Assembly (NCBI GenBank): GCA_026390345.1
Contig: JAPLGD010000068.1
Location: 24,078 to 88,077, forward strand
DNA: 64,000 nt
Source: Candidatus Bipolaricaulota bacterium
GTDB taxonomy: Bacteria; Bipolaricaulota; Bipolaricaulia; UBA7950; UBA9294
Reading direction: 5' to 3'
In this document: piece after piece, positions 1-64,000 of the stretch
Numbering within the stretch: position 1 is the stretch's first letter
How the letters are laid out: each line of letters begins with the position of its first letter
Position numbers and translations under genes: made by a program
The notes under the pieces: model-generated
Told to the model about the DNA's origin: nothing
Database searches by the model: none
Seen by the model: only the letters and a program-made list of their open reading frames with translations

Positions 1-582
1 CCGACGGCCGAACTCGGTCCCGATTTCGCTCTCGATGAGGGAACCACGGTTCGCCTGACCCCCGTCGTCGCCGATCCCGAGTGCGACAACCTGACCTACT
101 GCTGGACCGTGACGGCCGGCACGCTCGTCGGAGCGAACGACGCGACCCCGACGTTCACGGCCCCCATGACGAACGACTGCGCGGGGACTTCGCTGGTCAT
201 CACGCTGACAGTGACGGACCCGTGCGGGCTCCAGGCCAAGGACTCGGTCACCGTCCACGTGCGCAACGTCAACGGCGCGCCGACGGTTGAGTTGGGAGAT
301 CCGGTCTGCCTGATGGAAGGAGCGCCGCTCCATCTCATCCCCACGGTCTCCGATCCGGATGGCGACCCGCTCATCTACGCGTGGTGCGTCTCGGCGGGTA
401 AGCTTGACAGCTCCTGCGCCGGGGCACCGGTCTTCATCGCCCCCGTCGTCAAGGACTGCACGGGCATGGACGTCACCGTGACCCTCGTGGTCACCGATCC
501 TTGCGGGCTCACGGCCACGGACACGCTCGTTCTGCACATCGGCAACGTCAACACGCCGCCCACGGTGACGGCGGATCCGTAG
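1..582 (+). CDS. Partial (5' end cut by the window edge) secreted repeat protein with two ~95-aa PKD/Ig-like repeat units
   Basis: The frame is open from nt 1 to a TAG at 580-582. The internal repeat shares DPxGDxLxYxW ... TVTDPCGL ... NVNxxPTV motifs. GC3-rich codon usage. Confidence 0.6.
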   Translation, partial: PTAELGPDFALDEGTTVRLTPVVADPECDNLTYCWTVTAGTLVGANDATPTFTAPMTNDCAGTSLVITLTVTDPCGLQAKDSVTVHVRNVNGAPTVELGDPVCLMEGAPLHLIPTVSDPDGDPLIYAWCVSAGKLDSSCAGAPVFIAPVVKDCTGMDVTVTLVVTDPCGLTATDTLVLHIGNVNTPPTVTADP

Positions 583-615
583 CCAAGAACGCGCCATCCT
601 TAGAGCGGACCTAAC

Positions 616-660
616 GATCTGCTCCGCCCCTCACAAAGGGGCGGAGCAGATCCTCTTTCT
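616..660 (+). terminator. Intrinsic-terminator-like hairpin with a 15-bp perfect stem, loop tcacaaa, followed by CTCTTTCT
   Basis: GATCTGCTCCGCCCC-tcacaaa-GGGGCGGAGCAGATC lies 34 nt after the TAG of the upstream + gene. The right arm and loop overlap the stop codon and last codons of the convergent minus-strand gene. Confidence 0.45.
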
Positions 661-1164
661 CGCCTCGCACTCGAGCGCCCCAAGATCCGCAAGAACACGC
701 GCCCCGATCGGGTTCTCGCCCGCGAGGGCATGGGCGACGTGAAGGTGGAGGCACTTGACGCACCGGAGGTCGGCGACGCCGCCGATCCCTCGGTCGAGAA
801 GCCCGCGCAGCATCCCGCGCGCTGCCAGGGTCGCCCGGTCCTCAGCTGACAGGCGTGCCGCTCGGAGCTCGATGTAGACGCGGTGCGCCCTCTCGAAGTC
901 CGCGCGAAGCCGGTCGTCCCGCCGCACGTCGTCCTCCAGGCGGGCCACCCATCCGGCGGACTCCACAGCAGACACTGCGCGCCGCAGGTGTGGGCACGTG
1001 AGCCAGTAGAGGGTTGGGAACGGAGCCCCGTCGACCACGGGGTGAACCACGACGACCTGAGGACAACCGAACCGACAGCGGCGAGCGATCCCATCGACGC
1101 CGCGCGGAGCACGGCCGATCTGGCGCCGGACGACGAGGAGGTCGTCTACTCTCGCCAGGTCCAC
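631..1164 (-). CDS. Conserved hypothetical protein, DUF501-like (GAPFPTLYWLTCPHL and CVKCLH motifs)
   Basis: The C-terminal 177 aa of ORF 631..1902 have protein-like composition. A GTG at 1164 is preceded by GAGGA. The ORF overlaps the upstream gene's stop by 19 nt. The N-terminal part of the tracked ORF is Arg-rich read-through. Confidence 0.55.
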   Translation of the reverse strand: MDLARVDDLLVVRRQIGRAPRGVDGIARRCRFGCPQVVVVHPVVDGAPFPTLYWLTCPHLRRAVSAVESAGWVARLEDDVRRDDRLRADFERAHRVYIELRAARLSAEDRATLAARGMLRGLLDRGIGGVADLRCVKCLHLHVAHALAGENPIGARVLADLGALECEARKRICSAPL

Positions 1165-1886
1165 GTCGGATCCTCGTACCGCCCCAGGCGGAGGGTCTCC
1201 GCCCGCTCGACTTCCTCCGCGGTCAGTCCATCTCCGCCGTCCGGATCGCCGAGGACGCGAGTCAGAGCCGAACCCAGCGCGGCCGCGGCCTCTTGCGGAC
1301 CGACTCGACGACCCAGGAGCTCCGAGAGCGTCGTCGTGGGCCTCGGCCGCGAAGGGATCTGCGTCGGAGCGTAGCCTGCCCGCAGCGCGCGCAGGTAGCG
1401 CTCCATCGGGACGGCGTCCGGCTCGAGGAGCAACGTGCAGTGGTAGAGGACCGCGCGGCCTCGCCTCGCTTGGGCCGCGCCGGACAGCTTGCCGAGACGG
1501 CTCACGACCGCGGTCCCCTCCGCGCGCGCATCGGCTCCCATCCCGCAGACCGCACCGGCGACGCACGCGCCGAGGCGCTCGAACGCTTCTTCGACTCCTC
1601 CGGCGGCCTCGCTCGGGACGACCACGGAAACGTTCAGGTTGCCGGGGTAGTGAAGGACGGCGCCCCCGCCCGAGGCGCGTCGCACGACAGGGACGCCCGC
1701 TCGCTCGACGGCCGCGAGATCGACCTCGTCCGCAACCCGCTGGGACCGCCCAATCACGACGGCTCGATCCCCGATCCAGAAGCGGAGGATCGGCTCGCCG
1801 CCGCCGCGCACTGATTCTAGGAGGGCCTCGTCCAACGCCAGCCCGCGGCTTGCGGGCTCCGGCAAGAGGTCTATCCGCCGCCTCAT
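1146..1886 (-). CDS. Lipoate-protein ligase family protein, catalytic BPL/LPL domain only (LipL/LipM/LplA-N-like, 246 aa)
   Basis: The internal ATG at 1886 forms an ATGA overlap with the lipA stop (tcat at 1883-1886 on +). Motifs RFWIGDRAVVIGRSQ and GGGAVLHYPGNLNVSVVVP match the family. There is no C-terminal LplA accessory domain. Confidence 0.75.
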   Translation of the reverse strand: MRRRIDLLPEPASRGLALDEALLESVRGGGEPILRFWIGDRAVVIGRSQRVADEVDLAAVERAGVPVVRRASGGGAVLHYPGNLNVSVVVPSEAAGGVEEAFERLGACVAGAVCGMGADARAEGTAVVSRLGKLSGAAQARRGRAVLYHCTLLLEPDAVPMERYLRALRAGYAPTQIPSRPRPTTTLSELLGRRVGPQEAAAALGSALTRVLGDPDGGDGLTAEEVERAETLRLGRYEDPTWTWRE

Positions 1887-2824
1887 CGGGCTCCGTACAC
1901 AACCTGGGCGTGGTACGAGCTTCGAACCAGGGGTCCCGCGATGACCCACGAGAACCCGATCTCCCTCGCCTCGCCCTCGATCTCTCGGAACTCCTCCGGC
2001 GGCACGTACCGACGAAGCGGCGCCGACGACGAGGTCGGGGGAAGGTACTGGCCGATCGTCACCCAGCTGGTCCCCGCTTCGTGCAGGTCCCCGAGCGCTT
2101 CGCGGATCTCGCTGCGCCGCTCTCCCAGTCCCAGCATGAGACCGCTCTTGATCGCCCTCCCCCTCGCCCCCGTGCGAAGGAACTGAAGGACGTCGAGCGA
2201 TTGCTGGTACGACGCCCGGCGGTCGCGGAGCGCGGGCGTCAACCGCGCCACGGTCTCGAGGTTGTGCCCCAGGATGTCGGCTTCGCACGCCATCACGCGA
2301 AGCAGCCATCGCGGGTCGCCGGAGAAGTCCGGAAGCAGGAGCTCGACCACGCTTCCCGGCGATGCCCGCTTGATTTCGAGCACCGTCTCGACGAACGCGG
2401 CGGCTCCTCCGTCGGGGAGGTCGTCCCGATCCACCGACGTGAGAACGACGTGCTGCAGTTTGAGGTCCCGCACCGCCGCGCCGACTCGCGCCGGCTCGCC
2501 TCGGTCGAGGGCGCCTTCCGGACTCCCCGTCTTGACCGCGCAGAACCTGCACCCGCGCGTACAGATGTCGCCCAGGATCATGAACGTCGCCGTCCCCGCG
2601 CTCCAACACTCAACCGCGTTCGGGCACAGGGCGCCCTGGCAGATCGTCCTGAGTCGGTGTTGGGCCAGGACCTGCCGCACGACGCGCATCCTCTCGGCCG
2701 CCGCCGGCGTTGGAACGTGGACCTTCAGCCACTCCGGTCGTTCAGGCACAGACCCGCTCCTCAAGATCCGCGAGCGCGCGGCGTTCGAGTCGCCAGTCGA
2801 GCAGGCGAGCGAGGTTGGCCGCAA
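1883..2824 (-). CDS. lipA: Lipoyl synthase (radical SAM)
   Basis: RPEWLK, CPNAVECW...GTATFMILGDICTRGCRFCAV and other LipA signature stretches. The TTG start at 2824 overlaps lipB by 83 nt; a later in-frame GTG at 2749 is an alternative start. Confidence 0.85.
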   Translation of the reverse strand: MRPTSLACSTGDSNAARSRILRSGSVPERPEWLKVHVPTPAAAERMRVVRQVLAQHRLRTICQGALCPNAVECWSAGTATFMILGDICTRGCRFCAVKTGSPEGALDRGEPARVGAAVRDLKLQHVVLTSVDRDDLPDGGAAAFVETVLEIKRASPGSVVELLLPDFSGDPRWLLRVMACEADILGHNLETVARLTPALRDRRASYQQSLDVLQFLRTGARGRAIKSGLMLGLGERRSEIREALGDLHEAGTSWVTIGQYLPPTSSSAPLRRYVPPEEFREIEGEAREIGFSWVIAGPLVRSSYHAQVVYGAR

Positions 2825-3389
2825 AGGCCTCCTCGACCTCTCCCACGCCGATCGGCCGCGCCAGGAGCTCGCTCATCGACACCGTCTTCACCGGAAGACC
2901 GCACGGGTTGATCATCCCGAAGTGAGCTGGGTCGACGTTCACGTTCAGCGCGAGACCGTGGCGCGTCACCCATTCCTTCACGTAGATGCCGACCGAGGCG
3001 ATCTTCCCCTCCTGTACCCACACGCCCGGGAATCCCGCACGTGGTCCGGCGTCGATGCCAAACCCGCGAAGCGTGTCGATCGCCGCGCCCTCCAGCGTCC
3101 CCACGTAGCGCTTCACGTCTCGCCCGTGGCACCGCAAATCGACGATCGGGTAGGCGACCAGCTGCCCGGGGCCGTGGTACGTCATGTCCCCGCCGCGCTC
3201 CACGTCAATCACGGGGATCGCCGCGCGGTCGACGTCCTCGGCCGAGACGAGGTACTCCACTGGCCCGGCGCTGCGCCCCCGCGTGAAGACCGGGTCGTGC
3301 TCGACCGTAAGAAGGACGTCGGGGAGTCCTCCCTCGACGCGGAGGGCATGCACGCGACGCTGAATCCCGAGAGCCCGGCCGTACTCCAT
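2742..3389 (-). CDS. lipB: Octanoyltransferase (lipoyl(octanoyl) transferase)
   Basis: MEYGRALGIQRRVHALRVEGGLPDVLLTVEHDPVFTRG ... ERGGDMTYHGPGQLVAYPIVDL ... KIASVGIYVKEWVTRHGLALNVNVD matches LipB. ATG at 3389; a GTG at 3404 is an alternative. The longer tracked ORF would overlap the upstream gene. Confidence 0.8.
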   Translation of the reverse strand: MEYGRALGIQRRVHALRVEGGLPDVLLTVEHDPVFTRGRSAGPVEYLVSAEDVDRAAIPVIDVERGGDMTYHGPGQLVAYPIVDLRCHGRDVKRYVGTLEGAAIDTLRGFGIDAGPRAGFPGVWVQEGKIASVGIYVKEWVTRHGLALNVNVDPAHFGMINPCGLPVKTVSMSELLARPIGVGEVEEAFAANLARLLDWRLERRALADLEERVCA

Positions 3390-3417
3390 TCGCCCGAGCG
3401 GCACATGGAACGCGGTC

Positions 3418-3663
3418 TCACTCTGTCGTGATGTCGCCGAGTCGGTCACCGACCTGCACCCGCTTCCCTTCCTCCGCCGCGATGCTCGCCAAGCGCCCCG
3501 ACGCGGGAGCCGGCACCACGAACGTCGTCTTCTCGGTCTCGACCTCGAGGAGGTCATCGCCCTCCTGCACCGCGTCGCCGACACCTCGGAGCCACCCGAC
3601 CACGACCGCGCCCTCGATCTCGCCGAGATCGGGAAGGAGAACCTCCGTCGTCGCCCGCTTCAT
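3418..3663 (-). CDS. Stand-alone lipoyl/biotinyl-attachment domain protein (81 aa) with an EVETEK lipoyl-lysine motif
   Basis: LPDLGEIEGAVVVGWL...GDDLLEVETEKTTFVVPAPASGRL is a canonical E2-type lipoyl domain. It is the first gene of the lipB-lipA-ligase operon. Confidence 0.7.
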   Translation of the reverse strand: MKRATTEVLLPDLGEIEGAVVVGWLRGVGDAVQEGDDLLEVETEKTTFVVPAPASGRLASIAAEEGKRVQVGDRLGDITTE

Positions 3664-3759
3664 GTCGCCGTCCTTTCGCGCGGAGTCTAGCCGATCCTCC
3701 TCCCACGGTCATCTTGTCATCCCGCGGCCTCGCTCCTATAGTTGCCGCGAGGTGATCGC

Positions 3760-4848
3760 ATGGGCTTCGCGTGTGGTCTGGTCGGGCTTCCCAACGCAGG
3801 GAAGTCGACGATCTTCAACGCGCTGGCCAACGCCGGCGCACGCGTCGAGTGCTACCCCTTCTGCACCATCGAAGCCAACGTCGGTTCGGCCGCCGTCCCC
3901 GACACGCGCCTCGATCGGCTCGCCACGCTCTTCCCGGAGAAGAAGAAGGTGCCGACCCACCTCGACGTCATCGACATCGCGGGCCTCGTCCAAGGGGCCA
4001 GCGAGGGAGAGGGAATGGGAAACCAGTTCCTCTCCGAGATCCGAGTCGTCGACGCGATCCTTCACATCGTTCGTTGCTTCGAAGATCCGAACGTCGCCCA
4101 CGTGACGGGATCGATCGACCCTCTGCGGGACATCGGGATCGTCGAGACGGAGCTCCTGCTCAAGGATCACGAGACCCTGAGCCGTGTCGCCGCGCGTCTC
4201 CACGGGGAGTCCCGAGGCCCCGATCGACACGCGCCCGCCCGCGAGGCGGCCTGGAACGTGCTCGTCGAACAGGTCGCCAGGGGACATCCCGTGCGATCCG
4301 TCCCCATCGCACACGAGATTGCCGACCTCGTCCGGGAAACGTCGCCTCTCACGGCAAAGCCGTGCTTGTTCGTCGCCAACGTTGACGACGGCGGAGAGAA
4401 CGAGTACTCCCGGGCCGTGTTCGCCGCCGCGCGCGAACGAGGGGCCGAGGCCGTCATGCTGCGAGGGCGCCTCGAGGCCGAGATCGGCGAGGCCTGCTCG
4501 ACGCCCGAGGAGCGCGCCGCGTACCTAGGCGAGTACGGTCTCTCCGAGACCGGACTCACCGCCCTTGTCCGCGCCGGGTACCGTCTCCTCAACCTCATCA
4601 CGTTCTTCACCGTCGAGGGCCCCGAGGTCCGCGCCTGGACCGTTCCGGTCGGAACGACCGCGCGTGCCGCGGGCGGCAAGATCCACTCCGACTTCGCCGA
4701 TCGGTTCGTCGTGGCCGAAGTGATGACCCTCGACGACCTTCTCCGCACCGGCTCCGAGAAGGTGCTCCGAGACGCAGGGAAGATCCGACGTGCAGGGCAC
4801 GACGCGCTCATCGCCGATGGGGAAGTCGTCCACTTCGTGTGCGCATGA
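3760..4848 (+). CDS. ychF: Ribosome-binding ATPase YchF (Obg family)
   Basis: MGFACGLVGLPNAGKSTIFNAL ... DIAGLV ... and a C-terminal TGS-like region. ATG at 3760 is preceded by GAGGTGA. Confidence 0.9.
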   Translation: MGFACGLVGLPNAGKSTIFNALANAGARVECYPFCTIEANVGSAAVPDTRLDRLATLFPEKKKVPTHLDVIDIAGLVQGASEGEGMGNQFLSEIRVVDAILHIVRCFEDPNVAHVTGSIDPLRDIGIVETELLLKDHETLSRVAARLHGESRGPDRHAPAREAAWNVLVEQVARGHPVRSVPIAHEIADLVRETSPLTAKPCLFVANVDDGGENEYSRAVFAAARERGAEAVMLRGRLEAEIGEACSTPEERAAYLGEYGLSETGLTALVRAGYRLLNLITFFTVEGPEVRAWTVPVGTTARAAGGKIHSDFADRFVVAEVMTLDDLLRTGSEKVLRDAGKIRRAGHDALIADGEVVHFVCA

Positions 4849-5462
4849 TTCCCACGGTGCTTGCGTACGACGACCCGCGCGTTCCCGGTCTCGTGGTCGA
4901 GGCCCTCGAGACCGGGCTCACGCTCGTCTTCCCGACGGACACGATCTACGGAATCGGGGGAAACCCGTGGGATGAGGCTGTGCTGCAACAGGTGCGCCGC
5001 CTCAAGGGGCGTGATTCCGAACAGCCGTTCACGCTTCACCTCGGCTCAGTAGACGCCGTGGAGGCATTCGCCGTCCTCACCGATCGTCAACGGGCGTCCG
5101 TCCGATCGCTCGTCCCCGGACCCTACACCCTTCTCCTCGCGGCTCGGTCCGACGCCCCAACCTCGGCCGTCCAGAACGGCACCGTTGGAATCCGAGTCCC
5201 CGACCATCCGTTCTTCGCGCGCATCATGGCGACGCTCGGCCGTCCGCTCTTCGGGACGAGCGTGAACCCGCACGGCCTTCCGCCACTCTCGGACGTGAAC
5301 GAGATCATCGACCGGTTCCCGTCGATCGACATCATCTTGACGGGGCCCATCGGCGGCCGTCCCTCCGACATCATCGACATGACCGCCGACCCGCCGCGCG
5401 CTGTTCGCGGAACCCTCCCGCCCCAGCTCGCCGCGTCGGGCGACAAGTCCGGCACGGGCTAG
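4845..5462 (+). CDS. tsaC: L-threonylcarbamoyladenylate synthase (YrdC/Sua5 domain)
   Basis: ATG at 4845 overlaps the ychF TGA (ATGA). Motifs FPTDTIYGIGGNP and RLKGR match the YrdC family. Confidence 0.8.
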   Translation: MIPTVLAYDDPRVPGLVVEALETGLTLVFPTDTIYGIGGNPWDEAVLQQVRRLKGRDSEQPFTLHLGSVDAVEAFAVLTDRQRASVRSLVPGPYTLLLAARSDAPTSAVQNGTVGIRVPDHPFFARIMATLGRPLFGTSVNPHGLPPLSDVNEIIDRFPSIDIILTGPIGGRPSDIIDMTADPPRAVRGTLPPQLAASGDKSGTG

Positions 5463-6367
5463 ACGAGGAACAACGCCGCCACTCCGGCCACCGTCAGCGC
5501 CGTTCCCACGTAGGCTCGCCATGTCGGCCGTTCGCCGAACGCAAGGGGCGACACCGGGAGGAGGAAGACGGGGGTGACGGCCATCAGGGTTGACGCCACG
5601 CCGACGGAGGCGTTGGCCAGTGCCACGAGGGAGAAGGTTACGCCGAGGAACGGCCCGAACACCGAGCCCACGCCCGTCGCAACCGCCGCCCGCCGATCGC
5701 GGAGCGCTTCGAAGGTTCTTGCCCAGCCGCGATTCCGGCCCGCGACGGCCCAGGCGGCGACCGTTGCCGCCAGGATCTGGATGAGATTCGTGGACACGGG
5801 CGGGAACCCGCCACGCATCCCTTCGACGGACAGCAGGTACCGGGTCGCCTGAGCGACGACCGCTCCAAGAGCGAACAGGAGGCCGAGCTTGAGGCTCCCC
5901 TTGGCTGTGCCGGGCTTGGCGTCGGTCCGTCGCCCCGCCAAGACGAGGAGAGTCCCGCCCACGACTCCCGCGCTCGCCACGACCTCCGTCCAGCCCAAGC
6001 GTTCGCCGAACGCGGCCCAGGCGAGGAGCGTGCTCACGACGGGGACGAGCGCCGCAAGCATCGAAGTCCGGTGGGCGCCAAGATGGAACAGGGCGCGGTA
6101 CAGAAACGCGTCGCCGATCGCGAACCCGATCACCCCGGAGAGCGACAGCCACAGCCAGCGGCTCGGCTCGGCCTCCAGCGGGATGAGTGTCCCTGTGAGG
6201 ATGAGGTGTGTAGCGACGAGGAGAACGAGGGCGAACAACAGCCGCAGCCGGTTCAGCGCGTCGGCGCCGATTCGGCGCACGGCGAGCGTGAACGCCGTGT
6301 AGCTCCCGGTCCACAGCGCCGCGGTCCCGAGCGCCGCGAGCGCACCCAAGCGGTCAGGCGAGATCAT
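5459..6367 (-). CDS. EamA/DMT-family transporter (drug/metabolite exporter), 10 predicted TM helices
   Basis: Hydrophobic protein with a duplicated EamA-like architecture. ATG at 6367 lies 3 nt after the stop of the upstream lyase gene. Confidence 0.8.
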   Translation of the reverse strand: MISPDRLGALAALGTAALWTGSYTAFTLAVRRIGADALNRLRLLFALVLLVATHLILTGTLIPLEAEPSRWLWLSLSGVIGFAIGDAFLYRALFHLGAHRTSMLAALVPVVSTLLAWAAFGERLGWTEVVASAGVVGGTLLVLAGRRTDAKPGTAKGSLKLGLLFALGAVVAQATRYLLSVEGMRGGFPPVSTNLIQILAATVAAWAVAGRNRGWARTFEALRDRRAAVATGVGSVFGPFLGVTFSLVALANASVGVASTLMAVTPVFLLPVSPLAFGERPTWRAYVGTALTVAGVAALFLV

Positions 6368-6370
6368 GAC

Positions 6371-7753
6371 CTACTTCCGGGGAACGATCTCGAATCGAGC
6401 GACGAAGTGGCGGAGCGGGCCTTCCCCCTCAACGATCTTGTACCCCGGGAGCGACTTCGCCTTGCGGGCGACTGCCTCGCCCCCTCGGATCACGGCGTCG
6501 AAGTGCGTCCTGGTGTACATCCGCCGCGGGATGGCGAGGCGCACCATCTCGAGGCGCGGATACACGGTGCGCCCCTCCGCATCGGGATGAGCGAACATCA
6601 CGCTCCCGATCTCGACGCCTCGCACGCCGGCCTCGAGGTAGAACGCGTTCGTCACGGCAAGAGCGGGGAACGCCGCCTGCGGGAATCCCGGAAGCAGTCC
6701 CAGGGCGTCGATGTAGACCGCGTGGCCGCCGATCGGCTCGATGATTGGAACTCCTCGGTCCTTGAGGCCCTCACCCAAGTAGCGGGCCTGTCCGACCCGG
6801 TCGGCGAGGTACGCCGGATCGAGCGCCTCGCGGAGACCGACGGCGATCGATTCCAGATCCCGCCCCGCAAGGCCCCCGTACGTCGGGAACCCTTCCATCA
6901 GGATGAGCCGCTCCCGCGCCGCCTCGAACAGGTCGCGATCGTTCATCGCGAGGATCCCACCGATGTTCGCCAGCCCATCTTTCTTGGCGCTCATCGTCAT
7001 GCCGTCGGCAAGCGAGAAGATCTCCCGCGCGATCTCGAGCGGCGTCTTGTCCGCGTACCCCGGCTCCCGCTCGCGGATGAAGAAGATGTTCTCTGCGAAT
7101 CGGCACGCGTCGATGAAGAGAAGCAGCCCGTGTCGGTGGGCGATTTGGCTCACCTCGCGCAGGTTCTCGAGCGACACGGGTTGGCCGCCGGCGCTGTTGT
7201 TCGTGATGGTCATCATCACGAACGGGATGCGCTCCGTGCCCACCTCAGCGATCAGCTTCTCCAGTTTCGCCGGATCGAGATTCCCCTTGAACGGGTGCAG
7301 CGTGCGCGGCTCGTAGGCAACGTCGATCGGCAGGTCCACCGGATCGCCGCCGTTCGCGAGGAGGTTCGCCCGCGTCGTGTCGAAGTGCATGTTGTTCGGA
7401 ACGACGTGCCCGGGCCTCACGACGGCCGAGAAGAGCACGTTCTCCGCCGCTCGTCCCTGGTGCGTGGGAAGGACGTAGCGGAAGCCGAAGATGTCGTCGA
7501 CGGCGGCGCGGAATCGGTCGTAGCTCCGGCTGCCGGCGTACGACTCGTCCCCGCGCATCATCGCCGCCCATTGGTCCTGACTGAGCGCCCCCGTCCCGGA
7601 GTCGGTCAGGAGGTCGACGTACACGTCGTCGGCACGCAGGTTGAACACGTTGTAGCCCGCCTCCACGAGGCGCGCTTCCCTCTCTCGAGGGGAAAGCAGG
7701 GTGATCGGTTCGACCACCTTGATGCGGTACGGCTGGTAGATCGCTTCGTCCAT
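6371..7753 (-). CDS. Tryptophanase / tyrosine phenol-lyase family beta-eliminating lyase (PLP-dependent)
   Basis: Near-complete motif match to TnaA/TPL ([58 protein letters not shown]). ATG at 7753 is preceded by GAAAGG. A GTG at 7783 is a longer alternative start. Confidence 0.85.
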
Positions 7754-7993
7754 CAGACTCGCCTTTCTTAGGGACCACTTCACAAAGAACCCGTTCGTTC
7801 TGCGTCGGCGTTCTGTTCAGGCGCCACGGAACCGCGGACAGGGGATGTTCCGGCGCACGACCTCGAGAGGGTTCGACTTCCGCGTCACCCACCGTGGATT
7901 CGTCCGCATCGACACGGCCAACGTGAACCACCCCCGCGCGAAGAAGAGTCACAGAATGGTAGATGGGTGCCCCCGTCGCGGCAAGGCGATCGG

Positions 7994-8023
7994 TTGACTC
8001 TTCGCGCGTCCGCTTCGTAGAGT
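7994..8023 (+). promoter_or_regulatory. Candidate sigma-70-type promoter (TTGACT, 18 nt spacer, TAGAGT) for the HEAT-repeat gene
   Basis: Hexamers were read directly from the sequence. They lie 22 nt upstream of the GTG at 8045, with GAGGGGGG in between. Confidence 0.3.
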
Positions 8024-8044
8024 ACGGAAGACGAGGGGGGCGGC

Positions 8045-8887
8045 GTGCGGGCGGAGATCGACAGGGCCATTGCGGCAGGTGAAGTCGAGGGACTCGTTCG
8101 TGCGCTCGCGGGTGAGCGCTCTTCCGGGATTCGTTTCGCGGCACGACGAGTCGTCGAGACGACGTCCCAGGACGGCGCGCTGCTCCAACGCACGGCGGAG
8201 CTGGCGCAGAGGCCCGAGGCGCCGGCGCGCCAGCTGGCCTCGATTCTCTGTGTGCACGCCCACGCCGACGCACCCGGTCCGGCGCTCGACCTCTTGTCTC
8301 GCCTCGTCGACGACGGGGAAGCTTCCGTGCGCGACATGGCCGCAGAGTCGGCCGGCCGACTCCTCGAGGCAGAGTTCGTTCACGTCTTGGCTCGAATCGA
8401 GCGGTGGCGAGACGATCCCTCTCCCAGCGTTCGACACGCCGTTCTTGTCGCCGTCACCGGCGCCGCACGTCGAGAGCGTCCCGAGCGGGCCGAGCCGCTC
8501 CTCCGCTTGATCGCCCCTCTCCTCACCGATCGTGATCCCCTCGTCCGCCGCGCGCTCGGCCCTTCGGCCGTCGCCGCCCTCCTGCAGCATTACCCGAGCC
8601 TCGCGTTCGAGCACCTGGTCCAGTGGTCGACGTCGAACGACGAGCAGGTGTTGTGGAACGTCGCCATGGCGTTCACGTCCCCCGCCGCGGCCGACGTCGC
8701 CAAGAAGGCGCTCATCGTGCTGCGGAAGCTGTCCCTCGACGAGCGCCGCTACGTCTGGCGCGCGGTGGCCACCGCCATGTGGAAGCTTGGACGGAAGAGG
8801 CCCGACGTCGTTCGTCCCGAGCTCGCACGTTGGCTCGAGGACGAGGAACGCGTCGACATCGCGCGAGCGGCGCTGACGTACCTCTAG
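8045..8887 (+). CDS. HEAT-repeat protein, possibly of the DNA-alkylation-repair (AlkD-like) type
   Basis: Helical repeats of the type SPSVRHAVL, DRDPLVRRAL and NDEQVLWNVAMA. GTG start after GAGGGGGG. Confidence 0.5.
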   Translation: MRAEIDRAIAAGEVEGLVRALAGERSSGIRFAARRVVETTSQDGALLQRTAELAQRPEAPARQLASILCVHAHADAPGPALDLLSRLVDDGEASVRDMAAESAGRLLEAEFVHVLARIERWRDDPSPSVRHAVLVAVTGAARRERPERAEPLLRLIAPLLTDRDPLVRRALGPSAVAALLQHYPSLAFEHLVQWSTSNDEQVLWNVAMAFTSPAAADVAKKALIVLRKLSLDERRYVWRAVATAMWKLGRKRPDVVRPELARWLEDEERVDIARAALTYL

Positions 8888-8891
8888 TCCT

Positions 8892-8918
8892 GCGCCGGCC
8901 TACGCCGGCGCCTATAAT
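8892..8918 (+). terminator. Hairpin GCGCCGGC-ctac-GCCGGCGC followed by CTATAAT
   Basis: An 8-bp perfect GC stem lies 5 nt after the stop of the HEAT-repeat gene. The TATAAT-like hexamer ends 9 nt before the ATG of the next gene. Confidence 0.35.
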
Positions 8919-8927
8919 GCCGGCGCC

Positions 8928-9677
8928 ATGACCCAGAAGGACCGCAAACCCGGCGCGCTCGTGACCGGCAGCTCACGCGGCATCGGCGCCGCCATCGCGC
9001 GGCGCCTCGCCGAGCTCGGATACGGAGTGTGCATCAACTACGTCGCGTCGGAGGCCGCAGCCCACGACCAGGTACGCACGATCGAAGCGAAAGGCGGCCG
9101 CGCGGTCGCTGTCCAGGGCGACGTCGCGTCGTTCTCCGACGTGGAGCAGATGGTCAGGAAGACGGCCGAAGCCTTCGGCGGAATCCGCATTGTCGTCAAC
9201 AACGCCGGTTTTTCCGAGCACGCCACCGTCGAGGGGACAACGATCGACGCGTGGAATCGCGCCGTCGCCGTGAACCTGTCCTCCGCGTTCTACGCGGTGA
9301 AGGCAGCACTACCGTACCTGCGAAGCGAGCCGTGGGGGCGAATTGTCAACATCTGTTCGCTCCGCGCGATGACCGGCTCCGACCACGGCGCCCACTACGC
9401 CACGGCGAAGGCCGGGCTGATCGGGCTGACCAAGTCGCTCGCTCTGGAGCTGGCGCCCGCCATCACCGTCAACGCGGTCTCGCCGGGCTACACGCGAACG
9501 GACATGACGAGGGATTCCCTCGCTCGCCACGGCGAGGCAATCCTGGCGCGCATTCCGGCGCACCGCGCGGCGGAGCCGGAGGAAATCGCCGCCCTCGTCG
9601 CGTTCCTCGCCTCGGAAGATGCGGCCTATATCACCGGGGAAACGGTCAACGCCAACGGCGGCATCTACATGAGATAG
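8928..9677 (+). CDS. SDR-family oxidoreductase (FabG-like 3-oxoacyl reductase fold)
   Basis: TGSSRGIG, NNAG and YxxxK (YATAK) motifs. Confidence 0.85.
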   Translation: MTQKDRKPGALVTGSSRGIGAAIARRLAELGYGVCINYVASEAAAHDQVRTIEAKGGRAVAVQGDVASFSDVEQMVRKTAEAFGGIRIVVNNAGFSEHATVEGTTIDAWNRAVAVNLSSAFYAVKAALPYLRSEPWGRIVNICSLRAMTGSDHGAHYATAKAGLIGLTKSLALELAPAITVNAVSPGYTRTDMTRDSLARHGEAILARIPAHRAAEPEEIAALVAFLASEDAAYITGETVNANGGIYMR

Positions 9678-9690
9678 GTGGTGAAGGCGC

Positions 9691-10932
9691 ATGAAACCCG
9701 CAGTGGAGATCCGCGAGTACCGACCGAGCGAGGACGCCGACGCCTGCCGCCGCACGTGGAACGAGAGCGGCTGGGTGGACGGCGCGAAGAACGAGGAAGC
9801 CTTCCGCCTGTTCGCCGAGAGCGCCCGGTCCGTCGTCGGCGTGGTGGACGGATCGGCCGAGTGCCTGGTCAACGTCCATTCGGGGTCGCTCCGCTACCTC
9901 GACCTCGACATCCCGCTCGCCTGCGTGACCGGAGTCACGACGAGCCGCATCGTGCGTCGGCAGGGTCTGGCCGGCCGCAGCACCGCGTGGGCGCTCGCCG
10001 CGGAGGCGATCGCGGGGACTCCCGTCGCGGCGCTCGGCGTCTTCGAACAGGGGTTCTACAACCGGCTCGGATTCGGCAACGGTCCCTACGAGACCTGGTG
10101 CACGTTCGACCCGGCGCAGCTCGTGGTGCACTCGACGCCCAGGATCCCGGCGCGCCTCACATCAGCAGATTGGGAGGCCGTCCATGCGAGCCGCCTCCGG
10201 CGCCGCCGCTGGCACGGCGCCGCCACCATCCTGTCCGGCGAGCTGACTCGCGCCGACATGCTGTGGGGCGAGAAGTCGTTCGGTCTCGGATACCGCGATG
10301 AGACCGGCGCCCTCACGCACCACATCTGGTGCTCGACTGAGAAACCACGCCGTGGTCCGTACTCCGTCGACTGGATGGCCTTCCGCACGCGCGAGGAATT
10401 CCACGAGCTCCTCGCCCTGATCCACAGCCTCGCCGACCAGATCCACTCGATCGAGATCCATGAACCTCCGGGCCTGCAACTGCAGGACCTGCTCCGGCAG
10501 CCGTTCAAGGGCCGCCGGATGACCGAGGCGTCGCCCCACGTCCAGCGCATGTCATCAAGCGCCTATTGGCAACTGCGAATCCTCGACCTCCATCGCACGC
10601 TCGCCGTGACGCACCTGCCTGCCGGACCGGTGCGCTTCAACCTCGAGCTCTCCGATCCGATCGAGAGTGCGCTTCCTGCGCGCTCGCCGTGGCGAGGCGT
10701 TGCAGGCTCGTACGTCGTCACGTTGGGTCCCGAGAGCGGCGCCGAGCGCGGCGCGAATCCAGCGCTCGCGACACTGCGAGCGTCTGTCAACGCGTTCTCA
10801 CGCACATGGCTCGGCGTTCGGTCACCGACCAGCCTCTCCTGGACGGACGACCTCGAAGCGCCGCCCGCTCTCCTTGGGAGCCTCGATCGAGCCCTCTGCC
10901 TGCCGGCGCCGGCGTGCGACTGGGATTACTGA
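9691..10932 (+). CDS. GNAT-family N-acetyltransferase with Eis-like three-domain architecture
   Basis: 413 aa with an N-terminal GNAT fold (RQGLAGRSTAWAL) and a C-terminal SCP2-like tail. ATG is preceded by GGTGGTGAAGG. Confidence 0.7.
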   Translation: MKPAVEIREYRPSEDADACRRTWNESGWVDGAKNEEAFRLFAESARSVVGVVDGSAECLVNVHSGSLRYLDLDIPLACVTGVTTSRIVRRQGLAGRSTAWALAAEAIAGTPVAALGVFEQGFYNRLGFGNGPYETWCTFDPAQLVVHSTPRIPARLTSADWEAVHASRLRRRRWHGAATILSGELTRADMLWGEKSFGLGYRDETGALTHHIWCSTEKPRRGPYSVDWMAFRTREEFHELLALIHSLADQIHSIEIHEPPGLQLQDLLRQPFKGRRMTEASPHVQRMSSSAYWQLRILDLHRTLAVTHLPAGPVRFNLELSDPIESALPARSPWRGVAGSYVVTLGPESGAERGANPALATLRASVNAFSRTWLGVRSPTSLSWTDDLEAPPALLGSLDRALCLPAPACDWDY

Positions 10933-10977
10933 CCGGGCACGACGGTGAACCGCTGGCTCTGACGCTGCGACTCACCT

Positions 10978-11118
10978 ATGATGATGGGCCGAGGTTTCCA
11001 TCTTGTGAATGAGAAGAGAGATTTCGCCGATGGAGGTCTCCATCTCGTGGACGAGAAGAGAAGGTTCGTCGATGGCGGGCTCCACCTCTTCGACGCAGAA
11101 GGGAGGGTTCACTCATGA
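10978..11118 (+). CDS. Candidate 46-aa tandem-repeat peptide MMMGRGFHLVNEKRDFADGGLHLVDEKRRFVDGGLHLFDAEGRVHS (not in the ORF track)
   Basis: The open frame begins after a TGA at 10960-62. Three consecutive ATGs, no stop for 46 codons, and a TGA that overlaps the ATG of the next gene (ATGA at 11115-11118). The frame encodes 14-aa repeats matching the 42-bp DNA repeats. There is no clear SD. Confidence 0.3.
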   Translation: MMMGRGFHLVNEKRDFADGGLHLVDEKRRFVDGGLHLFDAEGRVHS

Positions 11119-11121
11119 GGG
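10996..11121. repeat. Three tandem copies of an imperfect 42-bp repeat (units 10996-11037, 11038-11079, 11080-11121)
   Basis: Units A and B are about 33/42 identical. All share the core TCCAyCTCkTGrAyGAGAAGAGA..TTCG.CGATGG.GG. Confidence 0.7.
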
Positions 11122-11345
11122 TATTGCGAGGAGTTATCTCCGGAGGCGGCATTGCGGCGTTCTTCTTCTTCAGCTGGGTCATCGAGGCGCTCTGGAACAG
11201 CATCTTGGTCGACCAGCTCGGCCTCGTCGCGGTGAAGGTGAACTACTGGCAAGCGGCCGCGTTGTGGTTCCTGTCGATCATCTTCTTCGCCGGAGCCGGA
11301 ATCGTCGCGTCGCCGCGCGTACGAAGGTGGTGGAGGAGCGACTAG
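11115..11345 (+). CDS. Small two-TM membrane protein (76 aa) with a basic C-terminal tail
   Basis: ATG at 11115 is preceded by GGGAGG at 8 nt spacing. Two hydrophobic helices (GIAAFFFFSWVIEALW and AALWFLSIIFFAGAGIVA) precede a PRVRRWWRSD tail. Confidence 0.55.
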   Translation: MRVLRGVISGGGIAAFFFFSWVIEALWNSILVDQLGLVAVKVNYWQAAALWFLSIIFFAGAGIVASPRVRRWWRSD

Positions 11346-11478
11346 CGTCCCGCTCGGATCCAAACGGCAGCTCGAAGGGCACGGCCCGGCCGTCGACCCG
11401 GCCGCGTCATGCGCCAAGAGGAGCCTGACTCTGAACTCCAACTCCGCACACAGCGCCTGGGCCGAGCTTCGTCCCCTG

Positions 11479-12024
11479 ATGGACGAACGCTTCGTCATTC
11501 TCGACACCGAGACCACGGGCCTCCTTGCGCCGGAACTCGTCTCGGTCGCCGTCGTCGACTGCCGCGGGCGAACGGTGCTGTCCGAGACGGTTCGCCCGGC
11601 GAAGCCGATCGAACCGGAGGCGAGCCGCATTTCCGGAATCACGATGGAATCGGTTGCGGACCGACCGGAGTTCCCGGCCGTCGCCGCCGACGTCTCTCAA
11701 GCCCTTGACGGCCGGCTCGTGGTCATCTACAACGCCGCCTACGACACGCAGGTGCTCCGCAATACGTGTGCTCGTTACGGGATCGAGGTTCCCGCCTTTC
11801 GCCCCTGGTGTGCAATGGAGTGGTTTGCGCGCCTGTACGGCGAATGGGACGAAGGTCGCGGCGCCTACATTTGGCAGTCGCTGTCGAAGGCAGCTACGTA
11901 CTTCGGCGTCGTCCAAGAATCGGCGCACAGTGCCGTCGCGGACTGCCTCACGACGTGGAAGATCCTCGAGGAGGCCTTCCGGCGCTCCGGCCTGCGGGTT
12001 CCCGGCATGGAGCCGCTTCTCTAG
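11479..12024 (+). CDS. DEDDh 3'-5' exonuclease (DnaQ / DNA polymerase III epsilon-like)
   Basis: FVILDTETTGL, YNAAYD and H..AVADC motifs. Confidence 0.85.
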   Translation: MDERFVILDTETTGLLAPELVSVAVVDCRGRTVLSETVRPAKPIEPEASRISGITMESVADRPEFPAVAADVSQALDGRLVVIYNAAYDTQVLRNTCARYGIEVPAFRPWCAMEWFARLYGEWDEGRGAYIWQSLSKAATYFGVVQESAHSAVADCLTTWKILEEAFRRSGLRVPGMEPLL

Positions 12025-12099
12025 GCCTGCGGCTCGTCGCGGCGGCGGTGATCGGCGCCCGCACTGCTCGTATACTCGGATTCTCAAGGAGGAGCGACC

Positions 12100-12570
12100 A
12101 TGGAGAAGAGGCTCTACAGGAGTCGAGCCGACTCGATGCTCGGAGGGGTCTGCGGCGGGCTCGCCGCGTACTTCAGCGTGGACGTCACCCTCATCCGCCT
12201 CTTGTTCGTCCTCTTCGCCGTTGCCACGGGAGTCGGGATCCTCGCGTACTTCATCCTTTGGCTCGTCGTCCCCGTCGAAGGGCAGTCGTCCACGGACCTC
12301 GGAGAGCGGATCCACGAAGGGGCCGAGGAGATCGCCAACCGCGCCCGGACGATGAGCGAGGACCTGCGGTCGCCCGACGGGTCGCGCCACTCGGGGGCCA
12401 CCGTCGTGATTGCCCTCGTGCTGATTCTGATCGGCGTCGTCTTCCTGTTGCGCAACGTGGGCGTATCGTGGGCCCGATGGATCAGACTGGGAATCCTGTG
12501 GCCGATCCTTCCGATCGGCCTCGGCGTAGCCCTCTTGTGGCGGCGTCTGCAAGGAGGAGGATCGAAGTGA
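12100..12570 (+). CDS. PspC-domain membrane protein (phage-shock/envelope stress)
   Basis: [32 protein letters not shown] is a PspC domain, followed by TM helices. ATG is preceded by AAGGAGGAG. Confidence 0.85.
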
Positions 12571-12758
12571 GCCCTCGACGCCTTAGCGAGTTTGTCCTTC
12601 CGCTTCTCGTCCTTGGAGCGGGGATTGTGCTTCTCTTGAACACGCTCGACGTCGTCTCGTGGGCCGTGTGGGAGGACATCGCCCGGTTCTGGCCCGTCCT
12701 CCTGATCGCCATCGGATTGGGCGCGCTCCTCCGCGGAGTGAGAGGAGGCTCGCCGTGA
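12567..12758 (+). CDS. Small two-TM membrane protein (63 aa, DUF5668/LiaF-TM-like)
   Basis: GTG at 12567 forms a GTGA overlap with the pspC stop and is preceded by AAGGAGGAGG. The sequence is hydrophobic. Confidence 0.5.
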
Positions 12759-13675
12759 CAGGTCGAGCGCTTCGAGGATCGCTCCTCATCCCTCTCGTTC
12801 TCATCGCGTTCGGGGTCGTCGTCCTCCTCGTCAACTTCGGGGTGCTCGACGCGCGAGAGACCTGGCACGTTGTCCTGCGAGGTTGGCCGATTGTGATCAT
12901 CCTGCTCGGGCTGGATCTCGTCCTGTCCAGGGCATCGGCGGGGCACGCGTTCGGCGTGCTCGTTCTCGTGTGTGTCATCGCGGCCGCCGCGTTCGCCGCC
13001 GTGAACTTCGCCGCTCCCGCACACTGGATCACGCAGACCGTTCAGGTCCACGAGCCGCTCCCGACGGCATCCGCCGTGGAGATCACGGCGGCGTGCCCCG
13101 AGTGCTCGATGACCCTGAGCGGAGGGGCTTCCCGCGACCGCCTTGTCGAGGGATCCGCGGAGGTCCGTTGGCTGGACCGCTTCGCGCGGACGTCGGAAGC
13201 GGACGGAACGACGTTCCGCCTCGAGCTTCAGGGCAAATCCCGCCTTCCGTTCACGGTTCGCTCCTTGCGCGACCGACCCGTCTGGAACCTTCGCGTCGCG
13301 GACGAGGTGGCGATGACGGTCTCGGTCTCCGGAGCCCGGTGCGACGTCGACCTCACGAAGTCAAACGTCGCCACGCTCTACGTCCGGGCCGACGGGGAGG
13401 CCTCGATCCGCTTGTCCAAGGTTCGAGCGAGCACCGTCTACGTCACCGCGGAATCCGTGCGCATCGAGGTTCCCGGGGACGTCGGGCTTGTCGTCGAGGG
13501 AACCGACGCCGTCGGTCAGCTTCTCGTCCCGGACGACTACACACGCGGCGCGACCTCCGTGGCCTCGCCGCAGGCAGACGCGGCGCGCGTTCGCACGCGC
13601 ATCGTCATCCTCCCGGGAGCCGAGCGCGTGGAGATCGTGCCGGCCGGCACGGACGCGACAACGCCGAAGACGTAG
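12755..13675 (+). CDS. LiaF-like / DUF4097 cell-envelope stress protein (N-terminal TM segment plus beta-rich C-terminal domain)
   Basis: GTG at 12755 forms a GTGA overlap with the preceding gene and is preceded by GAGAGGAGG. Two TM helices are followed by a repetitive beta-strand domain. The tracked ORF start at 12659 would overlap the upstream genes. Confidence 0.7.
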   Translation: MTGRALRGSLLIPLVLIAFGVVVLLVNFGVLDARETWHVVLRGWPIVIILLGLDLVLSRASAGHAFGVLVLVCVIAAAAFAAVNFAAPAHWITQTVQVHEPLPTASAVEITAACPECSMTLSGGASRDRLVEGSAEVRWLDRFARTSEADGTTFRLELQGKSRLPFTVRSLRDRPVWNLRVADEVAMTVSVSGARCDVDLTKSNVATLYVRADGEASIRLSKVRASTVYVTAESVRIEVPGDVGLVVEGTDAVGQLLVPDDYTRGATSVASPQADAARVRTRIVILPGAERVEIVPAGTDATTPKT

Positions 13676-13688
13676 CTGCGCCCTCACT

Positions 13689-14138
13689 CTACGGCTGAGG
13701 CTTCCAGAACTGCCAGAACTTCCGTGCGACGAGGTCGGCGCGGACTTCGCCCTTCGCCACGACGACGCGGAAGTCCATGATGTAGCTTCGTCCCGTCCGC
13801 ACATCGGCGATCCGGCAGACCGCGGAGGCCCGTCCGCTGATGTCCCCGCTTGTGAGGTTCAACTCTACGTTGCCGAGGCTCAGCCGCGCGGCGGTCAGTG
13901 CGAGGACCACGTCCGCTGAGCCCTCGTCCGAGACGATGCGGATGTCGCGTTCCCCTAGCTTGACGCGCAGCGCGGCCTCGAGGTCCAGAGCCCCGGTTGG
14001 AGCCGGCTCGTTCCCCACCCTGAGGGCGACGGTGCGCACGCCGGCGAGCGGATCCGGCGCCGGCCAGAGGAGTACAACCGCGACGATCGCCGCAACAGCG
14101 ACCACAGCACCTACAACCTGCCATCCCCGCTTCGTCAT
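13689..14138 (-). CDS. Hypothetical membrane-anchored protein (149 aa)
   Basis: The internal ATG at 14138 is preceded by AGGAGG. An N-terminal TM anchor (WQVVGAVVAVAAIVAVVLLW) is present. The upstream part of the tracked ORF is Arg/Gly-rich junk. Confidence 0.5.
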   Translation of the reverse strand: MTKRGWQVVGAVVAVAAIVAVVLLWPAPDPLAGVRTVALRVGNEPAPTGALDLEAALRVKLGERDIRIVSDEGSADVVLALTAARLSLGNVELNLTSGDISGRASAVCRIADVRTGRSYIMDFRVVVAKGEVRADLVARKFWQFWKPQP

Positions 14139-14300
14139 GCGCCCTCCTGCGTTTCCGTGAATCTCCTTCGATCGTACCGCGCGCGGCCGAGAGACGAAAG
14201 GCACCTGCACTCGGAGCTCGCTTGATCGCCCGCCGGTCTTCGCGTAAGGTCCCCAAACCAACGCTGGGGATGCAAGCAGGCGTCGTTCGAAAGGGGAGCC

Positions 14301-15032
14301 GTGGCCAACCGGCAGGATCGATCGAAGTCCCGCCGACGATGGCTCGCCATTCTCCTCGCCACGGGAGTCGCCGCGGTCGGAGCCCTCGTCTACCTCTTCG
14401 CCTTCAGTCCCCTCGCGCCGAACCCCCCGGCTGTCTACCAGGAGCCGACGAGCGCTCACGCGCTCTCACCGGAGACAGTGCCTATCGAAGAAGAGGCGCA
14501 CCGGGCCACGGTCGCAGATGCGCCGACGGCTCAAACACCCTCGACGTCGACCCCCGTTGCTGACACTCCTTCCGCGCCTTCGCCCGCAACCGTCGAGGAG
14601 CCTCCCGTCGGGTACGCACGTGGAAGCCGCGCGCCCGACTTCACGCTGCGCTCCTTGGACGGTGAGTCGATCACGCTGTCCAATTACCGAGGACACATCG
14701 TGATTCTCGACTTCTGGGCAAGCTGGTGCGGGCCGTGCCGCACCTCGATGCCCGCTCTGCATGCCCTGTGGGAAGGCTACCGCGACCGCGGCGTGGTCCT
14801 CATCGGGATCAGCCTCGACCGCATCGAGAGCGACGCACGAACGTACCTACGAGCAAACAACTTCGACGGGATGATCGCCCTGTGGGAGTCCGTCACGGCG
14901 TCGCAGGCCGTGGCCCGGGCCTACGGCGTCGCCGGGATCCCCAGGACGCTTGTGATCGACGCCGACGGGATCGTCCGATTTGCTGGGCACCCCGCCACGC
15001 TCTCCGTCGACCTCATTGACCTGTATCTGTAG
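14301..15032 (+). CDS. TlpA/ResA-like thiol-disulfide oxidoreductase (thioredoxin fold) with an N-terminal TM anchor and a Pro/Thr-rich linker
   Basis: WASWCGPC active site. GTG start after GGGGAG. Confidence 0.8.
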   Translation: MANRQDRSKSRRRWLAILLATGVAAVGALVYLFAFSPLAPNPPAVYQEPTSAHALSPETVPIEEEAHRATVADAPTAQTPSTSTPVADTPSAPSPATVEEPPVGYARGSRAPDFTLRSLDGESITLSNYRGHIVILDFWASWCGPCRTSMPALHALWEGYRDRGVVLIGISLDRIESDARTYLRANNFDGMIALWESVTASQAVARAYGVAGIPRTLVIDADGIVRFAGHPATLSVDLIDLYL

Positions 15033-15111
15033 CCATAGGCCGCCCCCGGGGTCGGGTATACTCCGCCCATCTTGGTTCCGTCGCCCATTCTCGGCGACGC
15101 AAGGGGGCACG

Positions 15112-16602
15112 TTGGACACGCTGACCACGTATCGAAGCATCGTGGGCGACATGGGCAAGCTCGCCTCCGCCCTGAGTCTCCTCGGATGGGACCAGCAGAC
15201 GCACATGCCGACCAAGGGCGTCGCGATCCGTTCTCAGGTCACGGGAAAGCTCAGCAAGATGCAGTTTGAGCTCCTCACCTCCGACGAGCTCGGGACATGC
15301 CTCGCGGAGCTCCGGACCGCCAACGGACTCAGCGAGCTCGAGCGGGCGAGCGTCCGCCGCGTCGGGAAGGACCACGATCGGAACCGCGCGATCCCCGCGG
15401 AGCTGATCGAGGAGCAGAGCATCGCGCAGACCCAAGCGCAGACCGCGTGGATCGCGGCCCGGCAGGCCTCCGACTTCGGAGCCTTCCGGCCGCACCTCGA
15501 GAAAATGGTGGGCTACGCGCGCAAGTTCGCCGAGTACTACGGCTACGAAGAACACCCCTACGACGCCCTGCTGGAGGACTATGAGCCTGGCATGACGTGC
15601 CGGAAGCTCAAGGCCATCATCGAGCCCCTACGCGCCGAACTCGTCCCGTTCCTCCGACAACTGATGGAGAAGGGAACGCGACCGGACGCGTCGCTCCTCG
15701 ACGGCACGTTCGACGCAGAAACGCAGCGCCGTCTCTGCCGACGCGCCCTCGAGGTCATTCGCTACGATTTCGAGGCTGGGGGTCTCGCCGACGTCGCTCA
15801 CCCGTTCACGACGACGATCGGTCCGGGCGACGTCCGCATCACGAACCGCTACCTCGAGGCGCACCTCCTGTCGAGCGTGTTTGGTGCCCTCCACGAGGGC
15901 GGGCACGCGCTCTACAACCAGGGAATGCCAGAGGAGTTGTACGCCCTCGGCATCGCTCGCGGGTCGTCGAACGGGATCCACGAATCCCAGTCGCGGATGA
16001 TCGAGAATCAGGTCGGACGGAGCCTGCCGTTCTGGACCTTCTTCCAGCCCGTTCTCGCCGAGTTCTTCCCCCAGTTCAAGAAGGCGAAAGCGAAGGACCT
16101 GTACGCCGCCGCGAACGTCGTTTCCCCGTCGCTCATCCGCGTTGAAGCGGACGAGGTTACGTATAACTTCCACATCATGGTGCGGTTCGAGATTGAGGCG
16201 GGACTCCTCGACGGCTCGATCGACGTCGCCGACCTGCCACGGCTGTGGAATGACGCGATGAAGCGCTACCTCGGCGTGGTTCCCCCGAACGACGCACAGG
16301 GAGTCCTCCAGGACGTGCACTGGTCGATGGGCTACTTCGGCTACTTCCCGTCGTACATGCTCGGGAACCTCTACGCGGCCCAGATGTTCCGCACCCTCCG
16401 CAAGGAACTCCCGACGCTCGACAAGTCGATCCAGGCCGGCAACTTCGAGCCGCTCCTCGGATGGCTACGCGAGAAGGTCCACCGGTACGGCGCAGCGTAC
16501 GAGCCCCAGGAACTCATGAAGCGGATCACCGGCCACGAACTCGACGGTTCGCACTTCGTCAGCTACGTGACCGAGAAGTACGGGGCGATCTACAGACTCT
16601 AG
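15112..16602 (+). CDS. Carboxypeptidase Taq-like (M32) metallopeptidase
   Basis: HEGGHALY and HESQS zinc motifs, plus DQQTHMP near the N-terminus. A TTG at 15112 is preceded by GGGGG. The upstream part of the tracked ORF overlaps the previous gene. Confidence 0.85.
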   Translation: MDTLTTYRSIVGDMGKLASALSLLGWDQQTHMPTKGVAIRSQVTGKLSKMQFELLTSDELGTCLAELRTANGLSELERASVRRVGKDHDRNRAIPAELIEEQSIAQTQAQTAWIAARQASDFGAFRPHLEKMVGYARKFAEYYGYEEHPYDALLEDYEPGMTCRKLKAIIEPLRAELVPFLRQLMEKGTRPDASLLDGTFDAETQRRLCRRALEVIRYDFEAGGLADVAHPFTTTIGPGDVRITNRYLEAHLLSSVFGALHEGGHALYNQGMPEELYALGIARGSSNGIHESQSRMIENQVGRSLPFWTFFQPVLAEFFPQFKKAKAKDLYAAANVVSPSLIRVEADEVTYNFHIMVRFEIEAGLLDGSIDVADLPRLWNDAMKRYLGVVPPNDAQGVLQDVHWSMGYFGYFPSYMLGNLYAAQMFRTLRKELPTLDKSIQAGNFEPLLGWLREKVHRYGAAYEPQELMKRITGHELDGSHFVSYVTEKYGAIYRL

Positions 16603-16613
16603 CGGAGGAACCC

Positions 16614-16640
16614 GGGCCGGGCCCGCTCGGTGCCCGACCC
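16614..16640. terminator. Candidate bidirectional hairpin between convergent genes (GGGCCGGGC-ccgctcggt-GCCCGaCCC)
   Basis: A 9-bp stem with one mismatch, located between the stops at 16602 (+) and 16655 (-). Confidence 0.3.
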
Positions 16641-16654
16641 GGCTCCCTCTGCCT

Positions 16655-17326
16655 CTACTCGTCGTCTTCGCGGGGTGTGCCCCGTCGATGCCCGCGGCGG
16701 TCGGGCCGCCCGCGCGGCGCTCTCTGCGCCTTGCGCGCCGAGATCGGCAACTCCTGCTTCCGCGTCGTCTTCGCCTTCTCTGTGCAGAGCGCCACGAGCG
16801 CGTCGTGAATCGTTTCAAGCTGGTACTCGCGCGTCCTCTGAGTCACGGGGATGAGGTCGACCGTCGCCGCGCCGAGCTGCCTCGCCAGCCGCTCCATCGT
16901 GGCAAGGCATGACACCGCTCCGTTCCCGGAGCCGCCCGCCGCGGCTACACAGATCGTCGGCTTCTCCGCGAGCGCGCTCGCCGCACTCTCCGACTTCGTC
17001 GCTTCGCAGCGACGCAGCCGATCGAAGAACGCCTTGAACGCCTCGCTCGGCTCGCCGAAGTACACCGGGGTGACCCACACGAACGCCTCCGCCTCACCGA
17101 ACATCGCGTGCAGCTCTTCGAAGTCGTCCTCCAATCGGCATTCGTGCTTCGTCTTGCACGGTCCCCAACCGTCGGCGCACACAGCGCACCGCTCGATCAT
17201 GTAGCTCGGCAGGTTGACCACGCGCGCCGGACACCGGCCGTCCACAACCCCCTGCCGTGCCGCTTCTCCGCACGCAGCGGTCAGGCCAGCCTCGTTCGGG
17301 CTAGACGTGATGACAAGAACCTTCAT
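16655..17326 (-). CDS. Iron-sulfur flavoprotein-like / NADPH-dependent FMN reductase family (flavodoxin fold with a compact Cys cluster)
   Basis: MKVLVITSSP ... CAVCADGWGPCKTKHEC (CX2CX6CX5C). An ATGA overlap with the molybdopterin subunit stop at 17323-17326. Confidence 0.7.
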   Translation of the reverse strand: MKVLVITSSPNEAGLTAACGEAARQGVVDGRCPARVVNLPSYMIERCAVCADGWGPCKTKHECRLEDDFEELHAMFGEAEAFVWVTPVYFGEPSEAFKAFFDRLRRCEATKSESAASALAEKPTICVAAAGGSGNGAVSCLATMERLARQLGAATVDLIPVTQRTREYQLETIHDALVALCTEKAKTTRKQELPISARKAQRAPRGRPDRRGHRRGTPREDDE

Positions 17327-19656
17327 CGCTCTCCTTTCGGCCGTCGCTCACACACGAGCGCCTCAAGCACTCGTTCCGGCGTGAACGGCGTCCGCCGCAG
17401 GCGGATGCCTACGGCGTCGTAGATCGCGTTCGCGATCGTAGGGATGGGCCCGTTGATCCCGATCTCACCCACCGACTTGGCGCCCATCGGTCCCGTCGGC
17501 TCGTACGATCCCACCAGGATCACGTCAAGGTTCGGAACGTCGAGGGCCCCGGGAATCTTGTAGTCGAAGAGAGACGGGTTTCGCACCCGCCCCGTCGAGC
17601 TGAACAGCATCTCCTCGCTGAGAGCGTAGCCGATCCCGTTGACGATCGCCCCCTCCATCTGACCCTCCGCCATGAGGGGGTTGATCGCGACTCCGCAGTC
17701 CACGGCGGCCACGTAGTGTACGACCTTCACCCGCCCCGTCTCCACGTCCACGGCGACCTCAGCAAAGTTGGCCAGGAACGGCGGCGGGGACTCACTGGGG
17801 ACGCACGACGCCGTCGCCGCGATCTGGAACTGGTCCGACGAGTACATCGCTCGCCGACACACCTCGGCCAGCGAAACCCGCGCCCCCGCAGGGCCGACGG
17901 CGTGCTCGCCGACCAGCCGCAGGCTCTCGACGGACGCCTTCAGCATTGGCGCGGCCACCGACAGGATCTGGCCGCGCACTCCTTCCGCGGCCCGCTGGAC
18001 GGCCATCCCCGACACGTACGTCGTCGACGACGCGTACGCGCCGACGTCGAACGGGGTCAAGTCCGTGTCGGAGGACGTCACGATCATGCGCGACGCGGGA
18101 ACGCCGAGCACCTCGGCGGCAATCTGCGCGAGGATCGTGTCCGACCCGGTTCCGATATCGGTCGCCCCGACAAGCAGGTTGAACGACCCATCCTCGTTCA
18201 TCTTGATCGTCGCCGCGGCCATGTCGATCTGCGGGATTCCCGAGCCCTGCATCATGATCGACATTCCGACGCCGTGAACCCACGGCCCCTCGCGGCGCCG
18301 GGCTCCGCGCTTCTCACGCCAGCCGATTCGCTCGGCGCCGACCGCGATGCACCGCTCGAGCTCGCAGCTCTTGACCGTCTGCGAAACGCCCTCGCGTCCC
18401 TCTCCGAGCTTTTCGAAAATCGGCGATGTCTCTCCTACCCGGATGTGGTTTCGACGCCGCAACTCGATCGGGTCGAGGCCGAGGCGTTCCGAGAGCTCGT
18501 CCATCGCCGTCTCGAGCGGGAAGTACCCTTGCGTCGCACCGTAGCCGCGGTAGGCTCCCGGAACCGGGAGGTTCGTGTACACCGCCTGCCCGTAGAAGTG
18601 GGCGTTCTTCGCCTTGTTGTAGAGCGGCAGTGTCTTCGAACCGGTGTTGGCGAGCACGGTCAAGCCGTGCGCTCCGTATGCCCCCGTGTTCGACGTCGCC
18701 TCCATCTCGATCGCGTGGAGCACGCCGTCCTTGTTCGCACCAAGCTTCACGCGAACGCGCATCGGATGGCGGGTCCGCGCCGCGACGAACTCCTCCGCGC
18801 GCGACAGGCTGAGGAACGCGGCGCGTCCCGTCCGGAGCGTCACCCAGCCCGCGATGTCCTCGAGCAGGACCTCTTGCTTCGTGCCGAATCCCCCGCCGAC
18901 GCGCGGCTTGATCACCCGGATCCGTTGGATCGGGATCCCTAGCGTCTGTGCGACGATGCGCCGAACGTGGAACGGGACCTGCGTGCTCGTCCGTAGAACA
19001 AGCCGATCGTCGCTGTCGAGGTAGCTGTGGACGACGTGGGTCTCGATCGGCGTGTGTTGGGCGTACTGCGTCTCGCACGTCGTCTCCACGACCACGTCCG
19101 ACTCTACGAATCCACGCTCGACGTCGCCCACGTCAATGTCCACATCGGCGACGATGTTTCGTGCGGCTTCGTAAATCCCCGTCGAGTCCCCCTCGTCGTG
19201 AATGACGGGGGCCCCCTCGGCTCTCGCCTCGTCGATCGAGAGCACCGCCGGCAGTTCTTCGTACGTGACCCGGATCGCCCGCAAGGCCTCCTCCGCCGCC
19301 TCCTCTGTCTCCGCCGCCACCGCCGCGACGCGATCACCAACGAAGCGCACCTTCGTGTCGAACATCCGCGCGTCGTAGGGCGACGGTTCCGGATAGCCCT
19401 GGCCCGCCGTCGTGTGCCTTGTCGAAGGCGTGTTCTCGTACGTCAGGATCGCGATCACACCGGGGATCTGCGCCGCCGCGGAGCTGTCGATTCGGACGAT
19501 GCGGGCGTGCGCGTGAGGGCTCCCAAGGATCTTGACGTAGAGCACGTCCGACAGGTCAACGTCAGCGACGAATTTCGGTTTCCCTTTGACGAGACCGACG
19601 CCGTCGACCTTGCGGACGCTTTGCCCGACGACGACAAACGACTCTCGCTCAGCCAT
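17323..19656 (-). CDS. Xanthine dehydrogenase/aldehyde oxidase family molybdopterin-binding large subunit (CoxL-like, 777 aa)
   Basis: Typical N-terminal a/b-hammerhead (VRKVDGVGLVKGKPKFVADV) and molybdopterin-binding domains. It overlaps the 2Fe-2S gene. Confidence 0.9.
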   Translation of the reverse strand: MAERESFVVVGQSVRKVDGVGLVKGKPKFVADVDLSDVLYVKILGSPHAHARIVRIDSSAAAQIPGVIAILTYENTPSTRHTTAGQGYPEPSPYDARMFDTKVRFVGDRVAAVAAETEEAAEEALRAIRVTYEELPAVLSIDEARAEGAPVIHDEGDSTGIYEAARNIVADVDIDVGDVERGFVESDVVVETTCETQYAQHTPIETHVVHSYLDSDDRLVLRTSTQVPFHVRRIVAQTLGIPIQRIRVIKPRVGGGFGTKQEVLLEDIAGWVTLRTGRAAFLSLSRAEEFVAARTRHPMRVRVKLGANKDGVLHAIEMEATSNTGAYGAHGLTVLANTGSKTLPLYNKAKNAHFYGQAVYTNLPVPGAYRGYGATQGYFPLETAMDELSERLGLDPIELRRRNHIRVGETSPIFEKLGEGREGVSQTVKSCELERCIAVGAERIGWREKRGARRREGPWVHGVGMSIMMQGSGIPQIDMAAATIKMNEDGSFNLLVGATDIGTGSDTILAQIAAEVLGVPASRMIVTSSDTDLTPFDVGAYASSTTYVSGMAVQRAAEGVRGQILSVAAPMLKASVESLRLVGEHAVGPAGARVSLAEVCRRAMYSSDQFQIAATASCVPSESPPPFLANFAEVAVDVETGRVKVVHYVAAVDCGVAINPLMAEGQMEGAIVNGIGYALSEEMLFSSTGRVRNPSLFDYKIPGALDVPNLDVILVGSYEPTGPMGAKSVGEIGINGPIPTIANAIYDAVGIRLRRTPFTPERVLEALVCERRPKGER

Positions 19657-20125
19657 TCCGTCCGCTCCTCATCCGCTCGGCCGCCGTTTGGACCGCCCGG
19701 ATCTGCTTCACGTATCCGGTGCAGCGACACAGATTGCCCGAGATCGCCTCGCGGATCTCCCCCTCGCTCGGGGTCGGGTTCCGAGACAGGAGGTCGTACG
19801 CGGAGAGAACCATGCCCGGCGTGCAGTACCCGCACTGCACCGCGCCTTCGTCGAGGAACGCCTCCTGGATCGGGTGGAGCGCGTCGCCGTTCGCAAGCCC
19901 TTCGATCGTCAGGATCGCTCTCTTCTCCGCCTTCGCCGCCAGGACGAGGCACGCGTTGACCGCGCGGCCGTCGAGGAGCACGGTGCACGCTCCGCAATCC
20001 CCCGACCCGCACCCCTTCTTGACGCCTACGTGCCCCGCGCGGCGTAGGACCTCGAGCAGCGTGTCTCCCGGGTTCGCATCGACGACGCGGCGCGCGCCGT
20101 TGATCGTCAGTTCGAGGCTCGTCAT
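19649..20125 (-). CDS. (2Fe-2S)-binding small subunit of a molybdenum hydroxylase (CoxS-like)
   Basis: CGSGDCGACTV and QCGYCTPG, CRCTGY motifs. Confidence 0.9.
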   Translation of the reverse strand: MTSLELTINGARRVVDANPGDTLLEVLRRAGHVGVKKGCGSGDCGACTVLLDGRAVNACLVLAAKAEKRAILTIEGLANGDALHPIQEAFLDEGAVQCGYCTPGMVLSAYDLLSRNPTPSEGEIREAISGNLCRCTGYVKQIRAVQTAAERMRSGRNG

Positions 20126-20988
20126 AGCGCCCCCTCCATCCCGTCACGCGTCAGCCGCTCAAAGCAACGCCGCACGCCGACCTCGGTCAACGTCCTGCGG
20201 TACAACTCCGACGCGCGGCGGTCGTCGCGAGCGTCGACGCCGCGCGCCGCGAGCGACGCCGCGTCGCCGATCGTCGCCGACGACGGACGCTTCCCCTCGA
20301 GGGCAGCTTCCACGTCTGGGAGCCTCCGCGCCAGGGCCGGTGTTCCGCCCACGGCGACTCGCACGCGGCTGCAGGTGCCCTTCGCAACCTCCACAACGCA
20401 GGCGCAATTCAGAAGCCCGACGTCGAACCCTGTTCGCGCGAACTTCTCGAACGCGCCTCGTGTTGAGGGCGCCCGCTTGGGCAGCCGGATCCCCGTGACG
20501 AGCGGAGCGACGTTCTGCGATCGTGAGGCGTAGAAGTCCGCGGCCGGAACCGAGCGCGCCGCACCGTCGAAGACCTCAACGTCCGCGTCGAGGACCAAGA
20601 GAGCAAGAACCACGTCCGACCAGGGATGGGCGCGCGCCACCGCGCCGCCGATCGTCGCCACGTTCCGCTGCAGCGGAGACGCGACCTGCCGAAGCACGTC
20701 ACGGAGGAAGCCGCCTGCATAGGCGGCGATCTCCGGGGCCTCAAGAATCCGCGAGAGGGTCGTCCCGGCACTGATCGCGAGTCCCGCGCGGCCTGCGCTA
20801 ACCCCTGCTCGCCCGAGCCGCGAGACGTCGATCAGCGTCGTCACCGTCTCCGGCGTGTACAGAATGAGATCGATTCCTCCGCCGAGGAATCGCGTCGTCT
20901 CCGGGTCGGCCGTCCGAAGCCTCCACGCCTCGTCCGCCGTGGTCGGCCGGGCGATCGACTGGATGCGGTGAAGTCCCACGTCTTCCAC
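20122..20988 (-). CDS. FAD-binding subunit of a molybdenum hydroxylase (CoxM-like)
   Basis: LGGGIDLIL, ATIGGAV and related motifs. The start is GTG at 20988 or 20979. The tracked ORF extends into upstream Arg-rich read-through. Overlaps the next gene by 4 nt. Confidence 0.8.
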   Translation of the reverse strand: MEDVGLHRIQSIARPTTADEAWRLRTADPETTRFLGGGIDLILYTPETVTTLIDVSRLGRAGVSAGRAGLAISAGTTLSRILEAPEIAAYAGGFLRDVLRQVASPLQRNVATIGGAVARAHPWSDVVLALLVLDADVEVFDGAARSVPAADFYASRSQNVAPLVTGIRLPKRAPSTRGAFEKFARTGFDVGLLNCACVVEVAKGTCSRVRVAVGGTPALARRLPDVEAALEGKRPSSATIGDAASLAARGVDARDDRRASELYRRTLTEVGVRRCFERLTRDGMEGAL

Positions 20989-21303
20989 GTCTCCTTCGCG
21001 TTCTTCGCGTCGATTATTGCCATCGCCTCGGGCCGAAACAAGCGGACCCGGCTTCCCGTGTTTGCACGCCGTGGTGCCTCGCATCGCCCATCTTGTCGTA
21101 TCCTCCATGTGATGCTATCCTGTGACTACGCATAGCGGCCTCCTGTCCGGAACGCCGTGCCTCATCCGGCGGGCGGAGCAAGGCTACAGAAGCTGCGGCT
21201 CCGCCCGCCCTCCGTTTCCCGGCCGTATCGTTGTCTGACCGTCCGACAGCCGCTATCCTCTCCCCCGCAGGTTGCAGAAAGCGCCGACCGGAACGGAGGT
21301 CCG

Positions 21304-22629
21304 ATGAAACAAGCGATCGAGAACGCTGTCGTGTGGGACGGGGAGCGGGTGATCGAGCGCGGATCAATCCGGATCGAGGACGGTCTGATCGCCGCGGTCG
21401 GCCCGACCGCAGGCAGTCGTTTCGCCGCAGACGAGACGATCGACGCCGAGGGAAGGCTCGCAATCCCCGGGTTCATCAACGCCCACACCCACCTCTACAG
21501 CAGCCTGGCGCGAGGGCTGTCCCTCCCCGGCTACGCGCCGCAGTCGTTTACCCAGATCCTAGAGCAGCTCTGGTGGCGACTCGACAAGGCTTTCGACGAC
21601 TCCGCCGTAACGACGAGCGCCCTCGTCGGCGCGATGGAGGCGGCCCGCTGCGGGGTGACAACCCTCGTCGACCACCACGCGAGCCCGAACGCGATTCCCG
21701 GCTCGCTCGACCGCGTGCGCGACGCGGTGTGCCGCCGAGTCGGCCTTCGCGCCGCTCTGTGCTACGAGACGTCCGATCGGGACGGAGACGAGCGTGCCCT
21801 CCTCGGGATCCAAGAGAACGCCCGTTTCCTCGCGACCCTCGACCCGCAGGATTCGCTCTGCTCGGGGCTCTTCGGGCTTCATGCCTCGCTGACGCTCGGC
21901 GACGGAACGCTCCGAGCCGTCGCGGCGAAGTTCCCGGACGGCGCGGGGATCCACATCCACGTCGCCGAGGGTCCGGAGGACGAGCCGCAGTGCGTGAAGC
22001 GCCACGGCGTCCGCATCGTTCCGCGGCTCGACGGGTTCGGCCTTCTCCGCCCGCGCTCGATCCTGGCCCACTGCCTGCACGTGGACGCCGACGAGAAGGA
22101 CTTGATCGCCAAGCGGGACGCGATCGTCGTCCACAACCCGCGCTCCAACATGAACAACGCCGTGGGCACCTTCGACCTTGACGGATTCCTCGACCGCGGC
22201 ATCCTGGCGGGGCTCGGGACGGACGGACTCGGCGCGAACATGCTCGCTGAGCTCTTCACGGCCGGACTCGCCCAGCGCCAGGCGAGGCAGGACGCTCTCG
22301 CCGGAGCATTCCCGCAGCTCGACCGGCTTCTCTTCGAGAATAACCCTGCGATCGCCGAGCGCGTCTTCGGAGTCCGGACCGGGCGGCTCGTTCCCGGGGC
22401 TCCCGCCGACATTGCCGTCCTCGACTACGCGGCCCCGACGCCGCTTGCCGAAGGCAACGTTCTCGGGCACCTCCTCTTCGGGGTTGCCGTGCACGCGCTC
22501 CGCGTGAGCGACCTGTTCGTAGGGGGCCATCCGATCCTGCGGAAGGGCCTGTTCGTCGACCTCGACGAGCGCGAGGAGTACGCGCACGCTCGAGAGGAAG
22601 CGCGCCGCCTGTGGAAGCGAATCGCATGA
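21304..22629 (+). CDS. ssnA: SsnA-like putative aminohydrolase (amidohydrolase superfamily)
   Basis: GFINAHTHLYSSLARG ... LWWRLDKAFD ... VDHHASP ... HNPRSNMNNAVG ... GLGTDG are collinear with E. coli SsnA. ATG at 21304 is preceded by GGAGG. Confidence 0.85.
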   Translation: MKQAIENAVVWDGERVIERGSIRIEDGLIAAVGPTAGSRFAADETIDAEGRLAIPGFINAHTHLYSSLARGLSLPGYAPQSFTQILEQLWWRLDKAFDDSAVTTSALVGAMEAARCGVTTLVDHHASPNAIPGSLDRVRDAVCRRVGLRAALCYETSDRDGDERALLGIQENARFLATLDPQDSLCSGLFGLHASLTLGDGTLRAVAAKFPDGAGIHIHVAEGPEDEPQCVKRHGVRIVPRLDGFGLLRPRSILAHCLHVDADEKDLIAKRDAIVVHNPRSNMNNAVGTFDLDGFLDRGILAGLGTDGLGANMLAELFTAGLAQRQARQDALAGAFPQLDRLLFENNPAIAERVFGVRTGRLVPGAPADIAVLDYAAPTPLAEGNVLGHLLFGVAVHALRVSDLFVGGHPILRKGLFVDLDEREEYAHAREEARRLWKRIA

Positions 22630-22639
22630 GGAGGCGACC

Positions 22640-25600
22640 GTGAGCCACGCCATGCGTCCGACGCCCTTCGAGCCGCTCCTTCGCCGAGTTCTCGACGAGT
22701 ACCGCGAGCGAGGGAGCATCCTTGGGATCCCCGGCGGCCTCTTCTACCGACCGCAGGAGTCCGCCCCGTATGCGACGAAGATCTTCGGCTCTCCGCTCGC
22801 GACCCCGATCGGTCCGGCCGCCGGTCCGCACACCCAGCTCGCGGGGAACATCGTCTCGGCGTGGCTGTGCGGCGGACGGTTCATCGAGCTGAAGACAGTC
22901 CAGATCATGGACGAGCTCGATATCCCGCGCCCGTGCATCGACGCCGCCGACGAGGGGTACAACGTCGAGTGGTCGCAGGAGCTCCGCCTGGAGGAGTCCG
23001 CCCGCGAATACGCGTCGGCGTGGGCCCTCGTCCACATCCTCCACCGGCTCCTCGGCCTCGAAAGGCGGGTCCCCCTCGGCACAGTCTTCAACATGAGCGT
23101 TGGCTACAACCTGGAGGGAATCCGCAGCTCCCGCATGCAACGGTTCATGGACTCCCTCGAGGACGCTTCGGAACTCCTCGACCCGATCCGCAAGAGGCTT
23201 CGGACCCGCTTCCCACGCTTCGCTGACGTCGACATTCCGAACCGCATCGCGAACAGCGTCACGCTCTCGACGATGCACGGCTGCCCGCCCGACGAGATCG
23301 AGCGGATCGCGACCCATCTCCTCGCAGAGCGCGGCCTGCACACGACCGTCAAGCTGAACCCAACGCTCCTCGGTAAGGAGCGCCTGGCCCAGATCCTCCA
23401 CAGCCATCTTGGGTTTGTGGAGATCGAGGTTCCCGACGCCGCCTTCGCCCACGACCTCCCCTACGACCGAGCCCGCGAGCTGATCGCGTCGCTCCGGCGC
23501 GCCGCCGATCGATGCGGCCGGACGTTCGGCGTAAAGCTGTCGAACACCCTTGAGGTGAGAAACCATCGCGGCGTCCTCGCGGGAACCGAGATGTACCTGT
23601 CGGGCCGGCCCCTCTACCCAATCACGCTCGACCTCTTCCTACGGTTGCGGCGTGAGTTCCCAGGCCTTCCCGTGTCGTACTCCGCCGGCGCCAACGCCGA
23701 CAACGTCGCGTCGCTCCTCGCCGCCGGCGTATGCCCCGTGACGGTCGCCTCCGACCTTCTGAAGCCCGGAGGCTACGGCCGACTCGCCCAGTATTTGGAA
23801 CGCATCTCCGACGCCATGGCCGCGGCAGGCGCCGCGTCGCTCGCGGCGTTTGCCGCCGACGCCGATCGCACCCTGGAGCGCGTCGCGGCCGAGGCTCTCT
23901 TCGACCCTCGCCACACGAAGGGCTACGTCCCGGCGGAGCTTCCCAAAGTGGCATCGCCGCTGACGGCGTTCGATTGCATCGCGGCCCCGTGCGTCGAGGC
24001 GTGCGCGGTCTGCCAAGATGTGCCCGAGTACGTTGGCTACCTCGAGGACGGCGACGCGGACGCCGCGCTCACGGCGATTCTCCGCCGGAACCCGCTCCCC
24101 GGCATCACCGGTCACATCTGCACGCACCGTTGCCAGACCCGCTGCACGAGGACGAACGTCGACCGCGCTGTCGGGATTCGCGACCTAAAGCGGTTCGCCC
24201 TCGAGCGCGGACAAGCCCGGCTCACTCCCGCTGCATCCACGGGGCACCGGGTCGCGGTGATCGGCGCCGGACCCTCCGGCCTCGCCGCCGCCTTCCACCT
24301 CGCGCTCGCGGGCGTCGCCGTTACGGTCTTCGAGGCAAAGGATCGAGCCGGCGGAATGCCGGCACTCGCCCCGGCGTTCCGACTCCCACCGAACATCGTC
24401 ACCGCCGACGTGGCACGCATCGAGGCGCTCGGCGTCGAGATCCGCACGAGCGCGCCGATCAAGGCGCCGCCGAGCGACCTCCTCGCGCAGGGCTTCGCCG
24501 CCGTCTACGTCGCCACCGGCTTCCCAAGAGACTCGATGCCCGAGGACGTCGCTGGGATCGATGCCGAGGGAGTGTACGGGGCCGTCGACTTCCTTGACCG
24601 CGTCGCCCACGAGCGGCCGCCGGCCCTCGGCACCTCGATCGTCGTCATTGGCGGCGGGAACACGGCGATGGACGCTGCGCGAACGGCATCTCGCCTCACC
24701 CACCACCCGTGCACCGTCGCCTACCGCCGGACGCGGGCCGAGATGCCGGCCGACGCCGAAGAGGTCGCCCTCCTGCTCGAGGAGGGCAACGTCCTCCTCG
24801 AACTCGTCTCTCCTGTGAAGGTCGTCGCCGAACGCGGTCGCGTCGTGTCCGTCGAGTGCGTTCGCAACCACCTCGGCGAGCCCGGAGCCGACGGGCGTCG
24901 CCGCCCCGAACCGACCCCGGGGAGCAATCTGCGGTTGTCGGCCGACGCCGTCATCGTCGCCACCGGCCAGCGCTCCGACCGCGATCTCCTGCGCTCCTGG
25001 AGGCTCGAGACCCGACCGGACGGAGGCGTCGTCGTGCACGAGGCAACCGGCCGGGCGGCACCGGACGCGATCTACGCCGGCGGCGATCTGGCCCGCGGGC
25101 CGGCGATCGCCGTGGCAGCGGCCGCCGACGGGCGGCGCGCTGCGGAGGCGATCCTGGCCGAGCTTGGAATCCCGCTCCGCGCCCCGGCAGATCGCGCGAC
25201 GCCGAGCGCGTCCCGCGATGTCGAGGAGATCCGCCGCCGCAGAGCCCGGAGAGACAATCGCCAGGAGCCGTCTCGGCTTCCCATCGGACGACGCGGCGGG
25301 TTTGAGCTTGTGACGTCCGGCTTCACCGAGGCCCAAGCCTCCTCGGAAGCGTCGCGCTGCCTCCAGTGCGCGACCATCTGTGAGAAGTGCGTCCAGGTCT
25401 GCCCCAACCGCGCCAACGTCCCGTACGAGATCGAGCCGGTCGACGTCGAGGTCCCCGTCGTGTCCCTCGCGGACGGCGCGGTCGCAGGCCACGAGCGCGT
25501 CTCGATCCATCAGCCACGTCAGATCCTTCACATCGACGACTTGTGCAACGAGTGCGGCAACTGCACGACGTTCTGCGTCCACGAGGGGAAGCCGCACGCC

Positions 25601-25924
25601 GAGAAGCCCCGGCTCTTCTGGGACCGCGCCGCGTTCGACGCCACCGGACAGAACGCCCTGTTCGTCGACGGCACGGCGCTCTACGCGAAGACCGCGGACG
25701 GTGAGTCGATTCGCGTGCTCCTGACGGAAGACGGATACGCGTACGAGGACGCGAACCTCACGGCCCGGCTGACCCCGGCACTCGCCGTCACCGAGGTCCA
25801 CTCGCGCAGAAGGGGGAAGGGGAACCGCTCTCTGCGCGCCGCCGTCGAGGCTGCGGCTCTATTCCGCGCCTTACGGAAGTCCGCGCCTTTCGTCCTCCCG
25901 GACCAAGAAGAAGGAGCCTCCTGA
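22640..25924 (+). CDS. ygfK: YgfK-like Fe-S/FAD oxidoreductase (putative selenate-reductase subunit family), 1094 aa
   Basis: Motif-by-motif match to E. coli YgfK (MRPTPFEPLL, GPAAGPHTQLA, GGRFIELKTVQI, CIDAADEGYNVEWS, NMSVGYNLEGI, LSTMHGCPP, VKLNPTLLG, LLKPGGY). Also a GltD-like NAD(P)/FAD domain and a C-terminal Cys cluster. GTG start after GAGGAGG. Confidence 0.9.
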   Translation: MSHAMRPTPFEPLLRRVLDEYRERGSILGIPGGLFYRPQESAPYATKIFGSPLATPIGPAAGPHTQLAGNIVSAWLCGGRFIELKTVQIMDELDIPRPCIDAADEGYNVEWSQELRLEESAREYASAWALVHILHRLLGLERRVPLGTVFNMSVGYNLEGIRSSRMQRFMDSLEDASELLDPIRKRLRTRFPRFADVDIPNRIANSVTLSTMHGCPPDEIERIATHLLAERGLHTTVKLNPTLLGKERLAQILHSHLGFVEIEVPDAAFAHDLPYDRARELIASLRRAADRCGRTFGVKLSNTLEVRNHRGVLAGTEMYLSGRPLYPITLDLFLRLRREFPGLPVSYSAGANADNVASLLAAGVCPVTVASDLLKPGGYGRLAQYLERISDAMAAAGAASLAAFAADADRTLERVAAEALFDPRHTKGYVPAELPKVASPLTAFDCIAAPCVEACAVCQDVPEYVGYLEDGDADAALTAILRRNPLPGITGHICTHRCQTRCTRTNVDRAVGIRDLKRFALERGQARLTPAASTGHRVAVIGAGPSGLAAAFHLALAGVAVTVFEAKDRAGGMPALAPAFRLPPNIVTADVARIEALGVEIRTSAPIKAPPSDLLAQGFAAVYVATGFPRDSMPEDVAGIDAEGVYGAVDFLDRVAHERPPALGTSIVVIGGGNTAMDAARTASRLTHHPCTVAYRRTRAEMPADAEEVALLLEEGNVLLELVSPVKVVAERGRVVSVECVRNHLGEPGADGRRRPEPTPGSNLRLSADAVIVATGQRSDRDLLRSWRLETRPDGGVVVHEATGRAAPDAIYAGGDLARGPAIAVAAAADGRRAAEAILAELGIPLRAPADRATPSASRDVEEIRRRRARRDNRQEPSRLPIGRRGGFELVTSGFTEAQASSEASRCLQCATICEKCVQVCPNRANVPYEIEPVDVEVPVVSLADGAVAGHERVSIHQPRQILHIDDLCNECGNCTTFCVHEGKPHAEKPRLFWDRAAFDATGQNALFVDGTALYAKTADGESIRVLLTEDGYAYEDANLTARLTPALAVTEVHSRRRGKGNRSLRAAVEAAALFRALRKSAPFVLPDQEEGAS

Positions 25925-27162
25925 TGGGCCGAATCGCCGCTCTGCGCTGCATCAGCTGCGGGGTCGAGTACAACCCCGCGCGTGTGGACTACACCTGTCC
26001 GTCCTGTGGGCCGCGGCGCGGCACGCTCGAGGTCCTCTACGACTACGACCGGTTGCGCCGAACCCTGAAACCTTCGTCGTTCTCCGAGACCGGGTTCGCC
26101 TCGATGTGGCGCTACGAGGCGCTCCTTCCGATCGAGGACCGCCGGTTCATTCAGCCGCTGCGTGTCGGATGGACGCCCCTCTACGCTTTTCCGGGCCTCG
26201 CGAAGGAGCTTCGGCTGGCCGCATTCTACGTGAAGGACGACGGACAAAACCCCACGGCCTCCTACAAAGACCGCGCGAGCTCGGTCGTCGTCATCAAGGC
26301 CCAGGAGAAGGGGAGGCCGGTCGTCACGTGCGCATCCACGGGGAACGCCGCGTCCTCCCTCTCCGGTTTTGCGGCGTCGACCGACCTCCGGACGATCATC
26401 TTCGTCCCCGAACGCGCCCCGGAAGCCAAGGTGGCCCAGCTTCTGATCTACGGCGCCAAGGTCTTCCTCGTCCGCGGATCCTACGACGTGGCCTATGACC
26501 TTGCCGCGGAGGCGGCCGAGGCGTTCGGGTGGTATAACCGGTCCGCCGCCGTGAACCCGTACCTGGTCGAGGGTAAGAAGACGGGGGCGCTCGAGATCGC
26601 CGAACAGCTCGGGTGGAACCCGCCGGACGTTGTCTTCATCGGCGTCGGGGACGGCTCGGTGATCAGCGGCCTTTGCAAGGGGTTCGACGAGCTCGTTCGC
26701 CTCGGGCTGATCGCCCGTGCCCCGCGCGTGATCGGCGTCCAGGCGGAGGGCTCGGCGCCGATCGCCCGCGCATTCGCCGCGTACCGGGGACGCACCGTCC
26801 CCATCGAGGATGGGGACGCCCACACCGTCGCTGACAGCATCTGCGTCGGCAAGCCTCGGGACATCGTCAAGGCCGTCACCTACGTCGCGCGAAACGGCGG
26901 CGAGTTCGTGACGGTGAGCGACGCCGAGATCCTCGACGCGATCGTGACGTTGGCCCGCAGGACTGGCGTGTTCGCCGAGCCGGCGGGAGCGGCCTCGTAC
27001 GCCGGGCTTCGCAAGCTCGCCGCCGCGGGTACACTGGAGGGGAAGACGGCGGCCGTCGTGGTTTCCGGGAACGGGCTGAAAGACGTGGCCTCGCCGAGGA
27101 CGATCGTCGAATCTCCCATTCCCGTCGAGCCGTCGTTGAAGGAGATCGAGCGGCACCTATGA
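25924..27162 (+). CDS. Threonine-synthase-like fold-type-II PLP enzyme with an N-terminal zinc ribbon
   Basis: CISCG...CPSCG ribbon, and TASYKDRAS, which contains the PLP lysine. ATG overlaps the ygfK TGA by 1 nt (TGATG) and is preceded by AAGGAG. Confidence 0.8.
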   Translation: MGRIAALRCISCGVEYNPARVDYTCPSCGPRRGTLEVLYDYDRLRRTLKPSSFSETGFASMWRYEALLPIEDRRFIQPLRVGWTPLYAFPGLAKELRLAAFYVKDDGQNPTASYKDRASSVVVIKAQEKGRPVVTCASTGNAASSLSGFAASTDLRTIIFVPERAPEAKVAQLLIYGAKVFLVRGSYDVAYDLAAEAAEAFGWYNRSAAVNPYLVEGKKTGALEIAEQLGWNPPDVVFIGVGDGSVISGLCKGFDELVRLGLIARAPRVIGVQAEGSAPIARAFAAYRGRTVPIEDGDAHTVADSICVGKPRDIVKAVTYVARNGGEFVTVSDAEILDAIVTLARRTGVFAEPAGAASYAGLRKLAAAGTLEGKTAAVVVSGNGLKDVASPRTIVESPIPVEPSLKEIERHL

Positions 27163-27665
27163 AGGTCCGATTCACCGTGAACGGTCATGCCGCAACTGTC
27201 GAGGGAGACGCCGAGATGAGGCTCCTCGACGCGCTTCGCGACGTGCTCCATCTCACGGGAACGAAGGAGGGGTGCGGCGAGGGGGAGTGCGGAGCCTGCA
27301 CCGTCCTCCTCGACGGCCTCCCCGTTAACTCGTGCCTCGTCCTCGCCGCTCAGGCGGAGGGACGCGAGGTGCTGACGATCGAGGGGCTCGCCGACGGCCC
27401 GCGGCTGCACCCGATCCAGCAGGCGTTCGTCGACGCCGGCGCGGTACAGTGCGGCTTCTGCACCCCGGGGTTCGTCATGTCGACCTACGCGCTGCTCCGC
27501 GACCACCCGGCGCCGTCCGAAGAGGAGATCCTCACAGCGCTCGAGGGAAACCTGTGCCGCTGCACGGGGTACGTGAGAATCGTCGATGCGGTCAAGCGGG
27601 CGGCCGTGCAGCTGGCCGAGACGCGCCTCGGTGAGGCGCGAGCACGAGCGCGGGAGACCGCATGA
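27159..27665 (+). CDS. (2Fe-2S)-binding molybdenum-hydroxylase small subunit
   Basis: [11 protein letters not shown] and [14 protein letters not shown] motifs. ATGA overlap with the upstream gene. Confidence 0.9.
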
Positions 27666-28261
27666 TCGCAGGCCTCGTCCTCGCCGCTGGACTCGGTCAA
27701 CGGATGGGGGCGATCAAGCCGCTCGTCGACGTGGATGGCGTCCCTTCCCTCGGCCGCGTGCTGGCGACCCTCGACGAGTCAGGAATGCAATTCGTCGCCG
27801 TCGTTCTGGGAAACGATGCCGAGCGAATCCGAAGCGAGGTCGACCTCAGAGGGCGGCTGGTCGTCGTGAACCCGTCGCCCGAGCGCGGGATGGCATCCTC
27901 GCTCGCCCTCGGCCTCGCGGCGCTCCCTGCGGACGCGGAGGGAGTCCTCGTCTTCCACGCCGACATGCCGTTCCTTCGATCCACGACCGTCCGCGCCGTC
28001 CTTCTCGCCGCCGCGGAAGCAGAGATCGCGGCTCCGTCTTGGAACGGGGTTCGCGGGTTCCCGGTGTTCTTCCACCGCCGTCAGTGGGAGGAACTGCGTT
28101 CGACCCTCCACGGCGACGCCGGGGGAAAGAGCTTCATCCGCCGGCATCCCGACCGCCTGCAAACAGTCGAGGTCGAGGATCCGGGTTGCGTTCGGGACAT
28201 CGACCGTCCCGACGATCTCACGCCGCAGAAGGAGACCCCGTGCTGCGCTACGTCCGAGTAG
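27662..28261 (+). CDS. mocA: MobA-like NTP transferase, probably molybdenum cofactor cytidylyltransferase (MocA/YgfJ-like)
   Basis: LVLAAGLGQRMG..KPL N-terminal motif. ATGA overlap with the upstream gene. The gene context is the same as E. coli ygfJ-ygfK. Confidence 0.75.
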   Translation: MIAGLVLAAGLGQRMGAIKPLVDVDGVPSLGRVLATLDESGMQFVAVVLGNDAERIRSEVDLRGRLVVVNPSPERGMASSLALGLAALPADAEGVLVFHADMPFLRSTTVRAVLLAAAEAEIAAPSWNGVRGFPVFFHRRQWEELRSTLHGDAGGKSFIRRHPDRLQTVEVEDPGCVRDIDRPDDLTPQKETPCCATSE

Positions 28262-29082
28262 ACACAGAGGCCGAGCTTCTCGACGCCCTCCGCAAGGACG
28301 GCGCCCAGCTTCTGTCCGGGGGAACGGACCTCCTGGTGAAGATGCGCTCCGGGCTCGTCCGGCCAAAGAGCCTCGTCGACCCCGCTGCCGTTGCCGAGCT
28401 TCGCGGGATCGAAACGGCCGGAGGGGCTTTGCGTATCGGCACCGCAACGCCGCTGAGCGAGATCCTGGCCTCGAAGGAGGTTCGAGAGAGAGCTCCACTG
28501 CTCGTCGACGTCCTCCGCGTCCTCGGATGCGTCCAGATCCGCAACCGCGGCACCCTCGGAGGAAACCTTGCGAATGCGTCGCCGGCCGCCGACAGCGCGA
28601 TCCCTCTCTTGCTCTACGAGGCGAACCTCGAGCTGGCCGGAGGTGACGGCGCACGCAACGTCCCCGTCGGTGGATTCTTCCTCGGACCCGGACGCACGGT
28701 CCTCCAGCACGGCGAGTACATCCGCGCCGTCCGCATCCCCGCCTCGCGGCAGAACTGGATCCCGTTCTTCCACAAGGTGGGCCGCCGGCGCGCTTTGACG
28801 ATCGCCATCGCCAGCATCGGGGGTCTCGCCGCCGTCTCGCAGGGAAGAGCCACCGAAGTCCGCCTCGCGGCCGGGTCGGTGGCACCGATTCCGCTCCGCC
28901 TCAAGTCCGCCGAGGAGTGGCTCGCCGGGCGCGCTCTCGACCGGGAGACGATCCAACACGCCGGGGCGCTAGCCGCCGGCGAGGTCTCCCCGATCGACGA
29001 CGTCCGGGCCACTGCCGCCTACCGACGCGCCGTCACCGGCGACCTCGTCGTGCGCTTCCTCGAGGGCGCCGCAGCCGCCTAG
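28240..29082 (+). CDS. FAD-binding molybdopterin dehydrogenase subunit (YgfM/XdhB-like)
   Basis: LLSGGTDLLVKM and TLGGNLANASPAAD motifs. A GTG at 28240 is preceded by AGGAG and overlaps mocA by 22 nt. The tracked ORF start is upstream read-through. Confidence 0.8.
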   Translation: MLRYVRVDTEAELLDALRKDGAQLLSGGTDLLVKMRSGLVRPKSLVDPAAVAELRGIETAGGALRIGTATPLSEILASKEVRERAPLLVDVLRVLGCVQIRNRGTLGGNLANASPAADSAIPLLLYEANLELAGGDGARNVPVGGFFLGPGRTVLQHGEYIRAVRIPASRQNWIPFFHKVGRRRALTIAIASIGGLAAVSQGRATEVRLAAGSVAPIPLRLKSAEEWLAGRALDRETIQHAGALAAGEVSPIDDVRATAAYRRAVTGDLVVRFLEGAAAA

Positions 29083-29149
29083 ACGCGGGCTCCCCCCTTC
29101 TCTTCCCGTCGCCTCCCGGCTATCCTGGCAGGAAGAAAGGGAGGTCGCC

Positions 29150-29527
29150 ATGTTCAAGCGCCGGCTCGGTCTTGCGCTCGGAGTCCTGAGCTGTCTTCTG
29201 CTCGCCGGATGCGAGTTCTTCCAGCAGCCGCCCGTCGCGTCGTTCGTCGTCCACTACAGCGTTGTCAGCACCGACCCGATGGTCGTCGACCTCGACGCGT
29301 CCGCCTCGTCTGATCCGAACGGAGATGTGATCACGGCGTACATGTGGACGTTCGGAGACGACGTCACGATCCTGACTCCGCTGGATACGACGAAAACCGT
29401 GACGGTCCCTGTGCTACGCGTGCGCTATCCTCTCGAGGGTGCGTACCCCGTCCAACTCTTAGTACGGAACGAGTTGGGCGAGACGTCAGCGATCGTCTCA
29501 GGAACCGTAACGCTCCCGCACGAGTGA
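29150..29527 (+). CDS. Lipoprotein with a single PKD domain
   Basis: Signal peptide with an LLAGC lipobox. LDASASSDPNGDVITAYMWTFGD PKD signature. ATG after GGGAGG. Confidence 0.7.
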   Translation: MFKRRLGLALGVLSCLLLAGCEFFQQPPVASFVVHYSVVSTDPMVVDLDASASSDPNGDVITAYMWTFGDDVTILTPLDTTKTVTVPVLRVRYPLEGAYPVQLLVRNELGETSAIVSGTVTLPHE

Positions 29528-29552
29528 CCCGGCCGAGCAACCTGCGCGGGCG

Positions 29553-29981
29553 TTAGGCATCCGGAATGAACCGCTTCGCGTGGTAGATGATGTCGGGGCA
29601 GCGCTTGTAGCCAAGCCCGACGAACGCGGCCTGGGAGATCTCGTTCTCCTCTTCGATCAGGCAGGCGACGATGACGATGCCGAGCTGGCGGAGGCGCGCC
29701 TCAACCTCTCCGACGAGCGCTTTGGCAAGGCCCCGTCGACGGCAATCGGGAGCGACGGCAAGGCGGTTGATCCAGCCTTTTCGGCCGTCGTGGGTGCCGA
29801 AGACGACGCCCGCGATCCGCCCCTCCTCTTCCGCGACGAGGAAGAGCGCCCGGTTGTCTTCAATCTCCCGGGCGACCGACTCCCGTCGGTCCCTCCCCTC
29901 GGCGCGGACGGGGAGCCCCGCCTCGATCCAGAGAGCAATCACGGCGTCGTAGTCCTCGATCTGGAAGTCACGAATGCGCAC
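29553..29981 (-). CDS. GNAT-family N-acetyltransferase
   Basis: RIAGVVFG...RRRGLAKAL acetyl-CoA-binding motif. Confidence 0.85.
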   Translation of the reverse strand: MRIRDFQIEDYDAVIALWIEAGLPVRAEGRDRRESVAREIEDNRALFLVAEEEGRIAGVVFGTHDGRKGWINRLAVAPDCRRRGLAKALVGEVEARLRQLGIVIVACLIEEENEISQAAFVGLGYKRCPDIIYHAKRFIPDA

Positions 29982-30124
29982 GGATCCTCCTTGCGTGGCG
30001 CAGAGCGTACCGCGGGTGCGGCCTCCGTCAACCCCCGCGTCCGGCCGCGAGCGGACACGCCTCCCCGCGAAGCGGGCCGTTCGCCGCCCTTCCCTCGCCG
30101 GGGGAGCATACGATCCGGGCGAGA

Positions 30125-30727
30125 ATGATGAACAGGGGATCTGTCTGCAGTGTGCTCTTGATCGGCCTCGTGGTCGCGTGCGCGAGTAGCGCTGCCGGCG
30201 CGCTCGGACCTGCGCTCGCGTCGATCGGGTTCGGCGTCAGCGTTCCGTACGAACTCCCCGTCGACTGGGCCGCGTCGTTCTCGTTCGTCACGCTCGAGCT
30301 CCTGCTGTCCCCGCACCTCACAACGATGTTCGACCTCGGCACGTACCCGGCAACCTTCCCCGACATCTTCGAGGTCGGTGCGTCCCTCCTCGTCAAGGGC
30401 TGGGTAGGGCCGACGGACGTGTTCGGCGGAGGCGGCATCACGACCCAGTGGACCCGGGTCGGCTCGGCGTGGTCGATTCGGCCGCTCTGGAACCTACGGG
30501 CCGGCTACCAGATCTGGCTCGCGGAGGCCGCGGCGATCCAGCTTCAGTTTCGGGCACTCGAACCCCTCTACCTGAGCGACTGGACGTTCTCCCCGGAGAT
30601 CGCGCTCGGGTTCTGCGTTGGGCTGGGCAGCGCCCGTCCGGCGTCACCCCAGTTCGATCTGGCCTACCTCTGGCTCATCGTCGGACTCGGCGTCGCCGCG
30701 CTCCTTGCCTTTCTGCCGCGACAGTAG
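30125..30727 (+). CDS. Hypothetical secreted protein with a signal peptide (possible lipobox VVAC), alternating beta-strand patterns and a C-terminal hydrophobic helix
   Basis: ATG at 30125. GC3-rich. No recognisable family. Confidence 0.5.
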   Translation: MMNRGSVCSVLLIGLVVACASSAAGALGPALASIGFGVSVPYELPVDWAASFSFVTLELLLSPHLTTMFDLGTYPATFPDIFEVGASLLVKGWVGPTDVFGGGGITTQWTRVGSAWSIRPLWNLRAGYQIWLAEAAAIQLQFRALEPLYLSDWTFSPEIALGFCVGLGSARPASPQFDLAYLWLIVGLGVAALLAFLPRQ

Positions 30728-30765
30728 GGCGCGGCCGCGGACCGTGAGCGGGAGAACCACTCGCC

Positions 30766-30794
30766 TTCACTGACTGGGACTGTTGTGCTATACT
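30766..30794 (+). promoter_or_regulatory. Candidate promoter (TTCACT, 17 nt spacer, TATACT) upstream of the sigma factor gene
   Basis: Hexamers were read from the sequence. They would give a 5' UTR of about 135 nt. Confidence 0.3.
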
Positions 30795-30936
30795 TGGGCA
30801 CGAGATTGACCCTTACTGAGGGGAAGAAGAAGCATCGCAGGTAGGAGCGCATACGCGAAGCCTGATCGGAGGCCGTTGGGGCCGTCCGGTTTCATTTCGA
30901 TAGCACCCCCACTTGGCATGCTGGCCAGGAGGAGCC

Positions 30937-31881
30937 ATGAAAGAGCCAAGGGCAACGATCAGCTTGAGCAAGAACTTGAGCACGAAGGCCAATGACGATC
31001 ACGACATTGACCTGATGGAAGATCGTCCCTCTCATGCAGACAACCCGATTCGCACCTACTTCGGAGAGATCAGCCGAGTCCCGCTGCTCACGCGCGAGGA
31101 CGAGGTACGGCTCGCGAAGCGCATCGAGGCCGGAGACCAGCGGGCCCGCGAGGAGCTCGCCGAGGCCAACCTCCGCCTCGTCGTGTCCATTGCCAAGAAG
31201 TACCGCGGCTGCGGGCTTCCGTTCCTCGACTTAATCCAGGAGGGAAACCTCGGCCTGATGAAGGCGATCGAGAAGTTCGACTACACCAAGGGGTATAAGT
31301 TCTCGACCTACGCCACGTGGTGGATCCGGCAAGCAATCCTGCGTGCGATCACGAACCGATCGCGCACGATCCGCGTGCCAACCCACATCAACGAGCTGAT
31401 CCGCAAGATCTACCAAGTGGAGCGGAACTTCCTCAAGGAGAACGGCGAACTGCCGACTCCGGAGAACCTCGCGCGCGCCCTCGAGACCACGGTCGACAAC
31501 ATCATCAAGGCCAAAAAGACGGCGCAGAGCATGACGTCGCTCGACACCCCGATTGGGTACGACGACGACGGGTCCGTGCTCGGCGACTTCATTGAGGATG
31601 CGACCGTCGAGTCCCCCGAGCGCGAGACTTTCGAGCACCTCTTGGTTGAGGAGCTCGAGCGGGCCCTCGACGAGCGGCTTACCGACCGCGAGAAGAGGAT
31701 CCTGGAACTGCGCTACGGGCTCAACGACTACCAGCCGAAGACGCTCGATGAGGTGGGGATCGAGTTCGGAATCAGCCGCGAGCGCGTGCGTCAGATCCAG
31801 AAGGAAGCCCTGGCGAAGCTTCAGGACTCGGACCTCAAGCAGCGTCTCGAGTGGTTCAAGCTTCTGTCGGAGGCGGCGTAG
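30937..31881 (+). CDS. RNA polymerase sigma-70 family factor (RpoD/SigA-like regions 1.2-4, 314 aa)
   Basis: [26 protein letters not shown] and a region 4 HTH. ATG at 30937 is preceded by AGGAGGAG. Confidence 0.85.
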
Positions 31882-34147
31882 CGGACGACGCGCCGTCTCC
31901 GAGTTCTTCCCGGTAGTCGCATTCCTTCGACGTGCAGCGAAGCTCCCCCTGTTTCTCGACGACAAGGCCGGTCCCACACGACGGACACGCCCTGACCGGG
32001 CGGTCGCTCACCGCAAAGCGGCACTTCGGGTAGCGGTTGCAGCTGTAGAACGCCCTCCGCCGCTTCGTCGAGTATTTCTCGATGAGCGTTCCTTCTCCGC
32101 ACTCCGGACACGCCACGCCCGTGGACACCGGCGCCGTCTCGGCGCAGTCGGCGCTCGTGCACCGGTAGTACCGCCCGTAGCGACCGGAGCGGAGCTCCAT
32201 ATCGCCACCGCACTTCGGGCACTCGACCGTCTCGATCACCGTGGCCGCGGCCTTCTCGAGTGCGTCCTTGGCCTTCACGCCGCTTGAGGTGTAGACGACC
32301 TCGAGGTTCGGGGGAACGTTGACGGTGCTCTTGCACTCGGGGTACCGCGAGCAGCCGAGGAAGTGGGTCCCCTTCCAGTAGCGAAGCTCCATCGGCGCGC
32401 CGCAGATGTCGCACAAGACGTCGGACGGGACCTGGAACGGGCGCTCTTCGCCGTCCTCGAGCTGCTTCTCAAGCGCCCCGAGGCGGGTTGAGAAAGGCCC
32501 GTAGAACTCATTCAGGGCGTCGACCCGCGACATCTGCCCTTCCTCGATCCGGTCGAGGTCCTCCTCCAAGTGGGCGGTGAAGTGGGGCTCCACGGTCTCG
32601 GCGAAGAAGCGATTCAGGAAATCCACGACCATCTGCCCGAGGAGCGTAGGGCGGAGGCTGCCGCCGTCCTTGATCGCGTACCCGCGCTCTTGGATCACGG
32701 AGACGATCGACGCGTAGGTACTCGGTCGGCCGATCCCCTCCTTCTCCAACAGATTCACGAGCCCGGCCTCGCTGTACCGCCGCGGTGGCTCCGTGTGCTT
32801 TTGCCGCTTCGCCACGGAAAGCAACTCAAGGGCCTTCCCCTTCCGAAGGTCCGGCGGGTATGGGGTCTCCTTGTCGCGCCGGTCGGGGAGGACGCGCAGG
32901 AATCCGTCGAACTCAAGCCGGCTCGCCGTCGCCTGCAGGGTAAACTCCCCCGCCGTGACGGTCAGCGTGCGCTGGCGGAACACCGACGGAGTCATCTGCG
33001 TAGCGAGGAACCTCCCGTAAATCAGTCGGTACAGCTTCAGCTGGTCCGCCGTGAGGTACGACGAGATCGCCTCGGGGGATCGCCCCACGTCGGTCGGGCG
33101 GATCGCCTCGTGCGCGTCCTGAGACCGCCGCTTGTTCTCGAACGTACGCACCTTGGGGGCGAGGTACTTCGGGCCGAACGTCTTCTCGATCTCCTCGCGC
33201 GCCGCCGTGACCGCCTCGTCGGAGAGGCGAACCGAGTCGGTTCGCATGTACGTAATCAGTCCCTCGTTCCCCTCAGGCAGGCTGATTCCCTCGTACAGCT
33301 CCTGGGCCACGCTCATCGTCCGCTTCGGCGAGAACCCGAGGAACGAGGACGCCGCCTGCTGAAGCGAGCTCGTGATAAACGGCGCAGCGGGGTTGCGGAG
33401 TCGGTCCTTCTCCTCGACGGAGGCGACGACCGCCTTGGCCTTCTTGAGTGCCTTCTCGACCGCGTCCGCCTCGGCCTGCGACCGCACCGTCAGCTTCTCG
33501 TCCCCGCGGTGCGTCACCGACGCGGTAAACATCTCGCCGTTCCCGAGCTCCGCGTCGATCTCCCAATACTCCTCCGGCACGAACTCGGCGATCTCGGCCT
33601 CGCGGTCGCAGAGGAATCTCAGCGCCACCGACTGGACGCGCCCGGCCGACAGCCCGGCGAACCGACTTCCCGCGAGGATCCTCGAAAGCAGCGGGCTCAC
33701 CATGTACCCCATGAGCCGATCGAGAATGCGCCGAGTGCGTTGGGCCTCGACCTTGTCGAGGTCGATCGCCTCCGGCTTGGCGAGTGCCGCCTGGATCACC
33801 GGCTTCGTGATCTCGTTGAAGATGGGTCGGGAGAACGCCTTCTCATCCTTCACGACCCGGTTCAGGATCGTGAACAGGTCGTAGGCGATCGCCTCTCCCT
33901 CCCGGTCGTGGTCGGTTGCGAGGTACACCTTGTCGACGCCCTCGGCCGCCTTGCGCAGCTCCGTCAGAAGCTTCGTCCGTTTCGTCTCGAACTTCGGCTC
34001 GAATCCGTTCTCGATGTCGACGCCGAGGTCGTTCTGCGGGAGGTCTCGCACGTGACCCTGCGACGACAGCACGCGGTACTCCTTCCCAAGGTACTGGCCG
34101 ATCGTGCGTGCTTTGGTCGGCGATTCGACGATGATCAGCTTCTTCAA
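31856..34147 (-). CDS. topA: DNA topoisomerase I with four C-terminal zinc ribbons
   Basis: [15 protein letters not shown] Toprim start, and repeated CxxC...CxxC zinc ribbons. A TTG at 34147 is preceded by AAGGAG. The upstream 305 codons of the tracked ORF are read-through. Confidence 0.85.
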
Positions 34148-34255
34148 TTCCCCAGGCTCCTTTCGAGTCGGCCCATTATACCGGCCGCCCCCGCCGTGTC
34201 GAGGGTCACGCGGCCCGAGCCTGTCGCCCTCTCCGGCGCGTTGTATCATGCGGTC

Positions 34256-35581
34256 GTGAGCGAGAGGAGCATTCGGCACGTCGTCGTTGAGGGACTTCCG
34301 GCCGTCGGCAAGACGGAAATCCTCGCTCTTTTGGCGCGCTTCTACCCCCAGTCGGTGCGCGTCCTCCCTGAGCTCGTGAAGGAGGTCGTCGAAGCGGAGG
34401 GAATTGACCTCTTCCGCGAGCGCGAACGGCTGACGGATGCTCTGCGCCGCGCGGGCCCCGAACGCGCGCGCCGCATTCGCGAGATCCTGTCGGCCGACCA
34501 CCTGTGCTTGGAGGAGTCTCACCTGGGCGTGCACTGCGCGTACTCTCAGGCGCTCGGAGACTCCTCGTTCCTGCGCGCCTACGAAGATCTCGCGGCGCGC
34601 CTTCCCGAGCCGGACCTCTACCTCCGCCTGGATCTTCCAATCGCGGAGTCGATCGCGCGGCAGGCCGCGCGCGGTACGCCCCAGTACGCGATCGACGCTT
34701 CGAGGCTCAGGCAATTCCTGGACGAGCTGACGGCCTGGCATGACGCGCGCCGCACGCGGCTCGTCACGATCGACGCGGATCGCCCCGCTGCCGTCGTCGT
34801 CGAAGCCGTCGAGCGCGCCCTCGGCCTCGACTACGCCCTGGACTGCGCTTCCGGCGAGCCGACCTTCGGCGTCCTCCTTCTCTTGGGCCGCCCCGCGAGC
34901 GGGAAGAGCGAATTCATCGACTTCATGTCCCGACTCCCGGCCGACGAGCGGGCCGCGTGCCACCACCTTGGACCCCTCGAGGTCATCGACGACTTCCCCA
35001 TTCTGTGGCGGAAGTTCGAAGAGGACGACGCGTGGGAGCGGCTCGGCCGCCCGCGACTCCACTCGAGGCGCGCGGACGACAACTACGCCGTCACCGACGA
35101 CGCCATCTGGGAGTTCCTAATCGACCGAATCGACGCAGCCGCCCGGGAAAGGCTAGCGCGCGGAGCCGGCTCGGCCGGAACCCTCCTGATCGAGTTCTCG
35201 CGCGGCGGGGCGCGAGGCTACGCGGACGCCTTCGCCGCGCTGTCGGACGACCTCCTGTCGAGGGCCGCCGTGCTCTACGTCTCGGTGTCCTTCGAGGAGT
35301 CGTGGCGACGGAACCTCGCCCGCTACGATGAGAACCGGCGGAGCGGCATCCTGACCCATTCCGTCCCGCGAGAGGAAATGGAGCGTACATACGGCGCCGA
35401 CGACTGGACGCGCCTCGCTCCCCACGAGTCCGGCCTCCTCGACGTCCGGGGTCTCCGGATCCCCTACGTGACCATGGGAAACGAGCCTGAGTCCACCGAT
35501 CCCCGCGTCCTCGGCCCCCGCTACGGACGCGCGCTCGGGCTTCTTTTCGCCCTCTGGGAGCGTCGACGAGCGCCGCGCTAG
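34256..35581 (+). CDS. Fusion of two P-loop kinase-like domains (N-terminal deoxynucleoside-kinase-like; C-terminal AAA_33/polynucleotide-kinase-like)
   Basis: GLPAVGKTE Walker A with a DLYLRLDLPIAESIARQAARG lid-like segment, then a second Walker A LLLGRPASGKSE. The GTG start at 34256 is uncertain; a TTG at 34241 is an alternative. The 5' part of the tracked ORF is antisense to topA. Confidence 0.6.
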   Translation: MSERSIRHVVVEGLPAVGKTEILALLARFYPQSVRVLPELVKEVVEAEGIDLFRERERLTDALRRAGPERARRIREILSADHLCLEESHLGVHCAYSQALGDSSFLRAYEDLAARLPEPDLYLRLDLPIAESIARQAARGTPQYAIDASRLRQFLDELTAWHDARRTRLVTIDADRPAAVVVEAVERALGLDYALDCASGEPTFGVLLLLGRPASGKSEFIDFMSRLPADERAACHHLGPLEVIDDFPILWRKFEEDDAWERLGRPRLHSRRADDNYAVTDDAIWEFLIDRIDAAARERLARGAGSAGTLLIEFSRGGARGYADAFAALSDDLLSRAAVLYVSVSFEESWRRNLARYDENRRSGILTHSVPREEMERTYGADDWTRLAPHESGLLDVRGLRIPYVTMGNEPESTDPRVLGPRYGRALGLLFALWERRRAPR

Positions 35582-36651
35582 GGAAGCACGTCGGTGAAGA
35601 CGCGCAGGAAGTTGCCGTGACAGACCTTGTCGATCTGCCGGTCGGAGAGCCCGGCGGCTCGGAAGAGCGGCACGAGCTTCGGGTAGTCGGCGACCGTCTC
35701 GATGCCGACGGGTAGCTGCTCGATCCCGTCGAGATCTCCTCCCAGCCCCACAACATCCTCTCCGCCGACTCGCATCGCGTGCAGAACGTGCGCCACAACC
35801 GAATCGAGGCCAGGGGCGGGAATCGCCGCTCTCTTGGCGGCGTAGTCGGCCGTCTCGGCGGGCGAGAGCGGCCGCGGCGTGCCTCCGCCCCGCACCGAAG
35901 CCCACGCCGCGGCGTACCCGGCGTCGAGGAAGTGCGGCGCAAGGTTGATTCCCATCACGCCGCCGCGGTTGGCAAGTCTCCGAATCATCGGGTCAGTTAG
36001 GTTTCGCGGGTGTAGGCACACGGCGCGGCAGTTCGAGTGGCTCGCGATGAACGGGCGGCGGCTCCTCTCACAGACATCGTCGAAGGCGCGGTCGGAGAGG
36101 TGGGAGACGTCGACCATGACCCGAAGCTCCTCGGAGAGCCCCAGGAGGCGCTCGCCCTCACGAGAGAGCGGCGCGTTCGAGCCAAACGCCGTGCCGCTGA
36201 ACGCATTGTCCTTCCACGCGAAGATGACCTGCCGAACTCCGCGATCGACGAACCTCCGCAGATTCTCCGCGCGGCCCTCGAGCGGGTCTGCGCCCTCGAG
36301 CCCCATGACAGCGGAGATCGGCCCCCCGTCGAGCGATCGTTTGAGGTCGGCGGCCGTGCGTGCGACCGTCATCCGGCCACCGGACTCCGCCGCCATGGCC
36401 GCGACTGCCTCGACCATGGCCCAGCCGCGCTCGACGTACACCCCGCTCGGCCAATTGGGGTAGACCACGCAGCAGGCGAATGCCTGCACGCGGACGTTCG
36501 CCGAGACAAGCCTCGGAAGCGAGACGTGCGCCGGGCTCGCCGCGGACTGGAAGTCAGCCCCCTCGTCGATCGACTTCATCACGGCGTCGCAGTGCGCGTC
36601 GAAGAAGGCCTGAGCAAGCACGTCGCGCGGCGCGGCCGTCGCGCGCGTCAT
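35578..36651 (-). CDS. Membrane dipeptidase (peptidase M19 family)
   Basis: FFDAHCD start motif. The internal ATG at 36651 forms an ATGA overlap with the ridA stop. Confidence 0.85.
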   Translation of the reverse strand: MTRATAAPRDVLAQAFFDAHCDAVMKSIDEGADFQSAASPAHVSLPRLVSANVRVQAFACCVVYPNWPSGVYVERGWAMVEAVAAMAAESGGRMTVARTAADLKRSLDGGPISAVMGLEGADPLEGRAENLRRFVDRGVRQVIFAWKDNAFSGTAFGSNAPLSREGERLLGLSEELRVMVDVSHLSDRAFDDVCERSRRPFIASHSNCRAVCLHPRNLTDPMIRRLANRGGVMGINLAPHFLDAGYAAAWASVRGGGTPRPLSPAETADYAAKRAAIPAPGLDSVVAHVLHAMRVGGEDVVGLGGDLDGIEQLPVGIETVADYPKLVPLFRAAGLSDRQIDKVCHGNFLRVFTDVLP

Positions 36652-37028
36652 GGGACGAGGGCGACCGCCTCGATCTCGAGCGGAGCGTCGAGCGGAAGCC
36701 GGACGACCTGGATGGCCGACCGAGCGGGGAACGGCTCCTTGAACCGCTCCGCGTAGACCTGGTTCACGGCTGCGAAGTCGCCCATGTTCGTGAGGAACAC
36801 CGTCACCTTGACGACGTCGGCCATCGACGCGCCTCCGGCGACCAGAATGCTCTCTACGTTTGAGAGCGCCTGTCGGGCCGCGCTCTCGATGTCGCCCCGA
36901 ACCATCTCTCCGGCCGGCGTGAGCGGGATCTGACCCGACGTGAACAGGAACTGGCCGGCTCGGATCCCCTGCGAGTACGGTCCGACGGCGCCGGGCGCCT
37001 TGTCGGTGCGAATCACCTGCTTCTTCAC
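36648..37028 (-). CDS. ridA: RidA/YjgF-family reactive intermediate deaminase
   Basis: [12 protein letters not shown]...GQIPL and a C-terminal [12 protein letters not shown]. The GTG at 37028 forms a GTGA overlap with the kbl stop. Confidence 0.85.
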
Positions 37029-38206
37029 GCTCGGATCGCCCCCAGCTCCCGCCCGACCTGCGCAAACGCGTCGATGGCGAACTCCAGATCCTTTCGGCTG
37101 TGGCCAGCGGACATCATAACGCGGATTCGCGCCTTCCCCTGAGGCACCGTCGGGAAAGCGATCGCCGTCGCGAACACGCCGCGGGCGAACAGCGCCTTCG
37201 AGAACGACCACGCCGTCTCCGCTTCGCCAAGCATCACCGGCACGATCGGCGTCTCGCTCTTCCCTGTGTCGAACCCCAGCTTCTTGAGGGAGCTCTTGAA
37301 GAACTGGGCGTTCTCCCACAGGCGGCGCACCGGCTCGTCGCTCTTCTCGAGGATGTCGATCGCCTCGATGCATGCGGCCACGTCCGGCGGCGTCGCCGCG
37401 GACGAGAAGAGGAAGGGTCGCGCCCGCTGGCGGAGGTACTCGATAACCTTCGCGCTTCCCGCCACGTATCCCCCCATCACGCCGAATGCCTTCGACATCG
37501 TCCCACACTCAATGTCCACCCGTCCGTGGAGATTGAAGTGGTCGACGATGCCCCGTCCGTGGCTTCCCAGGACGCCTTCCCCGTGCGCGTCGTCGACCAT
37601 CACGATCGCCTCGTACGCGTCGGCCAAATCGACGATCTTCGGAAGCGGTGCGATGTCTCCGTCCATCGAGAACACCCCGTCCGTCACGATCAGCTTCTTC
37701 GCGGCCGCGCGCTTCTCCTCGAGCAGCTTCGCGAGCGTCTCCGTGTCGCGGTGCGGGTAGATCACGCGCGTCGCCTTCGTCAGACGCACGCCGTCGATAA
37801 TCGACGCGTGGTTGAGCTCGTCGGTGAACACGATGTCATCCTTGTCCAACAGAAGCGGAAGCACGGAGAGGTTCGTGTTCAGGCCGGACTGCACGGAGAG
37901 CGCGGCCTCGGTTCCCTTGAACCGCGCGATTCGCCGCTCCAGCTCGACGTGAAGGCTCATCGTCCCGGCAATCGAGCGCACGGCGGCCGGCCCGACGCCG
38001 TACTCGTCAATCGCTCGCTTCGCCGCGTCTCGCAACCGTTGGTCGTCAGCGAAGCCAAGGTAGTTGTTCGAGCACAGGTTCAAGACCCGCCGACCTTCGA
38101 TCTGCACCCACGCGCCGACCGAACTCTCGATCGTGCGAATCGTGTTGTAGAGCCCCTTCTCGCGCAGGTCCGCGAGGGCTTCGTCGACGAACGTCAGCTT
38201 CCCCAT
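37025..38206 (-). CDS. kbl: Glycine C-acetyltransferase (2-amino-3-ketobutyrate CoA ligase)
   Basis: [26 protein letters not shown] and MVDDAHG are collinear with E. coli Kbl. ATG at 38206 is preceded by GGAGGTG. Confidence 0.85.
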
Positions 38207-38261
38207 CGAAGACACCTCCACACTCCGGCGTGCGAACTCACACTCCGAGCTTGAACCGTTC

Positions 38262-38615
38262 TCACTTCCCCGCACTCTCGAGATCGTCGAGGAAGGCGAA
38301 CGCGCGGCGCAGGTGCGGAATGGCGGTGGAGCCCCCCGCAACGAGTGCCACGGAGAGCGCTTCCACCACTTCCTCCCGTGAGGCTCCAACGTCGTGGAGC
38401 TGCTGCAGGTGGTAGTGGATACAGTCGTCGCAGCGAAGGACGGCTGAGGCGACGAGGCCGAGAAGCTCCTTGTCCTTGCGAGAGAGTGCTCCGTCGGCGT
38501 ACACATCGCCGTCCAGCGCAAGGAAGCGTCGCATGGGAAGGTTCGCCGCCTTGAGCAACCGCTCCTGTCCCTCCGCCCGACGCTCCACAAATCCCCGGAC
38601 CGACTCGTCCAGCAT
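38262..38615 (-). CDS. Carboxymuconolactone decarboxylase / AhpD-like family protein
   Basis: CDDCIHYH motif. Confidence 0.75.
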
Positions 38616-38618
38616 GGC

Positions 38619-39104
38619 CTACTCCTCCGCCTCGTGCGCTCCAGAGCCTTCGGGCCGCCTCGCCTCGAGGAACGCGTCGGCCTCGTCGAGGACCCGACGG
38701 CTCTCTGCGTGGGTGAGCTTCGCGCGGGCCCGATCGAGGTCAAGCCACTCGGCCTCATCGTGCTCGTTCGAAAGCCGCACCAAGGTCACATCGGTTTGCC
38801 CGAGGAAGTAGTCGACGGTCTTCTCAAGTCTCCGCCCTCCGCGGACCACGCGGTAGCGGCTGCGCACCGCGAACCCGGGCACCGAAGTCACGTCGGAGAT
38901 CCCCGTCTCTTCGCCGATCTCGCGCAGCGCGGCCTCCAACTGGCTCTCGCCAGCTTCGATCCGCCCTTTCGGGAAGCCCCAGTGGCCTCCGTCCCGGTGG
39001 AGGAGGATCAGGTAGACCCGTCCGCCGCCCGCCTCGCGGAAGACGACGAATCCCGCCGCCCGCTCCTCCCCGTCCGGACTATGGGATGTCGACTTCGTAT
39101 CCAC
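38619..39104 (-). CDS. NUDIX hydrolase
   Basis: Nudix box [27 protein letters not shown]. The start is uncertain. A GTG at 39104 or a TTG at 39134 overlaps the rpoB 3' end by 26-56 nt. No in-frame start exists downstream of the rpoB stop before the Nudix box. Confidence 0.65.
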
Positions 39105-42100
39105 TGCGGTCGTACACGCGCGGGTAGAGACCAAGGCTCCGCAGCTCGCGCAACAGGACCTTGAACGATTCCGGAAGTCCCGGCTTCGGGAACTCCTCGC
39201 CCTTCAGGATCGCCTTGTACAACTGGATTCGCCCGCGCGTGTCGTCGGACTTCACGGTCAGCATCTCCTGAAGCAACGCCGACGCCCCGTACGCCTCCAG
39301 CGCCCAGACCTCCATCTCGCCGAGGCGCTGGCCGCCAAACTGCGCCTTCCCGCCCAGCGGCTGCTGGGTAATCAGCGCGTACGGCCCCGTCGATCGGGCG
39401 TGGATCTTTTCGTCGGCAATGTGCTCCAACTTCAGGATGTACATGTGCCCAACGGTAATCGGCCGCGCGAACGGCTCTCCCGTCCGGCCGTCCCGCAGGG
39501 TGACTTTTCCGTCGTGGTCGTCGCCGTCGGCAAGACCCGCCTTCTCCCGTTCCTCGCGAAGCGCGTCGAGGATCTCGTCTTCCTTCGCTCCGTCGAAGAT
39601 CGGGCTCGCGACGAGCTCGCCCCTCAGGTGCGCGAGCCAGCCGAGGTTCGCCTCGAAGATCTGCCCGAGATTCATGCGTGACGGCACGCCCATCGGATTG
39701 AGCACAAGATCGACCGGGGTTCCATCCGGCAGGAACGGCATCTCGGCCATCGGGCGAACCGTCGAAATGACGCCCTTGTTGCCGTGGCGGCCGGCGAGCT
39801 TGTCGCCAATGGAGATCGTCTTCCGTTGTGCGACGAACACCTTCACCAACTCGTTGACCCCCGCGTCGAGCTCGTCGCCCTGGTCGCGCGAGAACTTCTT
39901 GACCTTGATGACCTTCGCCGTGCCCGACACGGGCCGCATGCGCAGCGACGTGTTCCTCACGTTGCGAGCGCGCTCGCCGAAGATCGAGCGGAAGATCTTC
40001 TCCTCCGGCGTCGGCTCCGACTCCCCGCGCGGCGTGATCTTCCCAACGAGGATGTCACCCGTCCGCACGACAGTTCCCTCGCGGACGATGCCGTCCTCGT
40101 CGAGGTTCTTGAGGTCTTCCTTCGAGATGTTGGGGATGTCGGCCGTGATCTCCTCGGGGCCGAGCTTCGTCTCCTCCGCCTTCACCTCGAACTCCTCGAT
40201 GTGGATCGAGTCGAGCAGGTTCTCGCGAACAAGACGGTCGCTGACAACGATCGCGTCCTCGTAGTTGTACCCCTCGAACGGCATGATCGCGACGAGCAGG
40301 TTCCGCCCGAGCGCCAACTCCCCGAAGTCGCTCGAAGGCCCGTCGGCGAGGAGGTCGCCGACCTTGATCGTGTCGCCCTCTTCCACGACGGGGCGCTGGT
40401 GCAAGATGGTGTCCTGGTTCGACCGCTCGAAGCTGACGAGCGTGTACGTCCGCTTCTTCGCTGCCTTCCCCGTCTTCCCCTTCTTCCCCACCACGATGTG
40501 GTCCGCATCCACTTCCGAGACGACGCCGTCCTCGTCCGCCACGAGCAGCATTCCCGAGTCCATGGCCGCCTGGCGCTCGAGGCCCGTCCCAACGAGCGGG
40601 GCCTCCGGTCCCAGGAGCGGCACGGCCTGCCGCTGCATGTTCGCACCCATCAGGGCGCGGTTCGAGTCGTCGTGCTCGAGGAACGGAATCAGCGCAGCTG
40701 AGATTCCCACGAGGGCGCGCGGCGATACGCCGATGTAGTCCACCTCGTCAGGACGGACGAGGATCACGTCTTCCCGCCCTGTCCGGACTTCGATCCGTTC
40801 GCCGAGAAGCTTGCCGGCCGCGCTGACCGCTGCCGTCGCGGGCGCGATCTTCAGGCCCTCCTCGTCGTCGGCCATCAGGTAGTCGATCTGATCGGTGACC
40901 TTCCCCTTCACAACCTTCCGGTACGGAGCCACAAGGAATCCGAACTTGTTCACCCCCGCGTAGCAGGCGAGCGACGTGATGAGTCCAATGTTCTGCCCTT
41001 CCGGCGTCTCGATCGGGCAGATCCGGGCGTAGTGCGACGAGTGGACGTCGCGGACCTCGATCTTCGCCCGCCGCTTCGTGAGCCCTCCGCCCAGCGCGTT
41101 CAGGCGCCGCTTGTGCGTAAGCTCCGTGAGCGGGTTCGTCTGCTCAAGGAACTGCGAGAACCGTCCCGTGTAGAAGAGCTGGTTGATCGACCCCTGAACC
41201 GTGCGCGTCGAGATCAGGCGCCGGATTGTGTCCTTCTCCTCCAGCGCGTACTTCGACAGCTTGTCGCGAGCGATCCGGGCCATGCGCACGAGTCCCGTCC
41301 GCAGGGCGCTCTCCGCCAACTCGCCCGGCAAGCGCACGCGCTTGTTCGCAAGGTGGTCCTTCTCGTCCAGGAGCTCCGGATGGTTCGGGACGTCGATCAA
41401 CACGCGGATCGTCCGCACGATGTCGGCGAGGTACAGGACCGGCTCCTTCAAGCCCATTCCGAGCTTCCGGTTCACCTTGAACCGCCCCACCTCGGACAGG
41501 TGGTAGCTCGTCGGGTGGAAGTACAGGGTCTCGATGTACTCGCCCATCTGCGCTGGCGACGACCGATCCGACGGCCGCAGCTTGCGGTAGACGGCGCGCA
41601 GCGCTTCCTCCTGGCTCGTCGTCTGATCCTCTTCCAGAGCACGCTGGATGTAGCGATTGACGAAGCGGACCGACTTGACGCCCGCCGCCTCAAGCTTCGG
41701 CAGATGGTTCTTCTGCAGCGTCTCTCCCGACGTGAGGATCGACTCCTTCTTGCCCTTGCCGACATCCTCCGCAACGCGGTACCCCACGTAGGGGGCCAGC
41801 TTCTCCGTGCTCACCGGAGAGACGGTGAAACTGAAGTACCGACAGATACGCGGCTCGTCGAATCCGAGGGCCTTGAGGAGCACCGTGACGACGACGCGCC
41901 CCTTCCGGTCGAGGTTCGCGCGGAGCGTGCCTCGCTTCGTGTCGAGGAGAATCTCAAGCCACGCCCCAAGCTCGGGGAGGATGTGACCCTTGTACTGGTT
42001 CGTGTCCTCTTGGGTGAAGTACACACCGGGAGCGCGGGTCAGCTCATTGACGAGCGCGTTCTCGGACCCGTTGATGATGAACGTGCCGCGGTTCGTCATC

Positions 42101-42429
42101 ATCGGGAAGTCGCCGATGTAGAGCTCGGTTTCCTGTAGGAGCTTCCCCTCCTGGTAAAGTCTCGCACCTACGCGAAGCGGGCGAGAGAACGTCAGATCCT
42201 TGTCTTTGCACTCGGCCTCGCTGTTCCGGGGATCCCCGAGGTACGGGTCGACGAACTCCATCCGCAGCCCGTCCTTGCCGTGCCCTTCGATGGGCGTGAC
42301 GTCCGCGAATGCGCGCTTGATCCCCTTCTCGACGAACTCCTCGAACGACGAACGCACATCGGCCAACAGGTAGGGCGGGGGAAGGATTTCCTGAATCCGT
42401 CCGTAGGATCTTCGCTCTCGGTACTTCAT
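39079..42429 (-). CDS. rpoB: DNA-directed RNA polymerase beta subunit
   Basis: Full-length collinear RpoB, about 1116 aa. ATG at 42429 is preceded by GGGGAG. Confidence 0.95.
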   Translation of the reverse strand: MKYRERRSYGRIQEILPPPYLLADVRSSFEEFVEKGIKRAFADVTPIEGHGKDGLRMEFVDPYLGDPRNSEAECKDKDLTFSRPLRVGARLYQEGKLLQETELYIGDFPMMTNRGTFIINGSENALVNELTRAPGVYFTQEDTNQYKGHILPELGAWLEILLDTKRGTLRANLDRKGRVVVTVLLKALGFDEPRICRYFSFTVSPVSTEKLAPYVGYRVAEDVGKGKKESILTSGETLQKNHLPKLEAAGVKSVRFVNRYIQRALEEDQTTSQEEALRAVYRKLRPSDRSSPAQMGEYIETLYFHPTSYHLSEVGRFKVNRKLGMGLKEPVLYLADIVRTIRVLIDVPNHPELLDEKDHLANKRVRLPGELAESALRTGLVRMARIARDKLSKYALEEKDTIRRLISTRTVQGSINQLFYTGRFSQFLEQTNPLTELTHKRRLNALGGGLTKRRAKIEVRDVHSSHYARICPIETPEGQNIGLITSLACYAGVNKFGFLVAPYRKVVKGKVTDQIDYLMADDEEGLKIAPATAAVSAAGKLLGERIEVRTGREDVILVRPDEVDYIGVSPRALVGISAALIPFLEHDDSNRALMGANMQRQAVPLLGPEAPLVGTGLERQAAMDSGMLLVADEDGVVSEVDADHIVVGKKGKTGKAAKKRTYTLVSFERSNQDTILHQRPVVEEGDTIKVGDLLADGPSSDFGELALGRNLLVAIMPFEGYNYEDAIVVSDRLVRENLLDSIHIEEFEVKAEETKLGPEEITADIPNISKEDLKNLDEDGIVREGTVVRTGDILVGKITPRGESEPTPEEKIFRSIFGERARNVRNTSLRMRPVSGTAKVIKVKKFSRDQGDELDAGVNELVKVFVAQRKTISIGDKLAGRHGNKGVISTVRPMAEMPFLPDGTPVDLVLNPMGVPSRMNLGQIFEANLGWLAHLRGELVASPIFDGAKEDEILDALREEREKAGLADGDDHDGKVTLRDGRTGEPFARPITVGHMYILKLEHIADEKIHARSTGPYALITQQPLGGKAQFGGQRLGEMEVWALEAYGASALLQEMLTVKSDDTRGRIQLYKAILKGEEFPKPGLPESFKVLLRELRSLGLYPRVYDRSGYEVDIP

Positions 42430-42455
42430 CTTCTCCCCTTGCAAAGAACGCTCTG

Positions 42456-42480
42456 CCCTAAGGCCTCACGGGCCTTAAGG
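42456..42480 (-). terminator. Hairpin in the rplL-rpoB intergenic region (possible attenuator)
   Basis: CCTTAAGGCC-cgtga-GGCCTTAGGG on the minus strand (one bulge), followed by GTTCTTTGC. Confidence 0.35.
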
Positions 42481-42519
42481 CAGGCGCGTACAGATCCCAG
42501 ATTGCTCTGGTGCGTGAGG

Positions 42520-42897
42520 TTACTCCAATGCGATCTCAGCCCCGGCCGCCTCCAGCTTCTCCTTGATGCTTGTCGCTTCGTCCGGGCCGACGTTCTCTTT
42601 GATCGTGGCCGGGATCTTGTCGGCCAGCTCTTTGCACTCCTTCAGTCCCAGGCCGGTGATGTCCTTGATCTCCTTGATGACCTGGATCTTCTTCTGCCCG
42701 GCGCTCTTCATGATAACCTTGTAGGTCTCGGCCTTCGGCGCCGCGGCATCTCCGCCGGCGGAAGGAGCTACCGCCACGGCTACGGGGGCTGCCATCGCGG
42801 CCGAGACTCCGAAGCGCTCCTCGATCATCTCGACGAGCTCGGCCAGATCCTTGACCGACATCTCCTCTATCTGCTGGAGGATGTCCTGGTTCGCCAT
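42520..42897 (-). CDS. rplL: 50S ribosomal protein L7/L12
   Basis: Canonical sequence. Confidence 0.95.
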   Translation of the reverse strand: MANQDILQQIEEMSVKDLAELVEMIEERFGVSAAMAAPVAVAVAPSAGGDAAAPKAETYKVIMKSAGQKKIQVIKEIKDITGLGLKECKELADKIPATIKENVGPDEATSIKEKLEAAGAEIALE

Positions 42898-42900
42898 CGC

Positions 42901-43437
42901 TTATGCCTCCTCTTTCTGTTCTTCACGCTGCTTCTTCACTTCGTTCAGGACGATCGCCATCTCGCGGATCTTAGCCTGCAGCACCACGGCGAGCGCGCGC
43001 ATTGGGCTCTGGAGGAGCATCGCCAGCTTCGCCAGCAGCTGCTCTCTCGAGGGCATCGTCGCGTACTTCGCGACGTCCTTCTCCGCCACGACGACCCCTT
43101 CGAACAGGCCGCCCTTGAGTTGGTACTTCGGCGCGTACGTCCGCCGGCACTCGTCGGAGATCTTGAAGGCGACGGCCGGGTCGTCATATCCCATCGCGAC
43201 ACCGACCGGGCCGGAGAAGAGATCGGAGAGACCTTCGATCCCCGCCTCCTTCGCCGCGATCTTCGCGAGCGTGTCCTTGACGACGCGGTAGTCCAGCCCC
43301 CGCTTCGTGAACTTGGCACGAAGCTCAACCATCTCATTGGCCGTCAGGCCGCGGTAGTCGGCAAGGACCAACGAGACTGCCTTCTCGAACTGCTCTTTCA
43401 GTCGAGCGACTTCCTCGATCTTTGCTTGGGTCGGCAT
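42901..43437 (-). CDS. rplJ: 50S ribosomal protein L10
   Basis: Canonical sequence. Confidence 0.95.
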   Translation of the reverse strand: MPTQAKIEEVARLKEQFEKAVSLVLADYRGLTANEMVELRAKFTKRGLDYRVVKDTLAKIAAKEAGIEGLSDLFSGPVGVAMGYDDPAVAFKISDECRRTYAPKYQLKGGLFEGVVVAEKDVAKYATMPSREQLLAKLAMLLQSPMRALAVVLQAKIREMAIVLNEVKKQREEQKEEA

Positions 43438-43446
43438 CTCGCGCTC

Positions 43447-44154
43447 CTACTCGACAGATTCCGCGACCGCGGTCACTTCGTTCAGGTCGATCGTGATTCC
43501 GGGGCCCATGGTCGAGGCAACGCTGACCTTCTTGATATAGCGTCCCTTGATCCCCTCATCGGGCTTCCGCTCCGCCACGCCGCGGATCACGGCGATGAGG
43601 TTCTCCTTCAGCGCCGTCGCCTCGAACGAGGCCTTCCCGAACACGGAGTGCACGACACCCGTTCGGTCCGAGCGGAACTCGACCATTCCCTTCTTCAGCT
43701 CCCCGATGACCTGCCCGATGTCTTTCGTCACCGTGCCGGTCTTCGGGCTCGGCATCAGTCCTCGCGGACCGAGGATCTTTCCCAGCTTTCCCACGACGGG
43801 CATCATGTCGGGAGTCGCGACGACCTTGTCGAACTCAAACCACCCCTCCTGGATCTTCTTCGCCATATCGTCGCCGCCGACGTAATCGGCCCCGGCCTTC
43901 TGGGCCTCCGCGATCGACTCGCCCTTGGCGAACGCCAGGATACGGACCGTCTTTCCGGTCCCGTGGGGCAGGTTGCACGTCCCGCGGACGATCGTCTGGC
44001 TCGACTTGATGCCGAGCACCACCGAAACCTCCGCGGTCTCGTCGAACTTGGCCGTCGCCGACGCCTTCAGTTTTGCCATGGCGTCATCGAACCCGTACGT
44101 GGCGCGAGGCTCGACGAGTGTGGCCACTCCGGTGTAGCGTTTGCTTCGTTTCAC
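43447..44154 (-). CDS. rplA: 50S ribosomal protein L1
   Basis: Canonical sequence. Confidence 0.95.
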
Positions 44155-44582
44155 CCGTCCACCACCTCGACTCCCATGTTCCGGGCTGTGCCCTCGATGA
44201 TCCTCATCGCGGACTCCAGTTTGTACGTGTTCAGATCCGGAAGCTTGCGCTCGGCGATCCGGCGGACCTGTTCCCGCGTGATGCGGGCCACCTTGTTCAG
44301 GTTCGGTTGACCGGATCCCGTCTGAATCCCGGCCGCCATCTTGATCAGCTCCGCGGCCGGCGGCTGCTTCAGCACGAAGTCGAACTTGTTCCCCATGTAG
44401 ACGGAGATGATGACCGGGATGATCACCCCGGGCGTTTCGCCCTTCGTGGCATCGTTGAACTTCTTGCAGAAGTCCATGATGTTGAGCTTGTGCTCGCCGA
44501 GCGCGGGTCCGACCGGAGGTGCCGGCGTGGCCTGGCCAGCCGGGATCTGCAACGTGATCTTCGCAATGGCAGTTCGTGCCAT
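44151..44582 (-). CDS. rplK: 50S ribosomal protein L11
   Basis: Canonical sequence. Overlaps rplA by 4 nt. Confidence 0.95.
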
Positions 44583-44615
44583 ACGACCTCCTCCCCTTTC
44601 CTTCTCGTTTCTCGA

Positions 44616-45746
44616 CTACAGCTTCTCGATCCCCTCGAACCCGAGGCGCACCGGCGTCTCGCGTCCGAAGATCTTGACCATAACCGTGATCTCTTCGGCG
44701 TCCTTGTCGATCTCTTTGATCTCCCCGGTGAAGTCCGCGAACGGGCCGTCGACGATCTCGACGACTTCGCCCACGGTGAAGTCGACCTCGATCTTCGGCT
44801 CACCGGACGCCGTGGCCGACGTACCGGCCGTCGCACTCGCAGCGACCGGCACGGCCAGGAGGCCGGCCTTTCGCTTGATCAGCTTCATCTCCGGGCCCTC
44901 GATCGGCATCGGCTTGAACTTCGAGCCGACGTAGCGGACTGCGCCCTTAATCCCGTCGATGAGCTCCATCATCTGCTCCTCTTCGAGCCCCAGTCGCCCG
45001 AAGACGTAGCCCGGGAACAGCCGCCGCTTCTCGATTCGCTGGATCATCACAACGCGCTTGTCCTTGTACTCCTTGACCTTCAGGAGTCCCGACGCGCGGC
45101 TGGGAATCACGTCCTCGTCTTCGATCTTGTCGCCCTGTTCCAGCGTCTGGCCCTTGCGGATGCGCGCCACGTATTTCTCCGGGATCAGCCGCTTCTTCTC
45201 TTTTCCGTCGGCCTGTTCGAACGTCACCCGGCGCACCTTGTCTCGCTGCACCACGGAACCGCGGTTGGCGATGACGAACCGCTCGTCGCCGTCGGTCGTC
45301 AGCGGGACTCCGTTGCGGATCTTCTCCCCAACACGGATGTCGCGACGAACGTGCTTGTCGGCCGGGACAAGGTAGGTCTCCTCGTTCCGGTTTGTGAGCT
45401 CGATGATGACACGCTGCAGCAGCTCGACGTCGATGATCTTCGCACCCTCTTCCATGTGCCGCTCGGATTTCCGAGCGAGGTGCTCACCGCGCTGGATGCG
45501 CTCGTTCGGCTTCGCGACGAGGTCATAGTCGTACGGGATCCGGTACTCCGTGGCCGACCCGCGCCGGCTCCGCGACGTGATGACCTCTTCCACCGGAACG
45601 AGGAAGAACGTCTCCTCCCCCTCCACGGTGAAGGACTCCGCCGCTCTCTCCCAAGCGCGCTTGTGGATCCGCTCGTTGAGGTCTTCCTTGACCTTTAACT
45701 CGGACCCCGCGTAGGTCTGGATCGCGTACCACTTCTTCAGTCGCAT
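44616..45746 (-). CDS. nusG: Transcription termination/antitermination factor NusG with a large (~190 aa) insertion inside the NGN domain
   Basis: An N-terminal NGN segment (KKWYAIQTYAGSE), an inserted region, the rest of NGN (RLFPGYVFGRLGLEE) and a C-terminal KOW (GEVVEIVDGPFADFTGEI). 376 aa, against about 180 for a typical NusG. Confidence 0.9.
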   Translation of the reverse strand: MRLKKWYAIQTYAGSELKVKEDLNERIHKRAWERAAESFTVEGEETFFLVPVEEVITSRSRRGSATEYRIPYDYDLVAKPNERIQRGEHLARKSERHMEEGAKIIDVELLQRVIIELTNRNEETYLVPADKHVRRDIRVGEKIRNGVPLTTDGDERFVIANRGSVVQRDKVRRVTFEQADGKEKKRLIPEKYVARIRKGQTLEQGDKIEDEDVIPSRASGLLKVKEYKDKRVVMIQRIEKRRLFPGYVFGRLGLEEEQMMELIDGIKGAVRYVGSKFKPMPIEGPEMKLIKRKAGLLAVPVAASATAGTSATASGEPKIEVDFTVGEVVEIVDGPFADFTGEIKEIDKDAEEITVMVKIFGRETPVRLGFEGIEKL

Positions 45747-45761
45747 AGTAGTTGGGACCCG

Positions 45762-45950
45762 CTAGGCCCGGAAGACGTACCGTAGAATCAGGCCGATGAC
45801 TCCGTCGACACCCCAGATGTAGAGCGTGAGGACCACGGTCAACAACAGGATCAACGCCGTCAGCGAAACGACCTCGTTGCGCGTCGGCCAACTGACGCGC
45901 GCGACTTCCTGCCGCACTCCTTTGAGATAGTTCACCATCCGCTCGATCAT
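45762..45950 (-). CDS. secE: Preprotein translocase subunit SecE
   Basis: 62 aa with a single TM helix. Located in the conserved secE-nusG position. Confidence 0.85.
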   Translation of the reverse strand: MIERMVNYLKGVRQEVARVSWPTRNEVVSLTALILLLTVVLTLYIWGVDGVIGLILRYVFRA

Positions 45951-45980
45951 CTGCGTCTCCTCGCCTAGGGGTCGCCCTTG

Positions 45981-46053
45981 CAGGCCCGGAGGGGCTCGAA
46001 CCCCCGACCTTCCGATTTGGAGTCGGATGCTCTGCCAATTGAGCTACGGGCCT
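45981..46053 (-). tRNA. tRNA-Trp (anticodon CCA)
   Basis: Cloverleaf AGGCCCGTAGCTCAATTGGCAGAGCATCCGACTCCAAATCGGAAGGTCGGGGGTTCGAGCCCCTCCGGGCCTG. Located in the conserved rpmG-tRNATrp-secE position. Confidence 0.9.
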
Positions 46054-46125
46054 GTATCACGCCTTCGGCCCGACACGGGCCTGTATCACCTCGGCCCGCC
46101 GCGGGCCTGTGCTCGTCGGCCCGAC
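46054..46125. repeat. Degenerate duplications of the tRNA-Trp 5' leader plus first 9 nt (GTGATACAGGCCCGT x2, plus a third partial copy)
   Basis: The direct repeats gggcctgtatcac at 46047-46059 and 46075-46087, and gggcctgtgctc near 46102, lie between tRNA-Trp and rpmG. Confidence 0.5.
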
Positions 46126-46130
46126 GGGGG

Positions 46131-46295
46131 TCAGACCTCCTTGTGAAGCGTGTGCCTGCGGTCCCACTTGCAGTACTTGTTCAGCTCAAGCTTGCCATGA
46201 GCGGTGGCCTTGTTCTTCTTCGTGTGGTAGTTCCGCCGCCCGCACTCGCTGCACGCGAGTGTGACGTGGACGACCGCTTCGCCCTTCTTTGCCAT
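46131..46295 (-). CDS. rpmG: 50S ribosomal protein L33 (54 aa, not in the ORF track)
   Basis: Hand translation gives MAKKGEAVVHVTLACSECGRRNYHTKKNKATAHGKLELNKYCKWDRRHTLHKEV. ATG is preceded by GGAGAGAGGGA. Located in the conserved tuf-rpmG position. Confidence 0.9.
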   Translation of the reverse strand: MAKKGEAVVHVTLACSECGRRNYHTKKNKATAHGKLELNKYCKWDRRHTLHKEV

Positions 46296-46314
46296 GAGCC
46301 AGTCCCTCTCTCCG

Positions 46315-47526
<1,212 letters not shown>

Positions 47527-47602
47527 TCCTTAGACCTCCTCAGCGACAGTAGGTTCGACGATCTTCCGTCCCATCAAACAAAAAACGTCCGCCGCGAGCA
47601 TA

Positions 47603-47675
47603 AGCCCGCGGCCGGAGTCGAACCGGCGACCTCCCCCTTACCAAGGGGGTGCTCTACCTCCTGAGCCACACGGGC
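47603..47675 (-). tRNA. tRNA-Thr (anticodon GGT)
   Basis: GCCCGTGTGGCTCAGGAGGTAGAGCACCCCCTTGGTAAGGGGGAGGTCGCCGGTTCGACTCCGGCCGCGGGCT. Confidence 0.9.
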
Positions 47676-47734
47676 ACGTCCAACTCCGCCGGGTTCGGAG
47701 TGTACCCGAAACCCGCGGGGGCTTCCAACTCAAG

Positions 47735-47816
47735 TGGAGGGGGAGGGATTTGAACCCCCGTAGGCATCGCCAACGGATTTACAGTCCGCCCCGTTTGGCC
47801 ACTTCGGTACCCCTCC
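47735..47816 (-). tRNA. tRNA-Tyr (anticodon GTA, long variable arm)
   Basis: GGAGGGGTACCGAAGTGGCCAAACGGGGCGGACTGTAAATCCGTTGGCGATGCCTACGGGGGTTCAAATCCCTCCCCCTCCA. Confidence 0.9.
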
Positions 47817-47830
47817 GAGCCAGCGACAAG

Positions 47831-47903
47831 AGCCAGCGGCCAGAATTGAACTGGCAACCTACTGATTACAAATCAGTTGCTCTGCCGGTTGAGCTACGCT
47901 GGC
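47831..47903 (-). tRNA. tRNA-Thr (anticodon TGT)
   Basis: GCCAGCGTAGCTCAACCGGCAGAGCAACTGATTTGTAATCAGTAGGTTGCCAGTTCAATTCTGGCCGCTGGCT. Confidence 0.9.
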
Positions 47904-47923
47904 AGCTTGCTCGAGTCCGCGGA

Positions 47924-47952
47924 ATTGTACGGAACCCGTTTCGCCCGGTCAA
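47924..47952 (-). promoter_or_regulatory. Near-consensus sigma-70 promoter (TTGACC, 17 nt spacer, TACAAT) for the tRNA-Thr/Tyr/Thr-tuf operon
   Basis: The reverse complement reads gagacgtcTTGACCgggcgaaacgggttccgTACAATtccgcgg, ending about 20 nt before the first tRNA. Confidence 0.5.
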
Positions 47953-48023
47953 GACGTCTCGCTTAGCGGAGCTCCGTCGCGCACTCGTTCGGCGCGGGCT
48001 CGCGCGCTGTGTGAGACAGCGCC

Positions 48024-48608
48024 TCACTCCTTGCGATCGAGGCGCCGCTCGAGCTCCGCCCGCAGCTCCTCGCGGTCGCCGATCCCCTGCACCCGCAGGA
48101 TCACGTCACGCCGCTCGCCGTTCCCAGCCCCGTTCGTCATGCTGACGATGTGGACGTTGTGCGCGTGGAGCACATCGAGGACGCTGTACAACTCCTCAGA
48201 CCCCGCACGGAGCCGAAGCTCCATCCGTGTCCCCTCGAGTCCGATGCCGAGCCCGTCTGCGAGCCCGCGCAGCACCGCACTCTGCGTGATCACGCCGACC
48301 AGCAGGTCCCCCTCCGTCACCGGCAGGACAACCAGGCGGTTCTCCAGCATGATCAGGGTCGCCTTCTCGAGCGTATCCGTCGGCGAGACCGAGAACCTCA
48401 CAGGGTGAGCGATCGCCTCTATCGGAGACTCCCAATCGACGATCCCCTTGAGCGATCCGCGGGTAACAAACCCCCGCAGCCGACCGTCCTCCGAAGTCAC
48501 CAGAAGGACCCCAAACCCGTGCTCTTCCATCAGCTTGCGAACCGTCCCGGCCGTCGTGGATGGAAGAGCGGTCACGGCATCCCGCTGCATGTGTTGCGCG
48601 ACGTTCAT
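48024..48608 (-). CDS. CBS-pair plus ACT domain protein
   Basis: Two CBS motifs (GFGVLLVTSEDGRLRGFVT and RLVVLPVTEGDLLVGVIT) and a C-terminal ACT-like fold. ATGA overlap with the upstream EF-G2-like gene. Confidence 0.8.
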   Translation of the reverse strand: MNVAQHMQRDAVTALPSTTAGTVRKLMEEHGFGVLLVTSEDGRLRGFVTRGSLKGIVDWESPIEAIAHPVRFSVSPTDTLEKATLIMLENRLVVLPVTEGDLLVGVITQSAVLRGLADGLGIGLEGTRMELRLRAGSEELYSVLDVLHAHNVHIVSMTNGAGNGERRDVILRVQGIGDREELRAELERRLDRKE

Positions 48609-50575
48609 TCCTGCTCGGCTTGGGCCTGTGCGACGACTTTCTCCTGGATGTTTCCAGGAACCTGTTGGTATCTCGCGAAATCCATCCGGAACGTAGCTCG
48701 CCCTTGGGTGCGTGACTTGAGATCGAGCGCGTAGTTCAACAGCTCGGCGAGCGGCGCCTCGGCGACAACAACCGTGGTCTTCCCCGCCGGCTCCATCCCA
48801 AGGATGCGCCCGCGGCGCCCGTTCATGTCGCTGATGATGTCCCCCATGTGATCCTCAGGCACGCGCACCCTCACGGACATGATCGGCTCGAGGAGGCACG
48901 GCTCCGCGTTGTCGAACGCCTCACGGAACGCGCCCCTCGCAGCGAGCTTGAACGCAAGCTCGGAGGAGTCCACCGGGTGGAAGCTTCCGTCGAACACCGC
49001 GACGAGGACCTCCGTGACCGGGAACTTGGCCAGGCTGCCCTGCTCCAGCGCCTCGAGGATGCCCTTCTCGACGCCGGGCACGTACTGGTTGGGAATCGAC
49101 GCGCCCTTGATCTCGTCGACGAACTTGAACCCGCCCTCGCCCTTGTACGGCTCGATGCGCAGCCACACCTCGCCGAACTGGCCACGGCCGCCGGTCTGCT
49201 TCTTGTGACGGTACTTGGCCTCCGCCTTCTTCCGAATCGTCTCCTTGTACGGGATCCGCGGCTGTCGGGTTTCGAGCGAGACGTTGTATCGGTTTTTGAG
49301 CCTCTCGATGAACACGGACACGTGCACGTCTCCCATCCCGTGCAGCGTGAGCTCCTTCGTGACCGGATCGCGTTCCACGACGATCGTGGCCTTGGTCGCC
49401 GCGATCTCCTTCAGCGCCGCGCCCATCTTGTCGACGTCCGCCTGGCTCTTCGGAACGATCGTCCGCGAGAAGACCGGCCTCGGGAACTCCAGCATCGGGA
49501 ACGCCTCTCCGCCTTGGCTGACCCCGAGCGTCGCTCCAAGGGCGATGTGCTCCGCCTTGGCGATCGCGACGATCTCGCCGGGTCCTGCTTGGGGAACGCG
49601 CTTCTGCTTCGTGCCTTCGAGAGCGTAAAGGTCACGCACGTCGACCTTCGCTCCGGACACGACGTCCACGAGACCCTTCCCCTCCTGAATCGTGCCCTCG
49701 AGGACCCGCACGAAGGAGAGACGTCCGAGGTACGGGTCGCTCGCCAGGTTGAACGCCACGACGCGACACGGTGCGCCCGCATCACCGGCTCGCGGCGCAA
49801 CGTAGCCCACGAACGCCTTCAGCAGCTGATCGAGTCCCTTCCCCTCCGTCACCGAAGAGCAGAGGACTGGGACGATGGCTCCGGCCGCGATCCCCTTCAC
49901 GAGCGCCCGGGCGACCTCGCTTTCGCTGATCGGTGCCTCATCGAGGAACTTCATCATCAATTCGTCGTCCGCCGTCGCGACCTCTTCAAGAAGAGCGCCA
50001 CGCGCCATCTCGACTTCGTCGGTGATGTCGGCCGGGATCTCCTTCTTTGCCTTGTCGGCGAAGTCCACGAGTCGGTTCGAGACGAGGTCGACCATGCCCG
50101 TGAACGCTCCGCCGGCGCGGATTGGCATCTGGACCGGAACCAGCTTCCCTTCGAAGTGGTTACGCAGGTCAGCCACGGCCTTGTCGAAGTTCGCGTTCTC
50201 CTTGTCCATCAGGTTGACGAGAACGATCGTCGGGCGCTTCGCGCCCCCGGAGATCTCCCACGCCCGCTCCGTGACGACCTCCACGGCCTTCTCCGCGTTC
50301 ACCACGAGGACCGTCAGATCCGCAACGGGAATCCCTTTGTACATCTCCTCGATGAACTCATCGCCGCCCGGCGTGTCGAGGAGAGTAATCGAGACACCGT
50401 CCGCCTGGAACGCGCCGAAGCCCATGTCGAGCGTGTGCCCACGTTCCTTCTCCTCCTGCGACGCGTCCAGCGTGATCTGCTCTTTGGTGCCCGCGCGCGC
50501 TAGGAGCGCGGCGGTAAGGGCCGTCTTCCCAGTACCGGAGTGCCCCACCAAGCAGATGGTCCGAGCCTGCCCCAT
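48605..50575 (-). CDS. Elongation factor G paralog (EF-G2/FusA2-like) with non-canonical G motifs
   Basis: Full five-domain EF-G architecture. G1 is GHSGTGKT, G3 is DTPGGDEF (the switch II His is replaced by Gly), G4 is NLMD. ATG at 50575 is preceded by AAGGGGG. Confidence 0.85.
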   Translation of the reverse strand: MGQARTICLVGHSGTGKTALTAALLARAGTKEQITLDASQEEKERGHTLDMGFGAFQADGVSITLLDTPGGDEFIEEMYKGIPVADLTVLVVNAEKAVEVVTERAWEISGGAKRPTIVLVNLMDKENANFDKAVADLRNHFEGKLVPVQMPIRAGGAFTGMVDLVSNRLVDFADKAKKEIPADITDEVEMARGALLEEVATADDELMMKFLDEAPISESEVARALVKGIAAGAIVPVLCSSVTEGKGLDQLLKAFVGYVAPRAGDAGAPCRVVAFNLASDPYLGRLSFVRVLEGTIQEGKGLVDVVSGAKVDVRDLYALEGTKQKRVPQAGPGEIVAIAKAEHIALGATLGVSQGGEAFPMLEFPRPVFSRTIVPKSQADVDKMGAALKEIAATKATIVVERDPVTKELTLHGMGDVHVSVFIERLKNRYNVSLETRQPRIPYKETIRKKAEAKYRHKKQTGGRGQFGEVWLRIEPYKGEGGFKFVDEIKGASIPNQYVPGVEKGILEALEQGSLAKFPVTEVLVAVFDGSFHPVDSSELAFKLAARGAFREAFDNAEPCLLEPIMSVRVRVPEDHMGDIISDMNGRRGRILGMEPAGKTTVVVAEAPLAELLNYALDLKSRTQGRATFRMDFARYQQVPGNIQEKVVAQAQAEQE

Positions 50576-50657
50576 GTCGATGTCCCCCTTGGGTGAACGA
50601 TAAGTGGTCTTGCGGAGTATATCGACCCCTCGCGGAGGGAGCAAGAATCGCCGCTAC

Positions 50658-50850
50658 GGTTGCGGTTCCGCCCTCCGTACACGGTTGCGGCTCCGCCCTC
50701 CGTACACGGTTGCGGCTCCGCCCTCCGTGCACGCTTGCGGCCCCGCCCTCCGTGCACGCTTGCCGCCCCGCCCTCTCATCAAGCTTGCGGCTCGGCCACG
50801 GCACGCCGTCCGCTTGCCGCTCCGTCCGCGTTTGCGGCCCCGCCCGGCGC
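50658..50850. repeat. Array of 7-8 tandem copies of a GC-rich 25-bp repeat (consensus GCTTGCGGCYCCGCCCTCCGTRCAC) in a divergent intergenic region
   Basis: Units at 50658-82, 50683-707, 50708-32, 50733-57 and 50758-82, plus longer and shorter degenerate units out to about 50850. No spacers of unique sequence, so this is not a CRISPR array. Confidence 0.85.
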
Positions 50851-50917
50851 CGCGTATCCTCTTCGTCCTTCCTCTGCGTCGAAGCCGGGGAAATACCACG
50901 GAACGCGGGAGGTTCAC

Positions 50918-52531
50918 ATGGCGACGCAGCTCTTGCTCGGAGATGAGGCGCTCGCTCAGGGTGCGATCGACGCCGGACTTTCCGCAGCGTACGCGTACCC
51001 CGGCACTCCGTCCACGGAGATCACCGAGCACATCCTTCGCAGCCCGGAGGCCCGAGCCGGCGAGATCGTCTGCCGCTGGGCCGCAAACGAGAAGACCGCG
51101 CTCGAGGCGGCGCTTGGCGCAAGCTACGCCGGGAAGCGCGCGATGGCGAGCATGAAGCACGTCGGGTTGAACGTCGCCGCCGATCCGTTCGTGAACGCTG
51201 CGATCTCCGGCGCCCACGGCGGACTCCTCGTCAACGTCGCCGACGACCCGTCCATGCACTCGTCCCAGAACGAGCAGGACTCGCGGCTCTATGCCGAGCT
51301 CGCGCTCGTTCCGTGCTTCGAGCCCTCCGACCAGCAGGAGGCCTACGCCGTTCCGGCGCGCGCCTTCGAGCTGTCGGAGACTTACCGCGTCCCGGTTCTC
51401 GTCCGCCTGACGACGCGGCTCGCCCACTCCCGCGCCACGGTCGAGGTCGGCGGACAACGTCCGCAGAACCCGCTCTCGCGACCCGAGCAGCCCGAGCGAT
51501 TCATCCTCCTCCCCGCGATCGCGAAGCGAAGCTACGAGCGCCTCGTCGGTCATCAGCCCGACTTCGTTCGCGAAAGCGAGGCGAGTCCGTTCAATCGCCT
51601 GTCGCAGGACGGCGACCGCGCGCTCGGAATCGTGGCGTGCGGCATCGCCTACAATTACCTCCTCGAGGTGACAGACGGCGCGCCGCGGCACCCGGTCCTC
51701 AAGGTCGGCCAGTATCCGCTTCCTGCGCGTGACGTCGAGTGGCTCGTCGAGCACTGCGGCAGGATCCTCATCCTCGAAGAGGGATACCCCTACGTAGAAG
51801 GCAAGCTTCGGGGCCTCCCGCCGCGCTCGGCGCCGGCAATCCACGGCCGCCTCACGGGCGACGTCCCGCGGACCGGCGAGTTGTCACCCGACATTGTCGC
51901 CGCGGCGCTCGGACTCAGTGCGCTCGCCCGCCGAGCGGCGTCTTCGGTCCCGGCACCGCGTCCGCCTGCCTTCTGTCCCGGGTGCCCGCACGCCGACACG
52001 TGCAAGGTGCTTGCCGAGGTCCTCGTGTCCCGCCGCGACTCTGCCCGCGTCTTCTCCGACATTGGGTGCTACACGCTTGGCGCGCTCCCGCCGCACGGCG
52101 TCATCGACACGTGCGTCGAGATGGGTGCGTCGATCACCATGGCCCACGGCGCGTCCGAGGCCGGGCTTCGCCCGGCCGTCGCCCTGATCGGCGACTCGAC
52201 GTTCACCCACTCGGGCATGACGGGGCTCCTCGACTGCGTCAACGCCAACGCCGACGTCACGGTCATCATCGTCGACAACCTCACCGTGGCGATGACCGGC
52301 GGCCAACGCTCGGCGGCGGAGAACCGGCTCGTCTCCATCTGCCGCGGGCTCGGCGTGGACGAAGCCCACATCCGCGTCATCGAACCCCATCCACGCAACC
52401 ACAAGCAGAACGTCGCCGTTCTCGACCAGGAGATTCAGTACCCGGGAACCTCCGTCATCATCGCGCAGCGCGAATGTATCCAGACGGCCAAACGGTCCGC
52501 GCGCCGGGGAGCGCGGGGAGGCCAGGAATGA
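50918..52531 (+). CDS. iorA: Indolepyruvate/2-oxoacid:ferredoxin oxidoreductase alpha subunit (TPP-binding)
   Basis: N-terminal POR domain, and a TPP domain with FCPGCPH. ATG at 50918 is preceded by GGGAGG. The upstream part of the tracked ORF runs through the repeat array. Confidence 0.85.
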   Translation: MATQLLLGDEALAQGAIDAGLSAAYAYPGTPSTEITEHILRSPEARAGEIVCRWAANEKTALEAALGASYAGKRAMASMKHVGLNVAADPFVNAAISGAHGGLLVNVADDPSMHSSQNEQDSRLYAELALVPCFEPSDQQEAYAVPARAFELSETYRVPVLVRLTTRLAHSRATVEVGGQRPQNPLSRPEQPERFILLPAIAKRSYERLVGHQPDFVRESEASPFNRLSQDGDRALGIVACGIAYNYLLEVTDGAPRHPVLKVGQYPLPARDVEWLVEHCGRILILEEGYPYVEGKLRGLPPRSAPAIHGRLTGDVPRTGELSPDIVAAALGLSALARRAASSVPAPRPPAFCPGCPHADTCKVLAEVLVSRRDSARVFSDIGCYTLGALPPHGVIDTCVEMGASITMAHGASEAGLRPAVALIGDSTFTHSGMTGLLDCVNANADVTVIIVDNLTVAMTGGQRSAAENRLVSICRGLGVDEAHIRVIEPHPRNHKQNVAVLDQEIQYPGTSVIIAQRECIQTAKRSARRGARGGQE

Positions 52532-53109
52532 GGCGCGACATCATCCTCGCCGGCGTCGGCGGCCAGGGCCTGTTGGCTCTCGCGGCCGTGCTCGGTCAGG
52601 CCGCCCGCGGGCTTGGCCTTCACCTCAAGCAGGCCGAAGTCCACGGCATGGCCCAACGCGGCGGCGTCGTGCAAAGCCACGTCCGCTTCGGCGACCGCCC
52701 CGTCCACTCTGACCTTGTCCGCGAAGGAACGGCAGACCTCGTTCTCGCGCTCGAGCCGATGGAGGCGCTCCGCTACCTTCCGTACCTGAAGCTCGACGGC
52801 GCCCTCGTCTCCGATACGCGGCCGGTGCGCAACATCCCGGAGTACCCGGACGTCGACCGCATTCTCGCCGAGCTGCGGGTGATCACGCCCCATCGCCTCG
52901 TCGACGCCGCGGCCCTCGCCGAGCAAGCCGGATCGCCGCAGGCGAGCAACCTGGTTGTCCTCGGCGCGGGGCTTCCGTTCCTCGGCCTCCCCGTGGAGGC
53001 TCTCGAGGACGGGATCCGCGCCGCCTTCGCGGGCAAGGCGGAGGCCGTCGTCGCCGCGAACCTTCGCGGATTCAAGCTCGGCGTCGAGTGGACGCAGGTG
53101 CCATCGTAG
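52528..53109 (+). CDS. iorB: Indolepyruvate oxidoreductase beta subunit (POR gamma-type)
   Basis: DIILAGVGGQG start. ATGA overlap with iorA. Confidence 0.85.
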   Translation: MRRDIILAGVGGQGLLALAAVLGQAARGLGLHLKQAEVHGMAQRGGVVQSHVRFGDRPVHSDLVREGTADLVLALEPMEALRYLPYLKLDGALVSDTRPVRNIPEYPDVDRILAELRVITPHRLVDAAALAEQAGSPQASNLVVLGAGLPFLGLPVEALEDGIRAAFAGKAEAVVAANLRGFKLGVEWTQVPS

Positions 53110-53197
53110 AGCCCCTCGCACCTCCCACACGCCCTCGGCTTGCCGGCTGGGAATCGTCCCGGTAGGCTATCCGCGTTCAGGATTCCGGGAGGTCAAG

Positions 53198-54094
53198 ATG
53201 CGAAAGCTCGTTGGGGTCCCTGTTGTCCTCGTCCTTCTCCTCATCGTCGGTTCGTGCTTCGTCGCGTCGGATTCGACGGGCGTCGTGCGCATCGGCGTCT
53301 TCACCGACATCCACGTCCACGACACCAACTCGCCCAACGAACACAAGGTGATGGCGAACTACGAGCCGCGGCTCACGGCGTTCGTCGAGGCGATGACGGC
53401 GTGGCCGGCCGACGCCGTCGTCTCGCTCGGCGACCTCGTGAACGGCGTCTTCGTCATGGGCGCCGATCTCGGCGACTCCGCGCGCATCCCTGCGCTCCTC
53501 GACCGTGCCGTCGGGATCCTCCACGGCTACTCGGGGCCGATCAGCTACGTCTTGGGGAACCACGACGTGTACAACCTGACCAAAGCGCAGTTCCTCGCAG
53601 CCACCGGATCGCCCGCCGCGTACCGGAGCTTCGACCTCGGCGCCTACCACGTCGCGATCCTCGACGCCCAGTTCAACAAGGCAGGCCAGGACTACGGGAA
53701 CGTGAGTTGGATGGTCCAAGGGACGATCCCCACCGCGGAGCTCGAGTGGCTGCGCGCCGACCTCGCCGCAACCCAGAAGCCGACAATCGTCTGCGTCCAC
53801 CAGCCGCTTGACCTGGCGTTCGAGCTTCTCGCCGGCGGACCGTCGGTCTCGAACGCCCCCGAGGTGCGCGCCGTTCTTGCCGCCTCCGGCCGCGTCATCA
53901 CCGTCTTCCAAGGACACACGCACGACTCGGCCCACACCGTCATCGACGGGATTCACTACGTCACCTTCGCCGGCATGGTCGATGCCGATGTGCCGACGCC
54001 CGCGTCGTGGGCCGCGGTGACCCTGGACCCGACCGCGCGGACGATCCACATCGAGGGTGTCGGACTCCAAGAGACCCTCGACATCGTCTACTAA
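53198..54094 (+). CDS. Secreted calcineurin-like metallophosphoesterase
   Basis: Signal peptide (VGSC lipobox-like). GDLVNG, GNHD and GHTH motifs. ATG after GGGAGG. Confidence 0.8.
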   Translation: MRKLVGVPVVLVLLLIVGSCFVASDSTGVVRIGVFTDIHVHDTNSPNEHKVMANYEPRLTAFVEAMTAWPADAVVSLGDLVNGVFVMGADLGDSARIPALLDRAVGILHGYSGPISYVLGNHDVYNLTKAQFLAATGSPAAYRSFDLGAYHVAILDAQFNKAGQDYGNVSWMVQGTIPTAELEWLRADLAATQKPTIVCVHQPLDLAFELLAGGPSVSNAPEVRAVLAASGRVITVFQGHTHDSAHTVIDGIHYVTFAGMVDADVPTPASWAAVTLDPTARTIHIEGVGLQETLDIVY

Positions 54095-54124
54095 CTAGCA
54101 GGAAGAAGGGAAGGAGGACCGCCG

Positions 54125-55096
54125 GTGAGTCGGCTGTCGAAGCTTGGCATGGCATGGGCGGCGGCAGTTCTCGTAGTGCTCCTCGCCGTCCTCGAGGGAG
54201 GCGCGGACCCCGCCGCGGATGCCGCGAGCAGCGTCAGCGCCAGTGACGCTGCCCCCGTTCGCTTTGGCCTCTTCACCGATCTGCACGCCGATGACCGAGA
54301 CTCGCCGGCCGAGCGAAAGCGGATGACCCACACGGCCGAGCGCCTCGGCGCCTTCTGCGCGGCGATGAATGCCGAGGCCGTCGACTTCACGATCGAGCTC
54401 GGCGACTTCGTCAATGGCTGGCTCGTCCTGGGTGCCGATCCCGGGGACCCAGGCAGGATTCCCGAGATCCTCGCGTGGGCAGACTCGCTCTACGCCGCGT
54501 TCACGGGACCTCGCTACCACGTCCTCGGGAACCACGACCTCTTCAATCTCGACAAGGTGGCGATCCGCGAGATCCTGGGGCTCGAGCGGACCTACTACAG
54601 CTTCGACGTCCGGGGCGTTCACTTCGTCGTTCTCGACGCGGAGTTTGCCGAAAACGGAAGCGACCTCGCGCGGACGTACACCGGCGTCGCCGGGTTCATC
54701 CCGCCCGCGGAGCTGGTTTGGCTGAGCGAGGACCTCGCCGGGTCCGACCGTCCGACGATCGTCTTCGTCCATCAGATGCTCGACGAGTACATCGAGGAGT
54801 GGGGCCGTTCCCTCATTGCCAACCAGCGCGAGGTGCAGGCCGTTCTCTCCGCGGACCCCGAGGTTGTCGCCGTGCTCCAGGGACACGCCCACGCGTTCCG
54901 CCACAGCGAGGTCGGCGGCGTTCACTACCTCACGTTTGCAGCGCTCGTCGATCAGGAGACGCCGCCCTCGTGGGCCCTCGTGACCGTCGATCCTGCGGCG
55001 CGAACCGTCATGATCGATGGCACGGGAGAGCAGCCGAACCTTGGGTTCTCGTACGAGATCTCGCGCCCCGGCGCGAGCAAGGGAGGAACCGAATGA
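54125..55096 (+). CDS. Secreted calcineurin-like metallophosphoesterase (paralog of the previous gene)
   Basis: GDFVNG, GNHD and GHAH motifs. GTG after AAGGAGG. Confidence 0.8.
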   Translation: MSRLSKLGMAWAAAVLVVLLAVLEGGADPAADAASSVSASDAAPVRFGLFTDLHADDRDSPAERKRMTHTAERLGAFCAAMNAEAVDFTIELGDFVNGWLVLGADPGDPGRIPEILAWADSLYAAFTGPRYHVLGNHDLFNLDKVAIREILGLERTYYSFDVRGVHFVVLDAEFAENGSDLARTYTGVAGFIPPAELVWLSEDLAGSDRPTIVFVHQMLDEYIEEWGRSLIANQREVQAVLSADPEVVAVLQGHAHAFRHSEVGGVHYLTFAALVDQETPPSWALVTVDPAARTVMIDGTGEQPNLGFSYEISRPGASKGGTE

Positions 55097-55386
55097 TCGT
55101 CGACTTCAGCATCGCTCCGATCGGTCGCGGCGAGAGCCTAAGCCGCTACGTCGCTGAGGCGTACCGGATCATCGAGGCGTCCGGCGTCCGGCACGAGTTC
55201 CACGCGATGGGCACGAACCTCGAAGGCGACTGGGGCGAGGTCATGACCGTCGTCAATGCCTGTCGCTTGCGCTTGCTCGAGACGTGCGGGCGCGTGTCGA
55301 TCTCGCTCCGCATCGACGACCGCAAAGGGGCATCCGACCGCCTCGGCCACAAGGTCGCGTCGGCACAGGAGAAAGCGGGGCTCTAG
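55093..55386 (+). CDS. MTH1187/YkoF-family protein (thiamine-binding-like, 97 aa)
   Basis: MIVDFSIAPIG...MGTNLEG. ATGA overlap with the upstream gene. Preceded by GGGAGG. Confidence 0.75.
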   Translation: MIVDFSIAPIGRGESLSRYVAEAYRIIEASGVRHEFHAMGTNLEGDWGEVMTVVNACRLRLLETCGRVSISLRIDDRKGASDRLGHKVASAQEKAGL

Positions 55387-56996
55387 TCCGCCGCCGGGTG
55401 AATGACGAGCACGTCGCCGGCGATGTTCGCGGCGTGATCGCCGATCCGCTCTAGGTTATGGAGGATCTCCACGAACAGGATCCCTGCCTCCGGATCGCAC
55501 TCGTCTGACTCCAGGCGCTCGACGTGGTGGCTCTTGTACCGCGTTTCAAGCTCGTCCAAGTGCTTCTCCAAATCCAGGGCCCGCTTGGCTTCGCCGATGT
55601 TCTCTGTGTCAAGCGCGGCAAGCGATAGCTGGTAGAGCTCGATCGCCCGGTCGAACATGTCGCCAAGCTCGCCGGCCGCCACCGCGGAGAGGCTGCGGCC
55701 CTTCGCCATCAGCTTTTCGGCACGCACGGTGATGTTGACGGCCTGGTCGCCCACCCGTTCGACATCGGCGACGATGTGGCGGAGGACGTGGAGGCGGCGC
55801 TCGTCCTTCCCGCTGAGCGCACTGCCGTCAATTCGGTCGAGGAACTCGTCGACCGAGTCCTTGAGCCCGTCGACCGCCTCCTCCACCTCGCCAACCGACG
55901 CGATCTCCGTGGAATCGCGCTTCAGGATCCCTTCCTTGCACGCGCGGATCATCGCCGCCGTCATCCCACCCATCCGCAGGAGCTCGCGCTGTGCCTGGCG
56001 CACGGCGAACGCAGGCGTCGCCAGGAATTGCTCCCCGAGGAACTGCGCTCGCCCCCCGGTGCCCTCCTCGCGCCCCCGCACGAGCATCCGAGCAACCCAA
56101 ACCAGCCCGCCGACGCAAGGAATAAGGGCGAGCGTTACGGCCACGTTAAAGATCGAGTGGGCGTTCGCGATCTGTCGCGGCAGAGAAGACGACGTCATCT
56201 GCACCAATCGCGTGAACCACGGCAGAAAGGGCAGGAACACGCCAACTCCGACCACGTTGACGACCAGCTGGGTCACCGCGAGTCGCCGCGACGAAAGCGA
56301 CGTCCCGATCGATGCGATCTGGGCCGTGACCGTCGTACCGATGTTCGCACCGAGGACGATGGCGATGGCGGCGGGCAGGGAAATCAGCCCCGAGCTGCCC
56401 AGTCCGATGACGAGCGCCGTCATCGCCGCCGAGCTGTGGATGGCCGCCGTCACCCCAGCGCCGACAAGGACGCCGAGAAGCACGTTGTCGCCGCACGCCT
56501 GGAGGACACGCAAGATCGTGGGGCTCTGCGCGAGCCCTACAAGTCCTCCGGTGAAGATGCCCATCCCGAGGAAGACGAGGCCGAGTCCGAGGACGATGCG
56601 GCCGACGTCGCCCACCTTCCTCCCGCGGAACGTCTCCGCCAGGATGTAGCCGACGGCGAGGACCGGCATGTAGTAGATGCCGATCTTGAACGCGATGATC
56701 TGCGCGGTCAGCGTCGTCCCGATCTCCGCCCCGAGCATGACGCCGATTCCCTGCGCCAGGGTGAGGATGCCGGCGTTGATCATCCCGATCAGAAGCACCA
56801 TCGTCATCGTGCTCGACTGAAGGGTCGCCGAGGTGACCATGCCGACGAGGACGCCGCGGTAGGCCTTGCCGGTCAGCCGCTCGACGATCACTCGCATGCG
56901 GTCGCCAACCGCACGTTTGAGCGCGTCGCTCATGATCCTTAGTCCGAACAGGAAGACCGCCAGACCGCCGGCAGCGCTGAAGAGAACCCCGACCAT
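55383..56996 (-). CDS. Na/Pi-cotransporter family protein with C-terminal PhoU-like domains
   Basis: Two NptA repeats (SATLQSSTMTMVLL and SSAAMTALVIG) and a cytoplasmic PhoU-like C-terminus. The ATG at 56996 is uncertain, since longer starts are possible. Confidence 0.8.
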   Translation of the reverse strand: MVGVLFSAAGGLAVFLFGLRIMSDALKRAVGDRMRVIVERLTGKAYRGVLVGMVTSATLQSSTMTMVLLIGMINAGILTLAQGIGVMLGAEIGTTLTAQIIAFKIGIYYMPVLAVGYILAETFRGRKVGDVGRIVLGLGLVFLGMGIFTGGLVGLAQSPTILRVLQACGDNVLLGVLVGAGVTAAIHSSAAMTALVIGLGSSGLISLPAAIAIVLGANIGTTVTAQIASIGTSLSSRRLAVTQLVVNVVGVGVFLPFLPWFTRLVQMTSSSLPRQIANAHSIFNVAVTLALIPCVGGLVWVARMLVRGREEGTGGRAQFLGEQFLATPAFAVRQAQRELLRMGGMTAAMIRACKEGILKRDSTEIASVGEVEEAVDGLKDSVDEFLDRIDGSALSGKDERRLHVLRHIVADVERVGDQAVNITVRAEKLMAKGRSLSAVAAGELGDMFDRAIELYQLSLAALDTENIGEAKRALDLEKHLDELETRYKSHHVERLESDECDPEAGILFVEILHNLERIGDHAANIAGDVLVIHPAAD

Positions 56997-57109
56997 TGCA
57001 CCCCCCGGGGCTGTGTTTCCCGGAAGCGAAGTATATACTCCGCCCGGCATGTTACAAGCCAGATGCCCGTTCGTTACTTGCGTATCCCGTCCAAAACCCG
57101 TAGATTGAG

Positions 57110-58147
57110 ATGACAATGACCGACTGGCTCCGGCGAATGCCGAAGATTGATCTTCACGTCCACCTGGACGGCTCCCTCAGGCTCGAGACGGTCCTGAAGT
57201 TGGCCCGTGCGCTCCCGCCCGAGCAAGCGTTTCCCGACTCGGTCAACCTGAAGAGTGCCGTCATCCCTGGGGCTCGCGGCTCGCTCGAGGAGTACCTCGT
57301 GGCGTTCGACTACACCGTCCCCCTGCTCCAGACATCCGCCGCCCTCGAGCGATCGGCGTACGAGCTGTGCGAGGATGCCGCGAGCGAGAACGTCATCTAC
57401 ATCGAGATCCGCTTCGCGCCGCTCCTCCACACCCGCGCGGATCTGAAGCCGCGAGACGTCGTTGCCGCCGTGCTCGCTGGAATGCATCGCGCCGAGGCCG
57501 ACTTCGGGATCGTCGCCGGGCTAATCCTCACGGCCCTGAAGCAGAACTCGACCGAGCAGTCGATCGAAACCGTCCAGCTGGCCGCGCAGTTCCGCCGCGA
57601 CGGCGTCGTCGGCGTCGACCTCGCTGGGCCGGAGCACCAGAACCCGCCGGTCAAGCACCGCAAGGCGATCGAGTTCGCACACGACGCGGGCATCCACGTC
57701 ACCATCCACGCCGGCGAAGGGTGCTGCCCGGAGCAGATCAAGGAAGCCCTCGACCTGGGAGCGGAGCGGATCGGCCACGGGGTCTACCTTTTCCAGGCGC
57801 CGCGAACCGAGAAGCGGGTCGCCGAGCTGGGCATCCCGCTCGAGATGTGCCCCACGAGCAACCTCCAGGTCGCCGGGTTCATGAAGAACTACCGCGACCA
57901 TCCGATTAAGCGCTACCTCGACGCCGGCATCGTCGCGACGGTCAACACCGACAACCGGCTGATGTCGCAGACCGATATGACGAGCGAGTTCGAGCATCTC
58001 GTGAAGGCGTTCCGCCTCACGAGGAAGAACGTCCAGCGACTGGTCTCAAACAGCGTCCGGGCCGCGTTCGCGTCCGACGACCGAAAACGCGAGCTGCAGG
58101 AGCGCGTCGACGCATTCTTCGCCCCCGCGAGGAAGCAGAAGCCCTGA
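57110..58147 (+). CDS. add: Adenosine deaminase
   Basis: KIDLHVHLDGS, HAGE and NTDN motifs. Confidence 0.9.
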   Translation: MTMTDWLRRMPKIDLHVHLDGSLRLETVLKLARALPPEQAFPDSVNLKSAVIPGARGSLEEYLVAFDYTVPLLQTSAALERSAYELCEDAASENVIYIEIRFAPLLHTRADLKPRDVVAAVLAGMHRAEADFGIVAGLILTALKQNSTEQSIETVQLAAQFRRDGVVGVDLAGPEHQNPPVKHRKAIEFAHDAGIHVTIHAGEGCCPEQIKEALDLGAERIGHGVYLFQAPRTEKRVAELGIPLEMCPTSNLQVAGFMKNYRDHPIKRYLDAGIVATVNTDNRLMSQTDMTSEFEHLVKAFRLTRKNVQRLVSNSVRAAFASDDRKRELQERVDAFFAPARKQKP

Positions 58148-58163
58148 GAAGCGCGATCGTACG

Positions 58164-58490
58164 TCAGCCGAAGAGGCCTCCCTCTTCGATTTCCTGCCAC
58201 CCAAAGCGCCGCAAGTCGATGCGCCCGTTCGCGTCGAAGGCGACGCCCTCTGCCTTCAAACACTCGATCTGCTCGCCGCCGATGCTCGACTCCCCCTTCG
58301 CGTTGACGACCCGATGCCACGGGACGTCGGGCCGCGGGGCTCCGCGGCCGAGGGCCGCCATCGCGTAGCCGACCTGCCGCGCCGCCTTCGGCATGCCCAC
58401 GAGCTGCGCGATCTGTCCGTACGTCGCAACCTGCCCGCGCGGGATGCGCTTCGTCACTTCGTAGATCCGCTCGTACAGCCCATCGCCCAT
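58164..58490 (-). CDS. Alkyltransferase-like (ATL) protein: an MGMT DNA-binding domain with Trp in place of the active-site Cys
   Basis: The motif PWHRVVNAKG appears in place of PCHRV. 108 aa. Confidence 0.8.
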   Translation of the reverse strand: MGDGLYERIYEVTKRIPRGQVATYGQIAQLVGMPKAARQVGYAMAALGRGAPRPDVPWHRVVNAKGESSIGGEQIECLKAEGVAFDANGRIDLRRFGWQEIEEGGLFG

Positions 58491-58584
58491 ACCCTCACTC
58501 CTTCCTTCTAGCCTGCCACGCTACGACAGCGCCAGGGCGCCGACAAGAAAAGGATCGCCGCCCGCCGTGTCCCCGCCGTCTCGC

Positions 58585-58805
58585 CTCACGGCACGCCGTC
58601 CACTTGCCGCTCCGTTCGCGCTTGCCGCCCCGCCCACGGCACGCCGTCCACTTGCCGCTCCGTTCGCGTTTGCCGCCCGGCACCCCGTCCGTTTGCCGCT
58701 CGGCCCTCCGTGCACGCTTGCCGCTCGGCCCACCGTCCACGCTTGCCGCCCCGCCCGCCGTCCACGTTTGCGGTAGCGCCCTCCGTCCGCGTTTGCGCCC
58801 TTGCC
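58585..58805. repeat. Second array of about 9 tandem copies of the same 25-bp GC-rich repeat family, including a ~49-bp higher-order duplication
   Basis: cacggcacgccgtccacttgccgctccgttcgcg is repeated at 58587 and 58635. Later units such as gcttgccgctcggccctccgtgcac are 22/25 identical to units of the 50658 array, in the same orientation. Confidence 0.85.
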
Positions 58806-58835
58806 AGACCGCGAGCGGGCCTGTACGGTGATCGC

Positions 58836-59609
58836 ATGGGCCTCCTCAAGCGCCACCGCCGCGAGCGGATCCGACGCCGTCCGTTTCCTCCCGCCTGGCA
58901 GGCGATCCTCGAGCGCACGTTCCCCCGCCACCTGCGCCTCTCCCCCGAGGATCGAAAGGAACTCGAGGGGCACATCCAGGTCTTCCTCGCCGAGAAGCGA
59001 TTTGAGGGCGCCGCAGGGCTTGCGATCACCGACGAAATCCGCGTGACCATCGCCGCGCAGGCCTGCTTCCTTCTCCTGCACCGAGACACGGACTTCTACC
59101 CGGGTCTCTACTCGATCATCGTCTACCCCGAGGAGTACGTGGCCAGCTACCATCTCCGGGACGAGAGAGGATTCGTCGAGGAAGGACCGCAAGTCCGGCT
59201 CGGAGAGGCGAGCGGCCGGGGCGCGGTGGTCTTGTCGTGGGACGGCGCGCTGCGCGGCGCGTCGGACGTTGAGGACTGCCACAACGTCGTCTTCCACGAG
59301 TTCGCCCACCAACTCGACGCCGAGAGCGGTAGCTTCGACGGTGCACCGCTGCTCCCCGAGCGGTCGATGTACCTCGCCTGGGCCCGCACCCTGAGCGAGG
59401 AGTGGCACGCGCTTCGAGCCCGCGCGAGCCGCCATGAGCCCACCGACCTCGACCCGTACGGGGCCACGAACCCGGCCGAGTTCTTCGCCGTCGTCACCGA
59501 GTGCTTTTTCCAGCGTCCGCACCAACTCCGGGAAACCCACCCGAAGCTCTACGAAGAGCTCGAGCGTTTCTATCGCCAGGATCCGACGTCCTCGATGCCG
59601 TCGACGTGA
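58836..59609 (+). CDS. MtfA-like zinc-dependent peptidase (M90 family)
   Basis: HEFAHQLD zinc motif. The internal ATG at 58836 follows the repeat array. Confidence 0.75.
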   Translation: MGLLKRHRRERIRRRPFPPAWQAILERTFPRHLRLSPEDRKELEGHIQVFLAEKRFEGAAGLAITDEIRVTIAAQACFLLLHRDTDFYPGLYSIIVYPEEYVASYHLRDERGFVEEGPQVRLGEASGRGAVVLSWDGALRGASDVEDCHNVVFHEFAHQLDAESGSFDGAPLLPERSMYLAWARTLSEEWHALRARASRHEPTDLDPYGATNPAEFFAVVTECFFQRPHQLRETHPKLYEELERFYRQDPTSSMPST

Positions 59610-59655
59610 TTCCGGCAGCGCCGGGAGCTTGTCGCTCGAGTCTTCATTCGCTAGA

Positions 59656-59925
59656 ATGAACAGCGTGTGGATCGACGCGGAAGTTGACGCAATGGCGCAG
59701 TTCCGAGCCGGGCTCACGTACCCGATCTTGCGAGCGATTCGCTGGGACGGGCGCCGGATCGACTTCATCTCCCGCGCCCGGGTGGAGAGGACGACGCGCT
59801 CGCTTCTCTACCGCTTCGACGAGGGCACCACACGCTACGCGATTCGGTTCGAGCCCGATTGCCAGAAGTGGTTCCTCGAGGCGATCGACGACTCCGGCCT
59901 CGTGAACGACGTTCCCTCGTCGTAG
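59656..59925 (+). CDS. Hypothetical small protein (89 aa)
   Basis: Internal ATG of a longer tracked ORF with ordinary composition. No family recognised. Confidence 0.4.
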   Translation: MNSVWIDAEVDAMAQFRAGLTYPILRAIRWDGRRIDFISRARVERTTRSLLYRFDEGTTRYAIRFEPDCQKWFLEAIDDSGLVNDVPSS

Positions 59926-60199
59926 GCCGGCTCCGGCCTCGTGGAGGAACTCCCCCCCCTGTAGATCGCGCTTGCCCCTCCAAGAACGAGGGGCCCGGGC
60001 GCATCGTGAAACCACCCGGACCCCCTCGTCTGTTGGCGGTGTGCTGTCCTTCTCGGACTCTGCGAGCCTAGACCGCATCCGTGAGCGGCGTGTGAACGCT
60101 CGCGGTCAGGGGTGTGTCGGCCGCGCACGGGGCACCGACCAGGAAGCGTGCACGCGGAGAGGCCAGCAACTGTGCGCGAGCCCCGGAGAAGTCAGACGC

Positions 60200-61306
60200 T
60201 CAGGCGAGAAGTTCGATGAGCTTCGACCGCGGAAGCCGGTTCAAGACTTCACAACCGGTCTCCGTCGCGACGGCCGTGTCCTCGATACGCACGCCGCCGT
60301 ACCCCGGAATGTAGATGCCCGGCTCCATGGTGACGACGGCCCCGCGCGGGACACCGGCACTCATCTGCGGGCCCATCTTCGGCTGCTCGTGAACTTCAAG
60401 GCCGACGCCGTGGCCGACGGGAGACAAGAAGACGTATTCCGCGTACGGCGACTGCTCGATGACCCGGCTGGCCGCGGCATGGACGTCGCGACCCGGGACG
60501 CCTGCCCGCAGCGCCGCCAGTCCGGCGTTGACCGCGCGGTCGACGTACGCGTAGATGTCTCGCTGCTTCTCCGTCGCCCGCCCGACGACGAACGTGCGAG
60601 TCATGTCGGAGACGTACCCATCGACGACGGCGCCGAAGTCGATGAGCAAGAAGTCGCCTTCGCGGAGGATCCTCCTTCCCAGCGCAGGGACGTAGTGCGG
60701 AAGCGCGCTGTTGGATCCTGAAGCGACAGTGGGTCCGAGCACGCCGTCGGCGCCGAGGGCCCGCATCCGAGCCGTGAGCTCCGACGCCAGATCTACCTCG
60801 CCCGCGCCGGGCCGCACCGCCGGGAGCAGCTCACCGAGCGCCCGTTCCGCGATGTCAATGGCGCGGCGCAACACCGCAAGCTCCTCCGCGTCCTTCTCGG
60901 TACGCAGCTCGCTCACGGGGTCTCCGTGCGTGATCCATTCGACCTGGGTTCGGCGGCGAAGCTCGGAGATCACGTGGTCCGTCGTCCGCCACGCGGAGTA
61001 CCCCATCCGCTCAATCTTCCGCCGGCTGAGGAGACGCGCGAGGTCGTCCAAGTAGTCCCCCTCGGCGTGCACGATCTCGACGTCCGGGACCTCGATCTTC
61101 GCCTGCTCAAGGTAGCGGGAGTCGGTCACGAGCGTCGTCTCCGCCTCCGTGACAACGAGAGCGCCCTCTCCCGTGTACCCCGTCAAGTAGCGCAAGCCGA
61201 CAAGGTCCATCCCCGCGGGCATGGTGCGGTCGAGGGAGAAGACGAGATAGGCGTCGACGCCGGCTCTCTCTAGGAGTCTCGCGCGCCGCCGTTCGTGGCT
61301 ATTCAT
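60200..61306 (-). CDS. M24-family Xaa-Pro aminopeptidase/dipeptidase
   Basis: HGVGLEVHE and VTMEPGIY motifs, with an N-terminal creatinase-like domain. Confidence 0.85.
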   Translation of the reverse strand: MNSHERRRARLLERAGVDAYLVFSLDRTMPAGMDLVGLRYLTGYTGEGALVVTEAETTLVTDSRYLEQAKIEVPDVEIVHAEGDYLDDLARLLSRRKIERMGYSAWRTTDHVISELRRRTQVEWITHGDPVSELRTEKDAEELAVLRRAIDIAERALGELLPAVRPGAGEVDLASELTARMRALGADGVLGPTVASGSNSALPHYVPALGRRILREGDFLLIDFGAVVDGYVSDMTRTFVVGRATEKQRDIYAYVDRAVNAGLAALRAGVPGRDVHAAASRVIEQSPYAEYVFLSPVGHGVGLEVHEQPKMGPQMSAGVPRGAVVTMEPGIYIPGYGGVRIEDTAVATETGCEVLNRLPRSKLIELLA

Positions 61307-61491
61307 GGATGTGCCTCCTGGCTTCCGGCAAGCCTGCCGCTTGCACTCGAGGTTCGGACTCGAGCCGCCGCCTGTGAGGAGACGGACGTGATCCTGCCGC
61401 GCCGCCGTGATGCGGTCGGCGCGGCAGGATCACTTCGTCTTGGCGGCGGTGCTGCTTCCTCGTCCCGCCGAGGAAGTCGTTCGTTCTTCCC

Positions 61492-62184
61492 CTACGGCGA
61501 GACGTTCGCCCCCGGAGGCGAGCCCGCGGCCGCGAGGTAATCGGAAATGCCCTGGAGGATTCCCCGCGCGACGAGCTCCTGGTAGGCGGAGGTGACGAGC
61601 TTCGCCCGCTCCTCGGGCGCCGTGATGAACCCGACGTAGACCGCCGCCGCCGGGACTGTGAGGCCCGTGAACGCTGTCCCCTGCGCGCGAACTCCGCGCT
61701 CCTTCGCCGACGTGGATTTCACCGTCGCCTTCTCCACAGCGAGGGCCAGCGACCAAGAGGAATCCCCCGAGGCGTGTCCGGCATCGACGATCGTTTCGAT
61801 CCCAACCGCCGTCGGGCTGTCGAACGCATTCGCGTGGATCGACACGTAGAGGGTCGCGCCCTCCCTCGCCGCTGCCCCGATTCGGTTCGACGCCGTGACG
61901 TCCGTGTCCGAACTTCGCGCCAGCACCACTCGCAACCCGGCGTACTCGCTCGCGAGCGCGATCATCTTGTTCGCGATCGCAAGCGTCACGTCCTTCTCGA
62001 GGACGCTGTCGCCCTTTGACCCCGCATCGCTTCCCCCGTGCGCCGCGTCCACGATCACGATCGCCGCGGCCGCCTTCTGATTCACCGACAGGTCGCCGGA
62101 GTCATGGTGCAGCGCCCTGACTGCAATGATGACGACGACCGCCACCGCCGCCAGAATGACCGCCACCAACAAGAGTCGTTTCAT
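61492..62184 (-). CDS. N-acetylmuramoyl-L-alanine amidase (Amidase_3) with an N-terminal membrane anchor
   Basis: IVIVDAAHGGSDAG and LYVSIHANAF motifs. Confidence 0.8.
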   Translation of the reverse strand: MKRLLLVAVILAAVAVVVIIAVRALHHDSGDLSVNQKAAAAIVIVDAAHGGSDAGSKGDSVLEKDVTLAIANKMIALASEYAGLRVVLARSSDTDVTASNRIGAAAREGATLYVSIHANAFDSPTAVGIETIVDAGHASGDSSWSLALAVEKATVKSTSAKERGVRAQGTAFTGLTVPAAAVYVGFITAPEERAKLVTSAYQELVARGILQGISDYLAAAGSPPGANVSP

Positions 62185-62459
62185 GCCGCGAGCCTACTCC
62201 CTCTCCCTGGCGAAAGGCTAGTCGCAAGTCCTGCCAACCTCGTCCAACGGCAAGCCCGAGGACACGAGCGCTTGGGACTGGGTCGAAGGTGACGGCTGTC
62301 TCTTGCAGGAAACCCGTGCAGCCCTTCGAGGCTCAGGAAGAATGGCCGTCGGCCACGGTAGCCACAAGTCCCCGTCCCGCACAGATACGGCCCCGCGACA
62401 CGGAGAGGACGACGTGTCGTACTGCTCTCGGCCGCGTCGACGGCTTCGCGGCCTTCATA

Positions 62460-63257
62460 TCACGTCGCGACCCTGGGATAGAGGCGCCCGGCAATGAGAA
62501 CGAAGATCCCGGTGACTCCAACGAGAACGAGCACGTCGAGCCCGAGGCCGTGGGCACTCGTCTGGCCGGGGAGCATCAGGGCGCGCAGCGCGTCGACCTC
62601 GTACGTGAGCGGGTTGCCGCGCGCGACGACCCGCAGCCACGCCGGCATGATCGCGATCGGGTAGATCGCGTTGCTCGCGAAGAAGAGCGGCATCGTCATC
62701 ACCTGGCCGATTCCCATGAACCGCTCGCGCGTCTTCACGAGGCAGGCAATGATGAGGGAGAAGGTGGAAAAGACCGCGGCTCCAAGGGTGACGACGAGCG
62801 CGACGCCAAGGAGAGCGGCAGGGCTCCAATTGATCTTGACCCCCAGCACGGCGGCGAGGGCGTACACGATCACCGCCTGGGACAGGCCGCGCACGCCGGC
62901 CGAGAGGCCCTTCCCGAGGACGATCGCCTCGCGCGGCGTCGGCGTTACGAGGAACTTGTGGACGATCCCGAGGTCGCGCTCCCAGATGATCGAGATCCCG
63001 TAGAAGATCGAGATGAACAGCACACTCTGTGCGAGGATCCCCGGGGCCATGAAGTCGAGATAGCGCAGGTCGCCGGTCGGAATGGCGCGGATCTGAGTGA
63101 ACACCTGGCCGAAGATGAGGAGCCACAGCGCAGGCTGGATGGCCCGAGTCAGGAGCTCCGTCGGATCGTGGCGCAGCTTGCGCGCCTCGAGCTCGGCGAT
63201 CACGAGCGCTTTCCGAATGAACTCGCCCGTCGCCCGAAGGGCACCCTCCCTCCGCAC
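62460..63257 (-). CDS. ABC-2-type exporter permease
   Basis: Six TM helices with ABC-2 topology. A GTG at 63257 lies 9 nt after the ATPase stop. A later GTG with a GGAAAG SD is an alternative start. Confidence 0.7.
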   Translation of the reverse strand: MRREGALRATGEFIRKALVIAELEARKLRHDPTELLTRAIQPALWLLIFGQVFTQIRAIPTGDLRYLDFMAPGILAQSVLFISIFYGISIIWERDLGIVHKFLVTPTPREAIVLGKGLSAGVRGLSQAVIVYALAAVLGVKINWSPAALLGVALVVTLGAAVFSTFSLIIACLVKTRERFMGIGQVMTMPLFFASNAIYPIAIMPAWLRVVARGNPLTYEVDALRALMLPGQTSAHGLGLDVLVLVGVTGIFVLIAGRLYPRVAT

Positions 63258-63267
63258 GGGACCTGGA

Positions 63268-64000
63268 TCAGCCGAGTCGGCGTGCGGTACGACGTGTCCG
63301 TCGTGTGTCACCGTAATTCCCTCCCGATTCGAGCACATCTCCGGTGTAGTGAGCGAAGACCTCGTCCAGGGTCGCACCATTCCCGCCGATCGACTGCTTG
63401 AGCTCTGCCGGGCTTCCGGCCGCAACGACCCGTCCCCGGTGCATGATCGCGACCCGCTCGCACAGGGCGTCCGCCTCTTCCATGTAGTGGGTGGTGAGGA
63501 AGACCGTCGTCCCGTAGTCGGCGCGGAAGGGGATGATGCGCTCCCAGACGGCCTGGCGCGCCACGGGGTCGAGGCCGACCGTCGGCTCATCAAGGAAGAG
63601 AACGCGGGGCTCGTGGACCATGGCCTCGGCGATCTCGAGCCGCCGAATCATCCCGCCGGAGTACTGACGGACGAGCTTGTCCTCCGCCTCGTCGAGTCCC
63701 ATGAACGCGAGCGCATCGCACACGCGCTTCGTGCGCTGCGCACGTGAGACACCGTACAGCTTCGCGAAGATGAGCAAGTTCTCGTAGCCGGTCAGAGTTC
63801 CATCCGCCGAGAGCATCTGCGGAACGTAACCAATCGCCCGCCGCACGGCGACCGGGTGTCGGACGATGTCTGCGCCGGCCACCGTTGCGGTGCCGCTCGT
63901 CGGCGGCAGGAGCGTCGTCAGCATCTTGATCGCCGTCGTCTTCCCGGCCCCGTTGGGGCCGAGAAGTCCGAACACGGAGCCCGACTCGACCAACAGGGTG
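63268..64000 (-). CDS. ABC transporter ATP-binding protein, N-terminus beyond the window edge
   Basis: Walker A GPNGAGKTT, signature YSGGMIRRLEIA, Walker B LFLDEPT. The frame is open to nt 64000. Confidence 0.85.
   Translation of the reverse strand, partial: TLLVESGSVFGLLGPNGAGKTTAIKMLTTLLPPTSGTATVAGADIVRHPVAVRRAIGYVPQMLSADGTLTGYENLLIFAKLYGVSRAQRTKRVCDALAFMGLDEAEDKLVRQYSGGMIRRLEIAEAMVHEPRVLFLDEPTVGLDPVARQAVWERIIPFRADYGTTVFLTTHYMEEADALCERVAIMHRGRVVAAGSPAELKQSIGGNGATLDEVFAHYTGDVLESGGNYGDTRRTRRTARRLG

Follow-up and report, generated by a model that had tools for sequence, protein, structure and literature searches.

Lipoylation has been described in several arrangements which resemble, in part, the one analysed here. 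In the mitochondrial LIPT2/Lip2–GCSH/Gcv3–LIAS/Lip5–LIPT1/Lip3 relay, GcvH is the hub, the E2s are the acceptors, and LIPT1, a 'half ligase' whose C-terminal domain is kept but repositioned, acts as an amidotransferase after the LipB homologue. Bovine LIPT1 requires a Glu at position K-3 of the lipoyl domain, and for yeast Lip3, an LplA homologue, an E2 lipoyl domain can serve as the donor (PMC7831266). The LipM–GcvH–LipA–LipL relay of Bacillus subtilis and Staphylococcus involves superfamily members reduced to the catalytic domain; LipM, like LipB, acts through an active-site cysteine, and Cys150 is essential in LipL. Escherichia coli has LipB and LipA together with LplA, a 337-aa enzyme with a C-terminal domain that is encoded by an unlinked gene. 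In Thermoplasma acidophilum, the ligase comprises LplA (Ta0514) and LplB (Ta0513), whose genes are adjacent and co-transcribed. Two motifs, RRxxGGGxxxHD and G(R/K)KxSGxAQ, are diagnostic of LplA-N (Borziak et al.), and the 'HD' of the first is located at the LplA-N:LplA-C interface. Finally, a small GcvH-like lipoyl carrier, LbpA, is encoded with maturation enzymes (a LipS1/S2 synthase and a ligase with an LplB domain) in sLpl(AB)–LipS1/S2 clusters that are tied to sHdr sulfur oxidation (Tanabe et al., 2023).

A five-gene lipoylation operon in Bipolaricaulota

We analysed a 64-kb stretch of DNA (hereafter the window) from a Bipolaricaulota (Acetothermia/OP1) MAG. It carries five minus-strand genes, overlapping or nearly abutting, in the order LD, lipB, lipA, LplA-family gene and DUF501. 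Together with the flanking elements, they are located as follows:

3664..3741, minus strand: divergent intergenic region between LD and ychF, 78 bp
3663..3418, minus strand: LD, lipoyl-domain protein, 81 aa (PF00364, E=3e-17)
3404..2742, minus strand: lipB, octanoyl-ACP:protein N-octanoyltransferase (passes NF010925 and TIGR00214)
2749..1883, minus strand: lipA, radical-SAM lipoyl synthase, 288 aa (passes NF004019 and TIGR00510)
1886..1146, minus strand: LplA-family gene for a predicted LplA-N-type 'half ligase', 246 aa (PF21948, E=1e-40)
1164..631, minus strand: DUF501 protein, 177 aa (PF04417, E=1e-41)
616..652, strand not assigned: hairpin with a 16-17-bp G+C-rich stem (terminator scan and RNA fold)

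The lipA stop codon overlaps the start of the ligase gene in an ATGA at 1886..1883, the lipA start overlaps the lipB stop (8 nt), and the ligase gene overlaps DUF501 by 19 nt. Depending on the start chosen for lipB (GTG 3404, GTG 3447 or ATG 3389, the last being the one picked by the gene caller), the LD stop codon is separated from it by a gap of 13-28 nt or overlaps with it. A sequence-only reading of this DNA had already named the five genes, their order and their coupling, all of which are borne out by the coordinates, the model scores and the ATGA. An AAAGGA is present 8 nt upstream of the LD ATG. The promoter of the operon must lie within the LD/ychF intergenic region; a promoter scan identified none for the operon there, the sole sigma-70-like match (3714-3742) being on the plus strand and facing ychF. 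At the other end, the hairpin folds at -43.5 kcal/mol (z = -5.83; none of 200 shuffles folded equally well) and shares sequence with the stop codon of DUF501. It is probably a terminator common to the operon and to the convergent gene ending at 582.

The same gene order was found in about 80 species-level genomes of the Bipolaricaulota, an uncultured phylum. When the five proteins were searched by tblastn against 85 related loci, with only the loci that have room for a given gene as denominator, the order was kept for LD in 71 of 72 loci, for lipB and for lipA in 72 of 72 and for DUF501 in 74 of 75, at protein identities dropping to about 35%. This shared arrangement is far beyond chance. The overlapping junctions are also conserved among related loci; that between the ligase gene and DUF501 is found in 72 of 79 loci, of which 47 share an overlap of exactly 19 nt. 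The five-gene unit is a genuine operon, the lipoyl-cofactor assembly operon of Bipolaricaulota, and its conservation, junctions included, across so many genomes indicates that the five products are made together. In relatives, genes for ACP and for FabH, FabD and FabG are located 6-8 kb from the operon, so that octanoyl-ACP should be available.

LipB, LipA and a free lipoyl domain

LipB exceeds the NCBIfam cut-offs of both of its models (NF010925, 161.7 bits for a cut-off of 155; TIGR00214, 154.4 for 83.55), as does LipA (NF004019, 355.8 for 203; TIGR00510, 311.3 for 310.25). Residue conservation indicates that the Cys-Lys dyad of LipB is intact (K134 100% and C168 99% conserved in 74 orthologues) and that LipA keeps both Fe-S cluster motifs, CX4CX5C (C37, C42, C48) and CX3CX2C (C63, C67, C70), at least 98% conserved in 81 orthologues. 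In the same 81 sequences, the RSSY motif at the C-terminus of LipA shows 100% conservation of R276 and S278.

Judging from its sequence, LD is a stand-alone E2-type lipoyl domain with an acceptor lysine, K45, in the motif E40-V-E42-T-E-K45-T-T-F48. Across 73 family members, K45, E40, E42 and F48 do not vary; each of these proteins is 66-86 aa long and lacks a fused E2 core. Among NCBIfam models, those for the N-terminal lipoyl domains of E2 subunits match best (1e-15 to 1e-16), and the top PDB match by sequence is to PDH E2 lipoyl domains (E=3.5e-21), in agreement with the earlier view of the carrier as an E2-type lipoyl domain and not GcvH. Matches to BCCP models reach only 1e-4 to 1e-5, and LD has no biotinyl M-K-M motif. 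A set of 5.8 billion proteins yielded 185 homologues; among the 120 listed, lengths run from about 75 to 90 aa and every meaningful organism label is Bipolaricaulota.

A short ligase of predicted LplA-N type

The LplA-family protein ends at the point where the C-terminal domain of E. coli LplA begins, and it covers positions 15-240 of the 328 in the full-length LplA profile (TIGR00545, 110.8 bits for a cut-off of 280), which confirms its initial description as a catalytic-domain-only ligase; 79 of the 83 family members are 229-251 aa long. Its closest relative in both sequence (E=2e-19) and structure is T. acidophilum LplA, which the AF2 model (pLDDT 95.3) matches best in the PDB, with an alignment that spans both proteins in full (TM 0.85/0.85). 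The residues R70, G73-G75, V77, H79, P81, G82, N83, K133, G136, A138 and Q139 are invariant, K133 aligning with K133 of E. coli LplA, and the protein carries both LplA-N motifs described by Borziak et al., in the forms RRxSGGGxVxH and K-x-x-G-x-A-Q. All 38 family members tested score best on ligase models, and, beyond the family, the closest relatives resemble LplA or LplA_large. The protein of the window scores below every NCBIfam cut-off, with 111 bits for LplA (cut-off 280), 90 for LplAB (550) and 61 for the bipartite large-subunit model LplA_large, NF053750 (480). These features point to an enzyme of LplA-N type, made up of the catalytic domain only, which retains the lipoyl-AMP-binding loop and the catalytic Lys133 and has lost the accessory domain required for free-lipoate activation. 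As in E. coli, the same three enzyme families are present in one organism and K133 is conserved; unlike in E. coli, the ligase is short, its gene is linked to lipB and lipA, and a free lipoyl domain is encoded with them.

The sequence-only reading had likened this protein to LipL and LipM. Catalytic-domain-only architecture and a relay logic are indeed what the locus may share with Bacillus subtilis and Staphylococcus, but LipM and LipL have an active-site cysteine (C150 in LipL), whereas no alignment column of the 83 short-ligase sequences exceeds 39% Cys, and the octanoyltransferase of the operon is LipB. Both identities were rejected on the lack of a conserved cysteine and on the model scores (LipM, NF053589, 26.8 bits for a cut-off of 400; LipL, NF047857, 20.4 for 450); the match to the LipL-like fold 2P5I (TM 0.73) is also below that to LplA. 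The same data make it very unlikely that the short ligase is a second, LipM-like octanoyl-ACP transferase, with one acceptor per enzyme (e.g. LD served by LipB, and GcvH by the short protein), even though its architecture is that of LipM, its H-x-P-G-N motif resembles the H-G-P-G-Q of LipB, and LipB models weakly match 11 of 38 members. Moreover, LipB and LipM seldom co-occur.

The main rival to the relay that we favour below is a dual entry of lipoate, in which LipB and LipA would act de novo and the LplA-N protein would supply the catalytic subunit of a bipartite ligase that salvages free lipoate or octanoate together with an unlinked LplB; LD would then be one more substrate. Such a ligase would suit a protein whose nearest relative is the partner of LplB in T. 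acidophilum, with which it shares size, fold and lipoyl-AMP-binding motifs, as well as the ligase-like scores and relatives of the family and the 36 of 46 Bipolaricaulota genomes reported as LplA-positive (Tanabe et al., 2023). Grouping with archaeal-type LplA-N, together with a separate LplA-C gene, had been named beforehand as the sign of a scavenging ligase. The best structural match agrees with the grouping. In contrast to the adjacent genes of T. acidophilum, no separate gene for the accessory domain (LplA-C or LplB) was detected anywhere in the window or in the 6-10 kb around each of about 85 operon copies: a profile of this domain built from 47 sequences gave nothing above 8 bits in the 968 kb of the window plus 91 loci (best E=2.1), whereas, as a positive control, 21 sequences drawn from that C-terminal set detected T. 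acidophilum LplB at 3.5e-9, and PF10437 does not occur in the Pfam-annotated operon neighbourhoods. Furthermore, the interface 'HD' is changed to H-(Y/H)-P in 82 of 83 members, P81 being invariant, and the LplA_large score is far below its cut-off. To our knowledge, typical salvage ligase genes are not translationally coupled to lipA as this one appears to be, nor does the lipB–lipA operon setting correspond to the archaeal one. We consider salvage with an unlinked LplB less likely than not, and somewhat less likely than that relay.

Lipoyl clients in the phylum

S4 Table of Tanabe et al. (2023) reports GcvH in 45 of 46 Bipolaricaulota genomes and E2 in seven. In the closed Ran1 genome, the ferredoxin oxidoreductases POR and KOR are used and PDH is absent; in its curated metabolic gene table, the sole lipoyl proteins are GcvH and LD, the latter labelled as a weak E2 match. 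The window encodes a POR/IOR-type enzyme and neither E2 nor E3 genes. In a phylum with GcvH but mostly without E2, the relay originally envisaged, in which the group would go from LipB to the 81-aa LD and then, by way of the short ligase, to E2 subunits of 2-oxoacid dehydrogenases, is unsupported. It follows the same general logic as known relays and could have a target in the seven genomes with E2, but the operon is near-universal, whereas 39 of 46 genomes lack E2, and we regard this version as highly improbable. The relay idea itself is a legitimate hypothesis, given that yeast Lip3 accepts an E2 lipoyl-domain donor; it is E2 as the acceptor that is unsupported. Nor is LipB as the octanoyltransferase of a relay new, as it is already part of the eukaryotic LIPT2–LIAS–LIPT1 scheme.

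A possible relay between LD and GcvH

Our best reading, held tentatively and at somewhat less than even odds, is by analogy a relay like the mitochondrial LIPT2–LIAS–LIPT1 one, in which LD and GcvH would exchange lipoate, with either one as the donor. LipB would load octanoyl from octanoyl-ACP onto one of the two acceptors, LD or GcvH, and LipA would add two sulfur atoms. The half ligase would then shift the acyl group from the first acceptor to the other (LD to GcvH or GcvH to LD), a role equivalent to that of LIPT1/Lip3 after LIPT2/Lip2 and LIAS/Lip5, and DUF501 would be co-translated with it. Both systems would combine a LipB-type octanoyltransferase, LipA and an LplA-type enzyme unable to activate free lipoate, and would transfer the group between lipoyl proteins. 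They differ in that the repositioned C-terminal domain of LIPT1 is absent from the Bipolaricaulota ligase, in that Bipolaricaulota mostly have no E2s and encode a free 81-aa lipoyl domain in the operon, and in that the system is bacterial and operonic.

Several observations are consistent with this relay. The known lipoyl proteins of the phylum are mostly GcvH and LD, and the K-3 Glu of LD (E42), equivalent to that needed by bovine LIPT1, is 100% conserved. On sequence, the short ligase resembles LIPT1/Lip3-type enzymes, with no accessory domain and a gene co-operonic with lipB and lipA; the accessory domain was reportedly found to be dispensable for the transfer step in a 2009 paper. Other observations argue against the relay. 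With GcvH as the single downstream client, it seems unnecessary, as E. coli LipB modifies GcvH directly. One genome has lipB–lipA–lplA without LD, and routes made up of just a ligase and LipA can couple lplA to lipA as well, as in the NCBIfam LplA-LipA fusion family. The invariant adenylate-binding loop and the conserved 160-182 segment would also fit continued lipoyl-AMP use, i.e. ligase chemistry.

DUF501 in the lipoylation operon

The last gene of the operon, which the 19-nt overlap predicts to be translationally coupled to the ligase gene, encodes a clear DUF501 protein (PF04417, 142.4 bits for a cut-off of 23.8), whose AF2 model (pLDDT 94.8) has no fold match in the PDB. The residues C30, C57, E68, K137, C138, H140, H142 and C166 are invariant, also outside the phylum; C138, H140 and E68 probably correspond to C113, H115 and E59 of Rv1025, as equated by C-x-H spacing rather than by direct alignment. 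DUF501 is essential in Mycobacterium tuberculosis, and in Actinobacteria it is located within eno-divIC-DUF501-ppx2. None of the four contexts examined outside the phylum places DUF501 beside lipoylation genes, and, on these four, its linkage to them is limited to Bipolaricaulota.

LD could instead be a client, lipoylated to serve a new lipoate-dependent activity in which DUF501 may take part, and bundled with its maturation enzymes as LbpA is with sLpl(AB)–LipS1/S2. The sulfur oxidisers provide a precedent for such a cluster of a small lipoyl carrier with its maturation enzymes, although the carrier, the synthase, the ligase and the sulfur pathway are all different there; LbpA, LipS1/S2, an LplB-domain ligase and sHdr were not found in Bipolaricaulota (Tanabe et al., 2023). 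The retention of LD and DUF501 at the two ends of the operon is in line with this proposal, as are the invariance of four Cys, two His and one Glu of DUF501 even in distant members and the scarcity of E2 cores, which leaves LD with no known enzyme partner. However, DUF501 is separate from lipoylation genes in all four outside contexts, and neither fold nor family clue ties it to lipoamide chemistry, which makes a client role for LD quite doubtful.

Returning to a relay, one can also speculate that the operon is self-contained, with the 81-aa LD as a dedicated mini-carrier replacing GcvH and DUF501 as a working component of lipoate assembly, either as a non-homologous substitute for LplB, as suggested by its coupled position next to the LplA-N gene, or as a Cys/His metal or Fe-S helper servicing LipA. 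We attach little probability to this proposal but, if it were true, the DUF501 family would gain its first functional context.

Organization and conservation of the operon

The lipoylation operon comprises five genes on the minus strand, identified with Pfam and NCBIfam, and ends in a hairpin:

3663..3418, minus strand, LD, a stand-alone E2-type lipoyl-domain protein of 81 aa
3404..2742, minus strand, lipB (alternative starts ATG 3389 and GTG 3447)
2749..1883, minus strand, lipA
1886..1146, minus strand, LplA-family protein of 246 aa with a catalytic domain only (the half ligase)
1164..631, minus strand, DUF501 protein of 177 aa
616..652, hairpin with a G+C-rich stem of 16-17 bp (z = -5.8)

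Both LipB and LipA pass the curated cut-offs (equivalog or subfamily). The lipB and lipA genes overlap by 8 nt, lipA ends and the ligase gene begins within a shared ATGA, and the ligase and DUF501 genes overlap by 19 nt. The DUF501 stop codon lies inside the hairpin, which separates the operon from a convergent gene, while ychF diverges 78 bp upstream. G+C content is 62-71% across the window. Rfam detected no RNA element in the operon; its sole matches in the window are four tRNA genes at 46-48 kb (45981-46053 and 47603-47903).

A 'Candidatus Bipolaricaulota bacterium' MAG encodes exact (100%) matches to both the 246-aa and the 81-aa protein. When GTDB was scanned with a family alignment, each species being represented by a single genome, 80 loci emerged, most of them labelled Bipolaricaulota or Acetothermia; the remainder, with the same operon, are labelled Thermotogae, Atribacteria, Neomarinimicrobiota or 'uncultured bacterium'. 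Gene order, followed by tblastn with the five window proteins at identities as low as ~35%, is kept for LD in 71/72, LipB in 72/72, LipA in 72/72 and DUF501 in 74/75 of the loci with room for the gene. The junctions are conserved as well: lipB and lipA overlap in 71 of 77 loci, lipA and the ligase gene in 75 of 82, and the ligase and DUF501 genes in 72 of 79, and the gap between LD and lipB is at most 30 nt in 64 of 74. The same operon also surrounds a divergent ligase subfamily. In Ca. Bipolaricaulis anaerobius Ran1, whose genome is closed, LD (BARAN1_v2_0255, annotated 'putative E2, weak evidence'), lipB (0256), lipA (0257) and lplA (0258) are consecutive, and gcvH (0562) is distant from them. 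The one exception without LD, locus L068, truly lacks it, with an aminotransferase gene abutting lipB upstream; downstream lies a run of N (assembly gap), which makes the absence of DUF501 there uninformative. Because order and junctions are conserved in relatives, the five-gene operon that a sequence-only reading had proposed is real, and it is a hallmark of Bipolaricaulota.

Many operon-bearing GTDB species-representative MAGs (L007, L009-L014, L028, L037, L060, L062 and others) carry the NCBI titles 'uncultured Thermotogae', 'Thermotogota', 'Candidatus Atribacteria', 'Candidatus Neomarinimicrobiota' or 'Thermotoga sp.'. The bins themselves are probably Bipolaricaulota that received the wrong taxonomic label.

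Genes flanking the operon

The convergent gene (1-582, plus strand, extending left past the window start, which cuts it) encodes a secreted-type protein of ~720-800 aa with VWA, Cadherin-like/Big_9, PKD and HemolysinCabind domains, conserved in several relatives (L001 9535-11940, L003, L004 and L087). On the other side lie four genes:

3742-4848, plus strand, ychF
4839-5462, plus strand, Sua5/YciO/YrdC-family gene
6367-5459, minus strand, EamA transporter
7783-6371, minus strand, beta-eliminating lyase of the tryptophanase / tyrosine phenol-lyase type

This block (3742-7783) also flanks the operon in loci L001-L004. Further away, a molybdoenzyme set of the xanthine-dehydrogenase / CO-dehydrogenase type (17323-21108, minus strand, and 22640-27665, plus strand) includes a large subunit of 777 aa, a [2Fe-2S] subunit of 158 aa and an FAD subunit of 328 aa; it adjoins an amidohydrolase, a 1094-aa Fer4_20/Pyr_redox_2 protein, a PLP enzyme and a second [2Fe-2S] subunit, and may form an island for the breakdown of purines or pyrimidines. 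From gene size and order, 42520-48000 (minus strand) looks like a ribosomal-protein / EF-Tu / SecE-NusG region; the four tRNA genes confirmed by Rfam fall inside it.

LipB, LipA and the free lipoyl domain

LipB retains Lys134 in 100% and Cys168 in 99% of sequences, and the CX4CX5C, CX3CX2C and C-terminal RSSY motifs of LipA are each conserved. These two enzymes constitute a secure de novo lipoate route; ACP and Fab genes are found 6-8 kb from the operon in relatives. LD is a textbook E2-type lipoyl domain, with lipoyl domains of PDH E2 as top PDB sequence match (E=3.5e-21) and E40, E42, K45 and F48 invariant. Its 73 orthologues measure 66-86 aa and all lack a fused E2 core. Some NCBI records name it 'biotin attachment protein', a role that we rejected: the MKM motif is absent and E2 lipoyl-domain models score far higher.

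A half ligase with no accessory subunit encoded nearby

Among 83 ligase sequences R70, G73-75, V77, H79, P81, G82, N83, K133, G136, A138 and Q139 are invariant, K133 aligning with the catalytic K133 of E. coli LplA (reference sequence 100% identical to 1X2G). LipM, LipB and LipL (C150) have active-site cysteines. In the half ligase family cysteine reaches at most 39% in any alignment column, and the thioester chemistry of LipL, LipM and LipB is therefore excluded. A second, LipM-like octanoyltransferase is thus unlikely, the conserved cysteine being absent from the family. NCBIfam scores follow the order LplA (111 bits), LplAB (90), LplA_large (61), LipM (27) and LipL (20), all below cut-off, and the pattern recurs in 38/38 members tested. 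The AlphaFold model (pLDDT 95.3) is structurally closest to the catalytic subunit of T. acidophilum LplA (TM 0.85/0.85, 29% identity), followed by LIPT1 (0.81), the LipL-like 2P5I (0.73) and LipB (0.72).

The family ends in a KYGxxxWN motif, right where the C-terminal domain of E. coli LplA starts. Its one departure from the LplA-N signature affects the 'HD' that sits at the LplA-N:LplA-C interface, replaced by H-(Y/H)-P in 82/83 members. Residues 78-85 include an invariant H79-(Y/H)80-P81-G82-N83, whereas LplA enzymes have H-D-x-G-N; the Pro-Gly recalls the H-G-P-G-Q of LipB, and 11/38 members match the LipB model weakly.

To look for the accessory subunit (LplB), we picked 47 full-length LplA proteins among the top 150 relatives of a representative search and built a profile from their C-terminal domains. 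Six-frame ORFs of the window and 91 loci (968 kb) contained no LplB near the operon (best E=2.1), and in seven neighbourhoods annotated with Pfam the accessory domain, PF10437, was absent. A profile of 21 of these sequences detects T. acidophilum LplB (3.5e-9) and the LIPT1 C-terminal domain (4.6e-5) among PDB sequences, so that profile sensitivity is adequate. Archaeal ligase subunit genes are often unlinked. The main rival reading is a bipartite salvage ligase with an LplB encoded elsewhere. Such an enzyme is supported by a fold of the Thermoplasma type and by adenylate-binding motifs that are intact; we hold it to be somewhat less likely than the acyl transfer described below.

Two further observations concern related proteins. 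Locus L086 encodes a third member of the BPL_LplA_LipB superfamily (8089-8613, minus strand, 174 aa, PF03099 only), ~1.2 kb downstream of the operon and adjoining ileS, which is probably a short biotin-protein ligase. NCBIfam NF053790 is a curated fused 'bifunctional lipoate-protein ligase / lipoyl synthase' of 606 aa; LplA-LipA coupling therefore recurs elsewhere as a gene fusion.

Lipoyl acceptors and a possible acyl transfer

The sequence-only reading had proposed a relay from LipB through LD and the short ligase to E2. Such an acceptor is usually absent from the phylum, as indicated by E2 counts, Ran1 metabolism and window content. Of 46 Bipolaricaulota genomes surveyed by Tanabe et al. 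(PLoS Biol 2023, S4 Table), 40 have LipA, 39 LipA with LipB, 36 'LplA' and three LipM; GcvH occurs in 45, E2 in only seven, and LbpA and LipS in none. Ran1 oxidises pyruvate and 2-oxoglutarate by ferredoxin oxidoreductases and possesses a glycine cleavage system. In the window, a lipoyl-motif regex and Pfam applied to 39 ORFs, the five operon genes included, revealed no gcvH, E2, lpd or LplB elsewhere and no lipoate-dependent enzyme. The known lipoyl proteins of the cell are GcvH and LD. The window also encodes a POR/IOR-like enzyme, a 623-aa POR_N + TPP_enzyme_C protein of the indolepyruvate / 2-oxoacid:ferredoxin oxidoreductase alpha type (50660-52531, plus strand), which fits lipoate-independent 2-oxoacid oxidation here.

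The closest functional precedent for the LplA-N protein is LIPT1/Lip3, an LplA homologue and 'half ligase' that works downstream of the LipB homologue LIPT2/Lip2 and of LIAS, as an amidotransferase, and can draw lipoate from an E2 lipoyl domain. Bovine LIPT1 requires a Glu at K-3 of its acceptors, which LD has. Lacking the accessory domain, the LplA-N protein would not be expected to form lipoyl-AMP; the 2009 work of Christensen and Cronan reportedly implies that an LplA so truncated should stay transfer-competent. It is tempting to suggest, from the absent accessory domain and the LIPT1/Lip3 precedent, that the half ligase could transfer the acyl group between LD and GcvH, in one direction or the other, a reading that we favour tentatively.

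The DUF501 protein

The DUF501 family is essential in M. tuberculosis and has no known fold relative, and in Actinobacteria it occurs in the context eno-divIC-DUF501-ppx2. The model of the window protein (pLDDT 94.8) has no fold match in the PDB. C30, C57, E68, K137, C138, H140, H142 and C166 are invariant in 48 sequences, non-phylum members included (alignment A2), and C173 is conserved in Bipolaricaulota only. With four Cys and two His, these invariants exceed the published Cys-His-Glu triad; judging from residue conservation, they could form a Cys4 or Fe-S site, besides or in place of the proposed metal triad. A general link of DUF501 to lipoylation is not supported. Since 4/4 contexts examined outside the phylum are unrelated (prmA/ABC genes; L21-L27-Obg; alone; eno-DivIC-DUF501-Ppx), the linkage is phylum-specific, and it may be purely historical. 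A less probable reading makes LD the client of a new enzyme, perhaps DUF501.

Relation to known lipoate assembly systems

Lipoate assembly takes the forms LipB-LipA, LipM-LipA-LipL, LIPT2-LIAS-LIPT1, LplA salvage and sLpl(AB)-LipS1/S2. All enzyme families of the operon are already known, its genes are routinely annotated in MAGs and the Ran1 genome, and modular recombination of lipoate-assembly enzymes is documented. Tanabe et al. scored the ligase family simply as 'LplA', found LipB with LipM to be very rare and noted that unknown amidotransferases may exist. Our literature searches found no paper on the operon, the free LD or a bacterial LipB-dependent relay, nor one that treats these genes as a system. 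Rather than a categorically new system, the operon is a clean puzzle that spans the phylum and is open to experiment.

A whole phylum combines a LipB-LipA core with an LplA devoid of the accessory domain and an E2-type lipoyl domain that stands alone, E2 enzymes being mostly missing. The strict linkage of DUF501 offers a weak lead on a dark protein family that is essential. Should the half ligase prove to be an amidotransferase, it would represent in bacteria what the relay is in mitochondria, and would show that a minimal lipoyl domain can act as hub; should it be a ligase subunit, bipartite LplA-LplB ligases would extend to one more bacterial phylum. In both cases, what an orphan lipoyl domain does in ferredoxin-oxidoreductase-dependent anaerobes is an easily testable question.

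What the first reader, a model, noticed from the sequence alone, without database searches (positions are those of the whole stretch)
10978..11345. Tandem-repeat mini-ORF translationally coupled to a two-helix membrane mini-protein
Three tandem 42-bp DNA repeats (10996-11121) lie entirely inside an untracked 46-codon open frame. They encode three 14-aa peptide repeats (GFHLVNEKRDFADG, GLHLVDEKRRFVDG, GLHLFDAEGRVHS; His- and acid-rich). The frame opens with three consecutive ATGs. Its TGA overlaps the ATG of a 76-aa two-TM protein (ATGA at 11115-11118) that has a good GGGAGG SD. The pair sits between an Eis-like acetyltransferase and a DnaQ-like exonuclease and matches no family I recognise. 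The repeat region could be a translated repeat peptide, such as a small secreted or metal-binding peptide with an immunity or holin-like partner. Alternatively it could be a structured or repeat-binding leader that controls the membrane protein.
Basis: seen in the sequence. Interest (0 to 1): 0.7.

Follow-up and report, generated by a model that had tools for sequence, protein, structure and literature searches.

The report
Triplicated 5' leader, not a peptide gene
The "repeat mini-gene" is most likely a lineage-specific tandem triplication of the short untranslated leader (ribosome-binding site and start codon included) of a conserved small membrane-protein gene; its 46-codon open frame looks like a by-product, so the finding is ordinary.

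Summary
The sequence features are real. There is a 42-bp tandem array (two good copies plus a diverged third), a 46-codon open frame, an ATGA overlap, and a downstream 76-aa two-helix membrane protein with a strong SD. The membrane protein is a genuine gene, conserved in about 90 protein clusters that are almost all Candidatus Bipolaricaulota, and it matches no known family.

The repeat is not conserved. All 18 contigs of the closest syntenic relatives and about 85 more distant loci have a single 29-54-nt leader; the window has 138 nt, which is two extra units. Each unit aligns to the relatives' whole leader, including the SD and start codon. In relatives, two GAGGGT motifs lie exactly 42 nt apart, which explains the period by slippage or unequal crossover.

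The mini-ORF's ATGs lie inside a TAnnAT -10-like box found in 57 of 79 loci. It has no SD, its GC3 is 0.62 against 0.81-0.86 for neighbouring genes, and it has no homologues. In relatives the equivalent frame is truncated at codon 5 or frameshifted. The ATGA overlap is built into the family's Met-Arg/Lys start.

Verdict: a non-coding leader expansion. Translation or a regulatory effect cannot be excluded without expression data.

The parts
10946..10971 (+). Conserved upstream motif TGAAC-N17-CGAC, an ECF-sigma-like -35/-10 arrangement, in front of the small membrane-protein gene.
   Evidence: The same motif with the same spacing is found in 20 loci of the window's clade. It appears again in the closest relatives. 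Its assignment as a promoter is inference only.
10977..10982 (+). TATGAT, a -10-like box. It overlaps the first of the 'three ATGs' of the 46-codon ORF.
   Evidence: A TAnnAT box lies 29-54 nt upstream of the start codon in 57 of 79 homologous loci, against 0-3 of 79 in shifted control windows. It is invariant as TATGAT or TATCAT in the 18 closest contigs.
10978..11118 (+).
   Evidence: It has no SD, GC3 of 0.62, no homologues and no conservation in orthologues. Three of six frames are open across this region.
10991..11032 (+). Repeat unit 1: a degenerate copy of the leader. It carries a relic SD (GAGAAGAGAGA, 11011-11021) and a relic start codon (ATG, 11030-11032).
   Evidence: It aligns to unit 3 and to the single leader of L003. 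It is absent from all relatives.
11033..11074 (+). Repeat unit 2: a degenerate copy of the leader. It carries a relic SD (GAGAAGAGAAGG, 11053-11064) and a relic start codon (ATG, 11072-11074), which is out of frame with the real start.
   Evidence: Same alignments as unit 1. It is 76% identical to unit 1.
11075..11117 (+). Repeat unit 3: the working leader copy. It holds the real SD (GAAGGGAGGG, 11098-11107) and the real ATG (11115-11117) of the membrane-protein gene.
   Evidence: It is collinear with the leaders of relatives, with a conserved block GAAAGGrAGGGTT..ATGAGGG. It has a 1-nt insertion relative to units 1 and 2.
11115..11345 (+). Gene for a 76-aa two-helix membrane protein. It belongs to an uncharacterised family conserved in Bipolaricaulota and equals MCX6094469.1.
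   Evidence: GC3 is 0.86. There are 90 homologous clusters and 15 invariant residues. AF2 predicts a helical hairpin. There is no Pfam, NCBIfam, PHROG or PADLOC match.

Best explanation
The array is a lineage-specific tandem triplication of the 5' leader of a conserved small membrane-protein gene.

In the ancestral state, still seen in every relative, the gene has a leader of about 54 nt: a -10-like box, a short hairpin (CGAGGG-N6-CCCTCG), the SD and then ATGAGGGT. The hairpin's 5' arm (GAGGGT) and the first codons of the gene (atGAGGGT) form a 6-nt direct repeat exactly 42 nt apart. Slipped-strand mispairing or unequal crossover between these two motifs duplicated the 42-nt segment twice. That segment runs from the hairpin through the SD to the start codon.

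The two upstream copies have since decayed. Their SDs went from GGGAGGG to AGAGAGA and AGAGAAGG, and a 1-nt indel put their relic ATGs out of frame with the real start. The promoter-distal copy still serves the gene.

The 46-codon frame is an accident of three things: a stop-poor, purine-rich repeat; a period divisible by three; and the TGA that is built into ATG-AGG. It most probably encodes nothing.

Shown here: the insertion relative to orthologues, the homology of each unit to the leader, the 42-nt microhomology spacing, and the lack of conservation of the ORF. Inferred: the slippage mechanism, that TATGAT is the -10 box, and that the ORF is untranslated.
For: 1. Insertion relative to orthologues.
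- The fully syntenic orthologue L003 lacks about 85 nt at exactly this point, while both flanks align.
- Eighteen contigs of the closest relatives all have a 53-54-nt leader and an Eis-to-tm76 gap of 97-106 nt, against 138 and 182 nt in the window. Their tm76 is about 87-92% identical in protein to the window's. Gene identity at the nucleotide level, measured for five representative contigs, is 75-91%.
- Across 79 loci with at least 400 nt upstream, the box-to-ATG distance is 29-54 nt in 57. The window's 138 nt equals L003's 53 nt plus 85, about two 42-nt units.

2. Each unit is a copy of the leader.
- Units 1-3 and the L003 leader co-align. The best-conserved block is the SD, the spacer and ATG.

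3. Microhomology.
- GAGGGT lies at leader positions 14 and 56, 42 nt apart, in L091, L092, L095-L098 and L101-L103.

4. No coding signal.
- GC3 is 0.62 against 0.81-0.86 in neighbouring genes.
- There is no SD.
- The ATGs lie inside the conserved box.
- phmmer against 1.84 billion proteins gave only unrelated repeat proteins.
- The equivalent frame in relatives reads MMRV* in six contigs. These encode the same tm76 protein (P0099) as sister contigs L093, L094, L099 and L100, in which the frame stays open. It is frameshifted in L003 and L090.
- The DNA homology between units 2 and 3 crosses a 1-nt indel.

5. Not a dispersed element.
- There is no other copy in the window, in the 106 fetched loci or in viral contigs.
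Against: - Between units 1 and 2, substitutions are somewhat enriched at third codon positions of the ORF frame (3, 2 and 5 at positions 1-3). pN/pS is 0.37, the lowest of the six frames. The counts are tiny (4.2 synonymous against 5.8 non-synonymous changes) and uncorrected for six frames, but they are what weak purifying selection would look like.
- A 17-18-codon frame ending at the same ATGA is open in ten of the 18 close contigs.
- If transcription starts from the ECF-like motif rather than from TATGAT, the first AUG could sit at or near the 5' end. It could then be used as a leaderless start.
- The units differ by 24%, so the array is old and has not been lost. Neutrality allows this but does not predict it.
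- No expression data of any kind were available.
Confidence: 0.8

Rival explanations
1. The expanded leader is a functional, selected regulatory element. In this reading the extra units down-tune or condition translation of the membrane protein. They could do so by forming a long imperfect hairpin, by titrating ribosomes on relic SD/AUG decoys whose out-of-frame ORF (11009-11428) runs across the real start, or by supplying extra anti-SD-like CUCCAUCUC tracts.
For: - The ancestral leader contains a hairpin with compensatory changes: 4 of 9 pairs. Its arms are SD-like and anti-SD-like, so the leader may already be a translational control element.
- The MFE fold of the window's leader pairs unit 1 with unit 2 and pairs part of the real SD with the CCUCUUC of unit 3.
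- The array has persisted long enough to diverge by 24%.
Against: - The array is unique to one lineage among more than 100 loci.
- The leader folds no better than shuffles, with z of +0.12 and -0.17.
- There is no Rfam match.
- The relic SDs have decayed rather than been maintained.
- No test of function was possible.
Confidence: 0.12
2. The 46-codon ORF is a young translated upstream ORF, born by the duplication. Its translation, possibly leaderless, delivers ribosomes to the membrane-protein start through the ATGA overlap. The peptide itself would be unimportant or newly functional.
For: - The ATGA (-4) overlap is a known coupling geometry (review PMC12548453).
- pN/pS is 0.37 in this frame.
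- A shorter version of the frame is open in ten of 18 close contigs.
- The ECF-like motif would place a transcription start near 10978 (inference).
Against: - There is no SD.
- The ATGs lie within the conserved -10-like box.
- GC3 is 0.62.
- The frame is truncated at codon 5 or frameshifted in eight of 18 close contigs, with the membrane protein unchanged.
- The gene has its own strong SD in every locus, so coupling is not needed.
- The overlap is generic to the Met-Arg/Lys start.
- The peptide has no homologues.
Confidence: 0.06
3. The repeat is a MIRU-like mobile or dispersed intergenic element. In this reading it inserted at the start codon and carries an internal ORF that couples to the host gene.
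For: The geometry is the same as described for mycobacterial MIRUs: tandem units of 40-100 bp at a start codon, with an internal ORF ending at -4.
Against: - Each unit is homologous to the locus's own ancestral leader, SD and ATG.
- The period equals the ancestral GAGGGT spacing.
- There is no second copy in the 64-kb window, in the 106 fetched loci or in viral contigs.
Confidence: 0.02

Closest known systems
Intergenic VNTR or minisatellite formed by slipped-strand mispairing or unequal crossover between short direct repeats
   Same: Head-to-tail units of tens of bp in an intergenic region. The array is flanked by, and seeded from, a short direct repeat: GAGGGT, 42 nt apart in relatives. The copy number differs between close lineages (one copy against three).
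   Different: The duplicated segment is the gene's own translation-initiation region (SD plus ATG). The units have diverged by 24% or more, so the array is old and not a hypervariable contingency locus. No copy-number polymorphism was seen, because only one genome carries the array.
Mycobacterial interspersed repetitive units (MIRUs)
   Same: Tandem units of 40-100 bp sit at a start codon. An ORF runs through the units and ends with a -4 overlap on the downstream gene (PMC12548453).
   Different: MIRUs are dispersed at many loci and are thought to be mobile. This unit is single-locus and derived from the local leader.
Upstream ORF or leader-peptide control with termination-reinitiation coupling
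   Same: A short ORF lies in the leader and its stop overlaps the main start (ATGA).
   Different: There is no SD, and the start codons lie in the -10-like box. The ORF is not conserved in orthologues. There are no regulatory codon runs and no alternative terminator or antiterminator; no terminator was found.
SD-sequestering leader hairpins (RNA-thermometer-like elements such as ROSE and fourU)
   Same: The ancestral leader has a conserved hairpin whose 3' arm (CCCUC) is complementary to SD-type sequence.
   Different: In relatives the hairpin pairs with an upstream SD-like arm, not with the real SD. There is no Rfam match, no evidence of temperature response, and no excess stability.

Membership tests
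Protein-coding small gene (translated repeat peptide) | Ribosome-binding site or another credible initiation signal | tested here: not met
   The 20 nt upstream are TCTGACGCTGCGACTCACCT, with no SD. The ATGs overlap the conserved TATGAT box.
Protein-coding small gene (translated repeat peptide) | Codon composition like the genome's genes | tested here: not met
   GC3 is 0.62 against 0.81-0.86 for four neighbouring genes.
Protein-coding small gene (translated repeat peptide) | Frame conserved in orthologous loci | tested here: not met
   Relatives have one unit. The frame stops at codon 5 in six contigs and is frameshifted in two.
Protein-coding small gene (translated repeat peptide) | Homologues elsewhere | tested here: not met
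   phmmer against 1.84 billion representatives gave seven hits, all unrelated low-complexity repeat proteins. There were no Pfam, NCBIfam, PHROG or PADLOC hits.
Protein-coding small gene (translated repeat peptide) | Purifying selection between repeat copies | tested here: inconclusive
   pN/pS is 0.37 in the ORF frame, but from about 10 substitutions and as the best of six frames.
Slippage-derived tandem duplication (VNTR-type) | Units homologous to the single-copy sequence at the same site in relatives | tested here: met
   Alignments A3 and A4.
Slippage-derived tandem duplication (VNTR-type) | Short direct repeats at the unit boundaries in the unexpanded state, spaced by the period | tested here: met
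   GAGGGT lies at leader positions 14 and 56, 42 nt apart, in nine relatives.
Slippage-derived tandem duplication (VNTR-type) | Copy-number polymorphism within a population | not testable with these tools
   Only one genome carries the array, and reads were not available.
MIRU-like dispersed repeat | Multiple copies at unrelated loci of the genome | tested here: not met
   There is no second copy in the 64-kb window, the 106 fetched loci or viral contigs. The rest of the MAG was not searchable.
Known structured cis-regulatory RNA (Rfam) | Match to a covariance model, or excess thermodynamic stability | tested here: not met
   No relevant Rfam hit at E up to 10. z-scores are +0.12 and -0.17.
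Holin, immunity or defence partner (for the 76-aa protein) | Match to phage or defence protein families, or such a genomic context | tested here: not met
   The window's 76-aa protein has no PHROG or PADLOC hit. The context is housekeeping and syntenic across species: SDR, GNAT, exonuclease, PspC.
ECF-sigma-dependent promoter (for the TGAAC-N17-CGAC motif) | Conserved AAC-containing -35 and CGT/CGA-type -10 at 16-18 nt spacing; a cognate sigma factor; a mapped transcription start | tested here: inconclusive
   The motif and its spacing are conserved in 20 loci. No ECF sigma was detected in the window with an E. coli RpoE probe recalled from memory. No transcription-start data exist.

The most novel reading that the evidence does not exclude
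The triplication has created a newborn upstream ORF that is really translated, as a leaderless or near-leaderless message from the ECF-like promoter. It would deliver ribosomes to the membrane-protein start through the ATGA overlap. That would be a natural, locally generated analogue of the MIRU arrangement and a caught-in-the-act example of de novo ORF birth from a duplicated translation-initiation region.
Probability: 0.07. Interest if true: 0.5.

Novelty: new member of a known kind. Interest (0 to 1): 0.2.

Why it matters
The main value is negative. A suggestive small 'gene' with peptide repeats and an ATGA overlap should not be annotated or pursued as a peptide.

It is also a clean, fully reconstructible example of how a 6-nt microhomology between a leader hairpin and the first codons of a gene can triplicate a ribosome-binding site and start codon. 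The spare copies then decay, and an ORF-like artefact results.

Two by-products may interest people working on Bipolaricaulota. One is an uncharacterised, very highly conserved 76-aa two-helix membrane protein family. The other is a conserved promoter-like architecture (TGAAC-N17-CGAC plus TAnAAT) and leader hairpin in front of that family.

Tried and rejected
- Rfam scan of 10700-11600 at E up to 10: only two chance-level hits outside the array.
- RNA folding of both strands and of the presumed transcript: not more stable than shuffles on the + strand. The - strand had z = -1.63, which is not significant.
- Antisense 46-codon ORF 10972-11112 (-): GC3 is 0.68, and its only hit is a chance-level Pfam match below the gathering cut-off. 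Rejected.
- Simple sigma-70 and terminator scan: no + strand promoter by the strict two-hexamer rule and no terminator. There was one minus-strand match, which I regard as chance.
- Search for an ECF sigma gene in the window with E. coli RpoE (sequence recalled from memory): nothing below E = 1.8. This is uninformative.
- Fold search of the 76-aa model against the PDB: no hit. A two-helix hairpin is too simple for this test.
- Pfam, NCBIfam, PHROG and PADLOC scans of the window's two small proteins: nothing significant.
- Exact-sequence look-up of the window's own contig failed, although the protein is in the clustered collection as MCX6094469.1.
- A CsrA-type GGA-in-loop reading of the repeats was considered by eye and dropped. 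The predicted loops do not present GGA.

Full report
1. The observation

- Tandem Repeats Finder reports one array at 10991-11088, with period 42, 2.3 copies, 80% matches and score 119. It is the third-highest-scoring array in the 64-kb window.
- The unit does not recur in the window at up to 3 mismatches, and the expected number of chance matches is 0. A short-word BLAST also finds nothing.
- The 46-codon ORF 10978-11118 (+) exists and ends in the ATGA of the 76-codon ORF 11115-11345.
- Only units 1 and 2 are close copies, at 76% identity.
- Openness is not informative here. Across 10987-11114, three of the six frames have no stop and the other three have one stop each.
- The window is 66.7% GC. 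The ORF's GC3 is 0.62, against 0.81-0.86 for the four neighbouring genes, including 0.86 for the 76-aa gene.

2. The downstream gene is real and conserved

- The 76-aa protein has 90 homologous clusters (E down to 1e-35), nearly all from Candidatus Bipolaricaulota/Acetothermia MAGs.
- An alignment of 35 members shows 15 invariant residues: the GGG..AFFFFS..LWNSI..YWQ..WF pattern.
- AlphaFold2 on that alignment gives a helical hairpin, H2-34 and H44-65, with mean pLDDT 74.
- No Pfam, NCBIfam, PHROG, PADLOC or PDB-fold relative was found for it.
- The window's copy is MCX6094469.1 (locus tag NTY63_06590) on a 95.7-kb MAG contig.

3. Comparison with related loci

I fetched 58 loci from species-representative genomes, 31 from metagenomes and 17 contigs of the closest relatives.
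- The gene order HEAT-repeat protein, SDR, GNAT/Eis-like, tm76, exonuclease, PspC is shared with L003 and the close relatives.
- In L003 the flanks align base for base, but about 85 nt corresponding to window ~10986-11075 are absent.
- The seven aligned close relatives show the same clean gap.
- All 18 close contigs have a leader of 53-54 nt from the TATGAT/TATCAT box to the ATG, against 138 nt in the window.
- Their Eis-stop to tm76-start gap is 97-106 nt, against 182 nt in the window.
- Over 79 loci with at least 400 nt of upstream sequence, 57 have a TAnnAT box 29-54 nt before the start codon. Equal-sized control windows shifted upstream have 0-3.
- The window's excess of 85 nt over L003 is two 42-nt units.

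4. What the units are

- Units 1, 2 and 3 co-align with the single leader of L003. The best-conserved block is GArAAGrGAgGGTTCryc-ATG, which is the Shine-Dalgarno sequence, the spacer and the start codon.
- Unit 3 (11075-11117) is therefore the working leader.
- Units 1 (10991-11032) and 2 (11033-11074) are decayed copies. Their relic SDs are GAGAAGAGAGA (11011-11021) and GAGAAGAGAAGG (11053-11064). Their relic ATGs are at 11030 and 11072.
- Unit 3 carries a 1-nt insertion relative to units 1 and 2. The relic ATGs are therefore 85 and 43 nt from the real ATG and out of frame with it.
- For the same reason, the DNA homology of the second half of unit 3 lies in a different codon phase from that of units 1 and 2. 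The repeat is conserved as DNA, not as peptide.

5. Origin of the 42-nt period

In nine close relatives the single leader contains GAGGGT twice, at leader positions 14 and 56, exactly 42 nt apart.
- The first copy is the 5' arm of a small hairpin (CGAGGG-N6-CCCTCG).
- The second is the G of the ATG plus codons 2-3 (atGAGGGT).
- Slipped-strand mispairing or unequal crossover between these motifs predicts a 42-nt unit running from the hairpin to the start codon, which is what is seen. This step is inference from the anatomy.
- That the period is a multiple of three is then an inherited coincidence.

The window differs from its nearest relatives by 9-19% at the nucleotide level in genes, and third-codon-position identity is 63-82%. 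A 24% divergence between units is therefore compatible with a duplication after the lineage split.

6. The mini-ORF

- Its three ATGs (10978-10986) overlap the conserved box TATGAT (10977-10982). If that box is the -10 element, transcription starts near 10989-10992 and the ATGs are not in the mRNA (inference).
- There is no SD upstream, whereas tm76 has a strong SD in the loci examined.
- An exhaustive phmmer search of 1.84 billion representatives gave seven hits at E of 0.001 or better. All are long low-complexity repeat proteins with other periods.
- In relatives the equivalent frame is a 17-18-codon ORF ending at the same ATGA in ten contigs.
- It reads MMRV-stop in six contigs that encode exactly the same tm76 protein as some of the open ones. 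It is frameshifted in L003 and L090.
- The ATGA overlap itself is generic. The family begins Met-Arg/Lys (ATGA[GA]N), and 35 of 83 loci have some unrelated ORF of at least 15 codons ending there.
- The one point in favour of coding is pN/pS of 0.37 between units 1 and 2 in this frame. It rests on about ten substitutions and is the best of six frames.

7. RNA-level readings

- Rfam finds nothing relevant.
- The leader folds no better than shuffled sequence, with z of +0.12 and -0.17.
- The ancestral one-unit leader does show a hairpin with compensatory changes in 4 of 9 pairs across nine sequences. The leader may therefore have a modest structural role, which the triplication would have multiplied or disturbed. 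I could not test any functional consequence.

8. Comparison with known systems

- The closest known kind is an intergenic VNTR made by slippage between short direct repeats.
- The geometry also recalls mycobacterial MIRUs, which sit at start codons and carry an ORF coupled at -4 nt (review PMC12548453). This unit, however, is single-locus and derived from the local leader, so it is not a member of that kind.
- It is not a leader-peptide attenuator. It has no SD, is not conserved and has no terminator.

9. Verdict

- The repeat is real, but it is a lineage-specific expansion of a non-coding leader (confidence about 0.8).
- A selected regulatory role for the expanded leader has a probability of about 0.12.
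- Real translation of the ORF has a probability of about 0.06.
- Interest is low, at 0.2. The case is a tidy illustration of how duplication of a translation-initiation region can mimic a repeat-peptide gene.

Noticed in passing
window 10946-10971; also L001-L012, L015, L020, L059-L062, L066, L069, L070 just upstream of the tm76 gene: A motif TGAAC-N17-CGAC(nnAC) is conserved in 20 loci of the window's clade, 5-10 nt upstream of the TAnAAT box. From memory, its spacing and letters resemble ECF-sigma promoters such as B. subtilis SigX (TGtAAC-N17-CGAC). PspC/LiaF-like genes lie just downstream, so the small membrane protein could belong to an envelope-stress regulon.
   Followed up: partly
L091, L093, L094, L100, L101, L104, L105, L003, L090: leaders about 45 nt upstream of tm76 (alignment A5): The single-copy leader of close relatives has a 6-bp hairpin (CGAGGG-N6-CCCTCG) extended by 3 further pairs. 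Compensatory changes occur in 4 of the 9 pairs. Its arms are SD-like and anti-SD-like, so it might modulate translation.
   Followed up: partly
window 11115-11345 and proteins P0001-P0090: The 76-aa two-helix protein defines an uncharacterised family that is almost confined to Bipolaricaulota, with 15 invariant residues. A longer form (112-130 aa, P0080-P0081, P0083-P0087, P0089-P0090) adds a charged, probably helical C-terminal tail. Some loci (L031, L023/L076, L024) carry a second copy close upstream.
   Followed up: partly
window 11009-11428 (+): A 139-codon ORF in the frame of the relic ATGs (11030, 11072) runs right across the tm76 gene, out of frame with it. If the relic starts are still used at all, they would produce this read-through product and occlude the real start.
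   Followed up: no
window 50656-50797, 58575-58678, 58658-58796, 46046-46125: Four other tandem arrays: 25 bp x 5.7, 48 bp x 2.1, 25 bp x 5.6 and 26 bp x 3. Two of them score higher than the array studied here. Their context was not examined.
   Followed up: no
window 11479-12024 compared with L093, L094, L099, L100 (1759-2415) and L091 (2035-2415): The exonuclease downstream is called as 181, 218 or 126 aa in closely related contigs. Its true start, and therefore the tm76-exonuclease spacing, is uncertain.
   Followed up: no
window 12100-13675: A PspC-domain protein with a LiaI/LiaF-like TM region is followed by a 338-aa ORF. The corresponding genes in relatives carry LiaF-TM hits. This envelope-stress-type module is syntenic in the close relatives.
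   Followed up: partly
window 11009-10981 (-): The only sigma-70-type two-hexamer match in 10700-11600 lies on the minus strand inside unit 1 (TTCACA-17-CATCAT). It is probably chance.
   Followed up: no

Follow-up and report, generated by a model that had tools for sequence, protein, structure and literature searches.

The pathway by which uric acid and purines are broken down without oxygen was first elucidated in 2025, in studies of gut bacteria (Li et al. 2025, Liu et al. 2025). In this pathway XdhD–YgfM (DOPDH) converts urate to 2,8-dioxopurine by reduction, YgfK and SsnA reduce 2,8-dioxopurine and then open the ring, and HyuA, YgeW/YqeA, YgeY and YgeX carry out the remaining steps to pyruvate (bioRxiv 10.1101/2025.05.19.654654, 10.1101/2025.04.24.650524). 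The functions of the E. coli and Clostridium orthologues were established by experiment in the 2025 studies; the gut-bacterial pathway is selenium-dependent, and yqeBC and selD always co-occur with it. The E. coli uricolytic cluster consists of mocA(ygfJ)–ygfK–ssnA–ygfM–xdhD plus ygeW–ygeX–ygeY–hyuA–yqeA.

Two further types of cluster are relevant here. The clostridial variant of C. sporogenes and C. difficile (XdhAC, which is their DOPDH, with UacX and UacY) belongs to strict anaerobes and is built on the same pathway logic; its DOPDH lacks an FAD subunit, makes no use of NAD(P)H, requires selenium and has an unknown physiological donor, and UacX likewise requires an electron donor whose identity is unknown (Li et al.). 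Chloroflexota-type SsnA clusters contain a luciferase-like, putatively F420-dependent reductase (Li et al.).

Organisation and conservation of the Bipolaricaulota locus

The region described here, positions 16655–29082 of a 64-kb stretch of DNA from Candidatus Bipolaricaulota (the whole of which we refer to as the window), contains ten genes, identified by their Pfam and NCBIfam domain content, in two divergent, tightly packed operons (Table 1). The plus operon encodes SsnA, YgfK, a ThrC-like PLP enzyme, a 2Fe-2S subunit, a MocA-like protein and an FAD subunit, and the minus operon an FMN_red flavoprotein, a Mo subunit and a further 2Fe-2S and FAD subunit. These are the identities given in the initial annotation, and all of the domains predicted there were found, as was the excess of two FAD and two 2Fe-2S subunits over a single Mo subunit gene in the 64 kb.

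Table 1. Features of the two divergent operons, with positions in the window
Feature	Positions	Strand	Evidence and remarks
FMN_red-family flavoprotein, 223 aa	16655–17326	-	Last gene of minus operon; Pfam FMN_red 74.8 bits
Mo subunit, XdhD/DOPDH type (predicted), 777 aa	17323–19656	-	Ald_Xan_dh_C + MoCoBD_1 + MoCoBD_2 (Pfam)
CoxS/XdhC-like double [2Fe-2S] subunit, copy A, 158 aa	19649–20125	-	Fer2 + Fer2_2 (Pfam)
CoxM/XdhB-like FAD subunit, copy A, ~288 aa, divergent	20122–20988	-	FAD_binding_5 87 bits + CO_deh_flav_C
Divergent intergenic control region (putative), 315 bp	20989–21303		Conserved blocks, GC-rich hairpin, near-palindrome
SsnA amidohydrolase, 441 aa	21304–22629	+	NF005540 457.5 bits (cut-off 444)
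YgfK (DOPOR) Fe-S flavoprotein, 1094 aa	22640–25924	+	TIGR03315 913.6 bits (cut-off 835.3)
ThrC-like fold-type-II PLP enzyme, N-terminal Zn ribbon, 412 aa	25924–27162	+	PALP 249.6 bits
CoxS/XdhC-like double [2Fe-2S] subunit, copy B, 168 aa	27159–27665	+	Fer2 + Fer2_2
MobA/MocA-like nucleotidyltransferase, 199 aa	27662–28261	+	NTP_transf_3 126 bits
CoxM/XdhB-like FAD subunit, copy B, 280 aa, canonical	28240–29082	+	FAD_binding_5 150 bits + CO_deh_flav_C; last plus-operon gene here

Overlaps of 1–4 nt, which had been proposed for every junction, occur at five of them, while ssnA and ygfK are separated by a 10-nt spacer, the genes for the Mo subunit and 2Fe-2S_A overlap by 8 nt, and mocA and FAD_B, the latter starting at GTG 28240, overlap by 22 nt. 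The minus operon of this genome begins with FAD_A, whose open reading frame extends to 21108, but the start was set at 20988 because the proteins of relatives have 282–288 aa and a GTG at this position is preceded by GGAG. The start of SsnA is the ATG at 21304, which has a GGAGG ribosome-binding site, rather than a GTG at 21157. The promoter and operator presumably lie in the interval between these two starts, where alignment with the relatives L007, L008 and L011 revealed the conserved blocks and no Rfam family was matched at E≤1.

In common with the E. coli cluster, the window has SsnA, YgfK, an XdhD-like Mo domain, an FAD subunit and a MocA-like gene in one neighbourhood. It differs in that a protein of its own, rather than a part of the Mo subunit, carries the 2Fe-2S domain, the genes are divided between two divergent operons, the small subunits are duplicated relative to the Mo subunit, an FMN_red/Isf-like partner is added, and YgeX of E. 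coli gives way to a ThrC-like enzyme. The two FAD subunits and the flavoprotein partner also set it apart from the clostridial variant. As in the window, SsnA adjoins an XDH-family enzyme in the Chloroflexota-type clusters, and many of these metagenome loci also contain a ThrC-like gene; however, the luciferase-like reductase takes the place of YgfK, and the usual mate of the ThrC-like gene is a CysK-like PLP protein of ~490 aa rather than the FeS–MocA–FAD series.

Throughout the phylum the ten genes occur together, their order being kept at 50–95% identity in L003, L005, L007, L008, L011, L013 and L031. The link between the two operons that the initial annotation had drawn is borne out, in that across Bipolaricaulota they remain neighbours in divergent orientation; in loci that seemed to lack the Mo operon, it was located at a greater distance, beyond inserted genes for a nucleoside ABC transporter (Bmp-type in relatives) and adenine deaminase, which in L087 and L088 precede the divergent Mo operon. 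Relatives of the L016 type have hyuA as a seventh plus-operon gene, and the neighbourhood of L068 contains two copies of ygeW together with yqeA and adenine deaminase.

Core enzymes of the predicted uric-acid pathway

We consider it likely, with a probability of roughly 0.7, that this region represents, in a Bipolaricaulota version, the upper half of the reductive 2,8-dioxopurine pathway, the anaerobic route for degrading uric acid and purines, the functions of the core enzymes being assigned from gene neighbourhood or from homology to their characterised counterparts in E. coli and Clostridium. The Mo enzyme of the minus operon (Mo subunit, 2Fe-2S_A and FAD_A) would strip the 6-oxo group from urate to give 2,8-dioxopurine, YgfK would reduce the purine core with NAD(P)H, and SsnA would hydrolyse the reduced ring to ureidomethyl-hydantoin, while the Mo cofactor, in its cytosine-dinucleotide form, would come from the MocA-like enzyme. 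The further assignments are less certain: the ThrC-like enzyme would most likely carry out the last C–N cleavage, from the C3 product with its free amino group (2,3-diaminopropionate or 3-ureidoalanine) to pyruvate, in place of YgeX, and the Cys-rich FMN_red protein may link the Mo enzyme to ferredoxin and/or NAD(P)H; the second 2Fe-2S/FAD pair perhaps also couples it to the electron carriers of the cell.

An earlier suggestion that the module serves the catabolism of a purine or heterocycle was right. The E. coli locus, then described as having no known substrate, turned out in 2025 to encode the reductive uric-acid pathway, and so the core is a known pathway rather than an uncharacterised module, a term that now fits the extra components alone. 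What is new here is these conserved extras, namely the ThrC-like enzyme, the second electron-carrier pair and the iron-sulfur-flavoprotein-like partner, which are not described in the 2025 papers.

The Mo subunit has 42% identity to E. coli XdhD (595 bits) and 35% to XdhA (452 bits), and it retains (as GEG, E419) the XdhD-specific Glu606 loop, which is deleted in XdhA and has been tied to 2,8-dioxopurine formation (Li et al.); we infer that it is a urate 6-dehydroxylase producing 2,8-dioxopurine. YgfK and SsnA both pass the cut-offs of their NCBIfam families (Table 1). The former, at 40% identity to E. coli YgfK across residues 1–1010 and with its own GltD-like NAD(P)H/FAD module, is predicted to be the NAD(P)H:2,8-dioxopurine reductase, and the latter, at 35% identity to E. 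coli SsnA, is predicted to open the ring of reduced 2,8-dioxopurine. The names MocA and YgfM-like stand as gene identities, although both proteins score below the cut-offs of the curated NCBIfam families. The MocA-like protein reaches 121.9 bits on TIGR03310 (cut-off 186.45) and 137 bits on its top NCBIfam match, the DVU_1551 family (cut-off 315), with 26% identity to E. coli MocA, and is probably a molybdenum-cofactor cytidylyltransferase.

Counting against this reading, no homologue of yqeB or yqeC (whose absence had already been noted, and which also separates the window from the clostridial variant), nor of hyuA, ygeW, ygeY or yqeA, is found in the 64 kb at E≤1e-3, even though the gut pathway is selenium-dependent. 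At the same threshold ygeX has no homologue there either, and the E. coli gene ygeV is absent from the window as well.

Alternative functions for the cluster and its additional genes

Because the Mo subunit scores almost equally with XdhD-type and XdhA-type models (708 bits with TIGR03313, its best NCBIfam match, and 704 bits with NF043082 XdhA_XDHase, both below cut-off), it could work as a xanthine dehydrogenase, alone or additionally. There is a small but real chance that the minus operon is an ordinary enzyme of this kind, taking hypoxanthine and xanthine to urate, and that DOPDH is assembled from another Mo subunit encoded elsewhere and the 2Fe-2S_B/FAD_B pair. The operons of L087 and L088 start with a nucleoside transporter and adenine deaminase that would supply hypoxanthine, and the B pair flanks mocA with no adjoining Mo gene; against this stand the closer match to XdhD and the retained Glu606 loop, and the single Mo gene in 64 kb, a situation repeated in the 21-kb Mesoaciditoga locus L084, where one Mo gene accompanies both small-subunit sets, a UacX-like reductase and a ThrC-like gene. 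We consider it unlikely that the B pair is instead an NAD(P)H-linked electron input for YgfK or UacX, comparable to PyrK of class 1B dihydroorotate dehydrogenase. Its location in the reductase operon, outside the Mo operon, would suit such a role, as would the need of UacX for a donor and the fact that the Mesoaciditoga pair accompanies a UacX-like reductase with no NAD(P)H domain of its own, but YgfK already has such a module, the two genes are separated by mocA, which serves the Mo cofactor, in 54 of 65 loci, where the FeS–MocA–FAD series follows the ThrC-like gene, and the pair persists in L066–L076, where no gene for a reductase lies within 10 kb. By sequence comparison the pair is an old paralog lineage: 2Fe-2S copies A and B are 57% identical, the A-position copies form a separate clade of their own and the B-position copies a single clade that includes the Mesoaciditoga sequences, while the FAD copies are 30% identical to each other and FAD_B has 33% identity to E. 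coli XdhB. Breakdown of another N-heterocycle, such as nicotinate or a pterin, is given hardly any credence; XDH-family enzymes and amidohydrolases do accept many heterocycles, but YgfK and SsnA match, at equivalog level, enzymes with demonstrated activity on 2,8-dioxopurine, and the neighbours in relatives are adenine deaminase, the Bmp nucleoside transporter, HyuA, YgeW and YqeA.

The ThrC-like gene raises a separate question, as a housekeeping threonine synthase might be embedded in the operon of a compact genome by chance. The protein is annotated as threonine synthase by NCBI and JGI, lies above the TIGR00260 threonine-synthase cut-off (214 against 167 bits) and finds its best fold match in threonine synthase, sharing the fold, the PLP lysine motif and 36–40% identity with the solved enzymes (PDB 2ZSJ, 6CGQ, 2D1F, 1UIM, 1E5X); the gene is among the most conserved of the cluster (~75% identity), and Elusimicrobia relatives with a similar signature sit among housekeeping genes. 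This explanation is nevertheless very unlikely. Five positions that are T, N, S, R and N in all five solved threonine synthases are A142, A208, A209, L214 and D243 in the ThrC-like protein, replacements that are fixed across its family and that presumably affect the phosphate pocket known from the T. thermophilus literature. It also differs in its N-terminal Zn ribbon, and TIGR00260 gives 337 bits for a Zn-ribbon relative that has the canonical signature, compared with 214 for the ThrC-like protein. In ~1.2 Mb of loci thrA and thrB are never beside the gene, whereas its linkage to SsnA, HyuA, YgeW and YgeY survives many independent rearrangements, and there are known cases, such as MetM, of ThrC homologues wrongly annotated as threonine synthase. 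The ThrC-like enzyme is thus, with less certainty than the core, taken to be a pathway member.

Candidate roles of the ThrC-like enzyme and the flavoprotein partner

Synteny shows that the ThrC-like gene is conserved as part of the cluster far outside this genome; it occurs with SsnA clusters in Bipolaricaulota, Thermotogota, Synergistota MAGs and unassigned metagenome contigs. It is preceded by SsnA–YgfK in 33 of 49 loci and adjoins SsnA with any of three reductases, YgfK, the UacX-like or the F420-type luciferase-like enzyme. It probably substitutes for YgeX (2,3-diaminopropionate ammonia-lyase), since YgeX is almost always absent from those clusters: in an SsnA-centred metagenome sample of loci of at least 8 kb, the ThrC-like gene is found in 12 of 50, YgeX in one and both together in none. 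The two are fold-type-II PLP enzymes (PF00291) and occur at equivalent positions among ygeW, yqeA and ygeY, genes of the lower pathway, although their relation is at the superfamily level only (24.6% over 122 residues; 53 bits with NF006058, cut-off 276). We infer that they are functionally equivalent, the ThrC-like enzyme being a YgeX analogue that would act as terminal lyase on the C3 amino-acid product. A simple one-for-one replacement is disfavoured by one genome, L085, in which YgeX directly adjoins the ThrC-like gene.

A reducing partner for the Mo enzyme would have an analogy, though only that, in 4-hydroxybenzoyl-CoA reductase, an XDH-family enzyme that dehydroxylates reductively and thus needs one. 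The FMN_red protein is a candidate iron-sulfur-flavoprotein-like electron partner, and we take its flavodoxin-like FMN_red fold and compact four-Cys motif near residue 47 to be analogous to those of methanogen Isf, with a spacing of Cx2Cx6Cx5C as opposed to Cx2Cx2Cx4-7C in Isf. No PDB sequence was matched at E≤0.01. The motif, C47-x2-C50-x6-C57-x5-C63, is invariant in five orthologues, and the FMN_red gene comes after the Mo gene in L003, L005, L087 and L088.

Organisation and predicted pathway of the two operons

The gene products named in the initial annotation for the two divergent strings of genes at 16655–29082 match the Pfam and NCBIfam results, and its single Mo subunit was confirmed as the only one within 64 kb. 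That annotation took the cluster to be an uncharacterised catabolic module, possibly for a purine or heterocycle, and described the substrate of the E. coli ygfJ-ygfK-ssnA-ygfM-xdhD locus as unknown. The latter statement is outdated, the question having been solved in two 2025 preprints, and the interpretation as a whole is partly supported and needs updating to a known pathway, that of 2,8-dioxopurine, predicted here in an uncultured anaerobic phylum. In the published scheme XdhD–YgfM (XdhAC, or DOPDH, in Clostridium) reduces urate to 2,8-dioxopurine, YgfK (DOPOR) reduces 2,8-dioxopurine with NAD(P)H, SsnA carries out ring opening to ureidomethyl-hydantoin, and HyuA, YgeW/YqeA (or UacY), YgeY and YgeX perform the later steps to pyruvate (bioRxiv 10.1101/2025.05.19.654654, 10.1101/2025.04.24.650524).

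Genes of the two divergent operons, with assignments from Pfam and NCBIfam
Feature	Coordinates	Strand
FMN_red flavoprotein	16655–17326	minus
Molybdopterin (Mo) subunit, 777 aa	17323–19656	minus
2Fe-2S subunit A	19649–20125	minus
FAD subunit A	20122–20988	minus
SsnA	21304–22629	plus
YgfK	22640–25924	plus
ThrC-like PLP enzyme	25924–27162	plus
2Fe-2S subunit B	27159–27665	plus
MobA/MocA-like enzyme	27662–28261	plus
FAD subunit B	28240–29082	plus

SsnA (NF005540, 457.5 bits against a cut-off of 444; 35% identity to E. coli SsnA) and the adjoining YgfK (TIGR03315, 913.6 bits against 835.3) both exceed their equivalog cut-offs. The Mo subunit is nearer to E. coli XdhD (42%, 595 bits) than to XdhA (35%, 452 bits) and retains the short Glu606 loop (GEG, E419) that is missing from XdhA and that orients urate for 2,8-dioxopurine formation (Li et al. 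2025). Its assignment is not airtight, because the XdhA-type model NF043082 (704 bits) scores almost as well as TIGR03313 (708 bits, cut-off 1101.9) and both scores lie below cut-off. Taken together, these sequence matches lead us to assign the region, putatively, to the upper half of reductive urate/purine degradation. This pathway was established as recently as 2025, from work on gut bacteria, and is being pursued for urate-lowering probiotics; its upper half would here be a conserved trait of a free-living, uncultured anaerobic phylum.

An overlap of 1–4 nt had been described at every junction, which holds for five of them and not for three others, corrected by reading the sequence and by a gene call made independently on metagenome contigs of identical sequence. 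The junction reading gave a 10-nt spacer without overlap for ssnA/ygfK, an 8-nt overlap for Mo/2Fe-2S_A and a 22-nt overlap for mocA/FAD_B, the last also found by the independent gene call. SsnA starts at ATG 21304 and FAD_A most likely at GTG 20988, in a window of about 67% GC. The divergent intergenic region between them (20989–21303) contains blocks kept in close relatives, and within it lie a GC-rich hairpin GGCGGGCGGAGC...GCTCCGCCCGCC (about 21165–21215), a near-palindrome TGTCTGAccgTCCGACA (about 21234–21250) and a possible -35 TTGTCG/-10 TATCCT pair (about 21094–21122). An Rfam scan of 14000–32000 at E<=1 returned no riboswitch or leader family, and one chance miRNA match only.

The threonine-synthase-like enzyme of purine clusters

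Within this known pathway the cluster has three conserved accessories that are not yet described. The greatest interest attaches to the ThrC-like enzyme, since it recurs well outside the genome of the window. Scanning a genome collection with a family alignment gave 196 relatives, from which 80 loci were kept and compared for synteny by tblastn. The ThrC-like gene is followed by the 2Fe-2S, MocA and FAD genes in 54 of 65 informative loci and preceded by SsnA–YgfK in 33 of 49, with hyuA next after FAD_B in a subset. The linkage to purine clusters persists where the genes are rearranged and across lineages. In a MAG labelled Fraserbacteria the order is YgfK-SsnA-ThrC-like-M20-CysK-like...YqeA-YgeW-YgeW, Mesoaciditoga (Thermotogota) has YgeY-YgeW-HyuA-SsnA-UacX-like-ThrC-like-FeS-MocA-FAD-FAD-FeS-Mo, and Synergistota have YgeY-like-ThrC-like-CysK-like-amidohydrolase-TRAP transporter-YgeY-YgeW; a hypersaline clade within Bipolaricaulota has ThrC-like-FeS-MocA-FAD-HyuA, with adenine deaminase, two YgeW genes and YqeA nearby, and another MAG has FAD-FeS-Mo-serine dehydratase-luciferase-like reductase-SsnA-ThrC-like. 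In locus L065, from this set of related loci, an Fe-S L-serine dehydratase gene (6188–7567) has the Mo subunit gene on one side and the luciferase-like reductase, SsnA and ThrC-like genes on the other, which hints at serine as a possible intermediate in that variant.

By overall similarity the protein could be taken for a plain housekeeping threonine synthase. It shares 36–40% identity and the same fold with solved threonine synthases, a fold that an AlphaFold model (pLDDT 75) searched with Foldseek confirmed without being discriminating, and it scores above the cut-off of TIGR00260 (214 bits against 167.1) and below that of NF006050 (294.9 against 303). Such a housekeeping role is nonetheless very unlikely in our view. 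The five solved threonine synthases compared (Aquifex, Bacillus, Mycobacterium, Thermus and Arabidopsis) agree at five positions, which read T, N, S, R and N, and we take these residues to hold the phosphate of O-phosphohomoserine, as in the Thermus structures. In the window protein T88, N154, S155, R160 and N188 of T. thermophilus are replaced by A142, A208, A209, L214 and D243, a pattern that all family members examined share, unchanged or with conservative substitutions. Almost all of the 150 nearest 50%-identity cluster representatives are likewise non-canonical; the one that carries the canonical KTNSRN reaches 337 bits on TIGR00260, where the window protein scores 214. Homologues of thrA and thrB were found neither in the window nor in about 85 related loci. 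The active-site argument alone is not proof, because the nearest outgroup, from Elusimicrobia (KATGTD signature), has a similar pattern in an ambiguous, housekeeping-like context, in one case with an amino-acid-kinase-fold neighbour. That context may itself not be neutral, since the carbamate kinase YqeA shares this fold; Elusimicrobia relatives lie beside or near such a gene, of about 366 aa, at L093 (6881–9254) and L090–L092. We consider it probable (about 0.85) that the ThrC-like enzyme is a component of the pathway. MetM is a ThrC homologue already known to be misnamed, and many proteins automatically named 'threonine synthase' are probably purine-catabolic enzymes.

As to its step, the likeliest substrate, at about even odds, is the earliest C3 intermediate with a free amino group, 2,3-diaminopropionate or 3-ureidoalanine, the enzyme substituting functionally for YgeX. 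By sequence it is not itself a member of the YgeX family (53 bits on NF006058, cut-off 276; 24.6% identity over a 122-residue stretch). Co-occurrence was counted in an independent sample, centred on SsnA instead of the ThrC-like protein, of 50 loci of at least 8 kb out of the 80 metagenome loci most similar to the window SsnA, a sample that is not unbiased because the loci kept are those closest to this protein. The ThrC-like gene was present in 12 of the 50, YgeX in one, and the two together in none; a YgeX gene does adjoin a ThrC-like gene in one genome. Thirteen of the 50 encode a CysK-like PLP protein (about 490 aa), usually adjoining the ThrC-like gene. This protein, weakly similar to CysK/SbnA, is a second uncharacterised PF00291 member of SsnA clusters, where it adjoins the ThrC-like gene outside Bipolaricaulota (L062, 12469–13944; L074, 11367–12836; L080, 2661–4151; L082, 4522–6012; L085, 2874–4334; and many of L103–L172). 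The usual PF00291 neighbour in environmental SsnA clusters is the ThrC-like protein and not YgeX. The neighbourhood plots of Li et al. (2025) colour PF00291 as 'YgeX', so that the two would be merged. Neither 2025 paper mentions the ThrC-like gene or these phyla, and a literature search found no paper tying ssnA clusters to a threonine-synthase-like gene, nor one reporting the locus in Bipolaricaulota.

Duplicated small subunits and the flavoprotein

The small subunits occur as copy A, in the minus operon with the Mo gene, and copy B, flanking mocA in the plus operon. The two 2Fe-2S proteins share 57% identity and the two FAD proteins 30%; both FAD proteins have FAD_binding_5 and CO_deh_flav_C, copy B being canonical (FAD_binding_5, 150 bits; 33% identity to XdhB) and copy A divergent (87 bits). 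A neighbour-joining tree groups all 2Fe-2S genes located after the ThrC-like gene, those of Mesoaciditoga included, into a single clade apart from the copies that precede the Mo gene, so that the B pair represents a lineage that is old and has been maintained, as opposed to a recent duplication. This pair always flanks mocA and is also kept in loci that lack a Mo gene within 10 kb. Two FAD-type genes with one Mo gene also occur in Mesoaciditoga (L084) and in an unrelated metagenome locus (L147, FAD-FeS-Mo-FAD). Three candidate roles may be considered for the B pair, namely a second electron branch of the same Mo enzyme, the partner of an unlinked Mo subunit, or a donor module for the ring reductase.

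The flavoprotein (Pfam FMN_red, 74.8 bits) contains seven invariant cysteines, including C47-x2-C50-x6-C57-x5-C63. The resulting Cx2Cx6Cx5C resembles the motif of iron-sulfur flavoproteins (Isf), Cx2Cx2Cx4-7C, but differs in spacing, and a PDB sequence search with the protein gave no match. The 2025 study states explicitly that clostridial DOPDH has no known physiological donor, which makes the additional FAD, 2Fe-2S and flavoprotein genes concrete candidates for that role.

A wider proposal, which we advance tentatively and regard as rather improbable, joins both parts of the cluster. The ThrC-like family, with the signature K-A-[TASC]-[GA]-[TLM]-D, would be a new PLP enzyme of anaerobic purine catabolism, possibly replacing YgeX in most environmental lineages, and its chemistry might differ from that of YgeX in eliminating urea directly from 3-ureidoalanine, or in replacing the beta substituent by water to give serine. 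The Mo enzyme would be a five- or six-component complex, possibly of Mo, two 2Fe-2S and two FAD subunits and the Isf-like protein, in which two electron branches could link urate dehydroxylation to ferredoxin and NAD(P)H; alternatively, the branches could tie reductive 6-dehydroxylation to the oxidative hydroxylation of hypoxanthine or xanthine. Either branch scheme, if true, would answer the question of the physiological electron donor of DOPDH.

Conservation of the cluster and comparison with the gut-bacterial system

For the ThrC-like and Mo proteins, the nearest relatives are encoded in MAGs that bear the names Candidatus Bipolaricaulota, Bipolaricaulis or Acetothermia, and the exact protein was found in two Logan assemblies only. 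All ten genes keep their order and orientation in relatives, at 50–95% identity protein by protein. Thirteen of 24 loci appeared to have no Mo operon in the 10 kb upstream, which would have meant its absence from half of the relatives. This reading was rejected, as the operon lies just past the 10-kb flank behind inserts (L087, L088). Mo orthologues on those same contigs place it still as the divergent neighbour, and the two operons are therefore linked, contrary to the phylogenetic unlinking that the initial annotation had named as its refutation. The insert (L087, 1992–8670; L088, 1992–8691) encodes an ABC ATPase, two permeases, a Bmp-family binding protein and adenine deaminase, and heads the Mo operon with this Bmp-type nucleoside ABC transporter before FAD_A, 2Fe-2S_A, Mo and FMN_red. 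The window lineage is without the insert. These added transporter and adenine deaminase genes point to purines.

Several features set the cluster apart from the gut-bacterial system. There the lower-pathway genes lie in the neighbourhood, whereas none of hyuA, ygeW/uacY, yqeA, ygeY or ygeX was found in the 64-kb window at E<=1e-3; in relatives hyuA, ygeW and yqeA adjoin the same operon. The earlier statement that yqeB and yqeC are not visible in the window was confirmed at E<=1e-3, and a yqeB-like gene occurs in one of 80 related loci, unlike the gut strains with the pathway, all of which carry yqeBC and selD (2025 study). The 2Fe-2S domain fused to the Mo subunit in the gut system is a separate protein here, and nothing like its sigma-54 regulator YgeV is present. 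Unlike their gut counterparts by name, the MocA-like protein (TIGR03310, 121.9 bits against 186.45; NTP_transf_3 present at 126 bits) and FAD copies A and B (TIGR03312, 34.9 and 31.7 bits against 241.5) fall below the MocA and YgfM equivalog cut-offs.

Where some relatives have hyuA as a seventh operon gene, it is absent here and a small PKD-domain gene is directly next. This ORF (125 aa, 29150–29527), directly 3' of the plus operon, keeps its position in every Bipolaricaulota relative examined, lying 3' of hyuA in those that carry hyuA. An A_deaminase-family (adenosine/adenine deaminase) gene at 57104–58147, 28 kb from the cluster, could supply purines to the pathway, and at 5459–7816 on the minus strand a beta-eliminating lyase (tryptophanase/tyrosine phenol-lyase family) adjoins an EamA transporter. 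Copies of the Bipolaricaulota cluster at 70–93% identity also occur in many MAG records titled 'uncultured Thermotogae bacterium' and in one titled 'Atribacteria' (L010, L012, L013, L019, L020 and others), titles that are probably taxonomic labelling artefacts.
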